Assembly: GCF_963921235.1 (NCBI RefSeq)
Contig: NC_086108.1
Span: forward strand, 93,560,001-93,624,000
DNA from: Mobula hypostoma
Taxonomy: Eukaryota
Direction of reading: 5' to 3'
Length of the DNA: 64,000 bases
Shown here: one piece after another, positions 1 to 64,000 of the stretch
Layout of the letters: each line of letters begins with the position of its first letter
Numbering within the stretch: position 1 is the first letter of the stretch
The notes under the pieces: generated by a model
What the model saw: only the letters and a program-made list of their open reading frames with translations
The model's database searches: none
What the model was told of the DNA's origin: nothing
Program-made: the position numbers and the translations under genes

Positions 1-935
1 GTTTTGCAACATTTATATTCTCAACTGCCATTCTTAATTGTGCAATGAAAGTTTACTATGAGTCTTAAAAACTGCACAGTTGTGCCAGAGCCCATGTTCT
101 TTAATGTGCAAAACCTTCCAATATATTCCTATTAATTGTTTGCATTTGTAAGCCAAGTGATCTTCAAAATGCTTAAATTGTCATTTTATTTTATTGGTGT
201 ATGTAGTGTGGTCCATGACCAGGATTATGCTCATTAGGGGTTCCGTCTTAAAATGTGAATTACTTTTGTAAATTGTGCATATGTTTATTTATATCATGTT
301 CATCTTGTTGCATGTATGCTTTGTTTACATTACTTTGTACACAAGACACTAAGCTATGTTTCTTAAAGCAAATATATTAATTCCTATATATAATGTAATG
401 AATTACAAGAAATGCCTTAACATTTGGGAAATTGCCTTATGTAATTTATTAAAATTTAGGTTTATGTGTATTTTATAAATGTTGAATTTATGTAAACTAA
501 TTGGGCATCCATCTGCATAAGACCAATTATGATATATTTGTAATGCTTTTAGGTGGATTACATAAGCCTTAGGAAATTTGACTGAGGTGTAAATGAGCAA
601 TATTTTTCATCACTGTTTTAAATGTTACTTCAAGAATGCCAGAGTTCGTTGTATTTACAGCATTTTTATAAGAACTTTTACCAGTGATGCATTGGTCTTG
701 GCTGTTCAGGTGGGAGACCCCCAACGAAAGGATGGGACATAATTGCTGAAATTTGAGATGATGTTAAATGTGCCTTGAGTTTACAGTTAAAGATATTTTC
801 TTTAAATAATGCTGGTAATGTTGCAGAAACAAGTTGTTGTTATTGCGTCCTATCGTTCTGCTATGTTGCTTTATTGGAATTTCTGAACCATTATCTCATT
901 ATATGGCATTCGATTGTAATAAATGTTCCTGTTTT
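1..935 (+). other. Probable 3'UTR end of the upstream gene (ARHGAP29 expected by synteny), with AATAAA at 918-923
   Basis: AT-rich and free of recognisable TEs; no long ORF; AATAAA followed by U/GU-rich sequence. In tetrapods ARHGAP29 lies 5' of ABCA4 on the same strand. Gene identity is inference only. Confidence 0.4.
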
Positions 936-2789
936 TCTAAATTGATTATTGGTGGAAAAAAGTTTGATTAGAATTCCATATATTTAATCACTTTGACATA
1001 ACCTTTATCAGCTTGACACAATCTTTATCCACTATATCTATTAGGAAGGTCAAATTTGGAAGTGTGGAGAGCAGGGAGGAAGACGTCGTTATTTGGATGT
1101 TTGCGTACACCAGTTGTTCTTGGTTTGGTATCATAAAGTGTTGAAGAAAATTTTCAGCAGTTTGGGTAGAAAACTAGTTGACATTTTGGGTCAAGACATT
1201 TCATATGGACTGAAGGAGTAGAGGGGAGATCGCCAGTGTCAGGAGGTGAGGGGAAGGATTGACACAAGCACAGCTGAGAAACAGTAAGTGGATCAAAATG
1301 AGGTGATGGAGAAGACTGGGGTTGGGGGTGTGTGTTGAACTGTGTAGATCAAGAGTAGATTCTTCTGTCTCTATTTTTCTAACTATTCTGTTCTTCCCAC
1401 TTTAGCCTTGACATGTGTAGTGTAAATTCTATATTATGAGGACATTAATGAGTGTGCAACCAACTCCTGTCAAAAATGCACAAAGCTAGCAGAATTTATC
1501 ATTTTGATTTGTTGTCAATAATATTTTGAAGTTCAAGTTCTTCCTAAACAGCAATGGCTCTGGAGCACTAAAAACGGTTTTAAAGTATGTGCAGATTAAT
1601 TGCTGGCTTGTTTCTGCAGGCTGTGAAATTGTGTAAATGTGTGGTTCTTTAAGGCCATACAGTGTGCTCTAGCAGACTGCAGACAGACTAGATTCCACCT
1701 CCACAAACTAGTTGGTCTCAGGATTTTCCCTTGGAATATAGCCTAAAAGAGAATGAGCAGAAGTTGGACTATTGATATTGGTGCTGGATGGTGCCTGGTG
1801 AGAAAGTAATGCTTTATTCATGGAAAGGGTTCTTAGATGGAGAATCTATTTACTCGGTAGGCACAAAAAAAGAAACTTGGCTCTGAAAATCTGTGCTTTC
1901 AAAAGGTCTTCTGCAGTCAGAATGCAAAGACTGTACCATCGTAGACCAAGAATAATTATGCATGTCTTTTATCTTGACTGTGAGGTTATGTACACTTCTA
2001 CATGCAATAGATCACTGACATTCACAACTTGAAGAACTTAACACCAAATGCACTTAAATGTACTACAATCGAAAGGTGTTCGGATCCTTTTTGCGTTTTC
2101 TGTAGTTTTGCATTACTAATGCCTATGTTGCCAAAATGTAAGTAGCATCACACAAAGAGTGATTCAGTGTGTGCTGAAATCACTGCTCTAGGGATTCCTG
2201 TAGTGGCTGGCTGCATTTTTGAATTGGGGGATGGGGAAGTAGTTCTGCCCCATTGGGCAACAGTCTTATGCCTTGCCTCTCTTGCTGACCATCAGAGATA
2301 ACCAGTATAAGAATGAAACCCAAGAAAGAAATTGCAAACCCAATTGTACAAATCAAAAGGATGCTATTTGCTTACAAATGGCTCCTAATTATTCCAGGTA
2401 ATCCTTACTGCCTTTCTTCCCTGTCACTCCTATGTATTCAGAAATGGGTCCTTTTTAACTCAACAAGATCAAGGCAAAGCTCATTACAAATTGATTTTGG
2501 TATTGTTGCCTATACTGGTACCCTTCACCACCTTGTTGATAAAGAATCTACCTCTGCCTTCATAATACTTGAAGACTGTTTAGCCATTGAGGAAGAGTGT
2601 TCCTAAGACCTCCCGAGTGAGAAAATTATGCCACATGTGTCTTAAATAGGCAATACCTTACTATTTCCTTTTAAATAGTGACCTCTAGTTCTAAATTCTT
2701 GCATAAGAAAAAACATCCTCTCCACATTGAAGCTGTTGAGATTTGGGATTAGAAAACCAATAAAGTTTTCATGCAAGTTGATTGGGTTT

Positions 2790-3100
2790 TAAAAAAGTGT
2801 ATGGTGTGTTGACTTTCATCAGTCGGGGATTGAATTCAAGAGCTGTGAGGTAATGTTGCAGCCCTGTAAAACCCCGGTTATACCACACTTGGACTATTGT
2901 GTTCAATTCCAGTAGCCTCTTAGGAAGGATGTAGAAACTTTAGTGAGGGTGCAGAAGAGATTTACCAGAATGCTGCCTGGACTAAAGAGTGTATCTTATG
3001 AGGATAGGTTGGGCGAACTAGGGCTTTTCTTTTGGAATGGGGAATAAGAGGTGACTTGCTAGAGATGTACAAGATTATAAGAAGTATAGCTAGGGTAGAG
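2790..3100 (+). mobile_element. CR1 LINE fragment (C-terminal ORF2), degenerate
   Basis: Same sequence family as the other CR1 copies here (gggattgaattcaagagc...ccacacttggactattgtgttcaattc...gtgcagaagagatttaccagaatgctgcctgg). Confidence 0.8.
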
Positions 3101-3296
3101 AGAGCTGTGATGCTTCCTGTTCAATAGCATGATTGCCTGCTACAGTTACCTCTGTTATACTATCCAGAATTGGAGTTGCTTCCTGTACATTGCTTAACTT
3201 TGCAAATACATTATTTGTACTTACCTAGCAGGTTGATTAACTTGCCCATTTGCACTACTAATCCATATTACTTTATTTTTCTTGACTATGACTCAA

Positions 3297-3433
3297 ACAG
3301 AAAATAGGTGCAGGAGTAGGCCCTTCGGCCCTTCGAGCCTGCACCGCCATTCACTATGATCATGGCTGATCATCCAACTCAGAACCCTGTACCTGCCTTC
3401 TCTCCATACCCCCCATCCCTTTAGCCAGAAGGG
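3297..3433 (-). mobile_element. CR1 3' end, heavily 5'-truncated
   Basis: Near-identical to the 3'UTRs at 14281-14400 and 16720-16860. Confidence 0.8.
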
Positions 3434-4155
3434 TCAACTCCTTGCCCTATGCCTTATTCAGAGAAGCAGCACTCGCAGCTCCAGGCTTGAAATGTGACTT
3501 GTAGTGCTAGTATCAAAGCTCAAAATTCAAAGTAAATTTATTATGCAAGTATACATTATCACCATGTACTATCTTGAGATTAATTTTCTTGTGGGAACTC
3601 TCAGAAGATAAGAAGAAACAATCGAATCAATGAAAAACTGCACACAATGAAGATGAACAAACATTGTGCAAAAGACCATAAATTGCAAATAAATAAGCAA
3701 TATATATGGAGAATATGAGTTGTTGCACCCATAGATTGTGGAATCGGTTCAGTGGTTGGGTGGATGAAGTTATCACCTCTGGTTCAAGAGCCTTATGGCT
3801 GAGGTTCCTGAACCTGGGAGTGTGGAACCTGTGGCTCCTGTTCCTCCTTCCCGATGGCAGCAGTAAGAAAAGAGCGTAGCCTGGATAAAGACAAGAAAAT
3901 CTGTAGGTGCAACACAGAAAATGAAGGAGGAACTCAAGCATATATGGATAAGAGTAAACAGTTGACATTTTGGGCTGAGACCAATCAGCTCTTTGGTCTT
4001 ACTGACATTGAGTGCAAGGCTGATACTGTTACACCACTCAACTAGCTGGTATATCTCACTCCTGTACACCTTTATGTCTCTATCTGAGATTCTACCAACA
4101 ATGGTTGTATTATCAGCAAATTTATAGGTGGCACACAGTCTAGCCACACAGTCAT

Positions 4156-6229
4156 AAGACCATAAGATATAAGAGCAGATTTAGTCCATTTGGCCCATTG
4201 AGTCTGTTCTGCCATTTCATCATGGTTGGTCCAATTTTCCCCTCAGCCCCAATCTACTTTCTCTGTATGCCTTCATGCCCTGACAAATCAATAATCTATC
4301 AACCTCTGCCTTAAATGTACAGTGCCTATAAAAAAATATTCACTCCACTTTGGAAGTTTTTGTGTTTTATTGTTTTACAACATTGAATCACAGCGGATTT
4401 AATTTGGCTTTTTTTTACACTGATCAACAGAAAAAGACTCTTCCGCGTCAAAGTGAAAGCAGATCTCTATAAAGTGATCTAAATTAATTACAAATATAAA
4501 CACACAAAATGATTGATTGCAAAAGTATTCACCCCCTTTAATATGACACAGCAAATCACCACTGGTACAGCCAATTGGTTTTAGAAGTCACATAATTAGT
4601 TAAATGGAGATCACCTGTGTGCAGTCAAGGTGTTTTAATTGATTGTAGTAAAAATACACTTGTATATGGAAGGTTCAATTGCTGGTGAGTCAGTATCCTG
4701 GTAAAAACTACACCATGAAAACAAAAGAACACTGTAAAAAGGTTATTGAAAAGCACAAGTCAGGAGATGGATACAAGCAAATTTCCAAGTCTCTGAATAT
4801 TCCTTGGAGTACAGTTAAGTCAATCATCAAGAAATTATAAGAATATGGCACAGCTGTAAATCTGTCTAGAGCAGGTCATCCTCAAAAACTGAGTGACTGT
4901 ACAAGAAGGGGACTAGTGAGTGAGGCCACCAAGAGGCCTATGACAACTCTGGAGGAGTTACAAGCTTCATTGGCTGAGATGGGAGAGATGGTGCATATGA
5001 CAACTGTTGCCCAAGTGCTTCTCCAGTCACAGCTTAATGGGAGAGTGGCAAATAGAAAGCCACTGTTGAAAAAAGCTCACATGAACTCTCAGCTAGATTT
5101 TGCCAGGAGGCATGTGGAAAACTCTGAAGTCAGCTGGAAGAAAGTTCTGTGATCTGATGAAACCAAAATTGAGCTTTTTGGCTATCAAACTAAACACTAT
5201 ATTTGGCTTAAGCCAAATACTGCATGTCATCAAAAACACACCATCCCTACCATGAAGCATGGTAATGGCTGCATCATACTGTGCGGATGCTTCACTGCAG
5301 CAGGCCCTGGAAGGCTTATGAAGGTAGAAGGTAAAATGAATGCAGCAAAATACAGGGAAAACCTGATCACTCACGATCCTCATGCAATCTGACAGAGCTT
5401 GAGCAGTTTTGTAAAAAGAATAGGGAATAATTGCTATGTCCAGATGTGCAAAGCTGACAGAGAGATCTATACAGACAGGCTCAAGGCTGTAATTGCCGCC
5501 AAAGGTGCAGCTACTAATTACTAGCTTGAAGGAGGTGAGTAATTATGCAATCAGTTATTTTGTGTTTAATAATTGTAATAAATTTTGACTAATTTGTAGA
5601 AATTTGTTTTCACTTTGACATGAAAGAGTCTCTTCTGTTGATCATTCTAAAAAAAAACAAGTTAAATCCACTAAGATTCAATGTTGTAAAACAATACAAC
5701 ATGAAAACTTCCAAAGGGGTTGAATATTTTTTATAGGCACTGTATATAAAGCCTTAGCCTCCACAGCAGACTGGGGCAAAGAATTCCACAGATTCACCAC
5801 TCTCAGACTAAAGAAGTTCCTCCTCATCTCCGTTCTAAAAGGACACCCCTCTATTCTGAGGCTGTGTCCGCCGGTCTTAGACTTTCCTGTCATTGAAAAC
5901 CTCCTCTCCACATCCACTCTATCAAAGACTTTCTCCATTCAATGGGTTTCAATGAGATCACCTTTTGTTCTTCTAAATTCCAGTAAATACAGACCCAGAG
6001 TCATCAAATGCTCTCCATATGAAAAGCCATTCGATCCTGAAATCATTTTCATGAAGCTCCTTTGAACCCTCTCCAGTTTCAGCACATCCTTTCTAAGATA
6101 AGGGGCCCAAAACTGCTTACAATACTTCAAGTGAGGCTTCACCTGGACTTTACAAAGTCTTAGCATTACAGCCTTGCTCTTATATTCTAGTCCTCTTGAA
6201 ATGAATGCTAACATCGCATTTGCCTTCCT
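4156..6229 (-). mobile_element. 5'-truncated CR1 inserted in Rex1
   Basis: ORFs 5939-6214 (LAFISRGLEYKS...PHLKYC.QFWAP) and 5678-5938 (RRNFFSLRVVNLWNSLP); tail near 4156; 7-bp TSD. Confidence 0.85.
4320..5742 (+). mobile_element. Tc1 (Passport-like, IR/DR) DNA transposon, internally deleted and inactive
   Basis: TA|CAGTGCCTATAAAAAA...TTTTTTATAGGCACTG|TA with ~200-bp TIRs carrying an inner direct repeat. Transposase remnants MKTKEH...EATKRPMTTLEELQ...WKKVL*SDETKIELFG...KHG; the second D and the E region are deleted near 5365. Confidence 0.95.
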
Positions 6230-7762
6230 CAGTCATGGGTATAGAGAGAGTACAGCAGTGGGCTGGGCACACATCCCTGAGGTGCACCAGTGTTGATCGT
6301 CAGTGAGGAGAAGGTATTATTACCAATCCACACAGATTGTGGTCTTCCAGTTAGGAAATCGCAGATCTAATTGCAGAGGGAGGTATAAAGGCCCAAGTTC
6401 TGTAGTTTATCGATCAGGACTGTAGGAATGATAGTATTAAACGCTGAGCTATAGACAACAAACAGCATCCTGATATGGGTGTTTGTATTGTCCAGGTCAA
6501 AGGGCATGTAAAGAGCTTTTGAGGCTACATCTGCCATAGACCTATTGTGGCGATAGGCAAGATGCAGTGAGCCCAGGTCCTTGATGAGATGGGAGTTGGT
6601 TCGTCTTGTTGTTGAGGCATCTTGTGTGGATAGCCTGGATAGTGGGGGTCCTCGATGATAGATGCTGCTTTCCTGCCACAGCATTCCTTTTAGATGTGCT
6701 CGGTGGTGGGGAGAGCTATACCCATGATGGAATGGGCTGTACCCATCACTTTTTGTTGTTTTTTATTTTCATTCAAGGGTATTGTTATTTCCATACCAGT
6801 CAGAATACTCTAATGCACATCTATAGAAGATTTTCAAACTTTTAGATGACATGCTGAATCTTCGCAAGCTTCTAAGAAAACAGAGACACTGCTCTGTTTT
6901 TTAATAACGGCCGTTACGTGCTGAACTTAGGGTGAATCTTCTGAAGGGATAATGCCAAGGAATTCAAATATTCTGATGATCTCCACCTCTGATCCCCTGA
7001 TGAGAACTGGCTGGTGGACTTCCGGTTTCCTCCTCCCGGAGTAAATAATCGGCTGGTCGGTTTTGCTGGCATTGAGTGAGAGGTTGAGCTGATGATCTGC
7101 TTGAAATCACATGATGATATTCTTACATTTTTGTTGTGTTCTTCCCTCCCACCATTCTGACTTGGGCAGCTTGCATTGTTTACTGTCTGAAACACAAAGG
7201 GACTCGGGATTAGGGTTGTAAAGAGAGCATGGAGAAAGTATGCTAATCAACAGTTTATCAAGTGAAGAGGTTGTGGGATTACAATAACAACATTCAATCA
7301 TTTTGGCTTCACAATCCATCATCAGAGGTTTCTGTAAACATGGTGAACACATCCTCCTCCGGTTGCTTAAGGATATGCAGCCACACTGTTTCCCAGTGTT
7401 TAAATGCTAGTGACAGTGTTTTACTTATTCATTCACAAGACATGGGTGTTTCTAGCAGAGTCACCATTTAATATTCACCTCAAATTGACCTTGAACCAAG
7501 AGATTATAATCGTCATATGTCTGTGGGTCACATATGTGTCATATAGGGTAAGGAGAGATGCTGTACTTGCACAATGGTGTCACGATTACCATTACTGATG
7601 TGATTTTTTTTATATTTGATGAGATAAATTCTGGATTAATGCAAATTCACAAACAATATATCAAGAATCTCTAATAGCTGCAGTCCTGTCTGTGCCATCC
7701 AGGGTCAGAGTGTAATATTGAGTGATAAGTTAAAATGCCTGAAATTAGACCAGTAATATCTA

Positions 7763-9715
7763 ACATAGAAACAGAAAATCTACATCACAATACAGGCCCT
7801 TGGGCCCACGAAGCTGTGCCAAACATGTACTTCCTTTAGAAATTTCCTAGGGTTACCCGTAGCTCTCCATTTTTCTGAGATCCATATACTTGTCCAGGAG
7901 TCTCTTAAAAGACCCTATCGTATTCGCCTCCACCACCGTCACTGGCAGCCCATTCCACGCACCCACCACTCTCTATATGAAAAAAACTTGCCCCTGACAT
8001 CTCCTCTGTACCTACTTCCAAGCACCTTAAAACTGTGCCCTCCCGTGCTAGCCATTTCAGCCCTGGGAAAAAGCCTCTGACTATCCACACAATCAATGCC
8101 TCTCATCATCTTATACACCTCTATCAGGTCACCTCTCATCCTCCGCCGCTTCAAGGAGAAAAGGTCAAGTTCACTCAACCTATTCTCATACGGTATGCTC
8201 CCCAGTCCAGGCAACATCCTTGTAAATCTCCTCTGCACCCTTTCTATGGTTTCCACATCCTTCCTGTAGTGAGGTGACCAGAACTGAGCACAGTACTCCA
8301 AATGGGGTCTGACCAGGGTCCTATAAAGCTGTAACATTACCTCTCGACTCTTAAACTCAGTCCCACGGTTGATGAAGGCCAATACACCGTATGCCTCCTT
8401 AACCATAGAGTCAACCTGCATAGCAGCTTCAGTGTCCTATGGACTCGGACCCCCAGATCCCACTGATTCTCCACACTGCCAAGAGTCTTACCATTAATAC
8501 TATATTCTGCCATCATATTTGACCCACCAAAATGAACCACCTCACACTTATCTGGGTTGAACTCCATCTACCACTTCTCAGCTCAATTTTACATCCTATC
8601 AATATCCTGCGGTAACCTCTGACAGCCCTCCACACTATCCACAACACCCCCAACCTTTGTGTCAGCAGCAAATTTACTAATACATCCCTCCACTTCCTCA
8701 TCCAAGCCATTTACAAAAATCACGAAGAGAAGGGGTCCCAGAACAGATCGCTGAGGCACACCACTGGTCACCGGCCTCCATGCAGAATATGACCCATCTA
8801 CAACCACTCTTTGCCTTCAGTGGGCAAACCAATTCTGGATCCACAAAGCAAGGTCCCCTTGGATCCCATGCCTCCTTACTTTCTCAATAGGCCTTGCATG
8901 GGGTACCTTATCAAATGCCTTGCTGAAATCTATATACACTGCATCTACTGCTCTACCTTCATCAATATATTTAGTCACATCCTCAAAAAATTCAATCAGG
9001 CTCGTGAGGCACAACCTACCTTTGACAAAGCAATGCTGACTATTCCTAATCATATTATGCCTCTCCAAATGTTCATAAATCCTGCCTCTCAGGATCTTCT
9101 CCATCAACTTACTAACTACTGAAGTAAGACTCACTGGTCTATAATTTCCTGGGCTATTTCTACTCCCTTTCTTGAATAAGGGATCAACATCTGCAACCCT
9201 CCAATCTTCCAGAACCTCTCCCATCCCCATTGATGATGCAAGGAACATTGCCAGAGGTTCAGCAATCTCCTCCCTCACCTCCCACAGTAGCCTGGGGTAC
9301 ATCTCATCCGGTACCGGAGACTTTTCCAACTTACGCACATCAAAGTTGCTGGTGAATGCAGCAGACCAGGCAGCATCTCCAGGAAGAGGTACAGTCGATG
9401 TTTCGGGCCGAGACCCTTCGTACCTCTTCCTAGAGATGCTGCCTGGCCTGCTGAGTTCACCAGCAACTTTGATGTGTGTTGCTTGAATTTCCAGCACCTG
9501 CAGAATTCCTCGTGTTTGCACTTATCCAACTTGATGCTTTCCAAAAACTCCAGCACATCGTCTTTCTTAATGTCTATATGCTCAAGCTTTTCAGTCCGCT
9601 GTAAGTCATCCCTACAATCGCCAAGATACTTTTCCTTAGCGAATACTGAAGCAAAGTATGCAAAGTATTCACCTCCGCTACCTCCTCCAGTTCCATACAC
9701 ACTTTTCCACTGAAG
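7763..9715 (-). mobile_element. CR1 LINE (RT plus C-terminus), frameshifted
   Basis: ORFs 8817-9521 (PGNYRPVSLTSVV...DFSKAFDKVPH), 8589-8807 (SGVPQ.SVLGP, KFAADTK) and 7939-8421; ACATAGAAAC-type tail at ~7763. Confidence 0.93.
9333..9519. mobile_element. Penelope-like pseudo-LTR remnant with inverted (head-to-head) arms, inserted in CR1
   Basis: Arms ~9336-9392 and 9420-9476 are reverse complements and match the 3' end of the Penelope at 32340-32462. 13-bp TSD acttWtccaactt at 9320-9332 and 9520-9532. Confidence 0.85.
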
Positions 9716-10494
9716 TAGGAATCTAGACTAGAATATTGTAAAATCTGTATCTTATGTTTATCAATGCCTTCCAACTCTGCATTTTAACACGACCCATAAT
9801 TCTTTTCTTTATTACTTCAACTAAAATATTATCTTCTTGAACTTATTGACTGTGGAGGATCTCGGCAGATTGAGCAACAAATATCAGGGGAACAGAGCTG
9901 TTAACATTTTGCGTTGGAACCCTGCATCAAAATTATTGACCTTCAACAACTCTAATTCCACTACAAAAATGAATATGAAGTCATTTTGGGTATTCTTGTG
10001 AGATTTTTTCCCATTGAAATGTTAATATTTAGTAAAAGGCATTTCAAAGCGAGGTGGTTTAGATTTGCCTTTAAACAAGCATTGACAAACTTTTTGAACC
10101 CTCAAGTTGTTTTCATATAGCCTATAAATATTACTATTATAGTGAAAATTCAGTTTCCTGCTTGTTTACACCCTCCGCTTATATGGAAACCTAGTAAGAT
10201 AAACGACTCAAATTGCTTCACAGACGTTGAACCACAAAAATCTGACTCAAGCCATATAAGGGAAAATTAGGGAAAGTGATCCAAAGCATTAAATAAAACT
10301 GAAAAACCTAAGTGATGCAAAGACCTGGGGAGTCATTTCTAGAGTTCTGGGCCTTGGTAGACGAAGGCACAAGTACTAATGATGGAATAATTAAACTCAG
10401 CCCAGAGGAATGAATTAAAGGAGTGTAGGCACCTTGCAAGACAGGAGAACATCACAGAGATGTGTGGAAAATTTGAGGACAACAGTGATAATAT

Positions 10495-11141
10495 TAAAAT
10501 CAGTGTGGACATGGTGGAGGTTTACAAATACTTGGGGATACGAATTGACAATAAACTGGACTGGTCAAAGAACACTGAGGCTGTCTACAAGAAGGGTCAG
10601 AGCCATCTCTATTTCCTGAGGAGACTGAGATCCTTTAACATCTGTTGGACGATGCTAAGGATGTTCTACGAGTCTGTGGTGGCCAGTGCTATCATGTTTG
10701 CTGTTGTATGCTGGGGCAGCAGGCTGAGGGTAGCAGATACCAACAGAATCAACAAACTCCTTGGTAAGGCCAGTGATGTTGTGGGGATGGAACTGGACTC
10801 TCTGACGGCAGTGTCTGAAAATAGGATGCTGTCCAAGCTGCATGCCATCTTGGTCAATGTCTCCCATCCATTACATAATGTACTGGGTGGGCACAGGAGT
10901 ACATTCAGTCAGAGACTCATTCCACCGAGATGCAGCACAGAGCGTCATAGAAAGTCATTCCCGCCTGTGGCCATCAAACTTTACAACTCCTCCCTTGGAG
11001 GGTCAGACACCCTGAGCCAATAGCCTGGTCCTGGACTTATTTCCTGGCATAATTTACATATTACTATTTAATTATTTATGGTTCAACGGTAACGAAAACC
11101 AATTTCCCTCGGGATCAATAAAGTATGACTATGACTATGAC
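10495..11141 (+). mobile_element. Rex1/Babar LINE 3' portion
   Basis: ORF 10460-11023 YKYLG...KKGQSHLYFLRRLRSF...HPLH...RHRKSF.PVAIKLYN; AATAAA followed by a (GACTAT)n tail. Confidence 0.92.
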
Positions 11142-12489
11142 CAATTAAGGCATTTCAATACTCATGTAGATTGGGAAAATCAGCTTGGTGCTAGATCCCA
11201 TCAGAGGGAATTTGTAGAATGTCTACAAGATGGCAGTTTAGGACAGCTTGTGTTCAGCCACTAGGGGAAAAGCAGTTCTGGATTGGGTATTTTGGAATGA
11301 ACCAAATTTGATTAAGGAGTTTAAGGTAAAGGAATGCCTCAGGAAGCAGTGATCATGATATGATAGAATTCACCCTGCAGTTTGAGAGAGAGAAGACAAA
11401 GTCAGATGTATCTGTATTATAGTGGAGTAAAAGAAATTAAAGCAGCATGCGAGGGGAGCTGGCCGAAGTTGATTGGAAGGGGACACTAGCAGGGATGACG
11501 GCAGAACAGCAAATGCTGGAGTTTCTGGAAGCAATTCGGAAGATGCAGATTGATACATCCCAAAATGAAGTATTCTAAAGGGACGATGACACAACCATGG
11601 CAGACAAGGGAAGTGAAAAACAGCATAAAAGCAAAAGAGAATCCATGTAATAGACAAAACATTAGTGGGAAATTACGGAATTGAGCAGCTTTTAAAAACC
11701 AACAGAAGGGTCTAAAAAAGCCATAAGGAGGGAAAAAATGAAATATGAAGGTAAGCTAGTCAATAGTATGAAAGAGGATACCTGGAGTTTGTACAGATAT
11801 GTAAGAAGATGCTGGAGAGGTAGTAATGGGGAACAAAGAAATGGCCTACGTCAATCTTCACTGTGGAAAGTACTAGTAGTATGCCAGAAATTCGAGAGTA
11901 CCAGAGGGCATAAGTGAGTGCAGTTGCTATATGAAGGAGAAGGTGCTTGGGAAGCTGAAAGGTCTGAAGGTAGATAAGTCACCTGGACCAGATGGACTAC
12001 ACCCCTGGGTTCTGAAAGCAGTAACTGAAGAGATTGTGGAGGCATTAGTAATGATCTATCAAGAAACACTAGATTCTGGAATGGTTCCAGAGGACTAGAA
12101 AATTCAAAACTGCATTCTTTAAGAAGGATGGAGGCAGAAGAAAGGAAATTATAGGCCAATTAGGCTGACTTCAGTGTTGGAGTTGGAGTCCATTATTAAG
12201 GATGAGGTTTCAGGGTACTTGGAGGTACATGTTAAAATAGGCCAAGGTCAGTATGGTTTCCTAAATGGGAAATCTTGCCTGACGATTTTGTTGGAATTCT
12301 TTGAGGAAATAACAGGTAGGATAGACAAAGGAGTCAGTGGATGTTGTTTACTTGAATTTTCAGAAGGTCTTTCACCATGTGCCACACATGGCTGCTTATT
12401 AAGAGCCTGTGATATTACAGGAAAGATTCAAGCATGGATAGAAGAGTGTTAACTAGCAGAAGGCAAAATGAAAGACTAAGGGGTCCTCG

Positions 12490-12830
12490 GAATATGTGTA
12501 ACTTGGTTGGTTTATGGTGGGGTTTGAGTTGTTCTCCAATCTTGCAATGTAGGCCTCAATCCCATTTATAAGCCAATGTGGGCAAAATTCCAGATAATGC
12601 ACAGAGTTCACCATGAAACCAATCAGCGATGAGACTCCCTCCCTACATCAGCACATCAGTTGAGTTTCTGTAATGATGCCCATTCAACTGTTTGATAAGT
12701 ATATAAAAGCAAAGCATTCAGAGGTCACACCACGAGTGAACAGTGCACTGATGATGTCTCCTCCTCTGGTGATGAAGCTTCTGTGAATGGATTGCCTAGA
12801 TCGGAGAACAATTCAACCCAACCATAAAGA
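12490..12830 (+). mobile_element. Penelope-like 3' end (second family) with inverted terminal repeat and decayed hammerhead motif
   Basis: ~38-bp inverted repeat 12511-12548 vs 12791-12828; LNPIYKPM-like C-terminal remnant; CTGATGA at 12748-12754, stem II, GAAGCTTC. It interrupts the CR1. Confidence 0.7.
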
Positions 12831-14254
12831 CGGCCTTCTTCTGGTTGGCTGTTGGTGACTACTAGTGTTCCACCAGAGGTCGGCATTGGTATCGCGTTTT
12901 TTCGCATTATATGTCAATGATTTGGATGACAAAATTGATGGCTTAGTGGCTATTTTTGCAGATAATACAAAGACAGGTGGAGGGGCAGGTAGCGGTGAGA
13001 CTGCAGAAAGACTTAGACAGGTTGGGAGAATAGGCAAAGAAGCAGCAGATGGAATATAGTGTAGGGAAGTGTAAGGTTGTGCACTTTGGTAGAAGGAATA
13101 AAGGTGTAGTCGATTTTCTAAATGTGGAGAAAATCCAAAAATCCTGCAAAGGGACTTGGGAGTCCTCGTGCAGGATTCCCTAAAGGCTAATTTGCAGGTT
13201 GGGTTGGTGGTTAGGAAAGAAAATGCAATGTTAGCATTCACTTTCAGAGGACCAGAATATAAAAGCAAGGATGTAATACTGAAACTTCATAAGGCATTGT
13301 TCAGACCACACTTGGAGGGAGTATTGTGAGTAGTTTTGGGTTCCCTTTTCTAAGAAAAGATGTGCTGGCATTGGAGAGGGACAGAGGTAATTCACAAGAA
13401 TGGTTCTTGAAATGAAAGGATCAACATTTGAGGAGCGTTTGATGACTCTGGGCCAATACTCGCTGGAGTTTAGAAGAATGATGGGGGATCTCATTGAAAC
13501 CTATTGAATTTTGAAAAGCCTGGATAAAGTGGCTGTAGAGAGGCTGTTACCTACAGTGAAGGAGTCTAGCATCAGAGTGCACAGTCTCAGAATAGATGTC
13601 CATTTACAACAGAGATGAGGAGGAATTTCTTTATCCAGAGAGTAGTAAATCTGTGGAATCCATTGCCATTGATGGCTATGGAGGCAACGTAATTGGGTAT
13701 ATTTACAGTGCCTATAAAAAAGTATTCACCCCCCCCCCCGAGGTTTTCATCTTTTATTATTTTACAAAATTGAATCTCAATGGATTTAATTTGACTTTTT
13801 GACACTAATCAACAGAAAACAACTCTTTTGTGTCAATGTGAAAACACGTCACTACAAAGTGATCTAAACTAGGTACAGCTATAAAACACAATGGTCATGG
13901 GTATGATTCTAAACTGCAAGCGGTGATGAGGCTCTGATTGGGGACTTTCAGAGCTTTGGGGAAAGTGGAGTTACCCCTTAGTCATTCATTGCTCCCAGGG
14001 CCGCTCTAAACCAGAACGGTAGCACCTGCAAGGGTTCCTGCCCAGGATACGAGTGAAGGCCAACGGCAGATCTGGCAGGTTCAGTAACTGAACTTAAGAT
14101 GGAGAAGGTGGGTGAGCTAGGACCTCAAATGTCAATGGCTATAGTACAGGCGGATGAACATTTGTGAAGAGAAATGGCGATTAACGGTAGGCAATAGCAA
14201 ACCACCGTTCCTAGATACTAGGTTTCCAAGAATCTATTTGCTAAGAAAACATGG

Positions 14255-15791
14255 AAAAACATAGAAAACATAGAAAATTGGCCCTTCGAGCCTGCACCGC
14301 CATTTATTATGATCATGGCTGATCATCCAACTCAGAACCCTGTACCAGCCTTCCCTCCATACCCCCTGATCCCCGTAGCCACAAGGGCCATATCTAACTC
14401 CCTCTTAAATATAGCCAATGAACTGGCCTCAACTGCTTCCTGTGGCAGAGAATTCCACAGATTCACCACTCTCTGTATGAAGAAGTTTTTCGTAATCTCA
14501 GTCCTAAAAGGCTTCCCCTTTATCCTCAAACTGTGACCCCTCGTTCTGGACTTCCCCAACATCGGGAACAATCTTCCTGCATCTAGCCTGTCCAATCCCT
14601 TTAGGATTTTATACGTTTCAATCAGATCCCTCCTCAATCTTCTAAATTCCAACGAGTACAAGCCCAGTTCATCCAGTCTTTCTTCATATGAAAGTCCTGC
14701 CATCCCAGGAATCAATCTGGTGAACCTTCTTTGTACTCCCTCTATGGCAAGGATGTCTTTCTTCAGATTAGGGGACCAAAACTGCACACAATACTCCAGG
14801 TGTGGTCTCACCAAGGCCTTGTACAACTGCAGTAGTACCTCCCTGCTCCTGTACTCGAATCCTCTCGCTATAAATGCCAGCATACCATTCGCCTTTTTCA
14901 CCGCCTGCTGTACCTGCATGCCCACTTTCAATGACTGGTGTATAATGACACCCAGGTCTCGTTGCACCTCCCCTTTTCCTAATCGTCCACCATTCAGATA
15001 ATAATCTGTTTTCCTATTTTTGCCACCAAAGTGGATAACTTCACACTAATCCACATTAAATTGCATCTGCCATGAATTTGCCCACTCACCGAACCTATCC
15101 AAGTCACTCTGCATCCTCTTAGCATCCTCCTCACAGCTAACACTGCCACCCAGCTTCGTGTCATCCGCAAACTTGGAGATGCTGCATTTAATTCCCTCAT
15201 CCAAGTCATTAATATATATTGTAAACAACTGGGGTCCCAGCACTGAGCCTTGCGGTACCCCACTAGTCACCGCCTGCCATTCTGAAAAGGTTCCGTTTAT
15301 TCCCACTCTTTGCTTCCTGTAGGCTAACCAATTCTCCATCCACATCAATACCTTACTCCCAATACCGTGTGCTTTAAGTTTGCACACTAATCTCCTGTGT
15401 GGGACCTTGTCAAAAGCCTTTTGAAAATCCAAATATACCACATCCACTGGTTCTCCCCTATCCACTCTACTAGTTACATCCTCAAAAAATCCTATGAGAT
15501 TCGTCAGACATGATTTTCCTTTCACAAATCCATGCTGACTTTGTCCGATGATTTCACCGCTTTCCAAATGTGCTGTTATCACATCTTTGATAACTGACTC
15601 CAGCAGTTTCCCCACCACCGACGTCAGGCTAACCAGTCTATAATTCCCCGGTTTCTCTCTCCCTCCTTTTTTAAAAAGTGGGGTTACATTAGCCACCCTC
15701 CAATCCTCAGGAACTAGTCCAGAATCTAACGAGTTTTGAAAAATTATCACTAATGCATCCACTATTTTTTGGGCTACTTCCTTAAGCACTC
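14255..15791 (-). mobile_element. Young 5'-truncated CR1 in the RTE 5'UTR
   Basis: ORFs 15046-~15790 (YLDFQKAFDKVPH, GVPQGSVLGP, KFADDTK) and 14332-14967; (AAAACATAG)n tail; CATGG duplicated at 14250-14254 and 15792-15796. Confidence 0.95.
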
Positions 15792-16632
15792 CATGGTCAA
15801 ACTCACAAAATGTATCACACAACAACAGCATCAAGAGGATCTTCAAGACAACTCTGAAGATGCTTCGCTCGGTAGGGTTTATTCTGGTCAGCAGGGAATC
15901 CCCGACCGACATCAAGCTACTGCTCATAAAATTCAAGTAACACAATAGAAAATTATTGCCACTTGGAATGTAAGAACCTTATATCAAGCAGGAAGATTGG
16001 ACAATGTGATAAATGAAATGGAAAGACTGAAGATTAACATCATGGGATTTAGCGAAATTCGTTGGATAGGTGCTGGAACACGTCAGAATAGAAATAAAAC
16101 ACTAAATTATTCTCGTGGAACATCCCATACTAATGGAATAAGTATAGATGAAAACATGGCAAAAAACGTTTTAGGACATTGGGCAATAGCAGAAAGAGTG
16201 CTCCTTGTTAGATTCAGAGGACAACCATTTGATTTAGCAATTATACAGGTATATGCACCAACAACAGATGGAACAAATGAAGATACAGATAAATTCTATG
16301 AAGAGCTTGAACAAGCAAAGAATAGATGCAAATCTCAAGATATTGTTATTGTCATGGGAGATCTAAATGCTAAAGTAGGACAAGGTGCTGATGGAAATAC
16401 CATAGGAAAATTTGGACTAGGGGAAAGGAATGAGAGAGGTGAGAAATGGGTAGAATGGTGCAAGATGAATAATCAGGTCATTATGAATACCTACTTTAAA
16501 AACCATCCAAGACGCTTGTGGACCTGGAAAAGTCCAGGTGATAACACTAGAAATCAAATTGACTTTATTACTATAAACCAAAGATTTAGAAACTCAGTGA
16601 CTCAATGCAAAACATATCCAGGTGCAAACTGC

Positions 16633-16876
16633 AAACAGAGAGTGGTGAATCTGTGGAATTCTCTGCCACAGCAAACTGTTGAGGCCAGTTCATTGGCTAT
16701 GTTTAAGAGGGAGTTAGATATGGCCCTTGTGGCTACAGGGGTCAGGGGGTGTGGAGGGAAGGCTGGGGCGGGGTTCTGAGTTGGATGATCAGCCATGATC
16801 ATAATAAATGGCGGTGCAGGCTCGAAGGGCCGAATGGCCTACTCCTGCACCTATTTTCTATGTTTCTATGTTTCTG
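16633..16876 (+). mobile_element. CR1 3' end inserted in the RTE endonuclease domain
   Basis: QRVVNLWNSLPQ... and a (TTCTATGT)n tail interrupt the RTE YPGANC|NSDH motif. Confidence 0.92.
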
Positions 16877-19800
16877 TGTAATAGTGACCATAACCCAGTA
16901 TATGTCATGTAAAAGTAAATCTTAAAAAACTAAAGAAGCAAAATCCTGAACAATCCCTTGACTACTTTCAATTAATTAAAGAAGAAAACTTAAAGACAAA
17001 AATTTACAATTGAAGTAAGGAATAGATTTCAAAGTCTAGAAATAGAATTTGTTGAAGATGATAGCAATCATGTAGAAATGAAATTTAACTCTTTAAAGGA
17101 TGCCTTGGTAGAATCAGCAAAGGCAGTGATTCCTAAAAAAGAAAAAAGCACAAAGAATAAGTGGATGACAGATGAAATCAAAAATCTAATGGAAGAAAGG
17201 AGACGAAAGAAAGCAAATCTGATAGAATAGAAGTCCTTAGATAAAAAAGTTAAAAGCTTATGTCAAAAAGCCAAAGAGGAATGGTTAAACCAGGAATGTG
17301 AGCAAATAGAAAGAATCCCTATTACCAATCAAAGAAGGTTACATCAACAAATCAAGAATATCACTGGTAAAAAGCTCCTCTGTTCTTCAGGTGGATGTTT
17401 GAAAGCAAAGGATGGTACCATTATCATGGAAAAAGATGAGATTATGAACAGATGGACTGAGTATATTCAGGAATTGTTTGAAGACAATCGAGGTGAAAAA
17501 CCAGAAATTAAGAAAGACATTGAAGGTCCAAGTATTTTAAAATCTGAAGTTCGTAATGCAATAAATAAGATGAAGAAAGGAAAGGCAACAGGTCCTGATG
17601 AATTAGTAATCGAACAAATTATCACCCTTGAAGATTATGGAATTGAAAAATTTACTGATTTAATCAATGACATTTATGAGACTGGAATAATACCAGAAGA
17701 GATGAAAAAATCAGTATTTATCACTCTTCCTAAGAAACTTGGAGCAATAGAATGTGAATTACATAGGACCATAAGTTTAATGAGTCATATCACCAAGATA
17801 CTTTTAAGAATTTTGATGACAAGAGCTAAAAGTAAGATACAAGCTGAAATAGGTAAAGAACAATGTGGTTTTGTGAAAGACAAAGGTACAAGAAATGCAA
17901 TATTGATGTTAAGGATACTATCAGAACGAGCTATTCAAGTGCAAAAAGATTTGTTTGTTTGTTTTATCGACTACACAAAAGCATTTGATAAAGTGAAGCA
18001 CAATAAGTTATTTGAAATATTACAGAAAACTCTAGATCTAGATTTGAAAGACCTCCGCCTAATCAGAAATCTGTACTGGGAACAGTCTGCCGCTGTAAAA
18101 ATAGATGGAGAAGCGAGTAAGTTTACGAAAATCAAGAGAGGCATTAGACAAGGGTGTGTTTTCTCCCCTGATTTATTTAATGTGTACAGTGAAACAATAT
18201 TACAAAAAATAAGAGACATCTTGGGAATCAAAGTTGGTGGTGAAAACATCAATAATTTCAGATATGCAGATGACACTGTGTTAATTGCAAGTACGGAGGA
18301 AGAACTACAAAACATAATTGATATAATTGTTGAAGAAAATGCAAAAATGGGTCTGTCTATCAATTGCAAAAAGACAGAATGTATGGTGATATCCAAAAAG
18401 AAGGAGAATCCTATCTGCAGGCTGAGAATAAACGGGGAAGACATAAAACAAGTACAGAACTTTTGCTACTTAGGAAGCTGGGTGACATCAGATGGCAGGT
18501 GCGACATGGACATCAAAAGAAGAATAGGGATGGCAAAAGACACCTTTACGAGAATGAAGAGTATACTGACCAATACTAAACTAGACATGGCAACCTGCCT
18601 CAGAGTACTGAAATGTTACGTTTATCCAGTTATTTTATATGGCTCAGAATGTTAGACAATACCTAGAAACACGAGGAAATGAATTGAAGCAGCAGAGATG
18701 TGGTTTTTGAGGAGGATGTAAATATCATGGACAAAACAAATATCTAACGAGGATGTCATGAACAGAGCAAGCACAAAAAGAGAAATAATGTACGAGATCA
18801 TGAAAAGGCAACGCAACTTCATTGGACATGTGATTAGGAAAGAGGAGTTAGAATGCACAGTAATTATGGGAAAGATTGAAGGGAAGAAAGCAAGAGGAAG
18901 ACAAAGTCAAATGATGATGGAGACAGGAGCCAGAGAACTGGAAATGAATACCAATGAATTGATCCACTTGATCCAAAACAGGTGTGTGTGGGCCATGGCA
19001 GTCAAAGCTCAAACTGGGCACAGCACCTGATGATGATGATGATGATGATAAAACATATGTATTCACCCCCACCCCCCTTCAGAATGACACACCAAACTAG
19101 TACTGGTGCAGCCAATTGGTTTTAGAAGTCAAAAAATTAGTTAAATGGAGATCTGTTTTTGGAGACCTGTGTGTAGTCAAGGTGTTTCAATTGACTGTAG
19201 TAAAAATATACCTGTATCTGGAAGGTCCAACTGCTGGTGAGTCAGTATCCAGGCAATAACTACACCATGAAGACAAAAGAACACTCCAAACAACCCTGAA
19301 AAAAGGTTACTGAAAAGCCCAAGTCAAGAAATGGATACTAGAAAATTTCCAAGTCACTGAGTATCCCTTGGAGTACAGTTAAATTAATCATCAAGGAATA
19401 GAAAGAACATGGCACAGCTGTACATCTGTCTAGAGCAGGCCGTCCTCAAAAACTGAGTAACCGTGCAAGAATGGGACTAGTGAGGGAGGCCACCAAGAGA
19501 CCTATGACAACTCTGGAGGAGTTACAAGCTTCGATGGCTGGGATGGGATAGACTGTTTATACAACTGTTGCCTGGATGCTTCAACAGTCACAATTTTATG
19601 GGAGAGTGGCAAAGAGAAAGGCACTGTTGAAAAAAACTCACATGAAATCTCAGCTAGAGTTTGCCAGAAGGCATCTGGATGATTCTGAAATCAGCTGGAA
19701 GAAGGTTCTATGGTCTGATGAAACCAAAATTGAGCTTTTTGGCCATCAGACTAAATGCTGTATTTGGCATAAGCCAAACACTGCACATCATCAAAAACAC

Positions 19801-20594
19801 ACCATCCCTACTGTGAAGCGTGGTGGTGGCTGCATCATGCTGTGGGGATGCCTCACTGCAGTAGGCCCTGGAAGGTCTGTGAAAGTAGAGGGTAAAGTGA
19901 ATGCAGCAAAATACAGGGAAATCCTGGAGGGAAACCCAATGCAGTCTGCAAGAGAACTTGATTTGGGAGATTAGTTTTCCAGCGAGACTATAACCCCAAC
20001 CATAAACCCAAAGCTAGACAGGGATGGCTTAAAAACAACAAAGCTAATGTCCTGGAGTGGCCAAGTCAGAGTCCAAACTTCAATCCAATTAAGAATTTGT
20101 GCCTGGACTTGAAAAGAGCTGTTCACTCATGATCCCCATGCAATCTGACAGATCTTGAGCAGTTTTGTAAATAGGATGGGGAAAAATTGCAGCGTCCATA
20201 TGTGAAAAGCTGATAGAAACCCATCCACACAGACTCAAGGCTGTAATTGCTGCCAAAGGTGTATCTACTAAACACTGACTTGAAGGGATTGAATATTTTG
20301 CAAGCGGTTTATTTTTTTGTTTTATATTTGTAGTTAATTTAGATCACTTTGTAGAGATCTGTTTTCACTTTGACATGAAAGAGTTTTTTTTTCTGTTGAT
20401 CAGTGTCAAAAGAAGCCAAATTAAATCCACCGTGATTCAATGTTGTAAAACAATAAAACATGAAAACTTCCAAGGGTGGGGGGAGGGTGAGTACTTTTTT
20501 AGGCACTGTAAAACGGAGGTAGAAAGGTTCTTGATTAGTCAAGCAGTAAAGAGTTACAGAAGAGAAGACAGGATAATGGTTTTGGGAGGGATAA

Positions 20595-21702
20595 TAAGTT
20601 CAAAGTAAATCCATTATAAAAGTACACATATGTCACCGTATACAACACTGAGATTTATATTCTTTAGGAGGTTCACATTAAGTACAAAGGAACAAAAAAT
20701 AATAATAAATAAATAAACAATAAATATTGAGAACATGAAATGAAGAGTCTTTGCAAATGCGTCCATAGGTTATGGGAATGGCTCAGTGATGCAGTAAGAC
20801 CACAAGACCAAGGAGCAGAATTAGGCCATTCAGCCCATCGAGTCTGCTCCTCCATTCCATCATGGCTGATCCTGGATCCCACTCAACCCAATATACCTGC
20901 CTTCTTGTCATATCCTTTGATGCCCTGACTAATCAGGAAACAATCAACTTCTGCCTTAAGTATACCCACGGACTTAGTGTCCACCACAGTCTGTGGCAGA
21001 GCATTCCACAGATTTACTACTCTCTGGCTAAAATAGTCCCTCTGTATCTCTACAGTGAGTGAAATTATCCTCCCTGTTCAAGTGCCTGATCGTTGTGATC
21101 CATCCTGATGGCAGCAGCGAGAAGTGAGCATTGCCTGGATGGTGGGGGGTCCTTGACGAGAGATGTTATTTTCCTGCGACAGTGCTCCATGTAGATGTGC
21201 GCAGTGATGGGGAGAGCTTTACTCCCGATGGACAGGGATGTATCCACTACTTTTTTGTAGTCTTTTCTGTTCAAGTTCATTGGTGTTTCCATACCAGGCT
21301 GAGATGCAGCAATTCAGCACATTCTCCACCACGTATCTAAAGAAATTTGTCAAGGTTTTAGATGACACGCCAAATTTGTGCAAAGTTCTAAGAAAGTAGA
21401 AACTCTGCTGTGCTTTCTTTGTAATGGCATTTACGTGCTGGCCCTCTGAAATGATAACACCGAGGCATTTAAAGTTGCCGGCCCTCTCCTCCTTTGATCC
21501 CCTGATGAGGGCTGGCTCATGGATCTCCGATTTCCTCTTCCTGTAGTCAATAATTAGCTCCTCGATCTTTCTAGACATTGAGAAAAGTTTATTGTGGCAT
21601 CACTCTGCCAGATTTTCAATCTCCCTCCTATATGCAGACACATGATTACCTTTGGTTTAGTCAACGATAGTGGTGTTGTCAGAAAGCTTAAATATGGCAC
21701 TG
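20595..21702 (-). mobile_element. Degenerate Rex1 containing a CR1 3' end (~20795-21050)
   Basis: ORFs 21219-21578 (ELIIDYRK...FKCLGV...KKAQQSFYFLRTL) and 21065-21292. Confidence 0.8.
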
Positions 21703-22330
21703 GATAGATAGATAGATAGATAGACAGACATACTTTATTGATCCCGAGGGAAATTGGGTTTTGTTACAGTTGCACCAACCAAGAATAGAGCATAAATATA
21801 GCAATACAAAAACCACAATCAAACAACAATATGAAAACTATGCCAGATGGAAATAAGTCCAGGATCAGCCTATTGGCTCAGGGTGCCTGACCCTTCATGG
21901 GAGGAGCTGCAAAGTTCGATGGCCACTGGCAGGAACAACCTCCCGTGACGCCCAGTGTTGTATCTCGGTGGAATATGGCCAGAGTCCAACAGCAAAGAGT
22001 TCAATATCCGGGCTACAAACACGTTCCTCGATCGTAATATGACCAGGATTGCACCATCCATTGTTAACCAGAACAGCGAGCCCCCAACTCCTTTACGCTT
22101 ACCGCTCTCAGTGCACTTCCGGTCAGCCCGAATGGTCTGGAAGCCCTCCATGGAAAAGTTTTGGTCTGGTATGTCCTCGTGCAGCCACGTTTCAGTAAAA
22201 CACATAACACTGATCTCCCGAAATGTTCTCTGACTCCTAGCTAGCACCGTCAACGCATCCATTTTATTACCCACCGAACTCCTCATCTCCATAAGTCTCT
22301 GTTGTCTCGACCCGGTCCTCTTTCCTCACA
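21703..22330 (-). mobile_element. Internally deleted Rex1 derivative (EN N-terminus fused to the extreme 3' end), (ATCT)n tail
   Basis: ORF 21870-22292 carries NKMDAL...MCFTETWL...RADR and PPRYNTGRHGRLFLPVAIEL...SGTLSQ. The 3'UTR matches 11020-11125. Confidence 0.85.
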
Positions 22331-22464
22331 TTTGTGATCCCCCTCTGCATCCTCTGTGTGTTTTCCTCCAGATTTCAGCAGGGGTGTCCGCCTTTGTACT
22401 TAAGACTTAGCTTCACAGTCTTAAGTACAAAGTGAGTAGCAAGGGACTAAGCACACAGCCTTCT

Positions 22465-22870
22465 CACTGTCCATGCTCTCTTCTTGCGGCTGCCATCAGG
22501 AAGAAGGTATAGGAGCCTCAAGATCCACACCACTAAGTTTGAGAACAGTTATTAACCCTCAACCATCAGACTCTTAAACCAGTGGAGATAATTTGACTTG
22601 CCCCATCAATGAACTGTTCCCATAACCTTTGGACTTACTTTTGAGGATTCTTCATCTCACATGCTTATTCACCATTATTTCTTTTTTTCTGTTTTGGCAC
22701 AGTTTATTGTGCTTTGCACATTGGTTGTTTGTCTACCCTGTTGGCAGCAGTCCGTCATTGATTCTGTTGTGTTTCTTGGATTTATTGAGTATGCCCACAA
22801 GGAAAACAAATCTCAGTATTGTATATGGTGTAATGTACTGATAATAAATTTACCTTGAACTTTGAACTTT
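22465..22870 (+). mobile_element. Rex1-type 3' end inserted in an opposite-strand Rex1
   Basis: HALF...LPSGRRYRSLK-like remnant; AATAAA plus (TTGAACT)n tail. Confidence 0.7.
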
Positions 22871-24900
22871 GTGGTGCACCTGTGCTGATGGTGATTGCTG
22901 TGAAAATGTTGCCAATCCAAACTGACTGGAGTCAGTAGGTGAGGAAATCGAGGATTCAGTTGCAGAAGGAGGTATTGAGGCCTCGGTCTTGCAGCTTACT
23001 ATTAGTTTTGAGGGGAGGATAGTATTGAATGCCAAGCTGTAGACAATAAAGAGCATCCTGATGTTTGTATCTTCGCTGTTCAAAGGTTCCAGAGTTGAGT
23101 GAAATGCCTGTGGAATGGCATCTGCTGTTGAGCTTTTGTGACAGTAGGCAAATTGGAGTGGATCCAGGTCAGTCTTCAGACAGGAATTGAATGTTTCATC
23201 ACCGGCCTCTCCAAGCACCTCATCACAGTAGACATCAATGCTACTGGATGATAGACATTGAGGAAACTAACCATGTTCTCCTTAGGCACCGGAAGAATTG
23301 AAACCTGCTTGAAGCAGGTTGGTACCTCGGACTGTTGAAGCAAGAGGATAAAGACATCAGTGAACACTCCTGCCATTGGATCAGAAACACAAGAGATTCT
23401 GCAGATGCTGGAAATCCAGAGCAACACAGACAAAATATTGCAGGAACTCAGCAGGTCAGGCAGCATTTATGGAAATGAGTAAGTAGTCGACGTTTCATGC
23501 CAAGTCCTTTCATCAGGACTGGAAAGGAAGGGGGAAGATGCAGAATAAAAGGTAGGGGAAGGGGAAGGAATACAAACTAGAATGTGATAGGTGAAACCAG
23601 GGAAGGGGGCTGAAGTAAGAAGCTGGGAGGCAATAGGTGGAAAAGCTAAAGGTTTAGAGAAATTGGAATCTGATAGGAGAGCAGAGTGGACCATGGGAGA
23701 AAGGGAACACGGAGGGGCACCGGGGGAGGTGTTAAGCAAGTGAGAAGAAGTGGGGTGTGGGCAGAGTGGGGAAATGAAGAGGGATGAGGGAGGTGGAAAC
23801 AATTCTGGAAGTTGGTGAAATCAATGTTCATGCCATCAGGTTGGAGGCTACTCAAACTGTATAAGAGGTGTTGTTCCTCCAACCTGAGAGTGGCTTCATC
23901 GTGGACATGTCAGAATAGGAATGGGGACTGGAATTGAATGGTTGCTTTTTGCAGATGGGGTGAAGATGCTCGATAAAGTGGTCCCCCAGTCTATGTTGGG
24001 ACTCACCAATGTAGAGGAGGCTGCTTTAGGAGCACCTGATACAGTAGATGACCACAATAGATTTATAGGTGAAGTGTTGGCACACCTGGAAATACTGTTT
24101 TGGGTCCCTGAATGGAACTGAGGGCAGAAGTGAATGGGCAGGTGTAACTCTTCTGCCATTTGAGGGATAAGTGCCAGGAGGGAGGTTAGTGGGGAGGGAC
24201 AAATGGACTAGGGAAGAGAGCCATCACAAAGGGAGCAATCCCTGCAGAAAGCAGAGCCAGTTGATCAGCTCAGGTGTTTAGTACATGGCCAGGTTCCCTG
24301 TCTGGACCCAATGCTTTCCATGGGTTTACCACCCCCACCCCCGAAAGAAATTCTCATGTTAGCCTCGGAAGCTGAAATCACAGGATCATTGGGGGCTGTG
24401 GGAGTTTGTGAAGGGTGCCTCCGTGTTTTGATGGTCAAAACGAGCATAAAAGGCATTGAGCTCATCTGAGAGTAAAACCTACTTGGTCACTTGGTTTCAC
24501 TTTGTAGGAGGTGATGGCACTCAAGCTCTGCCCCAGCCGTCGAGCATCCTTCAACGACTCGAGTTTGGTGCAGAATCGTCATTTCACATGTCAGATGGCT
24601 TTCCTGAGGTCGTGCTGGACCTTTTGTATTTTATTTTGGTACCAGGCCAGAACAGCACTGATTTGGCCCTCAGCAGGTTGCCGGTCTCTGGGTTCATCCA
24701 GGGCTTCTGTTTGGGGAAGACTGTGACGGATTTTGTGGACACACACTCATCTGCAGTTGTTTTTATGAAGTCCATGACAGCTGTGGCCTTTTCGTTCAGA
24801 TCCTCTGATGAGTCCTTGAACTCATTTGAAGCAATGGTGTGGCCACTCTACCGATTTAAAGCAATCCTGTAGCCACTCCTCTGCCTCCTGTGACCATCTG
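22870..24900 (-). mobile_element. Degenerate Rex1, interrupted by a Penelope-like element
   Basis: ORFs 22850-23218 (LDPLQFAY...RMLFIVYS.AFNTI) and 24584-24775 (VFPKQKPWMN). Confidence 0.8.
23385..24255 (-). mobile_element. Penelope-like element 3' part (GIY-YIG remnant plus pLTR with hammerhead motif at 23485-23520)
   Basis: EEQHLLYSLSSLQPDGMNIDF and LLYIGE remnants. Imperfect 13-bp TSD gccattggatcag (23372-23384) / gccagttgatcag (24256-24268). Confidence 0.85.
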
Positions 24901-25849
24901 TTTGTTGTCCTGTATCTTTGCAATCTTTAAAGCAACCATGATGGAATGGCGGAGCAGACTCGATGGGCTGAATGGCTTAATTCTGCTCCTGTGTCTTATG
25001 GTCTATGGTTTTGCATAACTGGATGCTACGTAGCTCTTCAAATACATGGGCAGCGGAATTTTGTGTCCACTGAGCTTACAGAGTAGTTAAAGGCAGGCCA
25101 GACAGAAGTGCAGTGGGATAATCAGAGATGATAAAGATGGGAGTTTCAACCACAGATGTTATGAGGTGAGTAGATTCCAGTAATATTGTGAAAGTGAAAA
25201 TATGTGCTCCATGTGATGGCCTATAAATCTGCACAAGTTTTGTTTAATCCAGAGCTTTTGCAGTTTAATTTCACTGATATGATTAAAAATACTAAAAATC
25301 CAAAAATTGAAAGATATTTTATGTGAACAGTAGCTAATTTTATTTGAATTTTTGGGCCACCTTACCAGTTCAATATACTTTTAAATTCTAATTCTACCAA
25401 CTTCTTGAACCAAACTATGTTAAGAAGCTTGTAGTGATATAGCCACCAATTAAGTATGAGTCAGTGAAGGAAAGCTATGTACAGGTCTTATAATAGAATC
25501 TGCCTTCGTATTTGTTACTCTGTCAATGCATGCATAGATACACAGTAATAATCTATCTACCAAAATCATGTCATGTTGTTGATACTGTGAGCTCAATTAT
25601 TAATTCAACAGTCCAATCTTTTAGTTAAAAGGAACGGCAAAATTAGATAGAAAATGCTAATGCAATTCTAAATATTAATTGTTTTATATTAACTATTTGG
25701 AGTTTTATGCAATTAAAATACAGAGCTCTTTAACAAACAGAGATTTATAATTTCAAAAGTTGATATGATTTTGGTAGTTAGCCTGTAAAGATCGTGCTTT
25801 TATCCAATTTGTTCTGTTACTCGGTCAGTGGAGGTTTTACTGAACTGCA

Positions 25850-26370
25850 TCTTGGACTAATTAATAATGACAGCCCTGCATATGATTTGCTGCATTTTAA
25901 TAAGGATGTCATCATATAGGGCCCTGAAATGTAGGTCATGTCTTAACAAATTCTCCTGTTAGTGAATTTACCTCATGATTTGTTTCAATTTTTTTTTATT
26001 CAGAACTTAGTTGAAGTGTAACTTGATAAAATTATTAAGTTCAACGAAGTCGACAGGAAAGACAATTCAACTTTAACCAGTTTTTCTTGCACAAATTCAG
26101 TTGCTCTATTTTGAGAAGGGGATTAAAACAAGCAGATTACACATGAGCTGTGTAGTTTGGCGCAGCACCATCATTAGGTCTCGTGTAGAAATGTATTCTC
26201 CAAAGAAGAGTTTGTTTCCCTTGGATATTTCCTCCAAATGTCATTTCTCTGTCTGAGGTAAGCTGCAGTATATGTTCTTCTGCCTTTGCTTTCAACAAAT
26301 AGTTATTTTGTACAGTGAGCCTTCTCCTCGGCATTCTTGTTAATCTGTTACAGGCTTTATTGCTGAACCT
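25850..26370 (+). promoter_or_regulatory. Candidate photoreceptor promoter of ABCA4
   Basis: TE-poor island containing CTAATTAA (25857), a consensus RORE AATGTAGGTCA (25928-25938), K50/CRX-type GGATTA (26120-26125), AGATTA (26134-26139) and TAATCT (26341), and an AT-preceded TGCTGA (26361-26366, Maf/NRL half site). Function is inferred. Confidence 0.45.
26190..26257 (+). other. ABCA4: Candidate non-coding first exon of ABCA4 (5' boundary unknown)
   Basis: Strong donor GAG|GTAAGC at 26257/26258. The last ~20 nt resemble my recollection of the human ABCA4 5'UTR, and the ATG exon has an upstream acceptor. Confidence 0.5.
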
Positions 26371-27039
26371 TGATCATTATTGTGCTAGTCATGCTTAACA
26401 ACATTTGGAATGTAAGAATTATAGTGTTCGTACACTTGGAAAAGAAGCCATTTTAGTTCTTGATTGAGTGAGGAAATGGATGAAATTTGTTTAAGCAGAT
26501 GATAACACTCTAGGTTAAATAAGTAATGTCATGGAAGGTAGTTCTACATTCTAGTAATAAACTTGTATGTATTTGGCCTAACAAATGCATCAGGTACTTG
26601 GCCATATCAACAGCTGAGCATTCCTGAACAGATTGGTAAGCAAACATCACCCACAATGTCGATGCCTATAAAATCATCACAGCATGTTCAAACTTATAGG
26701 GTTACCTATTTTTACTTTAAAGTTGCTCAGTACAATGTAACTTAAAATTTCCAGAAAAGAGTATTTTATATGATCTAAGTAAATGAGCAAATAGCAAATC
26801 TTCATTATCTGAAGTACTTCTGATGTAGCAATGAATATCCCAAAATATACTTTTTTTGCCTTTCAATAATTTGGTATGAGTAAATAATCTACAGATCTCT
26901 TGACCACCATGTTGGTTGCAATTTTGTTCACTGAAGAAGAAACGATTTTGCTTTATCAGTTTGCCTGTATACGTGGCTGAATTTTGAAAAGTTTATGGAG
27001 TAGCATACAGTATAGCAAAGTCCTAGACACAATATGATT

Positions 27040-27500
27040 GTCTTACATGGCTTTATTATTGTCACATGTACCGAGATAAAAAACTGCTTCACATGACCTC
27101 ATACAGATCATTTCATCACATCCGAGCATAGAAGTTGTACAAGGTAAAACAGTAATAGAATGTAGGATGACATGTTACAGTTGCAGAGAAAGCATAGTGT
27201 AGCCAATAATAAGGTGCAAGGCCATAATGAAGTAGATTGTGAGGTCAAGAATCTATCTTATCCTCCGAAGGGACTATTCTATAGACTTATTACAGTGGGA
27301 TAGAAATTGTCCTTGAACCTGGTGGTATGTGCTTTCTGGCTTTTGTTACCTTCTGCTTGATGAGTGGGGTGGGGGAGGAAGAAGAAAGAATATCTGGAGT
27401 AGGTGGTGTCTTTGATTCTGCAGGCTACTTTGCCGAGGCAGCAAAAAGTACAGGAAGAGTCCATGGAGAGGAGGCAGCTGTACTGAGGCAGCGAGAAGTT
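27040..27500 (-). mobile_element. Rex1-type 3' end, degenerate
   Basis: ORF 27279-27554 ending TTRFKDNFYPTVISL; polyA signal (TTTATT on +) near 27052. Confidence 0.65.
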
Positions 27501-28326
27501 CAATGTCGCCTGGCCACCTTGAGGTATTAGTAATTTCCTCTCAGGATCTAACATTAGTCAGTCCACATTTCCAGATCCGTCAGCAAATTAAAATCCTTTC
27601 TTACTAATTGGATTAAGTATTATCATAGAGCAGGGACAAAATGCTAATGCTTCAGTTTTATGAATATGATGGTTGGACGTGTGCAAGGACGAGAGCATGC
27701 ACGCTGGATTTGTTGATCCAGTTCAATTCTGAACCAGTTAATGGGATTTAGATTATGGAATATAAAATAACAAAAGGTTGTAATGTAAGATATTAGTAAC
27801 TAATTTTGTGAAATTTGTATTCTTTGTAGTAGATGTGCAAGAAATATTAGAACAGATAATACAATTAAATAATAAAATATGAAACTTGGATAATGAACTG
27901 ATTTTAATTAATTTTATTATTACAATGGAAAAAAAGAACTGGAACTGTTGCCTTTAGAGCAAAGAAATACTTTTTCAAGATTCAAGCTTCAAAGATTCAA
28001 AGTGCATTCATTATCAAAGTAGATATGTAGTATACAACTCTGAAATTCATCTTCCCTCAGACAGCCATGAAACAAGGAAAACTACTGAACCTGTTCAAAG
28101 AAAAACATTAACCCCCCCCACCACCCTACATATGCAAAAAATAACAAATTGCACAGACAATTTAAAAAACAAGTGAAAAACACAGAATATAAAACACAAA
28201 ATAAAAAGAGTCCAGGCATATTCAGTTCAGCTCAGTTCTGGTTCAATCTAGTGGATTTAACAACAACTTTGAAAATAAAAAGACATTTAAATAAAGTAAT
28301 TCATGTAAAGACATTTATATGAATTA

Positions 28327-29055
28327 TAGAACATTGAACATAGAATAGTACAGCACAATACAGGCCCTTCAGCCCACAATGTTGTGCCGACCCTTAAACC
28401 CTGCCTCCCATATAACCCCCCACCTTAAATTCCTCCATATACCTATCTAGTAGTCTCTTAAACTTCACTAGTGTATCTGCCTCCACCACTGACTCAGGCA
28501 GTGCATTCCATGCACCAACCACTCTCTGAGTAAAAAATCTTCCTCTAATATCCCCTTTGAGCTTCATACCCCTTACCTTAAAGCCATGTCCTCTTGTATT
28601 GAGCAGTGTTGCCCTGGGGAAGAGGCAACATTCTATCTTGTATACCTCTATTATGTCTCCTCTCATCCTCCTTCTCTCTAGAGAGTAAAGCCCTAGCTCC
28701 CTTAATCTCTGATCATAATGCATACTCTCTAAACCAGGTAGCATCCTGGTAGATCTCCTCTGTACCCTTTCCAATGCTTCCACATCCTTCCTATAGTGAG
28801 GTGACCAGAACTGGACACAGTACTCCAAGTGTGGCCTCTCCAGAGTTTTATAGATCTGCATCATTACCCCGCGACTCTTAAACTCTATCCCTTGACTTAT
28901 GAAAGCTAACACTCCATAAGCTTTCTTAACTACCCTATCCACCTGTGAGGCAAATTTTAGGGATCTGTGGACATGTACCCCCAGATCCCTCTGCTCCTCC
29001 ACACTACCAAGTATCCTGCCATTTACTTTGTACTCTGCCTTGGAGTTTGTCCTCA
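28327..29055 (-). mobile_element. Young 5'-truncated CR1
   Basis: Uninterrupted 220-aa ORF 28394-29056 (RDLGVHV...RPHLEYCVQFWSP...FFTQRVVGAWNALP) plus tail. Confidence 0.93.
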
Positions 29056-29494
29056 ATGTAGTTACATAGTGTAGAATTAAAACACAACAAAGTTTTGAAT
29101 TTTATCTGCTGAGTATTTCAAAAACTTTAGAGTCGTGACTTATCAAAATCAAAACGAATCTATGACTGCAAGGTTCAAGAAATACTCAACAGATGAGGCA
29201 GCATCTATGAAGAGAGAAATAGTAAAGTTTCAGGTCAATGATTTTGGTTAGAACAGCCTTTTCGCTAGGTTATCTGGGATTGTTGAAGAATGGTAGGAAA
29301 AAAACAGTAAAGTGACTTCTTGCTGGTTAACATCAATGGAGACCCAAAAACTGTCTCCTCTAGTTTCTCTGCGTCTTTCTTCTAACTTTGGTGAAAATAA
29401 AATATCGTAAGATGTAATACAATCTGCTAAATCATTTTCAATGGTTTTACAATTTTGCACAAGGCCAACATTACACTGCAGATTTTAGAGCATG

Positions 29495-29900
29495 TCACTC
29501 TCATCGTTTGTTCATTTGTTATGTGCCATGTTGTATGACGTGCACGATCATGGTCTTTCTGTGACCATGATTCACCTTGGCAAACTTTTCTACAGCTGCA
29601 GTTTGCCATTACCTTCTTCTGGGCAGTGTCTTTACAAGACGGGTGACCCAGCCATTGTCAATACTCTTCAGAGACTGTCTGACTGGCGTCAGTGGTCGCA
29701 TAACCAGGACCCATGATTTGCACCAACTGCTCATACGACCATCCATCACCTGCTCGCATGGCTTCACGTAACCATGATCGGGGAGCTAATCAGGTGCTAC
29801 ACCTTGCCCAAGGGTGACCTGTAGGCTAGTGGAGGGAGGAGATGCCTTACAGCTCCTTTGGTAGAGAAGGAATGCCTGACAGCTCCACCTCACCACCCAT
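29495..29900 (-). mobile_element. Non-autonomous RTE-derived (bipartite) SINE-like element
   Basis: Reverse-complement match to 37561-37953; GTAGCACCTG and GAAGAAGGYAATGGCAAAC motifs. Confidence 0.75.
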
Positions 29901-30452
29901 TGACAATGACATTTTCTTGGATAGAGTCCTAGAATCTTAGAGTTATGGAGTCCTTCGGCTCAACATGTGATCAAGTTGCTTACCTGAGCTGGTCCCTTCT
30001 CTCTGCATTTGACCCATATCTCTTTAGGCCTTTTCTATCCATGTCCCTCTCTACATGGCCTTTAAACATTATTGTTGTACTTGCTTTTATCACTTCCTGT
30101 GGCAGCTTGTTCCACATATCAACTCCCTTTGCATGGAAAAGCTTGATCCTTGGTTTCCCTTTAAAATTTTTCCCCTCTCACTTTAAATCCATGCCCTCTA
30201 GTGTTAGATTCCATTACTCTGGGAAAAAGACTGTGATCATCCACTTTAACTAAATTAAGGAATAATAATTTATTTATTTTATGATTTAATTTGAGATGAA
30301 CTCGAATGATTAAGCACAACATCTGCTTTCCTTCTAACCTCCTCTCCTTTGGGAATAGGCGTAATCATCTTCAGGCTCAGAACAGCCTGGCAGAATCAAA
30401 AGTGAAACAAAAATCACAATTTCACTAACTTAATTGAAATTATTGTATAGAC

Positions 30453-30645
30453 CAGGGGTGGCCAGCCTTTTACATTCCATGCATCAATTTTTTCACTCAG
30501 GAATTCAGATGTGCCATACTACTCTTGTACCCCCATTCAATTCTTGTAAAAATATGTTAATATAGAACTCGTGCATGAAAAAGTCGCATCTGAACTCGTG
30601 CATGAAAAAATTGACGCATGGAATGTAAAAGGTTGGCCACCCCTG
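30453..30645. mobile_element. hAT (Charlie-type) MITE, 193 bp
   Basis: ~43-bp TIRs CAGGGGTGGCCA.CCTTTTACATTCCATGC.TCAATTTTTTCA; perfect 8-bp TSD GTATAGAC at 30445-30452 and 30646-30653. Confidence 0.95.
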
Positions 30646-31272
30646 GTATAGACTAAAGGGACGACTTTAAAGGAGCTAGGCACAAAGTACTATGGAAAGG
30701 TGATTCCTCAGTGTAAGTAACTGAATTCATACATTTTGGATAATGAAAAGAGCATAGAATTAAATACTGAAATGACAACTTGCTTTTCATTGAAAGAGTG
30801 CTCAGGGTTTGAATCTGAATATATGCAGATCTTTAAAATTTTACAACACAAGAACGATGAAAGTTGAGAATGAATCATTGTGTTCAAAGATTTAAATAGA
30901 TCAGGGATGACCCAAAACTGGAAGTTTATTCCTATTGATAACAGAAGTTTATGAATTCAGTATAATTTTAGAAATAGAAAGGCAGAAGTTATGTTCCTTA
31001 ATGTAGAACTATTGCATTATGTGATTATGCAAAGAGATCCCCATCATATTTCAAAGGAATTCAGAAGAAAATTTTGAAAATATCAAATGATAAAAGAAGA
31101 GGAGGATTGAGAGATTAATATTCCTGACTTTAAGATGCTAAGGAAGGGGAAATACCAGGGGCTGGTATGTTTATTAAGAAGTCTTTTATAACACTGGAGA
31201 ATGAAACTGAAATTATCAAAGACAGAACGCATTTGGTTAGAACGAAACAACAAGAAAGGAGTTAATATTACT

Positions 31273-32462
31273 AATCTGCTAAAATAAAAATCTGCTCTCA
31301 GGATTAGGCTTTTCATTCCAGGACGAGGGAGATGTCCTCCTTTTTTAAAGAAAGGGGCTTCCCTACCTCCACTATCAACTCTGCTCTCAAACGCATCTCC
31401 CCCATTTCACGTACATCTGCTCTCACTCCATCCTCCCGCCACCCCACTAGGAACAGGGTTCCCCTGGTCCTCACCTACCACCCCACCAGCCTCCGGGTCC
31501 AACATATTATTCTCCGTAACTTCCGCCACCTCCAACGGGATCCCACCGCTAAGCACATCTTTCCCTCCCCGCCCCCTGCTTTCTGCAGGGATCGCTCCCT
31601 ACACGACTCCCTTGTCCATTCGTCTCCCCCATCCCTCCCCAATGATCTCCCTCTTGGCACTTATCCGTGTAAGCGGAACAAGTGCTACACGTGCCCTTAC
31701 ACTTCCTCCCTCACCACCATTCAGGGCCCCAGACAGTCAGGTCGGCTGGGGTGATATTCTGCGTCCAGTGCTCCCGATGTGGCCTTCTATATATTGGCGA
31801 GACCCGACACAGACTGGGAGACCGCTTTGCTGAACACCTACGCTCTGTCTGCCAGAGAAAGCAGGATCTCCCAGTGGCCATACATTTTAATTCCACATCC
31901 CATTCCCATTCTGACATGTCTATCCACGGCCTCCTCTACTGTAAAGATGAAGCCACACTCAGGTTGGAGGAACAACACCTTATATTCCGTCTGGGTAGCC
32001 TCCAACCTGATGGCATGAACATCGACTTTTCTACCTTCCGCTAATGCCCCACCTCCCCCTCGTACCCCATCTGTTATTTATTTTTATACACACATTCTTT
32101 CCCTCTCTCTCTCCTTTTTGTCCCTCTGACTATACCCCTTGCCCATCCTCTGGTTTCCCCCTCTCCCTTTCTCCTTGGACCTCCTGTCCCATGATCCTCT
32201 CATATCCCCTTTGCCTATCACCTGTCCAGCTCTTGGCTCTATCCCTCCCCCTCCTGTCTTCTCCTATCATTTTGGATCTCCCCCTCCCCCTCCCACTTTC
32301 ACATCTCTTACTAACTCTTCCTTCAGTTAGTCCTGACGAAGGGTCTCAGCCTGAAACGTCGACTGTACCTCTTCCTAGAGATGCTGCCTGGCCTGCTGCG
32401 TTCACCAGCAACTTTGATGTGTGTTGCTTGAATTTCCAGCATCTGCAGAACTCCTGTTGTTT
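31273..32462 (+). mobile_element. 5'-truncated Penelope-like element (Neptune-type) with GIY-YIG endonuclease, inserted in an ancient CR1 endonuclease region
   Basis: ORF 31332-31754 (FKERGFP...RVPLVLTYHP...PCKRNKCYTCPY Cys linker) and 31682-32044 (VIFCVQCSRCGLLYIGET...RFAEH...EQHLI...QPDGMN). Perfect 14-bp TSD GAGTTAATATTACT at 31259-31272 and 32463-32476. Confidence 0.93.
32329..32364 (+). ncRNA. Minimal type I hammerhead ribozyme motif in the Penelope pLTR
   Basis: AGUC-CUGACGA-A-GGGU(CUCA)GCCU-GAA-ACGU-C^GACU: stem I AGUC/GACU, intact core, palindromic ACGU helix III, predicted GUC cleavage after 32360. Confidence 0.75.
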
Positions 32463-34605
32463 GAGTTAATATTACTGTTGTGTATATACGTTAGACCACC
32501 AACTGATGGAAATGCAATAGAAAAGCAAATTTGTTGACAAATTCCAAAATAGCTACTGGAAAATAGTTATTTCATAAACTTTTGAACTTCAGGATGAGCG
32601 AAGTATATTTCCAAAAGAGCTATGTTGTTTAACAATGAATAACATCATGAGATTCAGAACACTCACGGAGTAAAGGTTCAATTAATAGTTATCTCTTTAG
32701 TTAGATGAAAAGGGAGATATCCTGGCACATATAGATTTTTTAAAATGAATAGCAAGAAGACAATGACCAATATCCCATATCTCAGGAGCAACTTCCTGGC
32801 AAAGACAGACATTAATTATGAAAATCACCACTGCTTTCAATGTGCTATGACTGCCTTTGGTTGATTGGGAAAACGAATATTTGAAGATCAAGACCTCAAA
32901 TTTGGCACAAAGCTCAGAATCTGTTGGGCAACTGTTATCCCCTTCCTTCTATAAATCTTTAGGTGCTTGGCCAAAATACACATGCTATTCTGAGCTCTGT
33001 CATCAGAAGTCATTGCCAGGTTAACAAAGGAAAAGGTTCCAGGACGGGCTCCAAGCCAGCCTGAAGGAATGCAACATCTGCACTCATTCTTAATGATATC
33101 CAGCCCATGACAGAGGAAGGGGAATTCAGGATGGCACTGAGAGACTCGAGACATATTGGGAACACGTGGTAGGTCTGCGTTAGTAGCAGAAGGAGTAGAC
33201 GACCTCACAACCTATCCTTTCAGCTGCCCCCTCGACCACAACCTGCTCCCTCTTATAGAAGAGACTGTGGCTCCCACATTGACCTAGTTAGCCACCTCAG
33301 AATCACAAAACTAGAGTGGACACAAATCACCTTAATCATTCTTTATGAAGAGTAAACGGTGAGCGGGCAGGTTCAGGTACAATTCAGACGTGGGTCCATG
33401 ATAAGGACCAAACCTCTCAATGCAATAGGTTTCTGGATGAGCAAGTAAAAGGATGTTTATGGCAGGTACGTCCTTTTATTTAAGAGTAGAGACCCAGGTC
33501 GAATGTTGCAAGTACATAGAAATTGAAAATGGGATTGAATGGGAGACCAAAAGATAATCTTATCAAGATATATCAAATCACAAAGGGCACAGATAATGTG
33601 AATGCACACAGTGTTTTCCCCCATGTAAAGGGCATCAGAAACCTATGGTATAGGATGGCAGGGGAAAGATTTTAAGACGGATATAAGCAGCAACCTCTTC
33701 TTGCAGAAGGTGGTGCATATAGAGAACAAGCTAATCAGTGAAACTGGTTGAGGATGTGCCATAACACATTTAAAAGGCATTTGGTGAGATAAGTGGATGA
33801 AGAAGTAGATGGCCACATGGATGATAGAAACAAATGGAGGGCTACGTAGGAGGGAAGGGTTAGATTGATCTTAGAGTAGGCTAAAAGGTCGACACAATGT
33901 TGTGGGCCAAAGGGCCTGTACTATGCTGTAATGTTCTATGTTTGAGGGACACAGGCCAAATGCGACTAGCTTAGATAGGTCTGCATGGATGAGTTGGGCT
34001 AACAGGCCTGCTTCTGTGCTGTGTTGCCCTGTAGATCTATGACTCCATAACATACTTCCAGTTCTCCTTAGAGATGAGAGTGATGCCAGCGGAGGACTGG
34101 AGAACTGCATTCTCATTTAAAATAAACCCAGCAACTACAGGCCACTCAGCTAGATGTCAGTGGAAAAGAAATTTATAAAGTCAATTTATGAGAAAAATAT
34201 TAATGCAGTTTTGATAAATATTAGCTAGAAAATGAAAGACAGCTTGTATTTATTAAAAGCTAATTTGATCAAATTCATTGATAAAATAATAAACCAGACC
34301 AATGGAAATGCTGTTACTGGCATGGCCGTGAACTTTCAAAAGGCATTTAGAAATATACCATGTATTCAATGTGCAAACAGATTTCGATTACAGGGACTCT
34401 GGCGGCAGAGACACAAATCTGTCTGAAGGGCAGAAAATGGTGAGCAGTTGCCATTCAGTCACAGGGAACTGTACAGTGATGTCTCCAAGACTCAGTACTG
34501 GGCTCTTTTTCATCTGTTTAATGACTTTGGGACTGAAGTATAGAAAGCATGTTACGAATGTTTACATTAAGACAATAAAATTCTCAAAAAAAAATCAGGA
34601 TTCAA

Positions 34606-34920
34606 AGTCCCTGAAGAAGGGTCTCAGTCTGAAACATCAACTGTTTATTAATTTCCATAGATGCTACCTGACCTGCTGAGTTCCTCCAGCATTTGTGTAC
34701 GTTGCTTTGGATTTCCAGCAACCGCAGACGTTCTCATGTATATCATTTGATGCTCCACTGCAAAGTCTCTTCGAGGAATGCCTACCCTGAAGAACTTTAA
34801 ATCTTCTCTTCAGTCCTGAAGAAGGGTCTCAGCCTGAAACGTCAACTGTTTACTCATTTCCATAGATGCTGCCTGACCTGCTGAGTTCCTCCAGCATTTT
34901 GTGTGTGTTGCTTTGGATTT
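34606..34920 (+). mobile_element. Tandem pair of Penelope pLTR units, each with a hammerhead-like core
   Basis: CTGAAGA...GAAAC at 34611-34635 and 34816-34840 (205-nt spacing), each followed by the same ~80-nt pLTR body. Confidence 0.75.
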
Positions 34921-35504
34921 GCAGGAAATGGATTAGTAAAACACTCAGACTAACTCAGGTGAGATTTAACAGAGTACTCTGAAGTCATATGTTTTTGTAG
35001 GAATTATAAGGAAAAGCAAAATGAAATAATGCAAGTTTCACACGAATGCTGATTCAGGAAGTGTTTTTACACAGATATTTGATGTTGAAATGTCACTTAA
35101 GTGTATATGAAACCATTGGCTTTGTTAATGGGAATGGAGAAGTAAAGCCAAGATGCGTCCATATGGCTTTACGGCATTGAAGGAGGTTATTTGGTCTATC
35201 AAACCCAGGCCACTCTCATTTTCTCCACTAATTTTCCATGTAATCTATTCTCCCTACATTCCCATCAAATACGGCACCCTTCCCCTACCTCCAAGGTCCC
35301 ATCACTTAATTGTACACTAGTAGCAATTAAATCATCAATCAGCTTGTTTTTGTGACATGGGCAGTTGTTGGAACACCCAGAGGAAACCCACACAATCACA
35401 GGACACACAGAAGGCACTGAATGTGAGAACTGAACCTGATTTATTGACACACTGAAACGAAAGTCCTACTGATCACCCCACTTCCGCAATCTGCTGGCTA
35501 TGAT

Positions 35505-36012
35505 GCTAAGTGATGTAACCTGTGGTCATCGGGTGACTGGGGTCTTTCAACATCGTCCACTCTCACTCAGGCGACCCGGCCAGGGTTGATTAGGCCCTGG
35601 CTTGTGTCCCAGCAGCACTGGTCCACAGGTCACACCTCTCGATCCACAGCCATCTCGAGACTCACTCAGCAGCCTATGTGACGGTCCTGGTGGCTCTTTT
35701 CTTTGCAGCCCCCATACATCCCACCTCTATAGGCTCGCACCATGTCCTGCACCTCTGCCTCTGGCTCTGCTCCCACCAGCTCCTGCTATTTGGCTTTCTT
35801 ACATTCAAACTCCTCCTTAAACCATCATCCTAAGGAACTGTCAGCTCTACTATGACCACCTGATTCGAGGTTTCTGACAGAATGGCCGTGTCATACCTTA
35901 GTGATGAAGATGCGGTGAAGTCAAGGAACTTTAATTGCTCACCCAGATCAACGTTCAGTTGCCAGTCAGACGCCGAGGCAGGCAAACCCGTTAAAATGGC
36001 TGTTCTGTCCAA
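35505..36012 (-). mobile_element. Relic of an RLE-type non-LTR retrotransposon (Hero-like) 3' end
   Basis: ORF 35830-36012 DWQLNVDLGEQLKF...SLRYDTAILSETSNQVVIVELTVP (decayed RPD...ELTVPW nuclease motif), followed by EPIEVGC and SRWLWI remnants. Confidence 0.75.
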
Positions 36013-37049
36013 CCATTATAGAACATTGGCTAAAGCTTAACTAAGGTATAGTGGCCATGTCTGAGTTAAAAAGTCAGATTTAGGTAGAAATAAGTAAGTA
36101 TTTATAGTGGCAAAAGGAATGTTAACCAAGGAACACAGATTTAAAGAGGGAGGCACAAGAGATGTTGAATGGTGGAATCGGAAACAAAATGAAACCTGCT
36201 TGGGGAACTCAGCAAGTCATGTAGCAGCTGTGGATAGAAAGAGATAATTGACGTTTTGGATTGACTTCCTACATCAGGACCGAATGGAGCTTGAAGCCTC
36301 ATGGGACAAAACGGTGGGAAACACAAGTATTGAAGGAGGACATTTGGCGATAGTAATGAGTCCTGATAGTAGTGAGTAGCAGGTCTCGAACCAAAATGTC
36401 AAACTATCCCTTTGCCTTCACCGATTTAAAGATGATTGTAAGTTACAAACAGAGGTGTACCAGTGTTGTTATAATCAGGAGTGTGGTGCCTGAGGGAGAG
36501 CAGTGGAACTGAATCGAAAGCAAGTTTCAAGAAAGGAAGGAAACAATTGAAGGCTTTGAGGAAATGGCAGAATGGTGGGTCCAACTGAACAACCCTATCC
36601 ATGTTGAGCTAAACACCGATTCATGTGTTGCATTTTATGAGCCCATAATAATGATTAAAAACAGGTGATCTGGGTGGCCCTAATGTGATCCTGTTCTTAC
36701 ACAGATGCTGTAGCCTCCTTTCCCATTCGGATTTCTATGATTCTGTGCAAGAGAGGGCGGTCTACAGATCTCACTGCTTGAGAGATCGTTGTCACTGGTG
36801 CTCCAAGCAAGGGCTCAGGTCTGATGTAACGTGTTTCTACACGACACTTCCCTTGCATAAAGGAGGAGCATTGTTCTTTCTTGGTTATTTAACCGTCTGT
36901 TTCATCCTTTCTTCTTCCCGAATGATGTTTGGGACTTGATATTAAGTGCTTCTGCAGGGAGACATTATAGCCCTCCTGCTCATCACACAGTGGGATAATT
37001 GTCATCAAACAATGAATTCTGTGACTATTGTACGATTGGAGCACATGTC

Positions 37050-37396
37050 CTTCAAGAGGACCACAACCTTGTCATAGGGTTTGGAAGTTTGAATTCTTCA
37101 ATGACCCGGAGAGCTATGTTGGCTGGAGTCAGAGCCTTGTCCTTTGGCTCTTCGTAGGGTCATCCATGCCAAACAGGTCAAAGGGTAGAGGCCAGACTAT
37201 GAGTGGTCCACCGGTCCTCCAGGTTTGGGGGTTCAGCTCAGGGCTAACAGCCCTGACTGCTCAACAAAAAAATGGTTACAGAAACAGCAATGAAGAATCC
37301 ACCTACATCTGTGTGTGAAGGTAAGGACAGACAGAGACGGAGGACCTTCATTGCTGCCCTAAATGCCAGCAGTATAATAGGAAGCAAGTAAGTAAG
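37050..37396 (+). mobile_element. Non-autonomous RTE/Expander-like element (5'UTR joined to 3' end), (AAGT)n tail
   Basis: gagagctatgttggctgg...tagggtcatccatgccaaacaggtc; 3' ggaggaccttcattgctgcccta. Second copy at 48937-49197. Confidence 0.7.
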
Positions 37397-37560
37397 GAGC
37401 AGGTGTCAACTGTAAATTACTGTCACTGTAAATCGATTTTACCCTTTTTCTCCAGGCGGTCTAACTATTGGCAACAAACAAGATGTTGGAGGAACTTGGC
37501 ACATCAGGCCGAGCTGCTCCAGCATCTGCTGCCTTTTATATCTCACTGGTCTAACTATCT

Positions 37561-37953
37561 GGGTGGCGTGGTGGAAACAGGTCCCTACCAGCGGAGGTGT
37601 AAAACGCTCCTTTGATCCACCAGCCTGCAGGTGACCCTTGAGCAAGGTGTAGCACCTGCTTATCCCCTCCACCCCCCGCACTGATCAGGGTCACGTGAAA
37701 CCATGGGAGCGGGTGGTGGATGGTCGTATGAGCAGTTGGTGCTTATCATAGGTGCTGGTTATGCAACCACTGATGCCAGGCAGACAATATCTGAAGAGTA
37801 TTGATAATGGCTGCATAACCTGTCTTGTAAAGTCACTGCCCAGAAGAAGGCAATGACAAACCACTCTGTAGGAAAATTTGCCAAGAACGATCATGGTCAT
37901 GGATAGACTATGATCTCCCATGCCATGCGATATGGCACATAACGATGATGATG
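37561..37953 (+). mobile_element. Non-autonomous RTE-derived SINE-like element, (GAT)n tail
   Basis: Three copies in the window; shares motifs with the RTE 5'UTR at 14019-14254 and its tail type. Confidence 0.75.
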
Positions 37954-38297
37954 GTCTAATTATTATACTCTTAATCTGCAGAATTCACAATTTTGAAAAT
38001 GGAAGGCGGGTTGACCAGCCTCTGTAAAGGGCTGGTTTGAATATTTCCAGTGCGTACCCTTAATCAAAACCAAGAAACCATTCTGTTTGGTTTGGATGAA
38101 GAATACACTTCTGAAATGTTTACCTTGTCTTTTTACTTCACCTACTTTGACCAACCCTTTGTGAACTTCCATCACTATCTGATTTTACTTCCTGGTTTTC
38201 ATTGGCTTTTAATCATAACATCGTTACCAAATTCAGCCATCGCTGACTACCCGAAGGTTTTGGGACTATCCTGGTTTGAGTAGCTCAGCTAATCATT

Positions 38298-38734
38298 AAC
38301 ACAAGAGATTCTGCTGATGCTGGGAACCCAGGGGAACACACACAAAATGCTGGGGGATCTCCACTGGTCAGGCACCATCAACGGAGGGGAATAAACAGTT
38401 GACGTTTCGAGCTCAGAGCCTCATCAGGGCTGGAAAGGAAGGCAGAAGAAGCCAGAATAAGAACTTGGGGGAGAGGAAAGGGTACACCTTTTCCACTTAT
38501 CACCTCCCAGCTACTGACTTCATCACCCCCCACCCCCCCCCCCACCACCGCTCCATCTACCTTCTTGCTCAGCTAGGTTCACCTTTCACCTCGTTTGTAC
38601 TCTGCTGCCCCACACCTTCTTATTTTGGTCTTCATCACCCTTCCTTTCCAGTCTGATGAAGGGTCTTACCCCCTCCAAAGATGCTGCCTGGCCTGCAGAG
38701 ATCCCCCAGCATTTTGTGTGTGTTATTCTGGCCT
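38298..38734. mobile_element. Penelope pLTR remnant with inverted arms, ~150 bp upstream of the ABCA4 ATG-exon acceptor
   Basis: Minus arm 38298-~38480 and plus arm ~38490-38730; TSD agctaatcaYt at 38287-38297 and 38735-38745. Confidence 0.75.
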
Positions 38735-38926
38735 AGCTAATCACTGGTTTTACAAACTGAGCTATTCTGAAGAAGCTGGAGAACTCTGAGTCAGGCACCA
38801 TCATCTCCTGAATTGTTGTTCCTTCCTGTTTTTAAAAATAAATTCAATTGTCTAATGTCAAGGCATTGCTGTTTATATTTTAGAAGTGCATATGCTAAAT
38901 TACTGTAGTGAGAGAGGGGCAGAAGA

Positions 38927-38992
38927 ATGAGCTCCTCCAATCAAATCACTCTCCTGCTGTGGAAGAACTGGACTCTCAGGAAGAGACAAAAG
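38927..38992 (+). CDS. ABCA4: ABCA4 first coding exon (MSSSNQITLLLWKNWTLRKRQK)
   Basis: LLLWKNWTLRKRQK matches the ABCA4 N-terminus; 66 coding nt; donor AAG|GTCAGT. Confidence 0.97.
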
Positions 38993-39239
38993 GTCAGTGA
39001 GTGAACAAAGCCAACAGTCTGCATTCGTTCCCACACCAATGAACAGTAGAAAGGAAATAGCACAGGGAGACTATTAATATGGGATCAAATGTTATGTAAA
39101 CAAGTTCAGGGACTGAGGGAGCAGATTTTCACCAAGTTCAGGTTTACTCTTTTTACTCCAGTGCCTGGTGCTCTCAGTAGACATGGACTTCCTTCCATGG
39201 GAATATGGGTAAGCTGGCTTTTGTGACCAATTCGGTTAT

Positions 39240-39535
39240 AATTATTTACAGATACAGCGCAGATCAGGTCCTTCTTGTCAGGGAGGCACACCACCCAGAA
39301 ACCCACTGATTTAACCCACAAGCTTAATCATAGAACAACTTACAAATGAGCGATTAACCCTACTAACCGGTGCGCCTTAGGCATGTGAGAGAAAACTAGA
39401 GTTCCCAGAAGAAGCCCACGTGCACACGGGAAGAACCTAAAATCTTTCTTACAGAGGATGCCGGAATTGAGCTCTGAACTCTGAATCCCTGAGCTGTAAT
39501 AGTGTCACCCTAACCACTACGTTGCCGTGGCGCCC
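39240..39535 (-). mobile_element. tRNA-headed V-type SINE (HE1-like), degenerate
   Basis: On the minus strand: ggcaacgtagtggttag A-box-like head, V-domain-like ttcttcccgtgtgcacgtggg, CR1-like tail. Related copies near 35170-35480, 48060-48360 and 56190-56425. Confidence 0.65.
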
Positions 39536-39744
39536 ACATGGTAGTTCAGTTCTGGAATTACAGCAAATGGCTTCTATTCAATTCCATGGTAGATGTCCAT
39601 TGTCAATGACAGAATTTGACATTGCTCCACTATCAGGTTATCCACTGCTAGGATACAAAAGTTGTTTTGTTTAGCAGTGACATTTCTTCTGTACACTGGA
39701 CCGGAGATGGCAGATGTAATGCAAATGTTCACACCGTTTATGAG

Positions 39745-40080
39745 GGACATGGATAGGGCAAATGCAAGCAGGCTTTTTCCACTGTTGGGTGAGATTGCAA
39801 CTAGAGATCATAGGTTAAGAGTGAAAGGTGAATTATTTAAGCGGAATCCTAGGGGGAGCTTCTTCCATCAGAGGGTGGTGCAAGTGTGGAATGAGCTGCC
39901 AGTGGAAGTGGTGGATTCAGCATCTATTACAAAGTTTAAGAGAAATTTGGATAAATAGACGGATGGGAGGGGTATGAAGATGTATGGTCCAGGTGAGGTT
40001 TGATGGGACTAGAATAACAGCTTGGCATGGACTAGATGGGCCAAAGGGCCTGTTCTGTGCTGTAGTGCTCAATGACTCTG
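39745..40080 (+). mobile_element. CR1 3' end
   Basis: RLFP...TRDHRLRVKG...FFHQRVVQVWNELP. Confidence 0.85.
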
Positions 40081-40399
40081 TCCGAGGTTTCCTCTGATTC
40101 TGCAAGCCAAAATGAATATACCTAAGACTAAGAAAAAATTAAAGTCAAAAGAAAATAAAATAAGAATTTTAATTAGGTATTTAGACATAGGATGACCTGT
40201 AGACTAGTCACCTAATATAAGATCAGTTAAGATGAGGTTTTGGTGTGTTTATATGTATGGTTAATGGTGCCTTTGCATGGTGATTAAGTTTCTAGTCTTC
40301 TGTCTGGAGACGCGGTCTACAAATACAGCATAACTAATTCAAATCCCACCATGACAGTCGGGAATTTAAATTCTGGGAAATAAATACATCTAAAAATAT

Positions 40400-40860
40400 C
40401 AAATCAAGTCAAGCTTATTGTCATTTAACTATACATATATACCATCAAATGAGATAATGTTTCTCCAAACTGCACTGTAGCATACATAACACATAATAAC
40501 TTATGAAAGTAAGGATGAAATCTACAGATGGATTAAAACAGATAAACAAACTAAAGTGCATGAATTAAATATTGAAGGGTACAGAACAGATTAACCAGCT
40601 GCACTTTGAATGCAATGCGGCAGGGAGTTCAGAAGCCTAATGGCCTGGGGGAAGAAACTGTTTCCCACCCTGACCGTTCTTGTCTTTATGCATCAGACTC
40701 TCCTGTCTGATGGTAGAAAGTCAAAGAGGATGCTGGATGGATGGTTGGGATCCTTAATAATATTAAGGACCCTGCATACGCAGCGCTCATAACTGTCCCC
40801 GAAGTATGGTTGGGAGACCCCTGTGATCCTCTCAGCTGTTTTCACAGTCCTTTGTAAATG
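40400..40860 (-). mobile_element. Rex1 3' end
   Basis: KHLQRTVKTAERITG...IIKDPNHPS..LFDFLPS.RR. Confidence 0.8.
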
Positions 40861-42001
40861 CTTGCATTGGCAATGGTAACCTTGAAATGATCGGATTAAC
40901 ATTTTTAAAAAAACCTTATTTATCAAGGTCTCACAGGGAAGAAAATATGCTGCCTTCCCAATTACTTGACTCTCAACTGAGAAGTCCTATTAATGGGCAC
41001 CTTACTCAGATTTTCAAGAAAAAAGAACGGACATATTTTCATCTGAGTTGCTGAGTTTTTAGTCTTTCTGATGATCAAAGTTACTGATATGTATAATCCT
41101 TGAGCTGTCATTTACTCGAGGAGTTAGCTGTTTGTTGAGTCATTTCTGTTGCATTAGCACCGTGTGCACAGTCTTGCTGTCGATGGTGTGTCATATCCAA
41201 TCAATCTTGAAGATAGCTCTAATATAGAAGTGAAACGCCTTAATGAAGAGACATGCACAAATTGGGTAATTCATGAACCACAGCATATCATTAACATGGT
41301 GTTCAGAGTCAGAATCAATTTAATATCACAGCCATATGTTGTGAAATTTCTTGTTATGAGGCAGCAGTAATTTCAATGCATAATAATAACTGTAAATTAG
41401 TGAAATATAGTCACAGTCATGCCTTCTTTGTAACTTGTAACTGCATCAATACGTGGGTCCCGGTGAGATCCTCAGAGATGTTGACTCCCAGGAAATTGAA
41501 ATTGCTCACCCTTTTTAATTCTGATCCCTCAATGAGGACCGTTGTTGCCAGAAATTAAGACAGAGGAGCATTTTAATAATAGCAACTAAGGTGGACAGGA
41601 GAATAAAGGAAAAGGATACATGTCAACTACTTAGACAGATAAATGGCTCATTTGGTAAACCATCTATTACTACTTTTAAACTGTCTGAGCTTGGCAAGAA
41701 CAATACTGCAGCCAGTGCAAAAGTTTATTTTAGGTCTATTAAGACAAGGAATAGTTTATTCCCAATCCTTTATCTAGAGTTTGTCATTACTCAAAGACAA
41801 CATTGTTGACTTTTTTTCCTTCTAGATATCATAGTTGAATCATTTGTCCTTCTATCCCAGCTCCCAGTAAACATGAACAATCTGCTTATTGGTTCTGAAA
41901 TACACATGCTCAACTTGTACAGTGGGGTTTTAGGGTTGTGAATCCATTGCAGCATCTGAGGGGAGGTTTTGAGTTTCTCCAAACAGACATTATACGTGAT
42001 G

Positions 42002-42537
42002 CAGTACTATGCAGAAGTCTAAGGCACATATATATAGCTAAGCTGCTTGAGACTTTTGCATGGTACTGTAGTAATTTTATGTATTGCACAGTACTGCTGC
42101 CACAGAAAAAAACAAATTTCATGATGTACAAGAGTGATGATAAACCTGATTCTGATATGGGTCTCTACTGTGGACTGAGAGTGGGAATGGAGCAGGGAGA
42201 GGGGAATTGTGGTTGGGAAAAGGAGAAGAGAGAGAGGGAAGCACCAGAGAGACATTCTGTAATGCTCCATAAAGCAATTGTTTTGAACCAAATGACCTTG
42301 CCTGGTGTCTCAGGGCTGTGTGTGTCTGCACTTACACCACATTCACTCCCACCCCGACCCTGGCGCTCCTTCTCTCCCACAGACTTCCTGCGGTGCTCCA
42401 CCCTTACCATCCCCAACACCCTTTGTTCCCGTCAGATTTAGAAACTCTCTGCTCCACTTTGACAAATACAGTACTGTGCAAAAGTCTTAGGCACCCTAGC
42501 TATATATATGTGTGTCTAAAACTTTTGCACAGAACTG
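42002..42537. mobile_element. Composite non-autonomous element bounded by two inverted ~68-bp Tc1-type mini-MITEs
   Basis: 42002-42068 and 42469-42537 each fit CAGTACTGTGCAAAAGTCTTAGGCA...TGCCTAAGACTTTTGCACAGTACTG with a few mismatches; their spacers are in opposite orientation. Confidence 0.75.
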
Positions 42538-42747
42538 TGCAGTCATCCTGTACACTGATAAAAGTGCACAACAGTGGTTAATGAAATGACGACATTTATA
42601 GAGTCATACAGAACGGGAACAGGCCTTTAACCCAAATGGCCAATGCTGACAAAACTGTTATCCAAGCTTGTCCCACTTGCAGCCTTTGACCCAACTCCTT
42701 CCAAACCTTTCCTCTCCAGTTAACTGTACAACTGTCTTCTAAAGGTA

Positions 42748-43190
42748 ACACACACACAATGCCTGAGGAACTCAGCAGGCCAGGCAAGTTCTATGGAAAA
42801 GAGTAAGCAGTCAAAGTTTTGGGCCGAGTCTCTTCATCAAGACTGAAGAAAAGGATGAGAATTCGGAGTAAGAGGTGGGGAGAAGGGAGGAAAATGTACA
42901 AGGTGGTAGGTGATAGGGGAAACTGGGAGGGGTGCAGTAAAGAGCTGGGAAGTTGATTTGTGAAAGAGATAAAGGGCTGGAGAGGGGGGAATCTGATAGG
43001 GGAGGGTAGAAGACCATGGAAGAACGGGAAGGAAGAGGAGGCCCAGAGGGAGATGATGGGCAGGTAAGGAGATAGGGTGAGAGAGTGAAACAAGAATGGG
43101 GAATGGTAAAGGAGAAGGGGAAAACAATTACTGGAAGTTTGAGATGTCGATGTTCATATCATCAGGTTGGAGGCTACCCAAACAGGATTG
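42748..43190 (-). mobile_element. Penelope-like 3' end
   Basis: LGSLQPDDMNIDI remnant, pyrimidine-rich UTR, decayed hammerhead motif, pLTR body. Confidence 0.8.
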
Positions 43191-43502
43191 TTATTGTACG
43201 CGTCTCAATTATTTCCTTTGGCAGCTCACTCCACATACATACCCTCTGTGTAAAAAAATAGTTGCTCCTCAAATTTGTATTAAATCATTCCCCTCTCATC
43301 TTAAACCTATAATCTATTGTTTTTGCTTCACCAACCCGAGGGAAAAGATTCACCCTAGCTATGCTCCTTATGATTTTATGCAGATGAACCATTTGCAATA
43401 CATAGAAATACACATTTTATGACTGAAACTTTATTTGGAACAAAAGTCAGGCAGATTTTAATACAGCTATTAACTGACAGCTGATTTCTAATCTCTGACC
43501 AG

Positions 43503-43596
43503 CTTCGCTTCCTGGTGGAACTTGTTTGGCCTCTCTCTCTTTTCCTTGTTTTGGTTTGGCTGCGGAAATCAAATCCTCTCTACCAGCAACATGAAT
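43503..43596 (+). CDS. ABCA4: ABCA4 coding exon 2 ([33 protein letters not shown]1)
   Basis: 94 nt, CAG| and |GTGAGT, phase 0/1; matches ABCA4 residues 23-53. Confidence 0.97.
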
Positions 43597-44126
43597 GTGA
43601 GTAATATTGAAGCTGATGTACGTTGTTGGTTTTACCATTATATCTGAATCACCTCAGTGTTGAAAAGATAGAATCGTTGCTTTCGAAACTCCAGACCCAT
43701 AAATTGAAAACTGAACCCAACAACATACCAGAAGAAGCTGCTGTGGAGGAAACTGTTGAAAACTGAATATTGCTGGCTGGAGTCCCTGTCTGTTTTTGAT
43801 CAGAACAATAACTGCAGCACCATAAGCTGCCCTAATTCATCAATCTCTTTCCCCAAGTGGTGCATATTTCATGGACAGAGAATACCAACAATAGGGCTGG
43901 ATTAGCTCTCTGGTGTTTCAGCTGAAGCTGAATAGTTGACGTGGTTCCAAACCACTTAGTTTGACTGAAGTATTTGTGCAATCACGAGAAGCAGGGGAAA
44001 ACAGAGCTCCTTTCTTTGGGCACAACACCTTTGTTTTTAATAGAATTTAAACAAGTTTCAAAGAAAGAGTACTGAAATAAACTTAGAGACAACACTCTTT
44101 TGAAATTTCTTTTCCCCCCTGTTTAG

Positions 44127-44268
44127 GCCATTTTCCCAATAAAGCAATGCCCTCTGCGGGAATGTTACCATGGTTACAGGGAATTTTCTGTAATCTCAAC
44201 AACCCCTGCTTCCAGTACCCTACTGATGGAGAATCTCCTGGTGTGGTTTCAAACTACAGAAATTCCAT
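44127..44268 (+). CDS. ABCA4: ABCA4 coding exon 3 ([47 protein letters not shown])
   Basis: 142 nt, TTTAG| and |GTAAGT; conserved C54, C75 and C81. Confidence 0.98.
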
Positions 44269-45104
44269 GTAAGTAAAATTTATGGACTCATAATGATATT
44301 TACCACTTACTATGATTCACTTGAAATCTCTTAAAAACCTTAGATAGGAACAGTTTTTGGCAGTTTTGATGTATTTAATAATATAAGTGTGTGTGCCACT
44401 CAAATAACTGGAGAAAAAACACTTAGTCATTCACAAATTATTAAAAATAAAATGTAAGGGTCAACATTTTGTAGCTACAGATGTTTCAGATGTCCTTTCC
44501 TCTTTTCTCCCCAGTCCTTACTTTGATCTGTCACCCTCTGGTTGTGACTTGTAGCAGTTGTCCTTTCACGTCACAGTGATCATTTGGCACAGAGGGATGT
44601 GTGTGTTTGGGAAACAATGAAGGGGTGAAGAGATAGTGCACGTACATCAACTACTTTACTCTGATTAGCTTTCCTCTTCCCAATGGCTCCACAAAGTTTG
44701 TTATCATCACCAACGACTGGATTAAGTCCAGTCGTCACTTCAACAGTAGCAGCAATCAAATCTCCAGAGACACAAGAGATTTTGCAGATGCTGGAAATTG
44801 TAAGGAACACACACAAGTGCCAGTCTTGGTGAAGTGTTTTGGCCCGAAACATCGAAGGTTTAATTCACTCCACAGGTACCGCCTGACTTGCTGAGTTCCT
44901 CCAGCACTTAGTGTGCATTGCTCATGAAATCTCCAGCCTTGGGGTTATTACAGGTAACCTGATGCCTGAGCAAGTGCGATTGTGGGACTATACCAAAATA
45001 TTTTTTACTCTACTGTCAGATTGATCCATTTAAATGCATTAATCTTAGGATGAAGTTTCAAAAGATTTATTGCTAACTTGTGTGTTGATCGACATTAAGT
45101 ATAA

Positions 45105-45270
45105 GGTGGCATGGTAGTGTAGCGGTTAGCATAACACTATGAGGGTGCAAGCAGCCTGGGTTCGATTCCTGCGACTGCCTGTGAGGAATTTGTATGTTCT
45201 CCTCATGACTGCATGGATGCTCCAGTCTGAAAGGGCCTGTTGCTATGATGTATCACTAAATAAAAACAAA
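45105..45270 (+). mobile_element. tRNA-derived V-SINE, internally deleted
   Basis: A box TAGTGTAGCGG, B box GGGTTCGATTCC, V-domain tttgtatgttctcc, CR1-type tail gggcctgttgctatg. Confidence 0.75.
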
Positions 45271-45369
45271 TAAATAAATATCCCCCGTGCCACAAAGGTC
45301 ACTCAAAGAATCATGCATTATACAACTTACCACAAGTACATTTGAGGGGCACTGTAAATCATTGTTTAT

Positions 45370-46390
45370 TCTTTCAAAGATTCAAAGTATATTTATTATC
45401 AATGTATGTATGCAGTACACAACCCTGAGGTTTGTCTTTCCACAGACAGCCACAAAACAAAGAAAACTATGGAGTGACCCCTCCATAGCGGACGGTGATG
45501 CAACCAGTTAGGATGCTTTCCACGATAGAAACTTGCGAGTGTCTTTGTCTTTGGTGACATTCCAAATCCTCCTCGAGCTCTTAATGAAATATAGCCACTG
45601 CTGTGCCTTTGTAATTGCATCAAGATGTTGGGCCCAGGATAGATCCTCAGAGATGTTGACGCCCAGGAACCTGAAACTGCTCACCCTTTCCACTTCTCAT
45701 CCCTCGATGAGGAGTGATGTGTTCCCCTGACTCCCCCTTCCTGTAGTCCACAATCAATTCCTTGGTCTTTCTGATGTTGAGTGCAAGGACATTGCTCAAT
45801 CAGCTGATCTACCTCACTCCGAATGCATCCTCATTAACACCTGAAGTTCTGCCAACAGTAGTTGTATTGATGGCAAATAAATAGATGGTGTTTGAAATGT
45901 GTCTAGCCACACAATTGTGGGTGTAGAAAGAGTAAAGCAGTGTCGAACCGCACATCCTTGAGGTGCTCCGGTGTTGATTGTCAGAAAGGGAGAGATGTTA
46001 ATTCTGATTCGCACGGACTGTGGTTTCCCAGTAAGGAAGTCAAGGATCCAGTTGCAGAGGGAGGTACAGAGGGTATGACTGTGTTGAACACTGAACTATA
46101 GTCAATAAACTGCAGCCCAACATAGGTATTACTATTGTCCAGGTGATTACAGCCTTTAATGATGTTAGGTTTCATTTGTAAGAAGTAATGGTTTGCAAAC
46201 CCTGCCAGACCTGACATGCATCTAATTCAATCTCTAATCACAATCGGAATTGTTTTCTTGCCCATAAAATAGCCTTCCATATTTCATACCTGGACTTCTT
46301 GTATAGTTCTGGATCACTGTTCCGAAATGCCACAGATCTAGTCCTCAGCAAACTATGAATCTACAAGTTCATACATGACTTTTGGTTTGA
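45370..46390 (-). mobile_element. Rex1 fragments
   Basis: [41 protein letters not shown]. Confidence 0.85.
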
Positions 46391-46434
46391 GTATTGCATA
46401 GAAGTGGTTCTTTATTCCAAGAAAATAGTGATAA

Positions 46435-47075
46435 AGGGATTCCCTAAAGGTTAACTTGCAGTGGTAAGGAAGTCAAATGCATTGTTAACATTTATTTTGA
46501 GAGGACTGGAATATAAATGCAAGGATATAATGCTGAGGCTTTATAAGGCATTGGTCAGACCACACTTGGAGTTTTGTGAGCAGTTTTGGTCCCCTTATCA
46601 AAGAAAAGTTGTGCTGGCATTGGAAAGTCCAGAGGAGGTTCGCAAGTATGATCCCAGAAATGAAAGGGTTTGAGCATTTGATGGCTCTGGGCCTGAACCC
46701 ACTGGCGTTTGAAAGAATGCGGGGGGATTGAATATTGAAAGGTCTAGACAGAGTGGATGTGGAGATGATGTTTCCTATAGTGGGGAGTCTAGGACCAGAA
46801 GGCACAGCTTCAAAAAAGAGGGATGTCTGTTTAGAACAGATGAGGAAAAATTTATTTAGCCAGAGGGTGGTGAATCTGTAGAATACATTGCCACATATGG
46901 TTGTGCAGGCCTTAAGGTGGGGTTGATTTGTTCTTGATTAATCAGAGAATCCAAGGTTTCGGAGAGAAGGCAGGAGAGTATGGTTGTGAGGAATAATTAG
47001 ACCAGATGGAATGGTGGAGCAGATTCGATTAACCAAATAGCCTAATTCTGGTTCAATGTCTTATAGTCTTATGGA
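46435..47075 (+). mobile_element. CR1 3' portion
   Basis: RGLEYKCKDIMLRLYKALVRPHLEFCEQFWSP; tail tcttatagtcttatgg. Confidence 0.88.
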
Positions 47076-47299
47076 ACCCGTTCAAAGAAAAAAACATCAA
47101 ACCATCCCCCCATGTGCAAAAAAGAACAAATGGCGCAAATGAGGGGAAAGCACAGAATATAAAGTATCAAACCACAAAAATAATCAAAGCAGTCCGGGAA
47201 TGTTCATTTCACCTTCTCATATGAAAGTTTTGATTCCTTCTGGAGAACAGTTCTTTCAAATTCCTCCTTGTTATGGTCATAGTAAGCATCAGGAAGTAA

Positions 47300-47910
47300 G
47301 ATGTTCCCCTGTGGCTGTCCCCCTCACTAACAGGTACTGCTGGATTCTGTTGAGGAGGACGTTCTATCAGAAGTTAGCAGCAATACTCAGCTCTCCAGCT
47401 CAATCACTGGCCTTGAGGCTCAAAGGGAAAGGGTGCAGTCCGACAGGGCAATAGGGATATGAGACTCAATAGAGAGGCACATGGACAGGAGATTACGTGG
47501 CCACAGAAAAGTAGCCAGGGTGGTGCGTTGCCTCCTGGGTGCTAGGACCAAGGATGTCTGAGTACTTCTCAAGGGGGAAGGGCAAACAGCCAGAGGTCAT
47601 TGTACATGTTGGCACAACTAACATACCTGTAGGTAGACATGGGATGAGGTCCTGCAGAATGGGCGTAGGGAGCTAGTTAAGAAATTAAAATGCAGGGGCT
47701 CGAGGGAAGTGATCTCTAGATTACTGCTGGTACCATGTGTTAGTGAATTCGGGAATAGAAAGATAGACCAGTTAAACGTATTGCTGGAGAGCTGGCATAG
47801 GATCAAGGATTTGGGTTCCTGGATGATTGTGGTCTCTCCTATGGTTGAGGCCACTTGTACATGAGGGTTGAGTTGCACCTGAACTGGAAGGGTCCAATAT
47901 CCTGGAGGAG
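47300..47910 (+). mobile_element. Degenerate CR1 ORF1 (SGNH esterase-like) fragment
   Basis: Remnants GDS...DRR..GH...VVRCL.GAR.KDV, VIVHVGT, ISRLLLVP and LHLNWKG. Confidence 0.65.
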
Positions 47911-48519
47911 AGAGCTTGGAGGGTTATGGGCCAAAGGTGGACAACTGGGTCTAGCAGAGAGGATATAGTGGTTGGTGTGGATCAGTTGGGCCAAAGGGTC
48001 TGTATCTACGCTGTATTACTCTGGAATACTGTAGCTGAGGCCCACCAGACCTCATACCTCCAGCACCCTATCTTGGATTCTGTGCTCTGGTGCATTGTAG
48101 CTGAGATTTCTCATTCTTCCTGTAACCACATAGATTTCTCCTGGATGCCTTGGTTTCCTCCCAAGTCCAAGAAACATGTTGATTGGCTGCTGTAAATTGC
48201 CTCGGTGTCGGTGAATGGTTATAGAATCAGGGGAGAGAGTGTGGGTTACAGGGGAAACAAGTGAGGGAAGTGAACTGATGGCATTGCTCTGAAAGGCGAT
48301 GTAGACCCACTGAACTGAATGGTGAACGTCTATGTTGTCAGGAGATATGAGAAATAAATATACAAACCTCCACATGTCCCAACCATAACAGTAAAGTTGA
48401 CTGACTTTTATTAATGTGGTAAGCATGACCCTCCAACTGCTTGTATGGCCGAGATTGGCCAACTCTGAGTAGGCTAAGGACTGGTGTTACCTAGATTTGC
48501 TCTTCAACACTGCTTTTTC

Positions 48520-48930
48520 AGAATCAGGTTTAATATCATCAGCATATGTTGTGAAATTTGTTCTCACTGTGGCAGCAGTACATTGCAATACATAATAATG
48601 GAGAAAAATAATTGAGTATCACAGCAGGTATGTATATATTAAACAGTCAAATTAAATAAGTAATGCAAAAATAAAAATTAAAAGAAAAGTAGTGAGGTGG
48701 TGTTCATGGGTTCAATGTCAATTCAGAAATCGAATAGCAGAGGGGAAGAAACTGTTCCTGAATCGCTGAGTGTGTGCCTTCAGGCTTCTGTACCTCCTCC
48801 CTGATGGTAGCAATGAGAAGAGGACATGCCCTGGGTGATGGGCGTCCTAAATGATGGATGTCACCTTTTTGAGATCGCTTGTTGAAGATGTCCTGGGTAT
48901 TACGGGAGCTAGTGCCCATGCTGGAGTTGA
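48520..48930 (-). mobile_element. Rex1 3' end
   Basis: HPGHVLFSLLPSGRRYRSLKAHTQRFRNSFFP; (CTGATT)-type tail. Confidence 0.85.
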
Positions 48931-48936
48931 ACTTTG

Positions 48937-49197
48937 TTACTTACTGCTGGCGTTTAGGGCAGCAATGAAGGTCCTCCATCACAGACATAGAACGATTCTT
49001 CATTGCTGTTTGACCAGTCAGGGTTGTTAGGACCGGTGGACCACTTTTAGTCTGGCCTCTACCCTTTGACCTGTTTGACATGGGTGACCCTATCAAGAGC
49101 TAAAGCATAACGCCCTGACTCCAGCCAACATGGCTCTCTGGATAACGGAGGCACGCAAGCCTCCAAACCACGACAAGGTTGTGTTCCTCTTGAAGGA
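48937..49197 (-). mobile_element. Non-autonomous RTE/Expander-like element, second copy
   Basis: Reverse-complement match to 37050-37396 with internal deletions. Confidence 0.7.
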
Positions 49198-49288
49198 TGT
49201 TGTTGTAAGGTAGCAGTTAAATATTCGTGCAGTGAGGATCTTGTGTGGAAAACCTAACATGTTTGTATTCTTCTGGTCTTCTTTCTAG

Positions 49289-49428
49289 ACTTGCACGTAT
49301 ATATGCGGATGCTCAGGAGCTGCTGTTTAATAAACCTGAAATTCATAAGCTGCGCATAATCTGGGATGACATTGGCTTTCTATCTGACTTCATGGATATA
49401 CTCAGAACCAATCCCAGGAGAGTTGCAG
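49289..49428 (+). CDS. ABCA4: ABCA4 coding exon 4 (ILARIYADAQELLFNKPEIHKLRIIWDDIGFLSDFMDILRTNPRRVA)
   Basis: 140 nt, TTCTAG| acceptor; in-frame joining to exon 5 requires the non-canonical donor CAG|GCAAGG. Confidence 0.93.
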
Positions 49429-49689
49429 GCAAGGAGTTATGCATTTATACATAAATAATATTTCAAGAACTCAGACTATAAAACAATAAGGCATAGGAGC
49501 TGAAAAGGCCATCTGGCCCATCGAGTCTGCTCTGCCATTCGCTCATGGCTGATTTATTATCCCCCTCTATCCCATTCTTCTGCATTCTCCCTGTAACCCT
49601 TTGATGCCCCGACGAATGAATCTCTGCTTTAAATATGCCCAATGACTGAAGTGAGGCCACAGATGTAATTTAGGACACATAACAATGTG

Positions 49690-49867
49690 ACAGGGTGGAG
49701 ATACATGTAAGGTGTTCCTGCAGGTCACCCTTGGGCAAGGTGTAGCACCTGCTTAGTCCCCACCCCCGCCAGTCAGGGTGACGTGAAGCCATGGAGTAGG
49801 GGATGGATGGTCATGGAAAGACCATGATTTCCCACGTGATACGAAACGGCACATAACGAACGAACGA
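49690..49867 (+). mobile_element. Deleted copy of the RTE-derived SINE-like element, (ACGA)n tail
   Basis: gcaggtcacccttgggcaaggtgtagcacctgc...ggcacataacgaacgaacga. Confidence 0.7.
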
Positions 49868-50799
49868 GTGACGGTAAACAAAGCCTATCAAAGACCAGAT
49901 AAAGTGTTATTCTTGTACTTTCTTGTAACTCTTGTATTCAATGTCCCAACTAATGAAGGTCATTATCCCATGTGCCTTCTTAAGTACGTTATCTAGTGTA
50001 CCTGCCACCTTCATAGATCTTTTCTCTTGCATGCCAAGTTCCCTCGGTCTGACTGTTCCATTTATGGTATGTGTCCTAGCCACAACAGTGCTCCCAAGAT
50101 GCATTCCCTCACATTTATCAGAGTGCTGGGGTGCAGTACTGGCATGGACGGGGAATTATTTCACAGTGGTCTCTGCTGGAACTAGTTCCATAACCTGAGG
50201 CCATGTAGCAACAGACCTGCACAGCAATGACAAAACTAGTCTGTACAGGACTGCCTCTGCATAATACCAGGGCCAAGTACTGGGGGTGGGGGGAGTGGTG
50301 CCAGAACCAGCAGTGTACAATTGTTCCACTGAAGGGTGCAGAGGAGGCGAGGGCAGCACTCAAGCCATTGAGGTCAGGATGAGTTATGAATGTAGAGTGT
50401 ATTATGACAGGATGAGGTCATTGCTTTGAGGTGTGGAATAAGACAATGCACCATTAAAACCCCAAGTTAATGGGTAAGGGGTCAAGCAATGTGTCATGAA
50501 CTGCAGTAAAAGCAAAAAAGAGCAGGCATCTATTTTACACAGTGACAAATTGTCAGGATATCTAAAAACATCACCTCATTTAAAGACTGCTGAAATTTAA
50601 TTGCTGTTGCCAAAATGCCAGAAGGAGTACCAGTATTCTGCACTTAACAAATCAGAGTAATAACACGTTCCTCTAATACTGATACCAGACATCTCAAAAA
50701 AAAATTGTCTGGGATCTAGGAAAGTTTAATGATTATCTTCATGTTTTAAACCCACTGGAATACATTGCCTAGACTCGGTTTAGCCACAATTAAAAGTCA

Positions 50800-51231
50800 G
50801 TGTTCACTTAGAATCCCTGTAGTTACAGTCCGCAAACCAAGCCAGAAATCCTGGTGTAGTGATGGACTCGGACCTAAATTTTAATTGCCTCATTAAGACA
50901 ATTACAAAGTCAATCTATTACCACCTTGAAAATATAGCAAGAGTTAAAGAGTTTATTTCTCAGCAAGATCTAGAAAAACTTGTCTATGTGTATATTTTTA
51001 GTAGGCTTGACTGCTTTAATGTTGTTTTCACAGGTCTCTGTAAAAAAATTCCCTCAGATGACTGCAGCTCATTCAGAACGCTGCTGCTAGATTCCTCACT
51101 AATATCAAGAAAGTAGAACATATCACTTCAGTTCTCAGATCACTACACTGTTTCCTGTCCATCAGAGAGGACTAACTTTAAAATATTACTACTGGTTTAT
51201 AAGGCACTGAATGGTCTGGGACCAAAATACA
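50800..51231 (+). mobile_element. L2-clade LINE fragment
   Basis: GVVMDSDLNFN...ITKS.YYHL.NIAR...LEKLV...FSRLD, then HIT.VLRSLH.FPV and FKILLLVYKALNGLGPKY. Confidence 0.88.
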
Positions 51232-51232
51232 A

Positions 51233-52087
51233 CTTGCGGCCAAGAAGTTCTATTTTAACCTCATGTCCACAGGACTTGTTTCCAAAATGCATCAGGCTTG
51301 TTTAGATGTTCCTTTGAATCTTTTGAATAGAACATTTTGGCCGCAAAGAGCAAAGGTATGTTTGGAGAAAAAAGGGTGCAGAATTTCATGAAAAGAACTC
51401 CTCTCCAACTGTTAAGCATGGGGGTGGATTGATCATGCTTTGGGCTTGTGTTGCAGCCAGTGGCACAGGGAACATTTACTGGTAGAGGGAAGAATTAATT
51501 CAATTAAATACCAGCAAATTCTGGAAGCAAACATCACACCATCTGTAAAAAAGCCGAAGATGAAAAGAGGATGGCTTCTACAACAGGATAATGAACCTAA
51601 ACACACCTCAAAATCCTCAAGAGGTGCAAGCTGAAGGTTTTGCCATGGCTCTCACAGTCCCCTGACCTAAACATCATTGAAAATCTGTGGATAGACCTCA
51701 AAAGAGCAGTGCATGCAAGATGGCCCAAGAATCTCACAAAACTAGAAGCCTTTTGCAAGGAAGAATGGGCAAAAATCCCCCAAACAAGAAGTGAAAGATT
51801 CTTAGCTGGCTACAAAAAGTGTTCACAAGCTGTGGTACTTGCCAAAGGGGGTGTTACTAAGTACTGACCGTGCAGGGTGCCCAAACATTTGCTTCGGGCC
51901 CTTTTCCTTTTTTGTTATTTTGAAACTGTAAAAGATGGAAATAAAAGAAGTTTTCTTGCTTAAAATATTGAAGAAATGTGTCACCTTTAACTTTATACCT
52001 TTTGGAAATCAGTTCATCTCTTACTCGATTAGCTATTCACAGTTACAGAAATTTTGACCGGGGTGCCCAAACTTTTGCATGCCACTG
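51233..52087 (+). mobile_element. Tc1 transposon of a second family, left end missing, with a local inversion
   Basis: KHGGG.IML, LQQDNEPKH, SQSPDLNIIENLW...AKGGVTKY; right TIR ending GGGTGCCCAAACTTTTGCATGCCACTG with an inner direct repeat at ~51875. Confidence 0.9.
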
Positions 52088-52844
52088 TGTATATACCAAG
52101 TTATACCTAAGATGTGAAGAAGGTTAGTAAGAGTATTTGTCAAAGATGTGGGTCGTCAGTTATATGAATGGACCAGAGATAATGCAAGTTTTCTTGTTAA
52201 GAGCAGAGGAGTTTCAGGAGAAGTTTAATATTTTGATAAAATTAATATCCAAAATATGTTAGAGCAACTTGTGAAGTGAATACATGCCAAATTGCTCAGG
52301 TGACCTGATCAGTAAGGGTCTCGCCTGACACATCAGTGGTTTATTTTCCTCCATAGATGTGGCCTGACCTGCTAAGTCAGAGAGTCATAGAATACTACAG
52401 CACAGAAACAGGCTCTTTGGCCCATCTAGTCTGAGCCGAATTATTAATCTGGCTAGCCCCATTGAGCTGCACCTGGACCATAGCCCACTCTACCCCGCCC
52501 ATCCATGGGCCTTATCAAATTGCTCTTAAATGTTGAAACCAAACCCATATCCACCACTCTGCTGGCAGCTCGTTCCACACTCTCACCACCCTATGAGTGA
52601 AGAACTTCCCCCTCATGTTCCCCTTAAACACTTCACCTTTCACACTTAACCTATGATATCTGGTTCTAATCTCACCCAACCTCAGTGGAAATTTTCTCCA
52701 GCATTTTGTGTGTACAAGTTCCTACCGTCTCCAGTCTTGCATTCTGACTAGAGTAACAAAGTTAGAAACTAACTATGTTGAAGGGTGAAGAACACTTTAA
52801 TTCTTCTATTTAGTAATTTTCATGATATGCTGTTTCATTTTCAG

Positions 52845-52972
52845 GGACAGGTATTCGTATCAAAGACATTCTGAAGGAAGATGAAACCCTGACCTCATTT
52901 CTACTCAAAGAAATTGAGCTTTCAGACTCTGTTGTGCATCAGTTGATCAATGCCCAAGTGCGACCTGAGCAG
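52845..52972 (+). CDS. ABCA4: ABCA4 coding exon 5 ([43 protein letters not shown])
   Basis: 128 nt, TTTCAG| and |GTAAGT; matches ABCA4 residues 148-190. Confidence 0.97.
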
Positions 52973-53134
52973 GTAAGTGTTGTTGGGACTGCCGCCTGCA
53001 GAATAATACAAGAAAGCAGGAAGTGCCACCCTCCTTCCCCCTCACCCCACCCCATGCTCATTAAGACTATGTTTCCATCTATTCAACCCAACTACAGGCT
53101 TTTCCATGCTGTCCTGTCAGGTACGAATCAACTG

Positions 53135-53674
53135 CAATCAGTGGCCACTTTATTAGGTACACAGGCACATCTGCTACTAATGCAAATATCTGATCAGCCA
53201 ATTGTGTGGCAGCAACCCACTGCATAAAAGCATGCAGACAGAGTCATGAATTTCAGTTGCTGTTCACACCAAACATCGGAATGGGGAAGAAATGTGATCT
53301 AAATGACTTTGCCAAATGGGGTGTTTTGAATATTTCAGAAACTGCTGGGATTTTCACCCACAGCAGTCTCTAGAATTTACAGAGAATAGTGTGAAAAACA
53401 AAACAAAAATCCAGTGAATGGCAGTTCTGCGGGTGAAAATACCCTGTTAATGAAAAGAGCTCAGAGGAGAATGGCTACGCTGGTTCAAGCCAACAGGAAG
53501 GTGTCAGTAACTCAAGTAACCATGTTACAACTTTGGCGTGCAGAAGAGCATGTCTCAATGCACCACTTGTTGAACCTTGAAGTGGATGAGCTGCAGCAAT
53601 AGAAGACCATGAACGTAGACTCAGTGGCCACTTTTCTGGGTACAGGAGGTAGCTAATAAAGAGGCCACTGAGTG
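53135..53674 (+). mobile_element. Non-autonomous Tc1/mariner element
   Basis: TIRs CA.TCAGTGGCCACTTTATTAGGTAC / GCTAATAAAGAGGCCACTGAGTG|TA; decayed HTH-coding interior; extra internal TIR at 53618. Confidence 0.85.
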
Positions 53675-55610
53675 TATATTTTTCGAAAGCCCCTTCTCAG
53701 CAAAGAGCTTGGCTTTAAAGCTCTTCAGTGGATTCTTCCTTGGCCAGGCACACAATGCTGATCCAGCGTATGATGGTATATTCAGTCTTTAACAGAGGGT
53801 GAGATTCAACTTGGATAATGTGATGTCATTTGGTAGAGTTTCCTGCAGAGGCATTAAATATCAGGCAGTGCTGGCAATGACAGTTGATCCATCATGAGCA
53901 GATATAAATTTCTAACCCGCCTTGTGTGGTGGGAACAGTTTGCTGATCAATCCAATTCATCACTCAGGTGACCAAACAGAGAAGGGATGATACAATCCCC
54001 TGCCTCCTACTTCCCCCAAATCCCTCCAACCACACCCCCCACCCACCGCCTCTTCTGCAGTGCCTCCCAATTCTGGGAAATATTAGAGAAACCTCATCTC
54101 TGAGCTGTGGATCTCCTGGATCAATGGAATAGAATGAGCTTAGGGACAATCAGCTCACCAAGGTCACCTGCTTCATTTGCAAATGCTGCGTAAATTGGTA
54201 AAACTATGAGTAGGGGAGCCTATGAAATGTGCAGGGGCCATGCATCTATTTTCTATCTATATTGCATTTTGTGTTGTGCGTTAATTGTTTATTGTGGATA
54301 GTTAGTCACATGGATTGGGGCATGGTAGAAGCAAAGAACTTAGTTACATATTCATACAATATCAGCAGATTTTCTCACGTTTGCAGTACTTTGACTTTGG
54401 GTCAGTCTAGTTTGGGTAGAGCTAGAGTCTGGGCCAGGGTGATATCTTTTTTGTTCACTACTTAAATTCACTTTAACTTACTTGAATACGCTTGAATATT
54501 CTTGACCACATTTAAGAACGCTTGGTTTAAGTATGTTTAATACGCTAAGACTATTTATTTCATTATGTCGCTAGTTTAATTTCATTAGTTTTTATTGTTA
54601 CAAGATTCTTCATTGTGCTGGTTTCTTAATAAAGGATCGAACATATTCTTCGACTTTAGAAGTTCGTTATTGGGTCTTGGCTCGAGACGTTGATCGTTTG
54701 TTTATTCCCCTCAATAGATACCGCCTGGCTTGCTGCGTTCCTCCAGCATTCTGTGTGCGCTACTCATGATTTGTTTGGCATTGAGCTTGGCTCAGATGTT
54801 GTGGGCTGAAGGACCACTTACAGCAAAGCCGTTGTGCGTTTATGTGGCACCTTTAATATAGCAAGTCCTAAGATACTTCACACAAACCTACACAAAAACA
54901 ACACTGAACTCCCAGCACGCTCTTAACTTCTTTATATAACTGGAAACAAAACACTTTGTAATAGAGAATACAAAGTTTTAAAACAACATTGAAGAGAATT
55001 TATTAGAACATATTTATCTGCAAGTGCAGTACACACCCTTAACCAAAAAAAATTAAAGCACAGAGCAGCCCTTTACCCGCTGAATGTCTAAGTGTTGAAG
55101 TAATTGCAATCTGCATCAGAATGTTTCTTTTGGTTTCGGTGTGTGGCCTCAAATTCTTTAACAGATGGAATGCACTAGTGTGGGAAGCAACATTGACTGA
55201 CAGGACCTGGATAATAATAACATTGGAACACAGTGTTAAAAGTTCTTTTCATATGCAAATAATAAAAAGTGACAAAACATCCAAGTATGCCTTGATTCAA
55301 AATTACCCAGACTTAAACATCTCAACTTTCATTAGAAGCTTCAAACAGAGACTTCCTAAAGAACTATCAGCATTTTTGTGGCATGGTGCTTTGACCAGTG
55401 TGTATTGCTGTGTGCTTGTGGTTATGACAAATAGCTGTGTCCTGAATAGTATTCCCGCAAACAAATAGTACAATGTCTTCTTATTTCACACGTACTTGCT
55501 AGGGTGAAGATTCGCAGAAGTCTGCAAAACACAAGAGGGACATTTCTTTTGGTTTTCATTTTACATTTCAGGAATAAAGTGGGTTATTTACCAAATGATT
55601 AAATTAAAAC

Positions 55611-56025
55611 TGGAATTCAGAAGTATGAGGGGAGGATCTCATTGAAACCTATCGATTGCTGAAAGGCCTCGATAGAGTAGATTTGGACAGGATGTTTCCT
55701 CGGGTGTCAGAGTCTAAAACCAGAGAGCACAGCCTCAGAATAGAGGGACGCCCATTTAGAATGGAGATGGGGAGGAATTTCCTCAGCCAGACAGCAGTGA
55801 AGCTGTGCAATTTGTTCCCACAGGTGGCTGTGGAGGCCACCTCATTGGGTATCTATCAGACAGGGGTGGATACATTCTTGATTAGTCAGGGCATGAAGGG
55901 ATATGGGGAGAAGGCAGGAGATTGGAGTTGAGAAGGAAAATGGATTGGCTATGATGAGAAGACAGAGCAGACTCAATGGGCCAAATGGCCTAATTCTGCT
56001 CCTATATCTCAAGGTTTTATGGTCT
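55611..56025 (+). mobile_element. CR1 3' end
   Basis: ORF 55656-55931 LKGLDRVD...TREHSLRIEGRPFR. Confidence 0.88.
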
Positions 56026-56427
56026 AAGACAAGTTGTTGGTGATGGAAGTTAAGGCTCTTAACCCTCTCAACCTCAGCACCATTGATGTAAACAAGCACA
56101 GAGTGTATGGGCCTTGTTGTCTTAAGATCATAAGATAAATGTTCCAAAAATTGATGTTAGCTGGAAGGGCTGATGGCTGACATTTAATTTAACCTATTTA
56201 TCAGTTTATTTTGAGACACAGCACAGATCCAGCCCCGATTTATCCTAAACCATCCACAGGACAATTTATAATGACCAACTAACTCAGCTGATATATTTTT
56301 GGACTGTGGGAGGAATCCGGAACACTTGGGGAAAACCCATGCGTCCCACGGGGAGGACGTACAGAGTCTTCTTACAGAGGATGCAGGGACTGAACTCTGC
56401 TCTCCAGAAACCCTGAACTGTAATAAT

Positions 56428-57687
56428 GTTGCCTATTGCCACAGTAGGTCAACGGCAGACGCAATCTCAGTGGCTCTCCACACGGCTTTAGACCACCTGG
56501 ACAACACAAACGCCTACATCAGGATGCTGTTCATCGACTGTAGCTCAGCATTTAATACCATCATTCCCACAGTCCTGATTGAGAAGTTGCAGAACCTGGG
56601 CCTCTGTACCTCCCTCTGCAAGTGGATCCTCGACTTCCTAACTGGTGGATCACAATCTGTGTAGATTGGTGATAACATATCCTCTTCATTGACAATCAAC
56701 ACTGGCGCACCTCAGAGGTGTGAGCTTAGCCCACTGCTCTACTCTCTATATACACATGACTGTGTGGCTAGGCATAGCTCAAATACCATCTATAAATTTG
56801 CTGATGATACAACCATTGTTGGTAGAATCTCAGATGGAGACGAGAGGGCGTGCAGGAGTGAGATATGCCAACTAGTGGAGTGGTGCCGCAGCAACAACCT
56901 GGCACTCAACGTCAGTAAGACAAGAGCTGATTGTGGACTTCAGGAAGAGTAAGACGAAGGAACACATACCAATCCTCATAGAGGGATCAGAAATGGAGAG
57001 AGTGAGCAGTTTCAAGTTCCTGGCTGTCAAGATCTCTGAGGATCTAATCTGGTCCCAACATATTGATGTAGTTATAAAGAAGGCAAGACAGCAGCTATAC
57101 TTTATTAGGAGTTTGAAGAGATTTGGCATGTCAACAATACACTCAAAAACTTCTATAGTTGTACTATGGAGAGCATTCTGACAGGCTGCATCACTGTCTG
57201 GTATGGAGGGGCTACTGCACAGGACTGAAAGAAGCTGCAGAATGTTGTAAATCTAGTCAGCTCCATCTTGGGTACTAGCCTACAAAGTACCCAGGATATC
57301 TTTAGGGAGCGGTGTCTCAGAAAGGCAGTGTCCATTATTAAGGACCTCCAGCACCCAGGGCGTGCCTTTTTCTCACTGTTACCATCAGGTAGGAGGTACA
57401 GAAGCCTGAAGACACACACTCAGTGATTCAGGAACAGCTTCTTCCCCTCTGCCATCTGATTCCTAAATGGACATTGAATCTTTTTTTTTAATATACAATA
57501 TTTCTGTTTTTGCACATTTAAAAAAATCTATTCAATATATGTAATTGATTTACTTGTTTATTTATTATTATTTTTAAATTTTATTTATTATTTTTTTCTC
57601 TCTGCTAGATTATGTATTGCATTGAACTGCTGCTGCTAAGTTAACAAATTTCACGTCACATGCCAGTGATAATAAACTTGATTCTGA
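56428..57687 (+). mobile_element. 5'-truncated Rex1 LINE
   Basis: [12 protein letters not shown]...[43 protein letters not shown]; 3'UTR with AATAAA and tail. Confidence 0.93.
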
Positions 57688-59406
57688 ACTGCTGTGTTAC
57701 TGTGACCCTCCAAAATAAATAAATGTAACAGTCGCTATCTGCCATGGTGTAATTGAAATCGGAATATTCTGCAATCAAGCCCTTCTAATACTTAGGCTGG
57801 CACTGTGTACGATGTGAGATGATACGTTAACCAAGGAATCAGGATCAGGTTTATTGTCACTGATATATATTGTGAAATCTGTTGTTTTAAGACCATAAGC
57901 TACGGGAGCAGAATTAGGCCATTTGGCCCATCAAGTCAACTCTGCTATTTCATCATGACTGATCCATTTTCCCTCTCAGCCCCAGTCTTCTGCCTTCTCC
58001 CTGTATCCCTTCATGCCCTGACTAATCAAGAATCTATCAACCTCTGTCTTAAATATATCCAATGAATTAATTATTTATCAATATTTATTGTTGAATACAA
58101 AATTAGAATTGTTCTCATTCTTGCACCAGCAATGCACGCAAGACATAAAAATCAACTTAAAGTTGCAAAAAGTAAATAAGTATTTACTCCAAAAGAGAGA
58201 TAATGAGATAGTGTTCATGGGTTGATGGGCTGTTTGGAAATCTGATGGCAGATGGGAAGAAGCTGTTCCAAAAAACATTGAGTGCGGTTCTTCAGGCTCC
58301 TGCAGCTCTCCTGCGGGAGATAGAAATGAGGAGCGGGAATGACGCGGATGCTGAGCATCCATAGAGGTGGAAGCATGGGCTCATGCAGGTACTAATATTT
58401 CAAATAAAAGATTTTCTAAAAATTACCTGATTTATTTGGTCTTTATCGGTTGTAGTTGATGGCAGTTTTGTTGTTGGGAGAATGAACTATAACAGTTTCC
58501 CATATTACAGCAGTAACAACACTTCAAAGGTATTGAAGTTAGATGAAAAGTATTTTGGTATATCCTGAAAGGGAGCTGAGAACTGCCACATATATGTAAA
58601 ACTTTGCTTTGCTTTGAAGTCACGTATAATGTATTTATAAACCACACGGCACTAAAGTAGTTTTGTTACCACCAGAACGGGGAAACCTACAGAGCAATAC
58701 AAAGCTGCTGTCAGTGAGAACGTGATGTCCCAGCAAGCACACAGACCTCTCAGGTGAATCACAGACATGAGAAAATCTGCAAACGTTGGACCTCCAAAGC
58801 AACACACACAGAATTCTGGAGGGACTCGGCAGATCAGGGAGTATCTATGGAAAAGGGTAAACAGTCAACGTTTCAGGCCAAGACCCTTCTGCAGGGCCGA
58901 AATAGCAACTGCTTACTCTTCCATAGATGCTGCCTCAGGTGAACGTTAAAGATACTATAAGATTATATGAAGAAAAGCAGGAAGAGTCTCTCCGTGCTCT
59001 GGCCAGCATAGCCTCGTCCACTAGTGTCACTAATTATCTAATCATTCATCTCCTTGCAGCCTGAGATATCTCGCTGTGTGCAGATGAAATGGTGAGCCAC
59101 AATTCAAAGGTTCTTCATTGGACATTCCCACACTGCAAAGACGTTCAGTTCGTTGTGAGTTATGGGCATGCTACGTTGGTGCTGGGTGCCTGGCGACACT
59201 TGCGGGCTGCCCCCTGCACAACCCTCTCTGATTTGTTTTGTCACAAAATGATGCGTTTCACGGTATGCTTTCATGTACCTGACAAATGAAGCTAATCTAT
59301 CTTTAGGCCAATCTATCTATCAAGTGATCATGAGGCCAAGACGGGTTCTAGATAATTCTTTTGTTTCCATTTCCTCGCACTGGGGCTATTTCCTCGCACT
59401 GGGGCT

Positions 59407-59950
59407 AAGTTTGCTGATGACACTGTATCGGACAGTAGAGAGTGAAGAAAGATTATAACAGGCCCTAGATTATCTGGGGAAATGGCCTAAAGAAGGGCAG
59501 ATGGAACTTAATTCGGACAAATGTAATGAGTTGCACTTTATTAAGCGAAACCAGAGCAGGACTTATACAGTAAATGACATGGCCCTGGAGAGTGTTGTAG
59601 AATAAAGAGAACGCACAGGCAGACTAGAGAAACAAGTAGACAAGGTGGTGAAAAGGGCACTTGGCATGTTTGCCTTCATTCAGGACACCGAGCACAGGAG
59701 TCGAGGCACCATCTAATGCATTGGTGAGACAACACTGGGAGTAACCCAGCCATTAGGTTTAAAGGATTCAGATGCATGTTACATTGACTGGAGGGCTTGA
59801 GTCATAAGGAGAAGCTGTGACTTTTTTCTCTGCAGTGTGAATCAATAGATGTGTATAAAATCACAAGAGGCATAGATAAGGTGAATGGTCAGTCTTTTGC
59901 CCAGAGCAGGGTGTCTAAAACTTGAAGGCATAAGTTTAAGGTGAGAGGCC
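59407..59950 (+). mobile_element. Degenerate CR1 (resumes ~60640)
   Basis: Begins at KFADDT; W...QMELNSDKC; LGMFAFI remnants. Confidence 0.75.
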
Positions 59951-59960
59951 AATGATGTAT

Positions 59961-60637
59961 GTTAGATTAGATTATGAGGACACGCAGTCCTCTTTTATTG
60001 TCATTTAGTAATGCATGCATTAAGGAATGATACAATGTTCCTCCAGAATGATATCACAGAAACACAAGACAGACCAAGACTAAAAAAACTGACAAAAACC
60101 ACATAATTATAACATATAGTTACAACAGTGCAAAGCAATACCGTAATTTGATAAAGAACAGACCATGGGCACGGTAAAAGAGTCTCAGAGTCTCGAAAGT
60201 CCCATCATCTCACGCAGACGGTAGAAGGAAGAAAACTCTCCCTGCCATGAACCTCCAGCGCCGCAAACTTGACGATGCAGCATCCTGGAAGCACCCGACC
60301 ACAGCTGACTCTGAGTCCATCCGAAAACTTCGAGCCTCCGACCAGCCCTCCGACACCGAGCACCGAGCACCATCTCTGCCAAGCGCTTCGACCCTGGCTC
60401 CAGCCACCAAGCACCAGGCAAAGCCAAGGATTCGGGGCCTTCCCCTCCGGAGATTCTCGATCGCACAGTAGCAGCAGCAGCGAAGCGGGCATTCCAGAAG
60501 TTTCTCCAGATGTTCCTCCGTGCTTCTCACATCTGTCTCCATCAAATCAGGATTGTGCACGGCAGCCTACTTGACAAATACGATATCATTCACTGGAGAG
60601 GCCGCGCGCATTGCGTCGCGCCACCATCTTCTCCTCC
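59961..60637 (-). mobile_element. CpG-rich non-coding retroposon, probably a Rex1-dependent non-autonomous element
   Basis: Minus strand starts GGAGGAGAAGATGGTGGCGCG and ends ACAATAAAA...(AATCT)n; it interrupts a CR1. Confidence 0.6.
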
Positions 60638-60927
60638 TGGTGGGATCTTAGAAGCAACTTCTTTACACAAATGGTGAACAGCTTCTTCCCCTCCACTATA
60701 TTTTTGAACAGTCCATGAACACTACCTCACTATTTCACTCTTTTCACACTATTAATTTATTTATATATATTTTATGTTACTGAGTACAATGTACGGTATT
60801 CCATTGTACTGATGCTGCAAAAATAACATATTTCACACCATATTTTAGTGATAATAAACCTGGTTCTGATTCTGATAGCTATATTTAATGAGTTCTCAGA
60901 GGAAGTTGTAGAGGTATTTATACAATT

Positions 60928-61625
60928 AAAGTTCAAAGTAAAATTTATTATCGGAGTGCATGTATGTCACCATATACCACCCTGAGATTTATTTTCCTGC
61001 GGCCAATCTTAGCAAATCTATGGAATAGTAACTATAACAGGATCAGTGATAGATCAACCAGAGTGCAGAAGGCAACAAGCTGTCGAAATGCAAATATAAA
61101 TAAAAAGCAATAAACACAAGACCAGGAAATAACAAATAAAGAGTCATTAAATTGAGATTATTGGTTGTGGGAACATTTCAATGATGGGGCAAGTGAATGT
61201 AGTTATCCCCTTTTGTTCAAGAGCCTGATGGTTGAGGGGTAGTAACTGATCTTGAACCTGATGGTGTGAGTCCAGAGGCTCTTGTACCTTCTACCTGATG
61301 GCAGCAGCAAGAAAAGAGCATGGCCTGGGTGGTGGGGATCTCTGATGATGGATGCTGCTTTCTTACGACAATGTTTCACGTAGATGTACTCAATGGTTGG
61401 GAGGGCTTTACCCGTGATGTACTGGGCAGAATCCACTACCTTTTGTATGATTTTCCATTCAAAGGCGTTGGTGTTTCCATACCAGGTTGTGATGCAGCCA
61501 GTCAATGCTCTCTATTATACATCTATAGAGTTTGTCGAAGTTTTTAACGTCATGCCAAATCCCCGCAGACTCCTAAGGAAGTCAAGGCACTGGTTTGCTT
61601 TCTTTGCAATTGCATTTAAGTGCTG
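60928..61625 (-). mobile_element. Rex1 3' portion
   Basis: ORF 61203-61505 GCITTWYGN...IIRDPHHPGHALF.LLPSGRRY; (TGAACTT) tail. Confidence 0.88.
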
Positions 61626-62849
61626 AGTACTATGTCTAAAGCATATTTAGACAAGTCCATGGATAGTAAGGTTTGGGATGTGGACTGAACACAGGCAGAT
61701 AGGACTTGCTGAGATGGATAAGATGAATTGAAGTTTCTGTGCTGTATGACTTCATGATTGCAGGACGCTAAATCAGCTGCAATTCTCTAAAGTTCAAGCA
61801 GTGGGGCAGTGAAACTGATTCCCGAATAATTTACACATGTACACACCCTCTACCCTCGGTACCACCAGGGATAAAATCTCTCCCAAATTAACTTTTATTC
61901 AAATATTATAATCCACACCTATCAAGGTTGCTGTGTCAAATGCCACTTAAGATGCAGGCATTGTACTTTTAAGAACATATCTTGATGGATCACAGTACAT
62001 CTTGAATTATGGGGTCGTAGACCAATGGAACATGCAAAGAGACCAGTTATCCTATTGAAACTGGTGTGGTGCCATTTCCTGCCTTTTCCCCATCGTCCTG
62101 CAATGTTACAGCATGAACAGAAGCCATTCAGCCCATCATGTCTGAATATCCTCTATTCTCCCTGTCTCCCACATAGCCTGTACTGCATTTCCTTACCCCA
62201 CCTGAGGTGCAGTTTTCAGAAATGAGCACAATATCTCTACAGTGAACCAGACGTTTTTTTTTCCTCTAACAGGTTTTCATAACTTCCTTCCTTTCGTATT
62301 CTGTATATCTGTATGACTTTTTGCAGCTTTATCACTTTCAAAAAAATTGTCCATTCAAATCCCTAAATTTCCCTCATTCCCTTTTAATATTGTACATTTA
62401 GTTACATTGTCTCCACTTATTCCTCCAATCCAGCTGTCACTTGGTAGCTTTCACGTCCAAGGCATCTGCTTTTCTCACCACCTGACGTCTGTAATCACCG
62501 TCCACATTGTTCACAATGTGCCTATGCTATTTCTGTCCCATTTCTGAGTATTCCCAATGTCAGCCTGCAGTTAGAGGAACTTCTCTTCATCGACTTCCTC
62601 TTTCCCGCTAAAGTAAAACAATCGCACAGATTGAGACGATGCTGGGATTGTTGTTCAATCCACCCCCTTTCCTCTTTGCAGCAGTTGTTCCCAGATCTGA
62701 GTAATTACTGCAAAGCCACGTTCACACAGTCAGCTGTTTAACACTTAAATACATGATTATAGACAAATAACTACAAGAAGAGATAAGATTTTAATTAAGC
62801 TTCTTCAGACTTATAAGCATTTCGGAGCAGAATGCACTTTAAGTCCAAA

Positions 62850-63440
62850 AGTTCAGAGTAAATTAATCAAAGTACATATATGTTACAATGCACTACTCTG
62901 AGATTCATTTTCTTGCAGCAAAAAAAGAAATACAATAGAATTTATGAAAAACTATACACAAAGACTGACTATACTAGGCAGAATAATGGTTCAACATAGA
63001 CTAGATGGGTTGAAGGGCTTTTTTCTGTGCTGTGATTCTCTATGACCTTGACTGACAAACAATCAATGTGCAAAAAAAAAGACTGAGATTAGGAGAGTCC
63101 TGATGAAAGGTCTTGGCCCGAAATGTTGACTGTTTACGCTTGCCTGGCCCTGCTGAGTTTTTCAGCATTTTGGGTGTATTCCTGAGAATAGGAATTGTAA
63201 AGAGTCCTTGAAAGTGAGTCTTTAAGTTGTAGAACCAGTTCAGTGTTGGAGTAAGTGAAGTTATCCACTCTGGTTCAGGAGCCTGATGGTTGAGGGGTAA
63301 TAACTGTTCCTGAACCTGGTGGTGTTGACCATAAGACTTCTGGACCTCCTGCCTGACAGTAGTAGTGAGAAGAGGACGTGGTCTGGGTGGTGGTGGTTTT
63401 TGATGATGGATGTTACTTTCTTGTGGCAGTGCGTAATGTA
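62850..63440 (-). mobile_element. Rex1 3' end containing CR1-tail and Penelope pLTR (63096-63180, + strand) inserts
   Basis: HPDHVLFSLLLSGRRSRSL...TTRFRNSYYPSTIRLLN remnant; CTGATGA...GAAA at 63100-63123. Confidence 0.75.
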
Positions 63441-64000
63441 AATATATTGACTGCTTCAACAAATTAACTTGTATGCTATAAAAATATTTTTCTATAAAAT
63501 ATGCCTTTCCTGAAAGCACAAATTTAAACCTGGTGACGTACAAGAGTACAGCTGGAGCGGGACATTCTAGAGCGATAGGGCAGCCAAGTCTGCAGCCTGC
63601 CTGGGGAGCTCAGTATAGCATTACTGTGCTGTTGGCTGGGTACCTTGTGAAAACAGGGAGGGAACCGCAGAGTCCAAATCTCCCTATGGGTGGGTGTGAC
63701 TGCTACACGGCAAGTGCTTTGCAGAGCAGAGAAGTCCCACAGGTCCTGTGATTCTGGTAATCTGCTTTCAGCTGGGTGGGTTGAGGAGGAGAGGGGTTGT
63801 TATTCGTCAATTCAACAAGAATTCGGAACAAAATGAGCTGGACGCGTTTCAACAAATAAGATCATGGCTCTTCTCGTCTTGCTTTATCAACATCGTGGAA
63901 TTATTTGCCCAGTCTGTTGCAGACATCGATATAATTAGTCTTTTGGCAAATCAGCAATCCAATTACCCTGACATGGAATTATAATTAGTTTCAAAATATT

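What the first reader, a model, noticed from the sequence alone, without database searches (positions are those of the whole stretch)
25850..38926. Candidate hidden non-coding first exon and photoreceptor promoter: ABCA4 may have a ~12.6 kb 5'UTR intron
Seen: the ATG exon is preceded by a branch-point-like CTAAT (38852-38856), a U-rich tract and TAG| (38883), leaving 43 nt before the ATG. About 12.6 kb upstream, a TE-poor island has a strong donor GAG|GTAAGC (26257) and clustered CRX-type, RORE and NRL-half-site motifs. Recalled, needs checking: the human ABCA4 5'UTR reads ...ATGTCCTTTGCTGTCTGAG followed by 43 nt then ATG, all in one exon. Here ATGTCATTTCTCTGTCTGAG ends exactly at the donor, and splicing would restore the same 43-nt spacing. 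Established: the paralogue ABCA1 has a non-coding exon 1. Inference: an ancestral 5'UTR intron retained in this lineage and lost in mammals.
Basis: partly seen in the sequence, partly recalled or inferred. Interest (0 to 1): 0.75.

Follow-up and report, generated by a model that had tools for sequence, protein, structure and literature searches.

The report
Non-coding first exon of ABCA4
The retina gene ABCA4 in this fish-like genome starts with a non-coding exon 12.6 kb upstream of its start codon, as zebrafish abca4b does, whereas human ABCA4 has no such intron, so the human lineage probably lost an old intron.

Summary
The predicted splice is real. One contig from a probable RNA run of a close relative (X4, depth 357) joins 25902-26257 directly to 38884 and continues into coding exon 3. 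The other 3 of 4 runs did not cover the exon at the listed positions. The intron is 26258-38883 (12,626 nt, GT-AG).

The layout is not lineage-specific. Zebrafish abca4b is published with 51 exons and its ATG in exon 2, with an acceptor-like site 45 nt before the ATG. A teleost-like locus, L002, has one at 47 nt, a top-ranked GAG|GTAAG donor and the same GATTA-N9-GATTA pair. Human ABCA4 has one unspliced 103-nt leader. So an ancestral intron lost on the human line is likely.

Not shown: when it was lost ('mammals'), whether the loss was precise (the human 19-mer stays recalled; only a stop codon at c.-47 matches), the start site, and photoreceptor specificity. Single CRX, RORE and NRL motifs are not enriched. 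Spliced leaders are common. No earlier scan note covers this.

The parts
25010..27987 (.). Repeat-poor, AT-rich island holding the first exon; cleanest part about 25000-26940
   Evidence: No self-BLAST hit in the window. Contig depth 0-194 in bins 25000-26940, against up to 125,000 in repeat-rich bins of the intron.
25902..26257 (+). Non-coding first exon of ABCA4. The 3' end is exact; 25902 is only where the contig ends, not a mapped start site.
   Evidence: X4 record 17 covers 25902-26255 with 24 substitutions and 4 gap letters; X4 depth is 0 in 26294-26940.
26121..26139 (+). Paired GATTA-N9-GATTA (two K50 homeodomain, CRX/OTX-type cores), candidate core of the promoter
   Evidence: Only copy in the window. 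Same pair and spacer in L002 at 6856-6838, 18 of 22 letters identical; 0 of 211 control tiles reach this. None of the 16 shown X4 substitutions falls in 26108-26141; 8 of 24 were not shown. Binding not tested.
25929..25938 (+). RORE-like motif; weak
   Evidence: 1 of 5 such matches in the window; 82 of 2000 shuffles reach it. Conservation in L002 not tested.
26258..38883 (+). 5'UTR intron, 12,626 nt, GTAAGC...TTTTAG, with many interspersed repeats
   Evidence: Record positions 1145|1144 of X4 record 17 are adjacent while mapping to 26255 and 38882; the AG at 26256-57 equals that at 38882-83, so the cut is 26257^38884. Length and ends.
38852..38883 (+). Branch-point-like CTAAT, T-rich tract and acceptor TAG
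   Evidence: The contig uses 38883, not the neighbouring AG at 38886. The branch point itself is inferred.
38884..38992 (+). First coding exon: 43 nt leader plus 66 nt coding (MSSSNQITLLLWKNWTLRKRQK)
   Evidence: Piece 38882-38990 of record 17, 3 substitutions.
38892..38930 (+). Out-of-frame 12-codon upstream ORF whose TGA overlaps the main ATG
   Evidence: Translation not tested.
43503..43596 (+). Coding exon 2 (94 nt)
   Evidence: Not listed as a piece, but the 96 unlisted record letters (940-1035) equal 94 plus the 2-letter AG shift.
44127..44268 (+). Coding exon 3 (142 nt)
   Evidence: Piece of record 17 with 1 substitution.
49289..49428 (+). Probable coding exon 4 (140 nt) ending in a GC donor
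   Evidence: Outside the stretch laid with reads.
52845..52972 (+). Coding exon 5 (128 nt), ABCA4 residues about 148-190

Best explanation
ABCA4 here is transcribed from a promoter in the repeat-poor island near 26 kb. A non-coding first exon ends at 26257 and is spliced over a 12.6-kb GT-AG intron to the ATG exon at 38884 (shown in a close relative). The paired GATTA sites at 26121-26139 most likely bind CRX/OTX2-type homeodomain factors and drive retinal expression, with the main start probably just downstream of them (inferred). An intron 43-47 nt before the ATG is shared with teleosts (annotated in zebrafish, predicted in L002), so it is probably ancestral. The human line lost it, most likely by fusing the old first exon to the ATG exon and keeping the promoter (inferred). 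The intron here is long because repeats accumulated: 12.6 kb against a predicted 1.2 kb in L002.
For:: one contig (depth 356.7) gives three listed pieces in exon order, with breakpoints at the GT-AG sites and zero X4 depth in the adjacent unique intron bin; zebrafish abca4b has 51 exons, with the ATG and part of the 5'UTR in exon 2; the printed zebrafish target has TTTTCCCAG then 45 nt to the ATG (my count; the acceptor is my inference); in L002 the donor at 6684 ranks first of 140 GT sites, the acceptor lies 47 nt before the ATG and opens with the same GTTTGT as zebrafish, and the GATTA pair lies 154 nt before the donor (118 nt in the window). 5 of 5000 shuffles of the 1,911-nt L002 upstream region hold that pair; human leader is one exon of 103 nt; a human stop codon starts at c.-47, where the window's spliced leader has TGA; the human ABCA4 promoter has the highest CRX-to-other-factor binding ratio of eight elements; paired K50 sites are widespread in mouse photoreceptor elements (spacing not checked against this pair).
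Against: Only 1 of 4 runs is informative. It is a relative (about 92-93% identical in the first exon), is RNA only by guess and by its splicing, and its tissue is unknown. The joint is read from table 8; it is not among the 15 printed rows of table 5 (922 hidden). The contig extends to 25902, so the motifs lie inside transcribed sequence in that contig. The free local alignment of island and L002 is not significant (10 of 100 shuffles), and the pair and tile tests were set up afterwards. In the same call an unrelated stretch (38754-38788 against L002 -1664..-1624) beat 100 of 100 shuffles though it does not fit the model. L002 splicing is only predicted, and an alternative acceptor lies 18 nt before its ATG. 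Of 19 human leader letters recoverable from variant tables, only 3 match the window's spliced leader in fixed register (hand comparison); none lies inside the recalled 19-mer. The window's clade was not tested, which affects the direction of change.
Confidence: 0.75

Rival explanations
1. The splice is real and old, but the human state arose by promoter turnover. The old first exon was abandoned and a new start was recruited from intron sequence next to the ATG exon, so the human leader is not homologous to 26200-26257.
For: Only 3 of 19 retrievable human leader letters match in register (against 1, 2). 5'UTRs evolve fast and their intron histories are hard to reconstruct (PMC3488318 passages). 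The human 19-mer was not retrieved.
Against: A human stop codon begins at c.-47, as in the spliced window leader (about a 3-in-64 coincidence).
Confidence: 0.25
2. The intron was gained in fish lineages, once or twice, and the unspliced human leader is ancestral.
For: No tetrapod or jawless outgroup was seen. The offsets differ (43, 45, 47 nt). If the window were a ray-finned fish, one gain would explain the data. The invertebrate-like L001 showed no similarity upstream of its ATG.
Against: In vertebrate orthologues losses are seen and gains rarely, at least in coding regions.
Confidence: 0.1
3. The upstream exon is one of several first exons, or belongs to a non-retinal transcript, and the main retinal start lies elsewhere, for example next to 38884 or upstream of 25902.
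For: Contigs drop minor variants and cannot show starts or tissue. The contig runs past the CRX-type pair. Single motifs are not enriched.
Against: The dominant path at depth 357 goes through the junction with no break at 38884. 38500-38730 is repeat-derived. The GATTA pair recurs before the L002 donor.
Confidence: 0.12
4. The contig is a processed pseudogene or an assembly chimera, not an mRNA.
Against: Depth 357 in exons against 0 in the neighbouring unique intron bin. Breaks fall on GT-AG. Coding exons carry only 3 of 109 and 1 of 142 substitutions with no gaps. Even a processed copy would record the same splice.
Confidence: 0.03

Closest known systems
Zebrafish abca4b (gene ID 555506; PMC12749496, passages and supplement read)
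   Same: Non-coding exon 1, ATG in exon 2, 66 coding nt followed by GT, and an acceptor-like AG 45 nt before the ATG.
   Different: Leader after the acceptor is 45 nt, not 43, with a different sequence. No upstream ATG in that stretch. Its exon 1, intron length and promoter were not seen.
Human ABCA4 ENST00000370225.4 / NM_000350.3 (PMC10771650, supplement rows read)
   Same: Orthologous coding exons. A stop codon at c.-47. CRX-rich promoter (bioRxiv 412361 passages).
   Different: One unspliced 103-nt 5'UTR exon. 3 of 19 retrievable leader letters match in register.
ABCA1 and ABCA7, paralogues with a non-coding exon 1 (recalled)
   Same: Leader exon separated from an ATG exon that carries the N-terminal LLLWKN motif (layout recalled). 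[quoted passage not shown]
   Different: Intron offset from the ATG not tested, so homology of these introns with the ABCA4 one is open.
Spliced 5'UTRs of retinal disease genes in general
   Same: 126 of 378 such human genes have only spliced 5'UTRs.
   Different: Here the feature differs between orthologues.

Membership tests
ABCA4 orthologue | Coding exons closest to ABCA4 rather than ABCA1 or ABCA3 | tested here: met
   Exon 5 hits only ABCA4 at E up to 1 (4 of 4 sequences, E 3e-13). Exon 1: ABCA4 E 1e-4, ABCA3 0.08, ABCA1 3.9.
ABCA4 orthologue | Full-length transporter and conserved neighbours | not testable with these tools
   No genome held; five coding exons located in the window.
Spliceosomal (U2-type) 5'UTR intron | GT-AG ends with donor consensus, pyrimidine tract and branch-like site | tested here: met
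Spliceosomal (U2-type) 5'UTR intron | Removed from the transcript | tested here: met
   X4 record 17, 1 of 4 runs, a close relative.
Spliceosomal (U2-type) 5'UTR intron | Upstream exon adds no in-frame coding sequence | tested here: met
   All 7 ATGs in 25902-26257 reach a stop before the main ATG.
CRX-dependent photoreceptor promoter | K50 homeodomain sites, often paired and conserved | tested here: inconclusive
   Single sites not enriched; the pair recurs in L002, but the tests were post hoc and the free alignment was not significant.
CRX-dependent photoreceptor promoter | Start site mapped next to the sites; retinal activity and CRX binding | not testable with these tools
   Only contigs were available; tissue of X4 unknown.
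Precise intron loss | Intron absent in one lineage and present at a matching position in at least two others | tested here: met
   Absent in human; present here and in zebrafish; offsets 43 and 45 nt, and 47 predicted for L002.
Precise intron loss | Both flanks alignable and fused without added or lost bases | tested here: inconclusive
   Stop codon at c.-47 matches; 3 of 19 other letters match; human sequence not retrieved.
Precise intron loss | Loss placed on the mammalian branch | not testable with these tools
   Pattern scans gave 2 loci in metagenome contigs and none in genome or viral contigs; no tetrapod locus.

The most novel reading that the evidence does not exclude
Human ABCA4 exon 1 is a base-precise fusion of an ancient leader exon and the ATG exon, made by loss of the gene's 5'-most intron. 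The paired GATTA-N9-GATTA element is a promoter core kept since the cartilaginous-bony fish split. The fish loci would then mark which bases of the human promoter and leader matter, giving a short list of positions to test for unsolved Stargardt disease alleles, and a clean case of 5' intron loss in a retina gene.
Probability: 0.45. Interest if true: 0.45.

Novelty: new member of a known kind. Interest (0 to 1): 0.3.

Why it matters
It fixes the 5' end of ABCA4 in this genome. Anyone cloning the DNA just upstream of the ATG as a promoter would take repeat-rich intron. It gives a datable intron difference in a major disease gene, in a region (5'UTR) that intron-evolution surveys mostly skip. 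The conserved paired homeodomain site is a concrete candidate for the functional core of the ABCA4 promoter, where non-coding disease variants are being sought. The kind of feature is common and already annotated in zebrafish, which limits the surprise.

Tried and rejected
No genome held, so no synteny or paralogue check.

Run search with exons 2-3 listed 16 runs, none on record as RNA. Four were laid. X1 (flagged probably DNA), X3 and X6 show zero depth at the listed positions 25966-26182 and are uninformative, not negative. X6 has low depth (11.6) somewhere in 25647-26293 that the printed tables do not place.

The human leader or promoter sequence was not found by a full-text search with a window 10-mer or in supplements of PMC1802077, PMC10092144 and PMC11100165. 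bioRxiv 412361 supplements are closed and may hold the promoter sequence.

Paper searches for a described ABCA4 5'UTR intron loss or tetrapod gene structure gave nothing relevant in the listings. The search for ABCA1 exon 1 gave two unrelated papers, and one paper was not held.

Exon pattern scans: no match in genome contigs or viral contigs. L001 shows no upstream similarity (96, 17 and 14 shuffles of 100, 100 and 30 reach the score).

Protein search with exon 4 to place the clade: 4 candidates, none significant; proteins over 2000 aa were not searched. No Rfam family in 24900-39100. The bacterial promoter scan is irrelevant to a vertebrate and was ignored.

Rejected: RORE and NRL half-sites as evidence for a promoter; a CpG-island or TATA promoter (CpG o/e 0.28, no TATAWA); an N-terminal extension from the upstream exon.
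Full report
What is in the sequence. The gene is ABCA4. The ATG exon matches human ABCA4 residues 5-22 better than ABCA3 or ABCA1, and the exon at 52845-52972 matches residues 148-191 at E 3e-13. Coding exons 2, 3 and probably 4 lie at 43503-43596, 44127-44268 and 49289-49428. The donor ranks 6th of about 2,050 upstream GT sites on an approximate matrix and sits in a stretch with no self-similarity in the window. The acceptor is unremarkable: 48 YAG sites among 837 AG sites score as well.

The RNA test. I searched for runs with exons 2-3 rather than with the candidate exon, so the choice of runs did not depend on the hypothesis. 16 runs were listed, none on record as RNA. I laid 4 of them, from 4 studies, on 25000-44400. 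In run X4, record 17 (1,494 nt, depth 356.7) maps in three listed pieces: 25902-26255 (record 1145-1494), 38882-38990 (1036-1144) and 44127-44268 (798-939). Record positions 1145 and 1144 are adjacent. Because 26256-57 and 38882-83 both read AG, this is the junction 26257^38884. The 96 unlisted letters between the second and third piece equal exon 2 (94 nt) plus the same shift. X4 has zero depth in the unique intron bin 26294-26940, which argues against genomic DNA.

Limits of the RNA test. X4 is a relative (24 substitutions and 4 gap letters over 354 nt in the first exon; 3 of 109 and 1 of 142 in coding exons). Its tissue is unknown. The joint is not among the 15 printed rows of the joint table (922 hidden). 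The other three runs have no depth at the listed first-exon positions and say nothing either way.

Is the exon non-coding? Yes: all 7 ATGs in 25902-26257 reach a stop before the main ATG. An eighth ATG at 38892 opens a 12-codon out-of-frame ORF that stops across the main start.

Other vertebrates. PMC12749496 (passages; supplement search and part 2) states that zebrafish abca4b has 51 exons and that its exon 2 holds 5'UTR and the ATG. Its printed target shows TTTTCCCAG followed by 45 nt to the ATG (my count and my reading of the acceptor). A pattern scan of metagenome contigs returned 2 loci. L002 is teleost-like by its similarity to that zebrafish exon. Its best donor of 140 GT sites is GAG|GTAAGG at 6684. 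An acceptor 47 nt before its ATG opens with the same GTTTGT as zebrafish, predicting a 1,215-nt intron; a second possible acceptor lies 18 nt before the ATG. L001 is invertebrate-like and shows no upstream similarity. For human, PMC10771650 (supplement rows; passages) lists one unspliced 103-nt 5'UTR exon with one existing upstream ORF. PMC1802077 (passages) confirms the annotated 5' end with a broad start.

The promoter claim. Taken singly, the CRX, RORE and NRL-type motifs are not enriched in 25850-26257 (219, 82 and 129 of 2000 shuffles; TGCTGA absent). The real signal is the pair GATTA-N9-GATTA at 26121-26139. It is unique in the window and recurs with the same spacer in L002, 154 nt before the donor (118 nt here), with 18 of 22 letters identical. 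5 of 5000 shuffles of the L002 upstream region contain the pair, and 0 of 211 window tiles match the 300 nt before the L002 donor this well. Both tests were designed after the match was seen. The unconstrained alignment score is reached by 10 of 100 shuffles, and one other comparison in that call (38754-38788) beat all 100 shuffles without fitting the model.

Context for the promoter. The human ABCA4 promoter is CRX-rich (bioRxiv 412361 passages; PMC11100165 passages), and paired K50 sites are widespread in mouse photoreceptor elements (PMC5335693 passages; spacing not compared). The X4 contig runs 5' to 25902, past these motifs. Either the start lies further upstream, or minor upstream starts lengthened the contig. 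The short human leader and the seven ATGs in the long version make a main start downstream of the pair more likely, but this is inference.

The evolutionary claim. The intron is present here and in zebrafish at a similar offset and absent in human, so loss on the human line is the simplest reading if the window is a cartilaginous fish. In vertebrate coding regions losses outnumber gains, though UTRs are more dynamic (PMC3488318 passages; PMC12357937 seen only as a listing with the abstract start).

Was the loss precise? One independent point agrees with it: a variant row places a human stop codon at cDNA 57, which is c.-47, and the window's spliced leader has TGA at c.-47. Against that, only 3 of 19 other human leader letters from variant tables match in fixed register (hand comparison); none of them lies inside the recalled stretch. 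I put precise loss at about 55% and promoter turnover at about 25%. 'Lost in mammals' is untested, since only human was checked. The ABCA1 comparison is recalled: PMC7915494 (passages) did not address it, and PMC10252461 (passages) only hints at the same layout for ABCA7. PMC7544654 (passages) notes that promoter and enhancer variants are among the candidates for missing disease alleles.

Novelty and verdict. A non-coding first exon in ABCA4 is already annotated in zebrafish, and 126 of 378 human retinal disease genes have spliced leaders. I found no paper in the held library describing loss of this intron or the conserved pair (listings; most subscription papers are not held). The finding is a new member of a known kind with a worthwhile but unfinished evolutionary and regulatory angle. 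Interest 0.3.

Noticed in passing
window 49289-49434: Probable coding exon 4 (140 nt) ends CAG|GCAAGG, a non-canonical GC donor. Not covered by the read laying.
   Followed up: partly
window 38892-38930; L002 32 nt before its ATG at 5421: Both loci have an out-of-frame upstream ORF (12 and 11 codons) whose TGA overlaps the main ATG. The zebrafish 45-nt stretch has no ATG, so it may be chance.
   Followed up: partly
window 1-925: AT-rich unique sequence with AATAAA near 918, resembling the 3' end of an upstream same-strand gene. ARHGAP29 lies upstream of human ABCA4; identity here untested.
   Followed up: no
window 38754-38788 vs L002 about 7085-7045 (minus strand): A 35-nt similarity that beat 100 of 100 shuffles (one of six comparisons) but is not collinear with the model: intron end here, upstream of the predicted promoter there. 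Probably chance.
   Followed up: no
L001 503-570 (minus strand): An invertebrate-like ABCA gene with the same 66-nt first coding exon and GT donor after ...RKRQK, suggesting that this coding intron position is very old.
   Followed up: no
window 28235-35351: Repeat fragments inside the 5'UTR intron attract very high contig depth (up to about 125,000 summed) in the laid runs; these are family-wide signals, not evidence of local transcription.
   Followed up: no
window 38884-38886: A second AG 3 nt after the acceptor (TAG|AAG) could allow a 3-nt shorter leader; the contig uses the first.
   Followed up: partly
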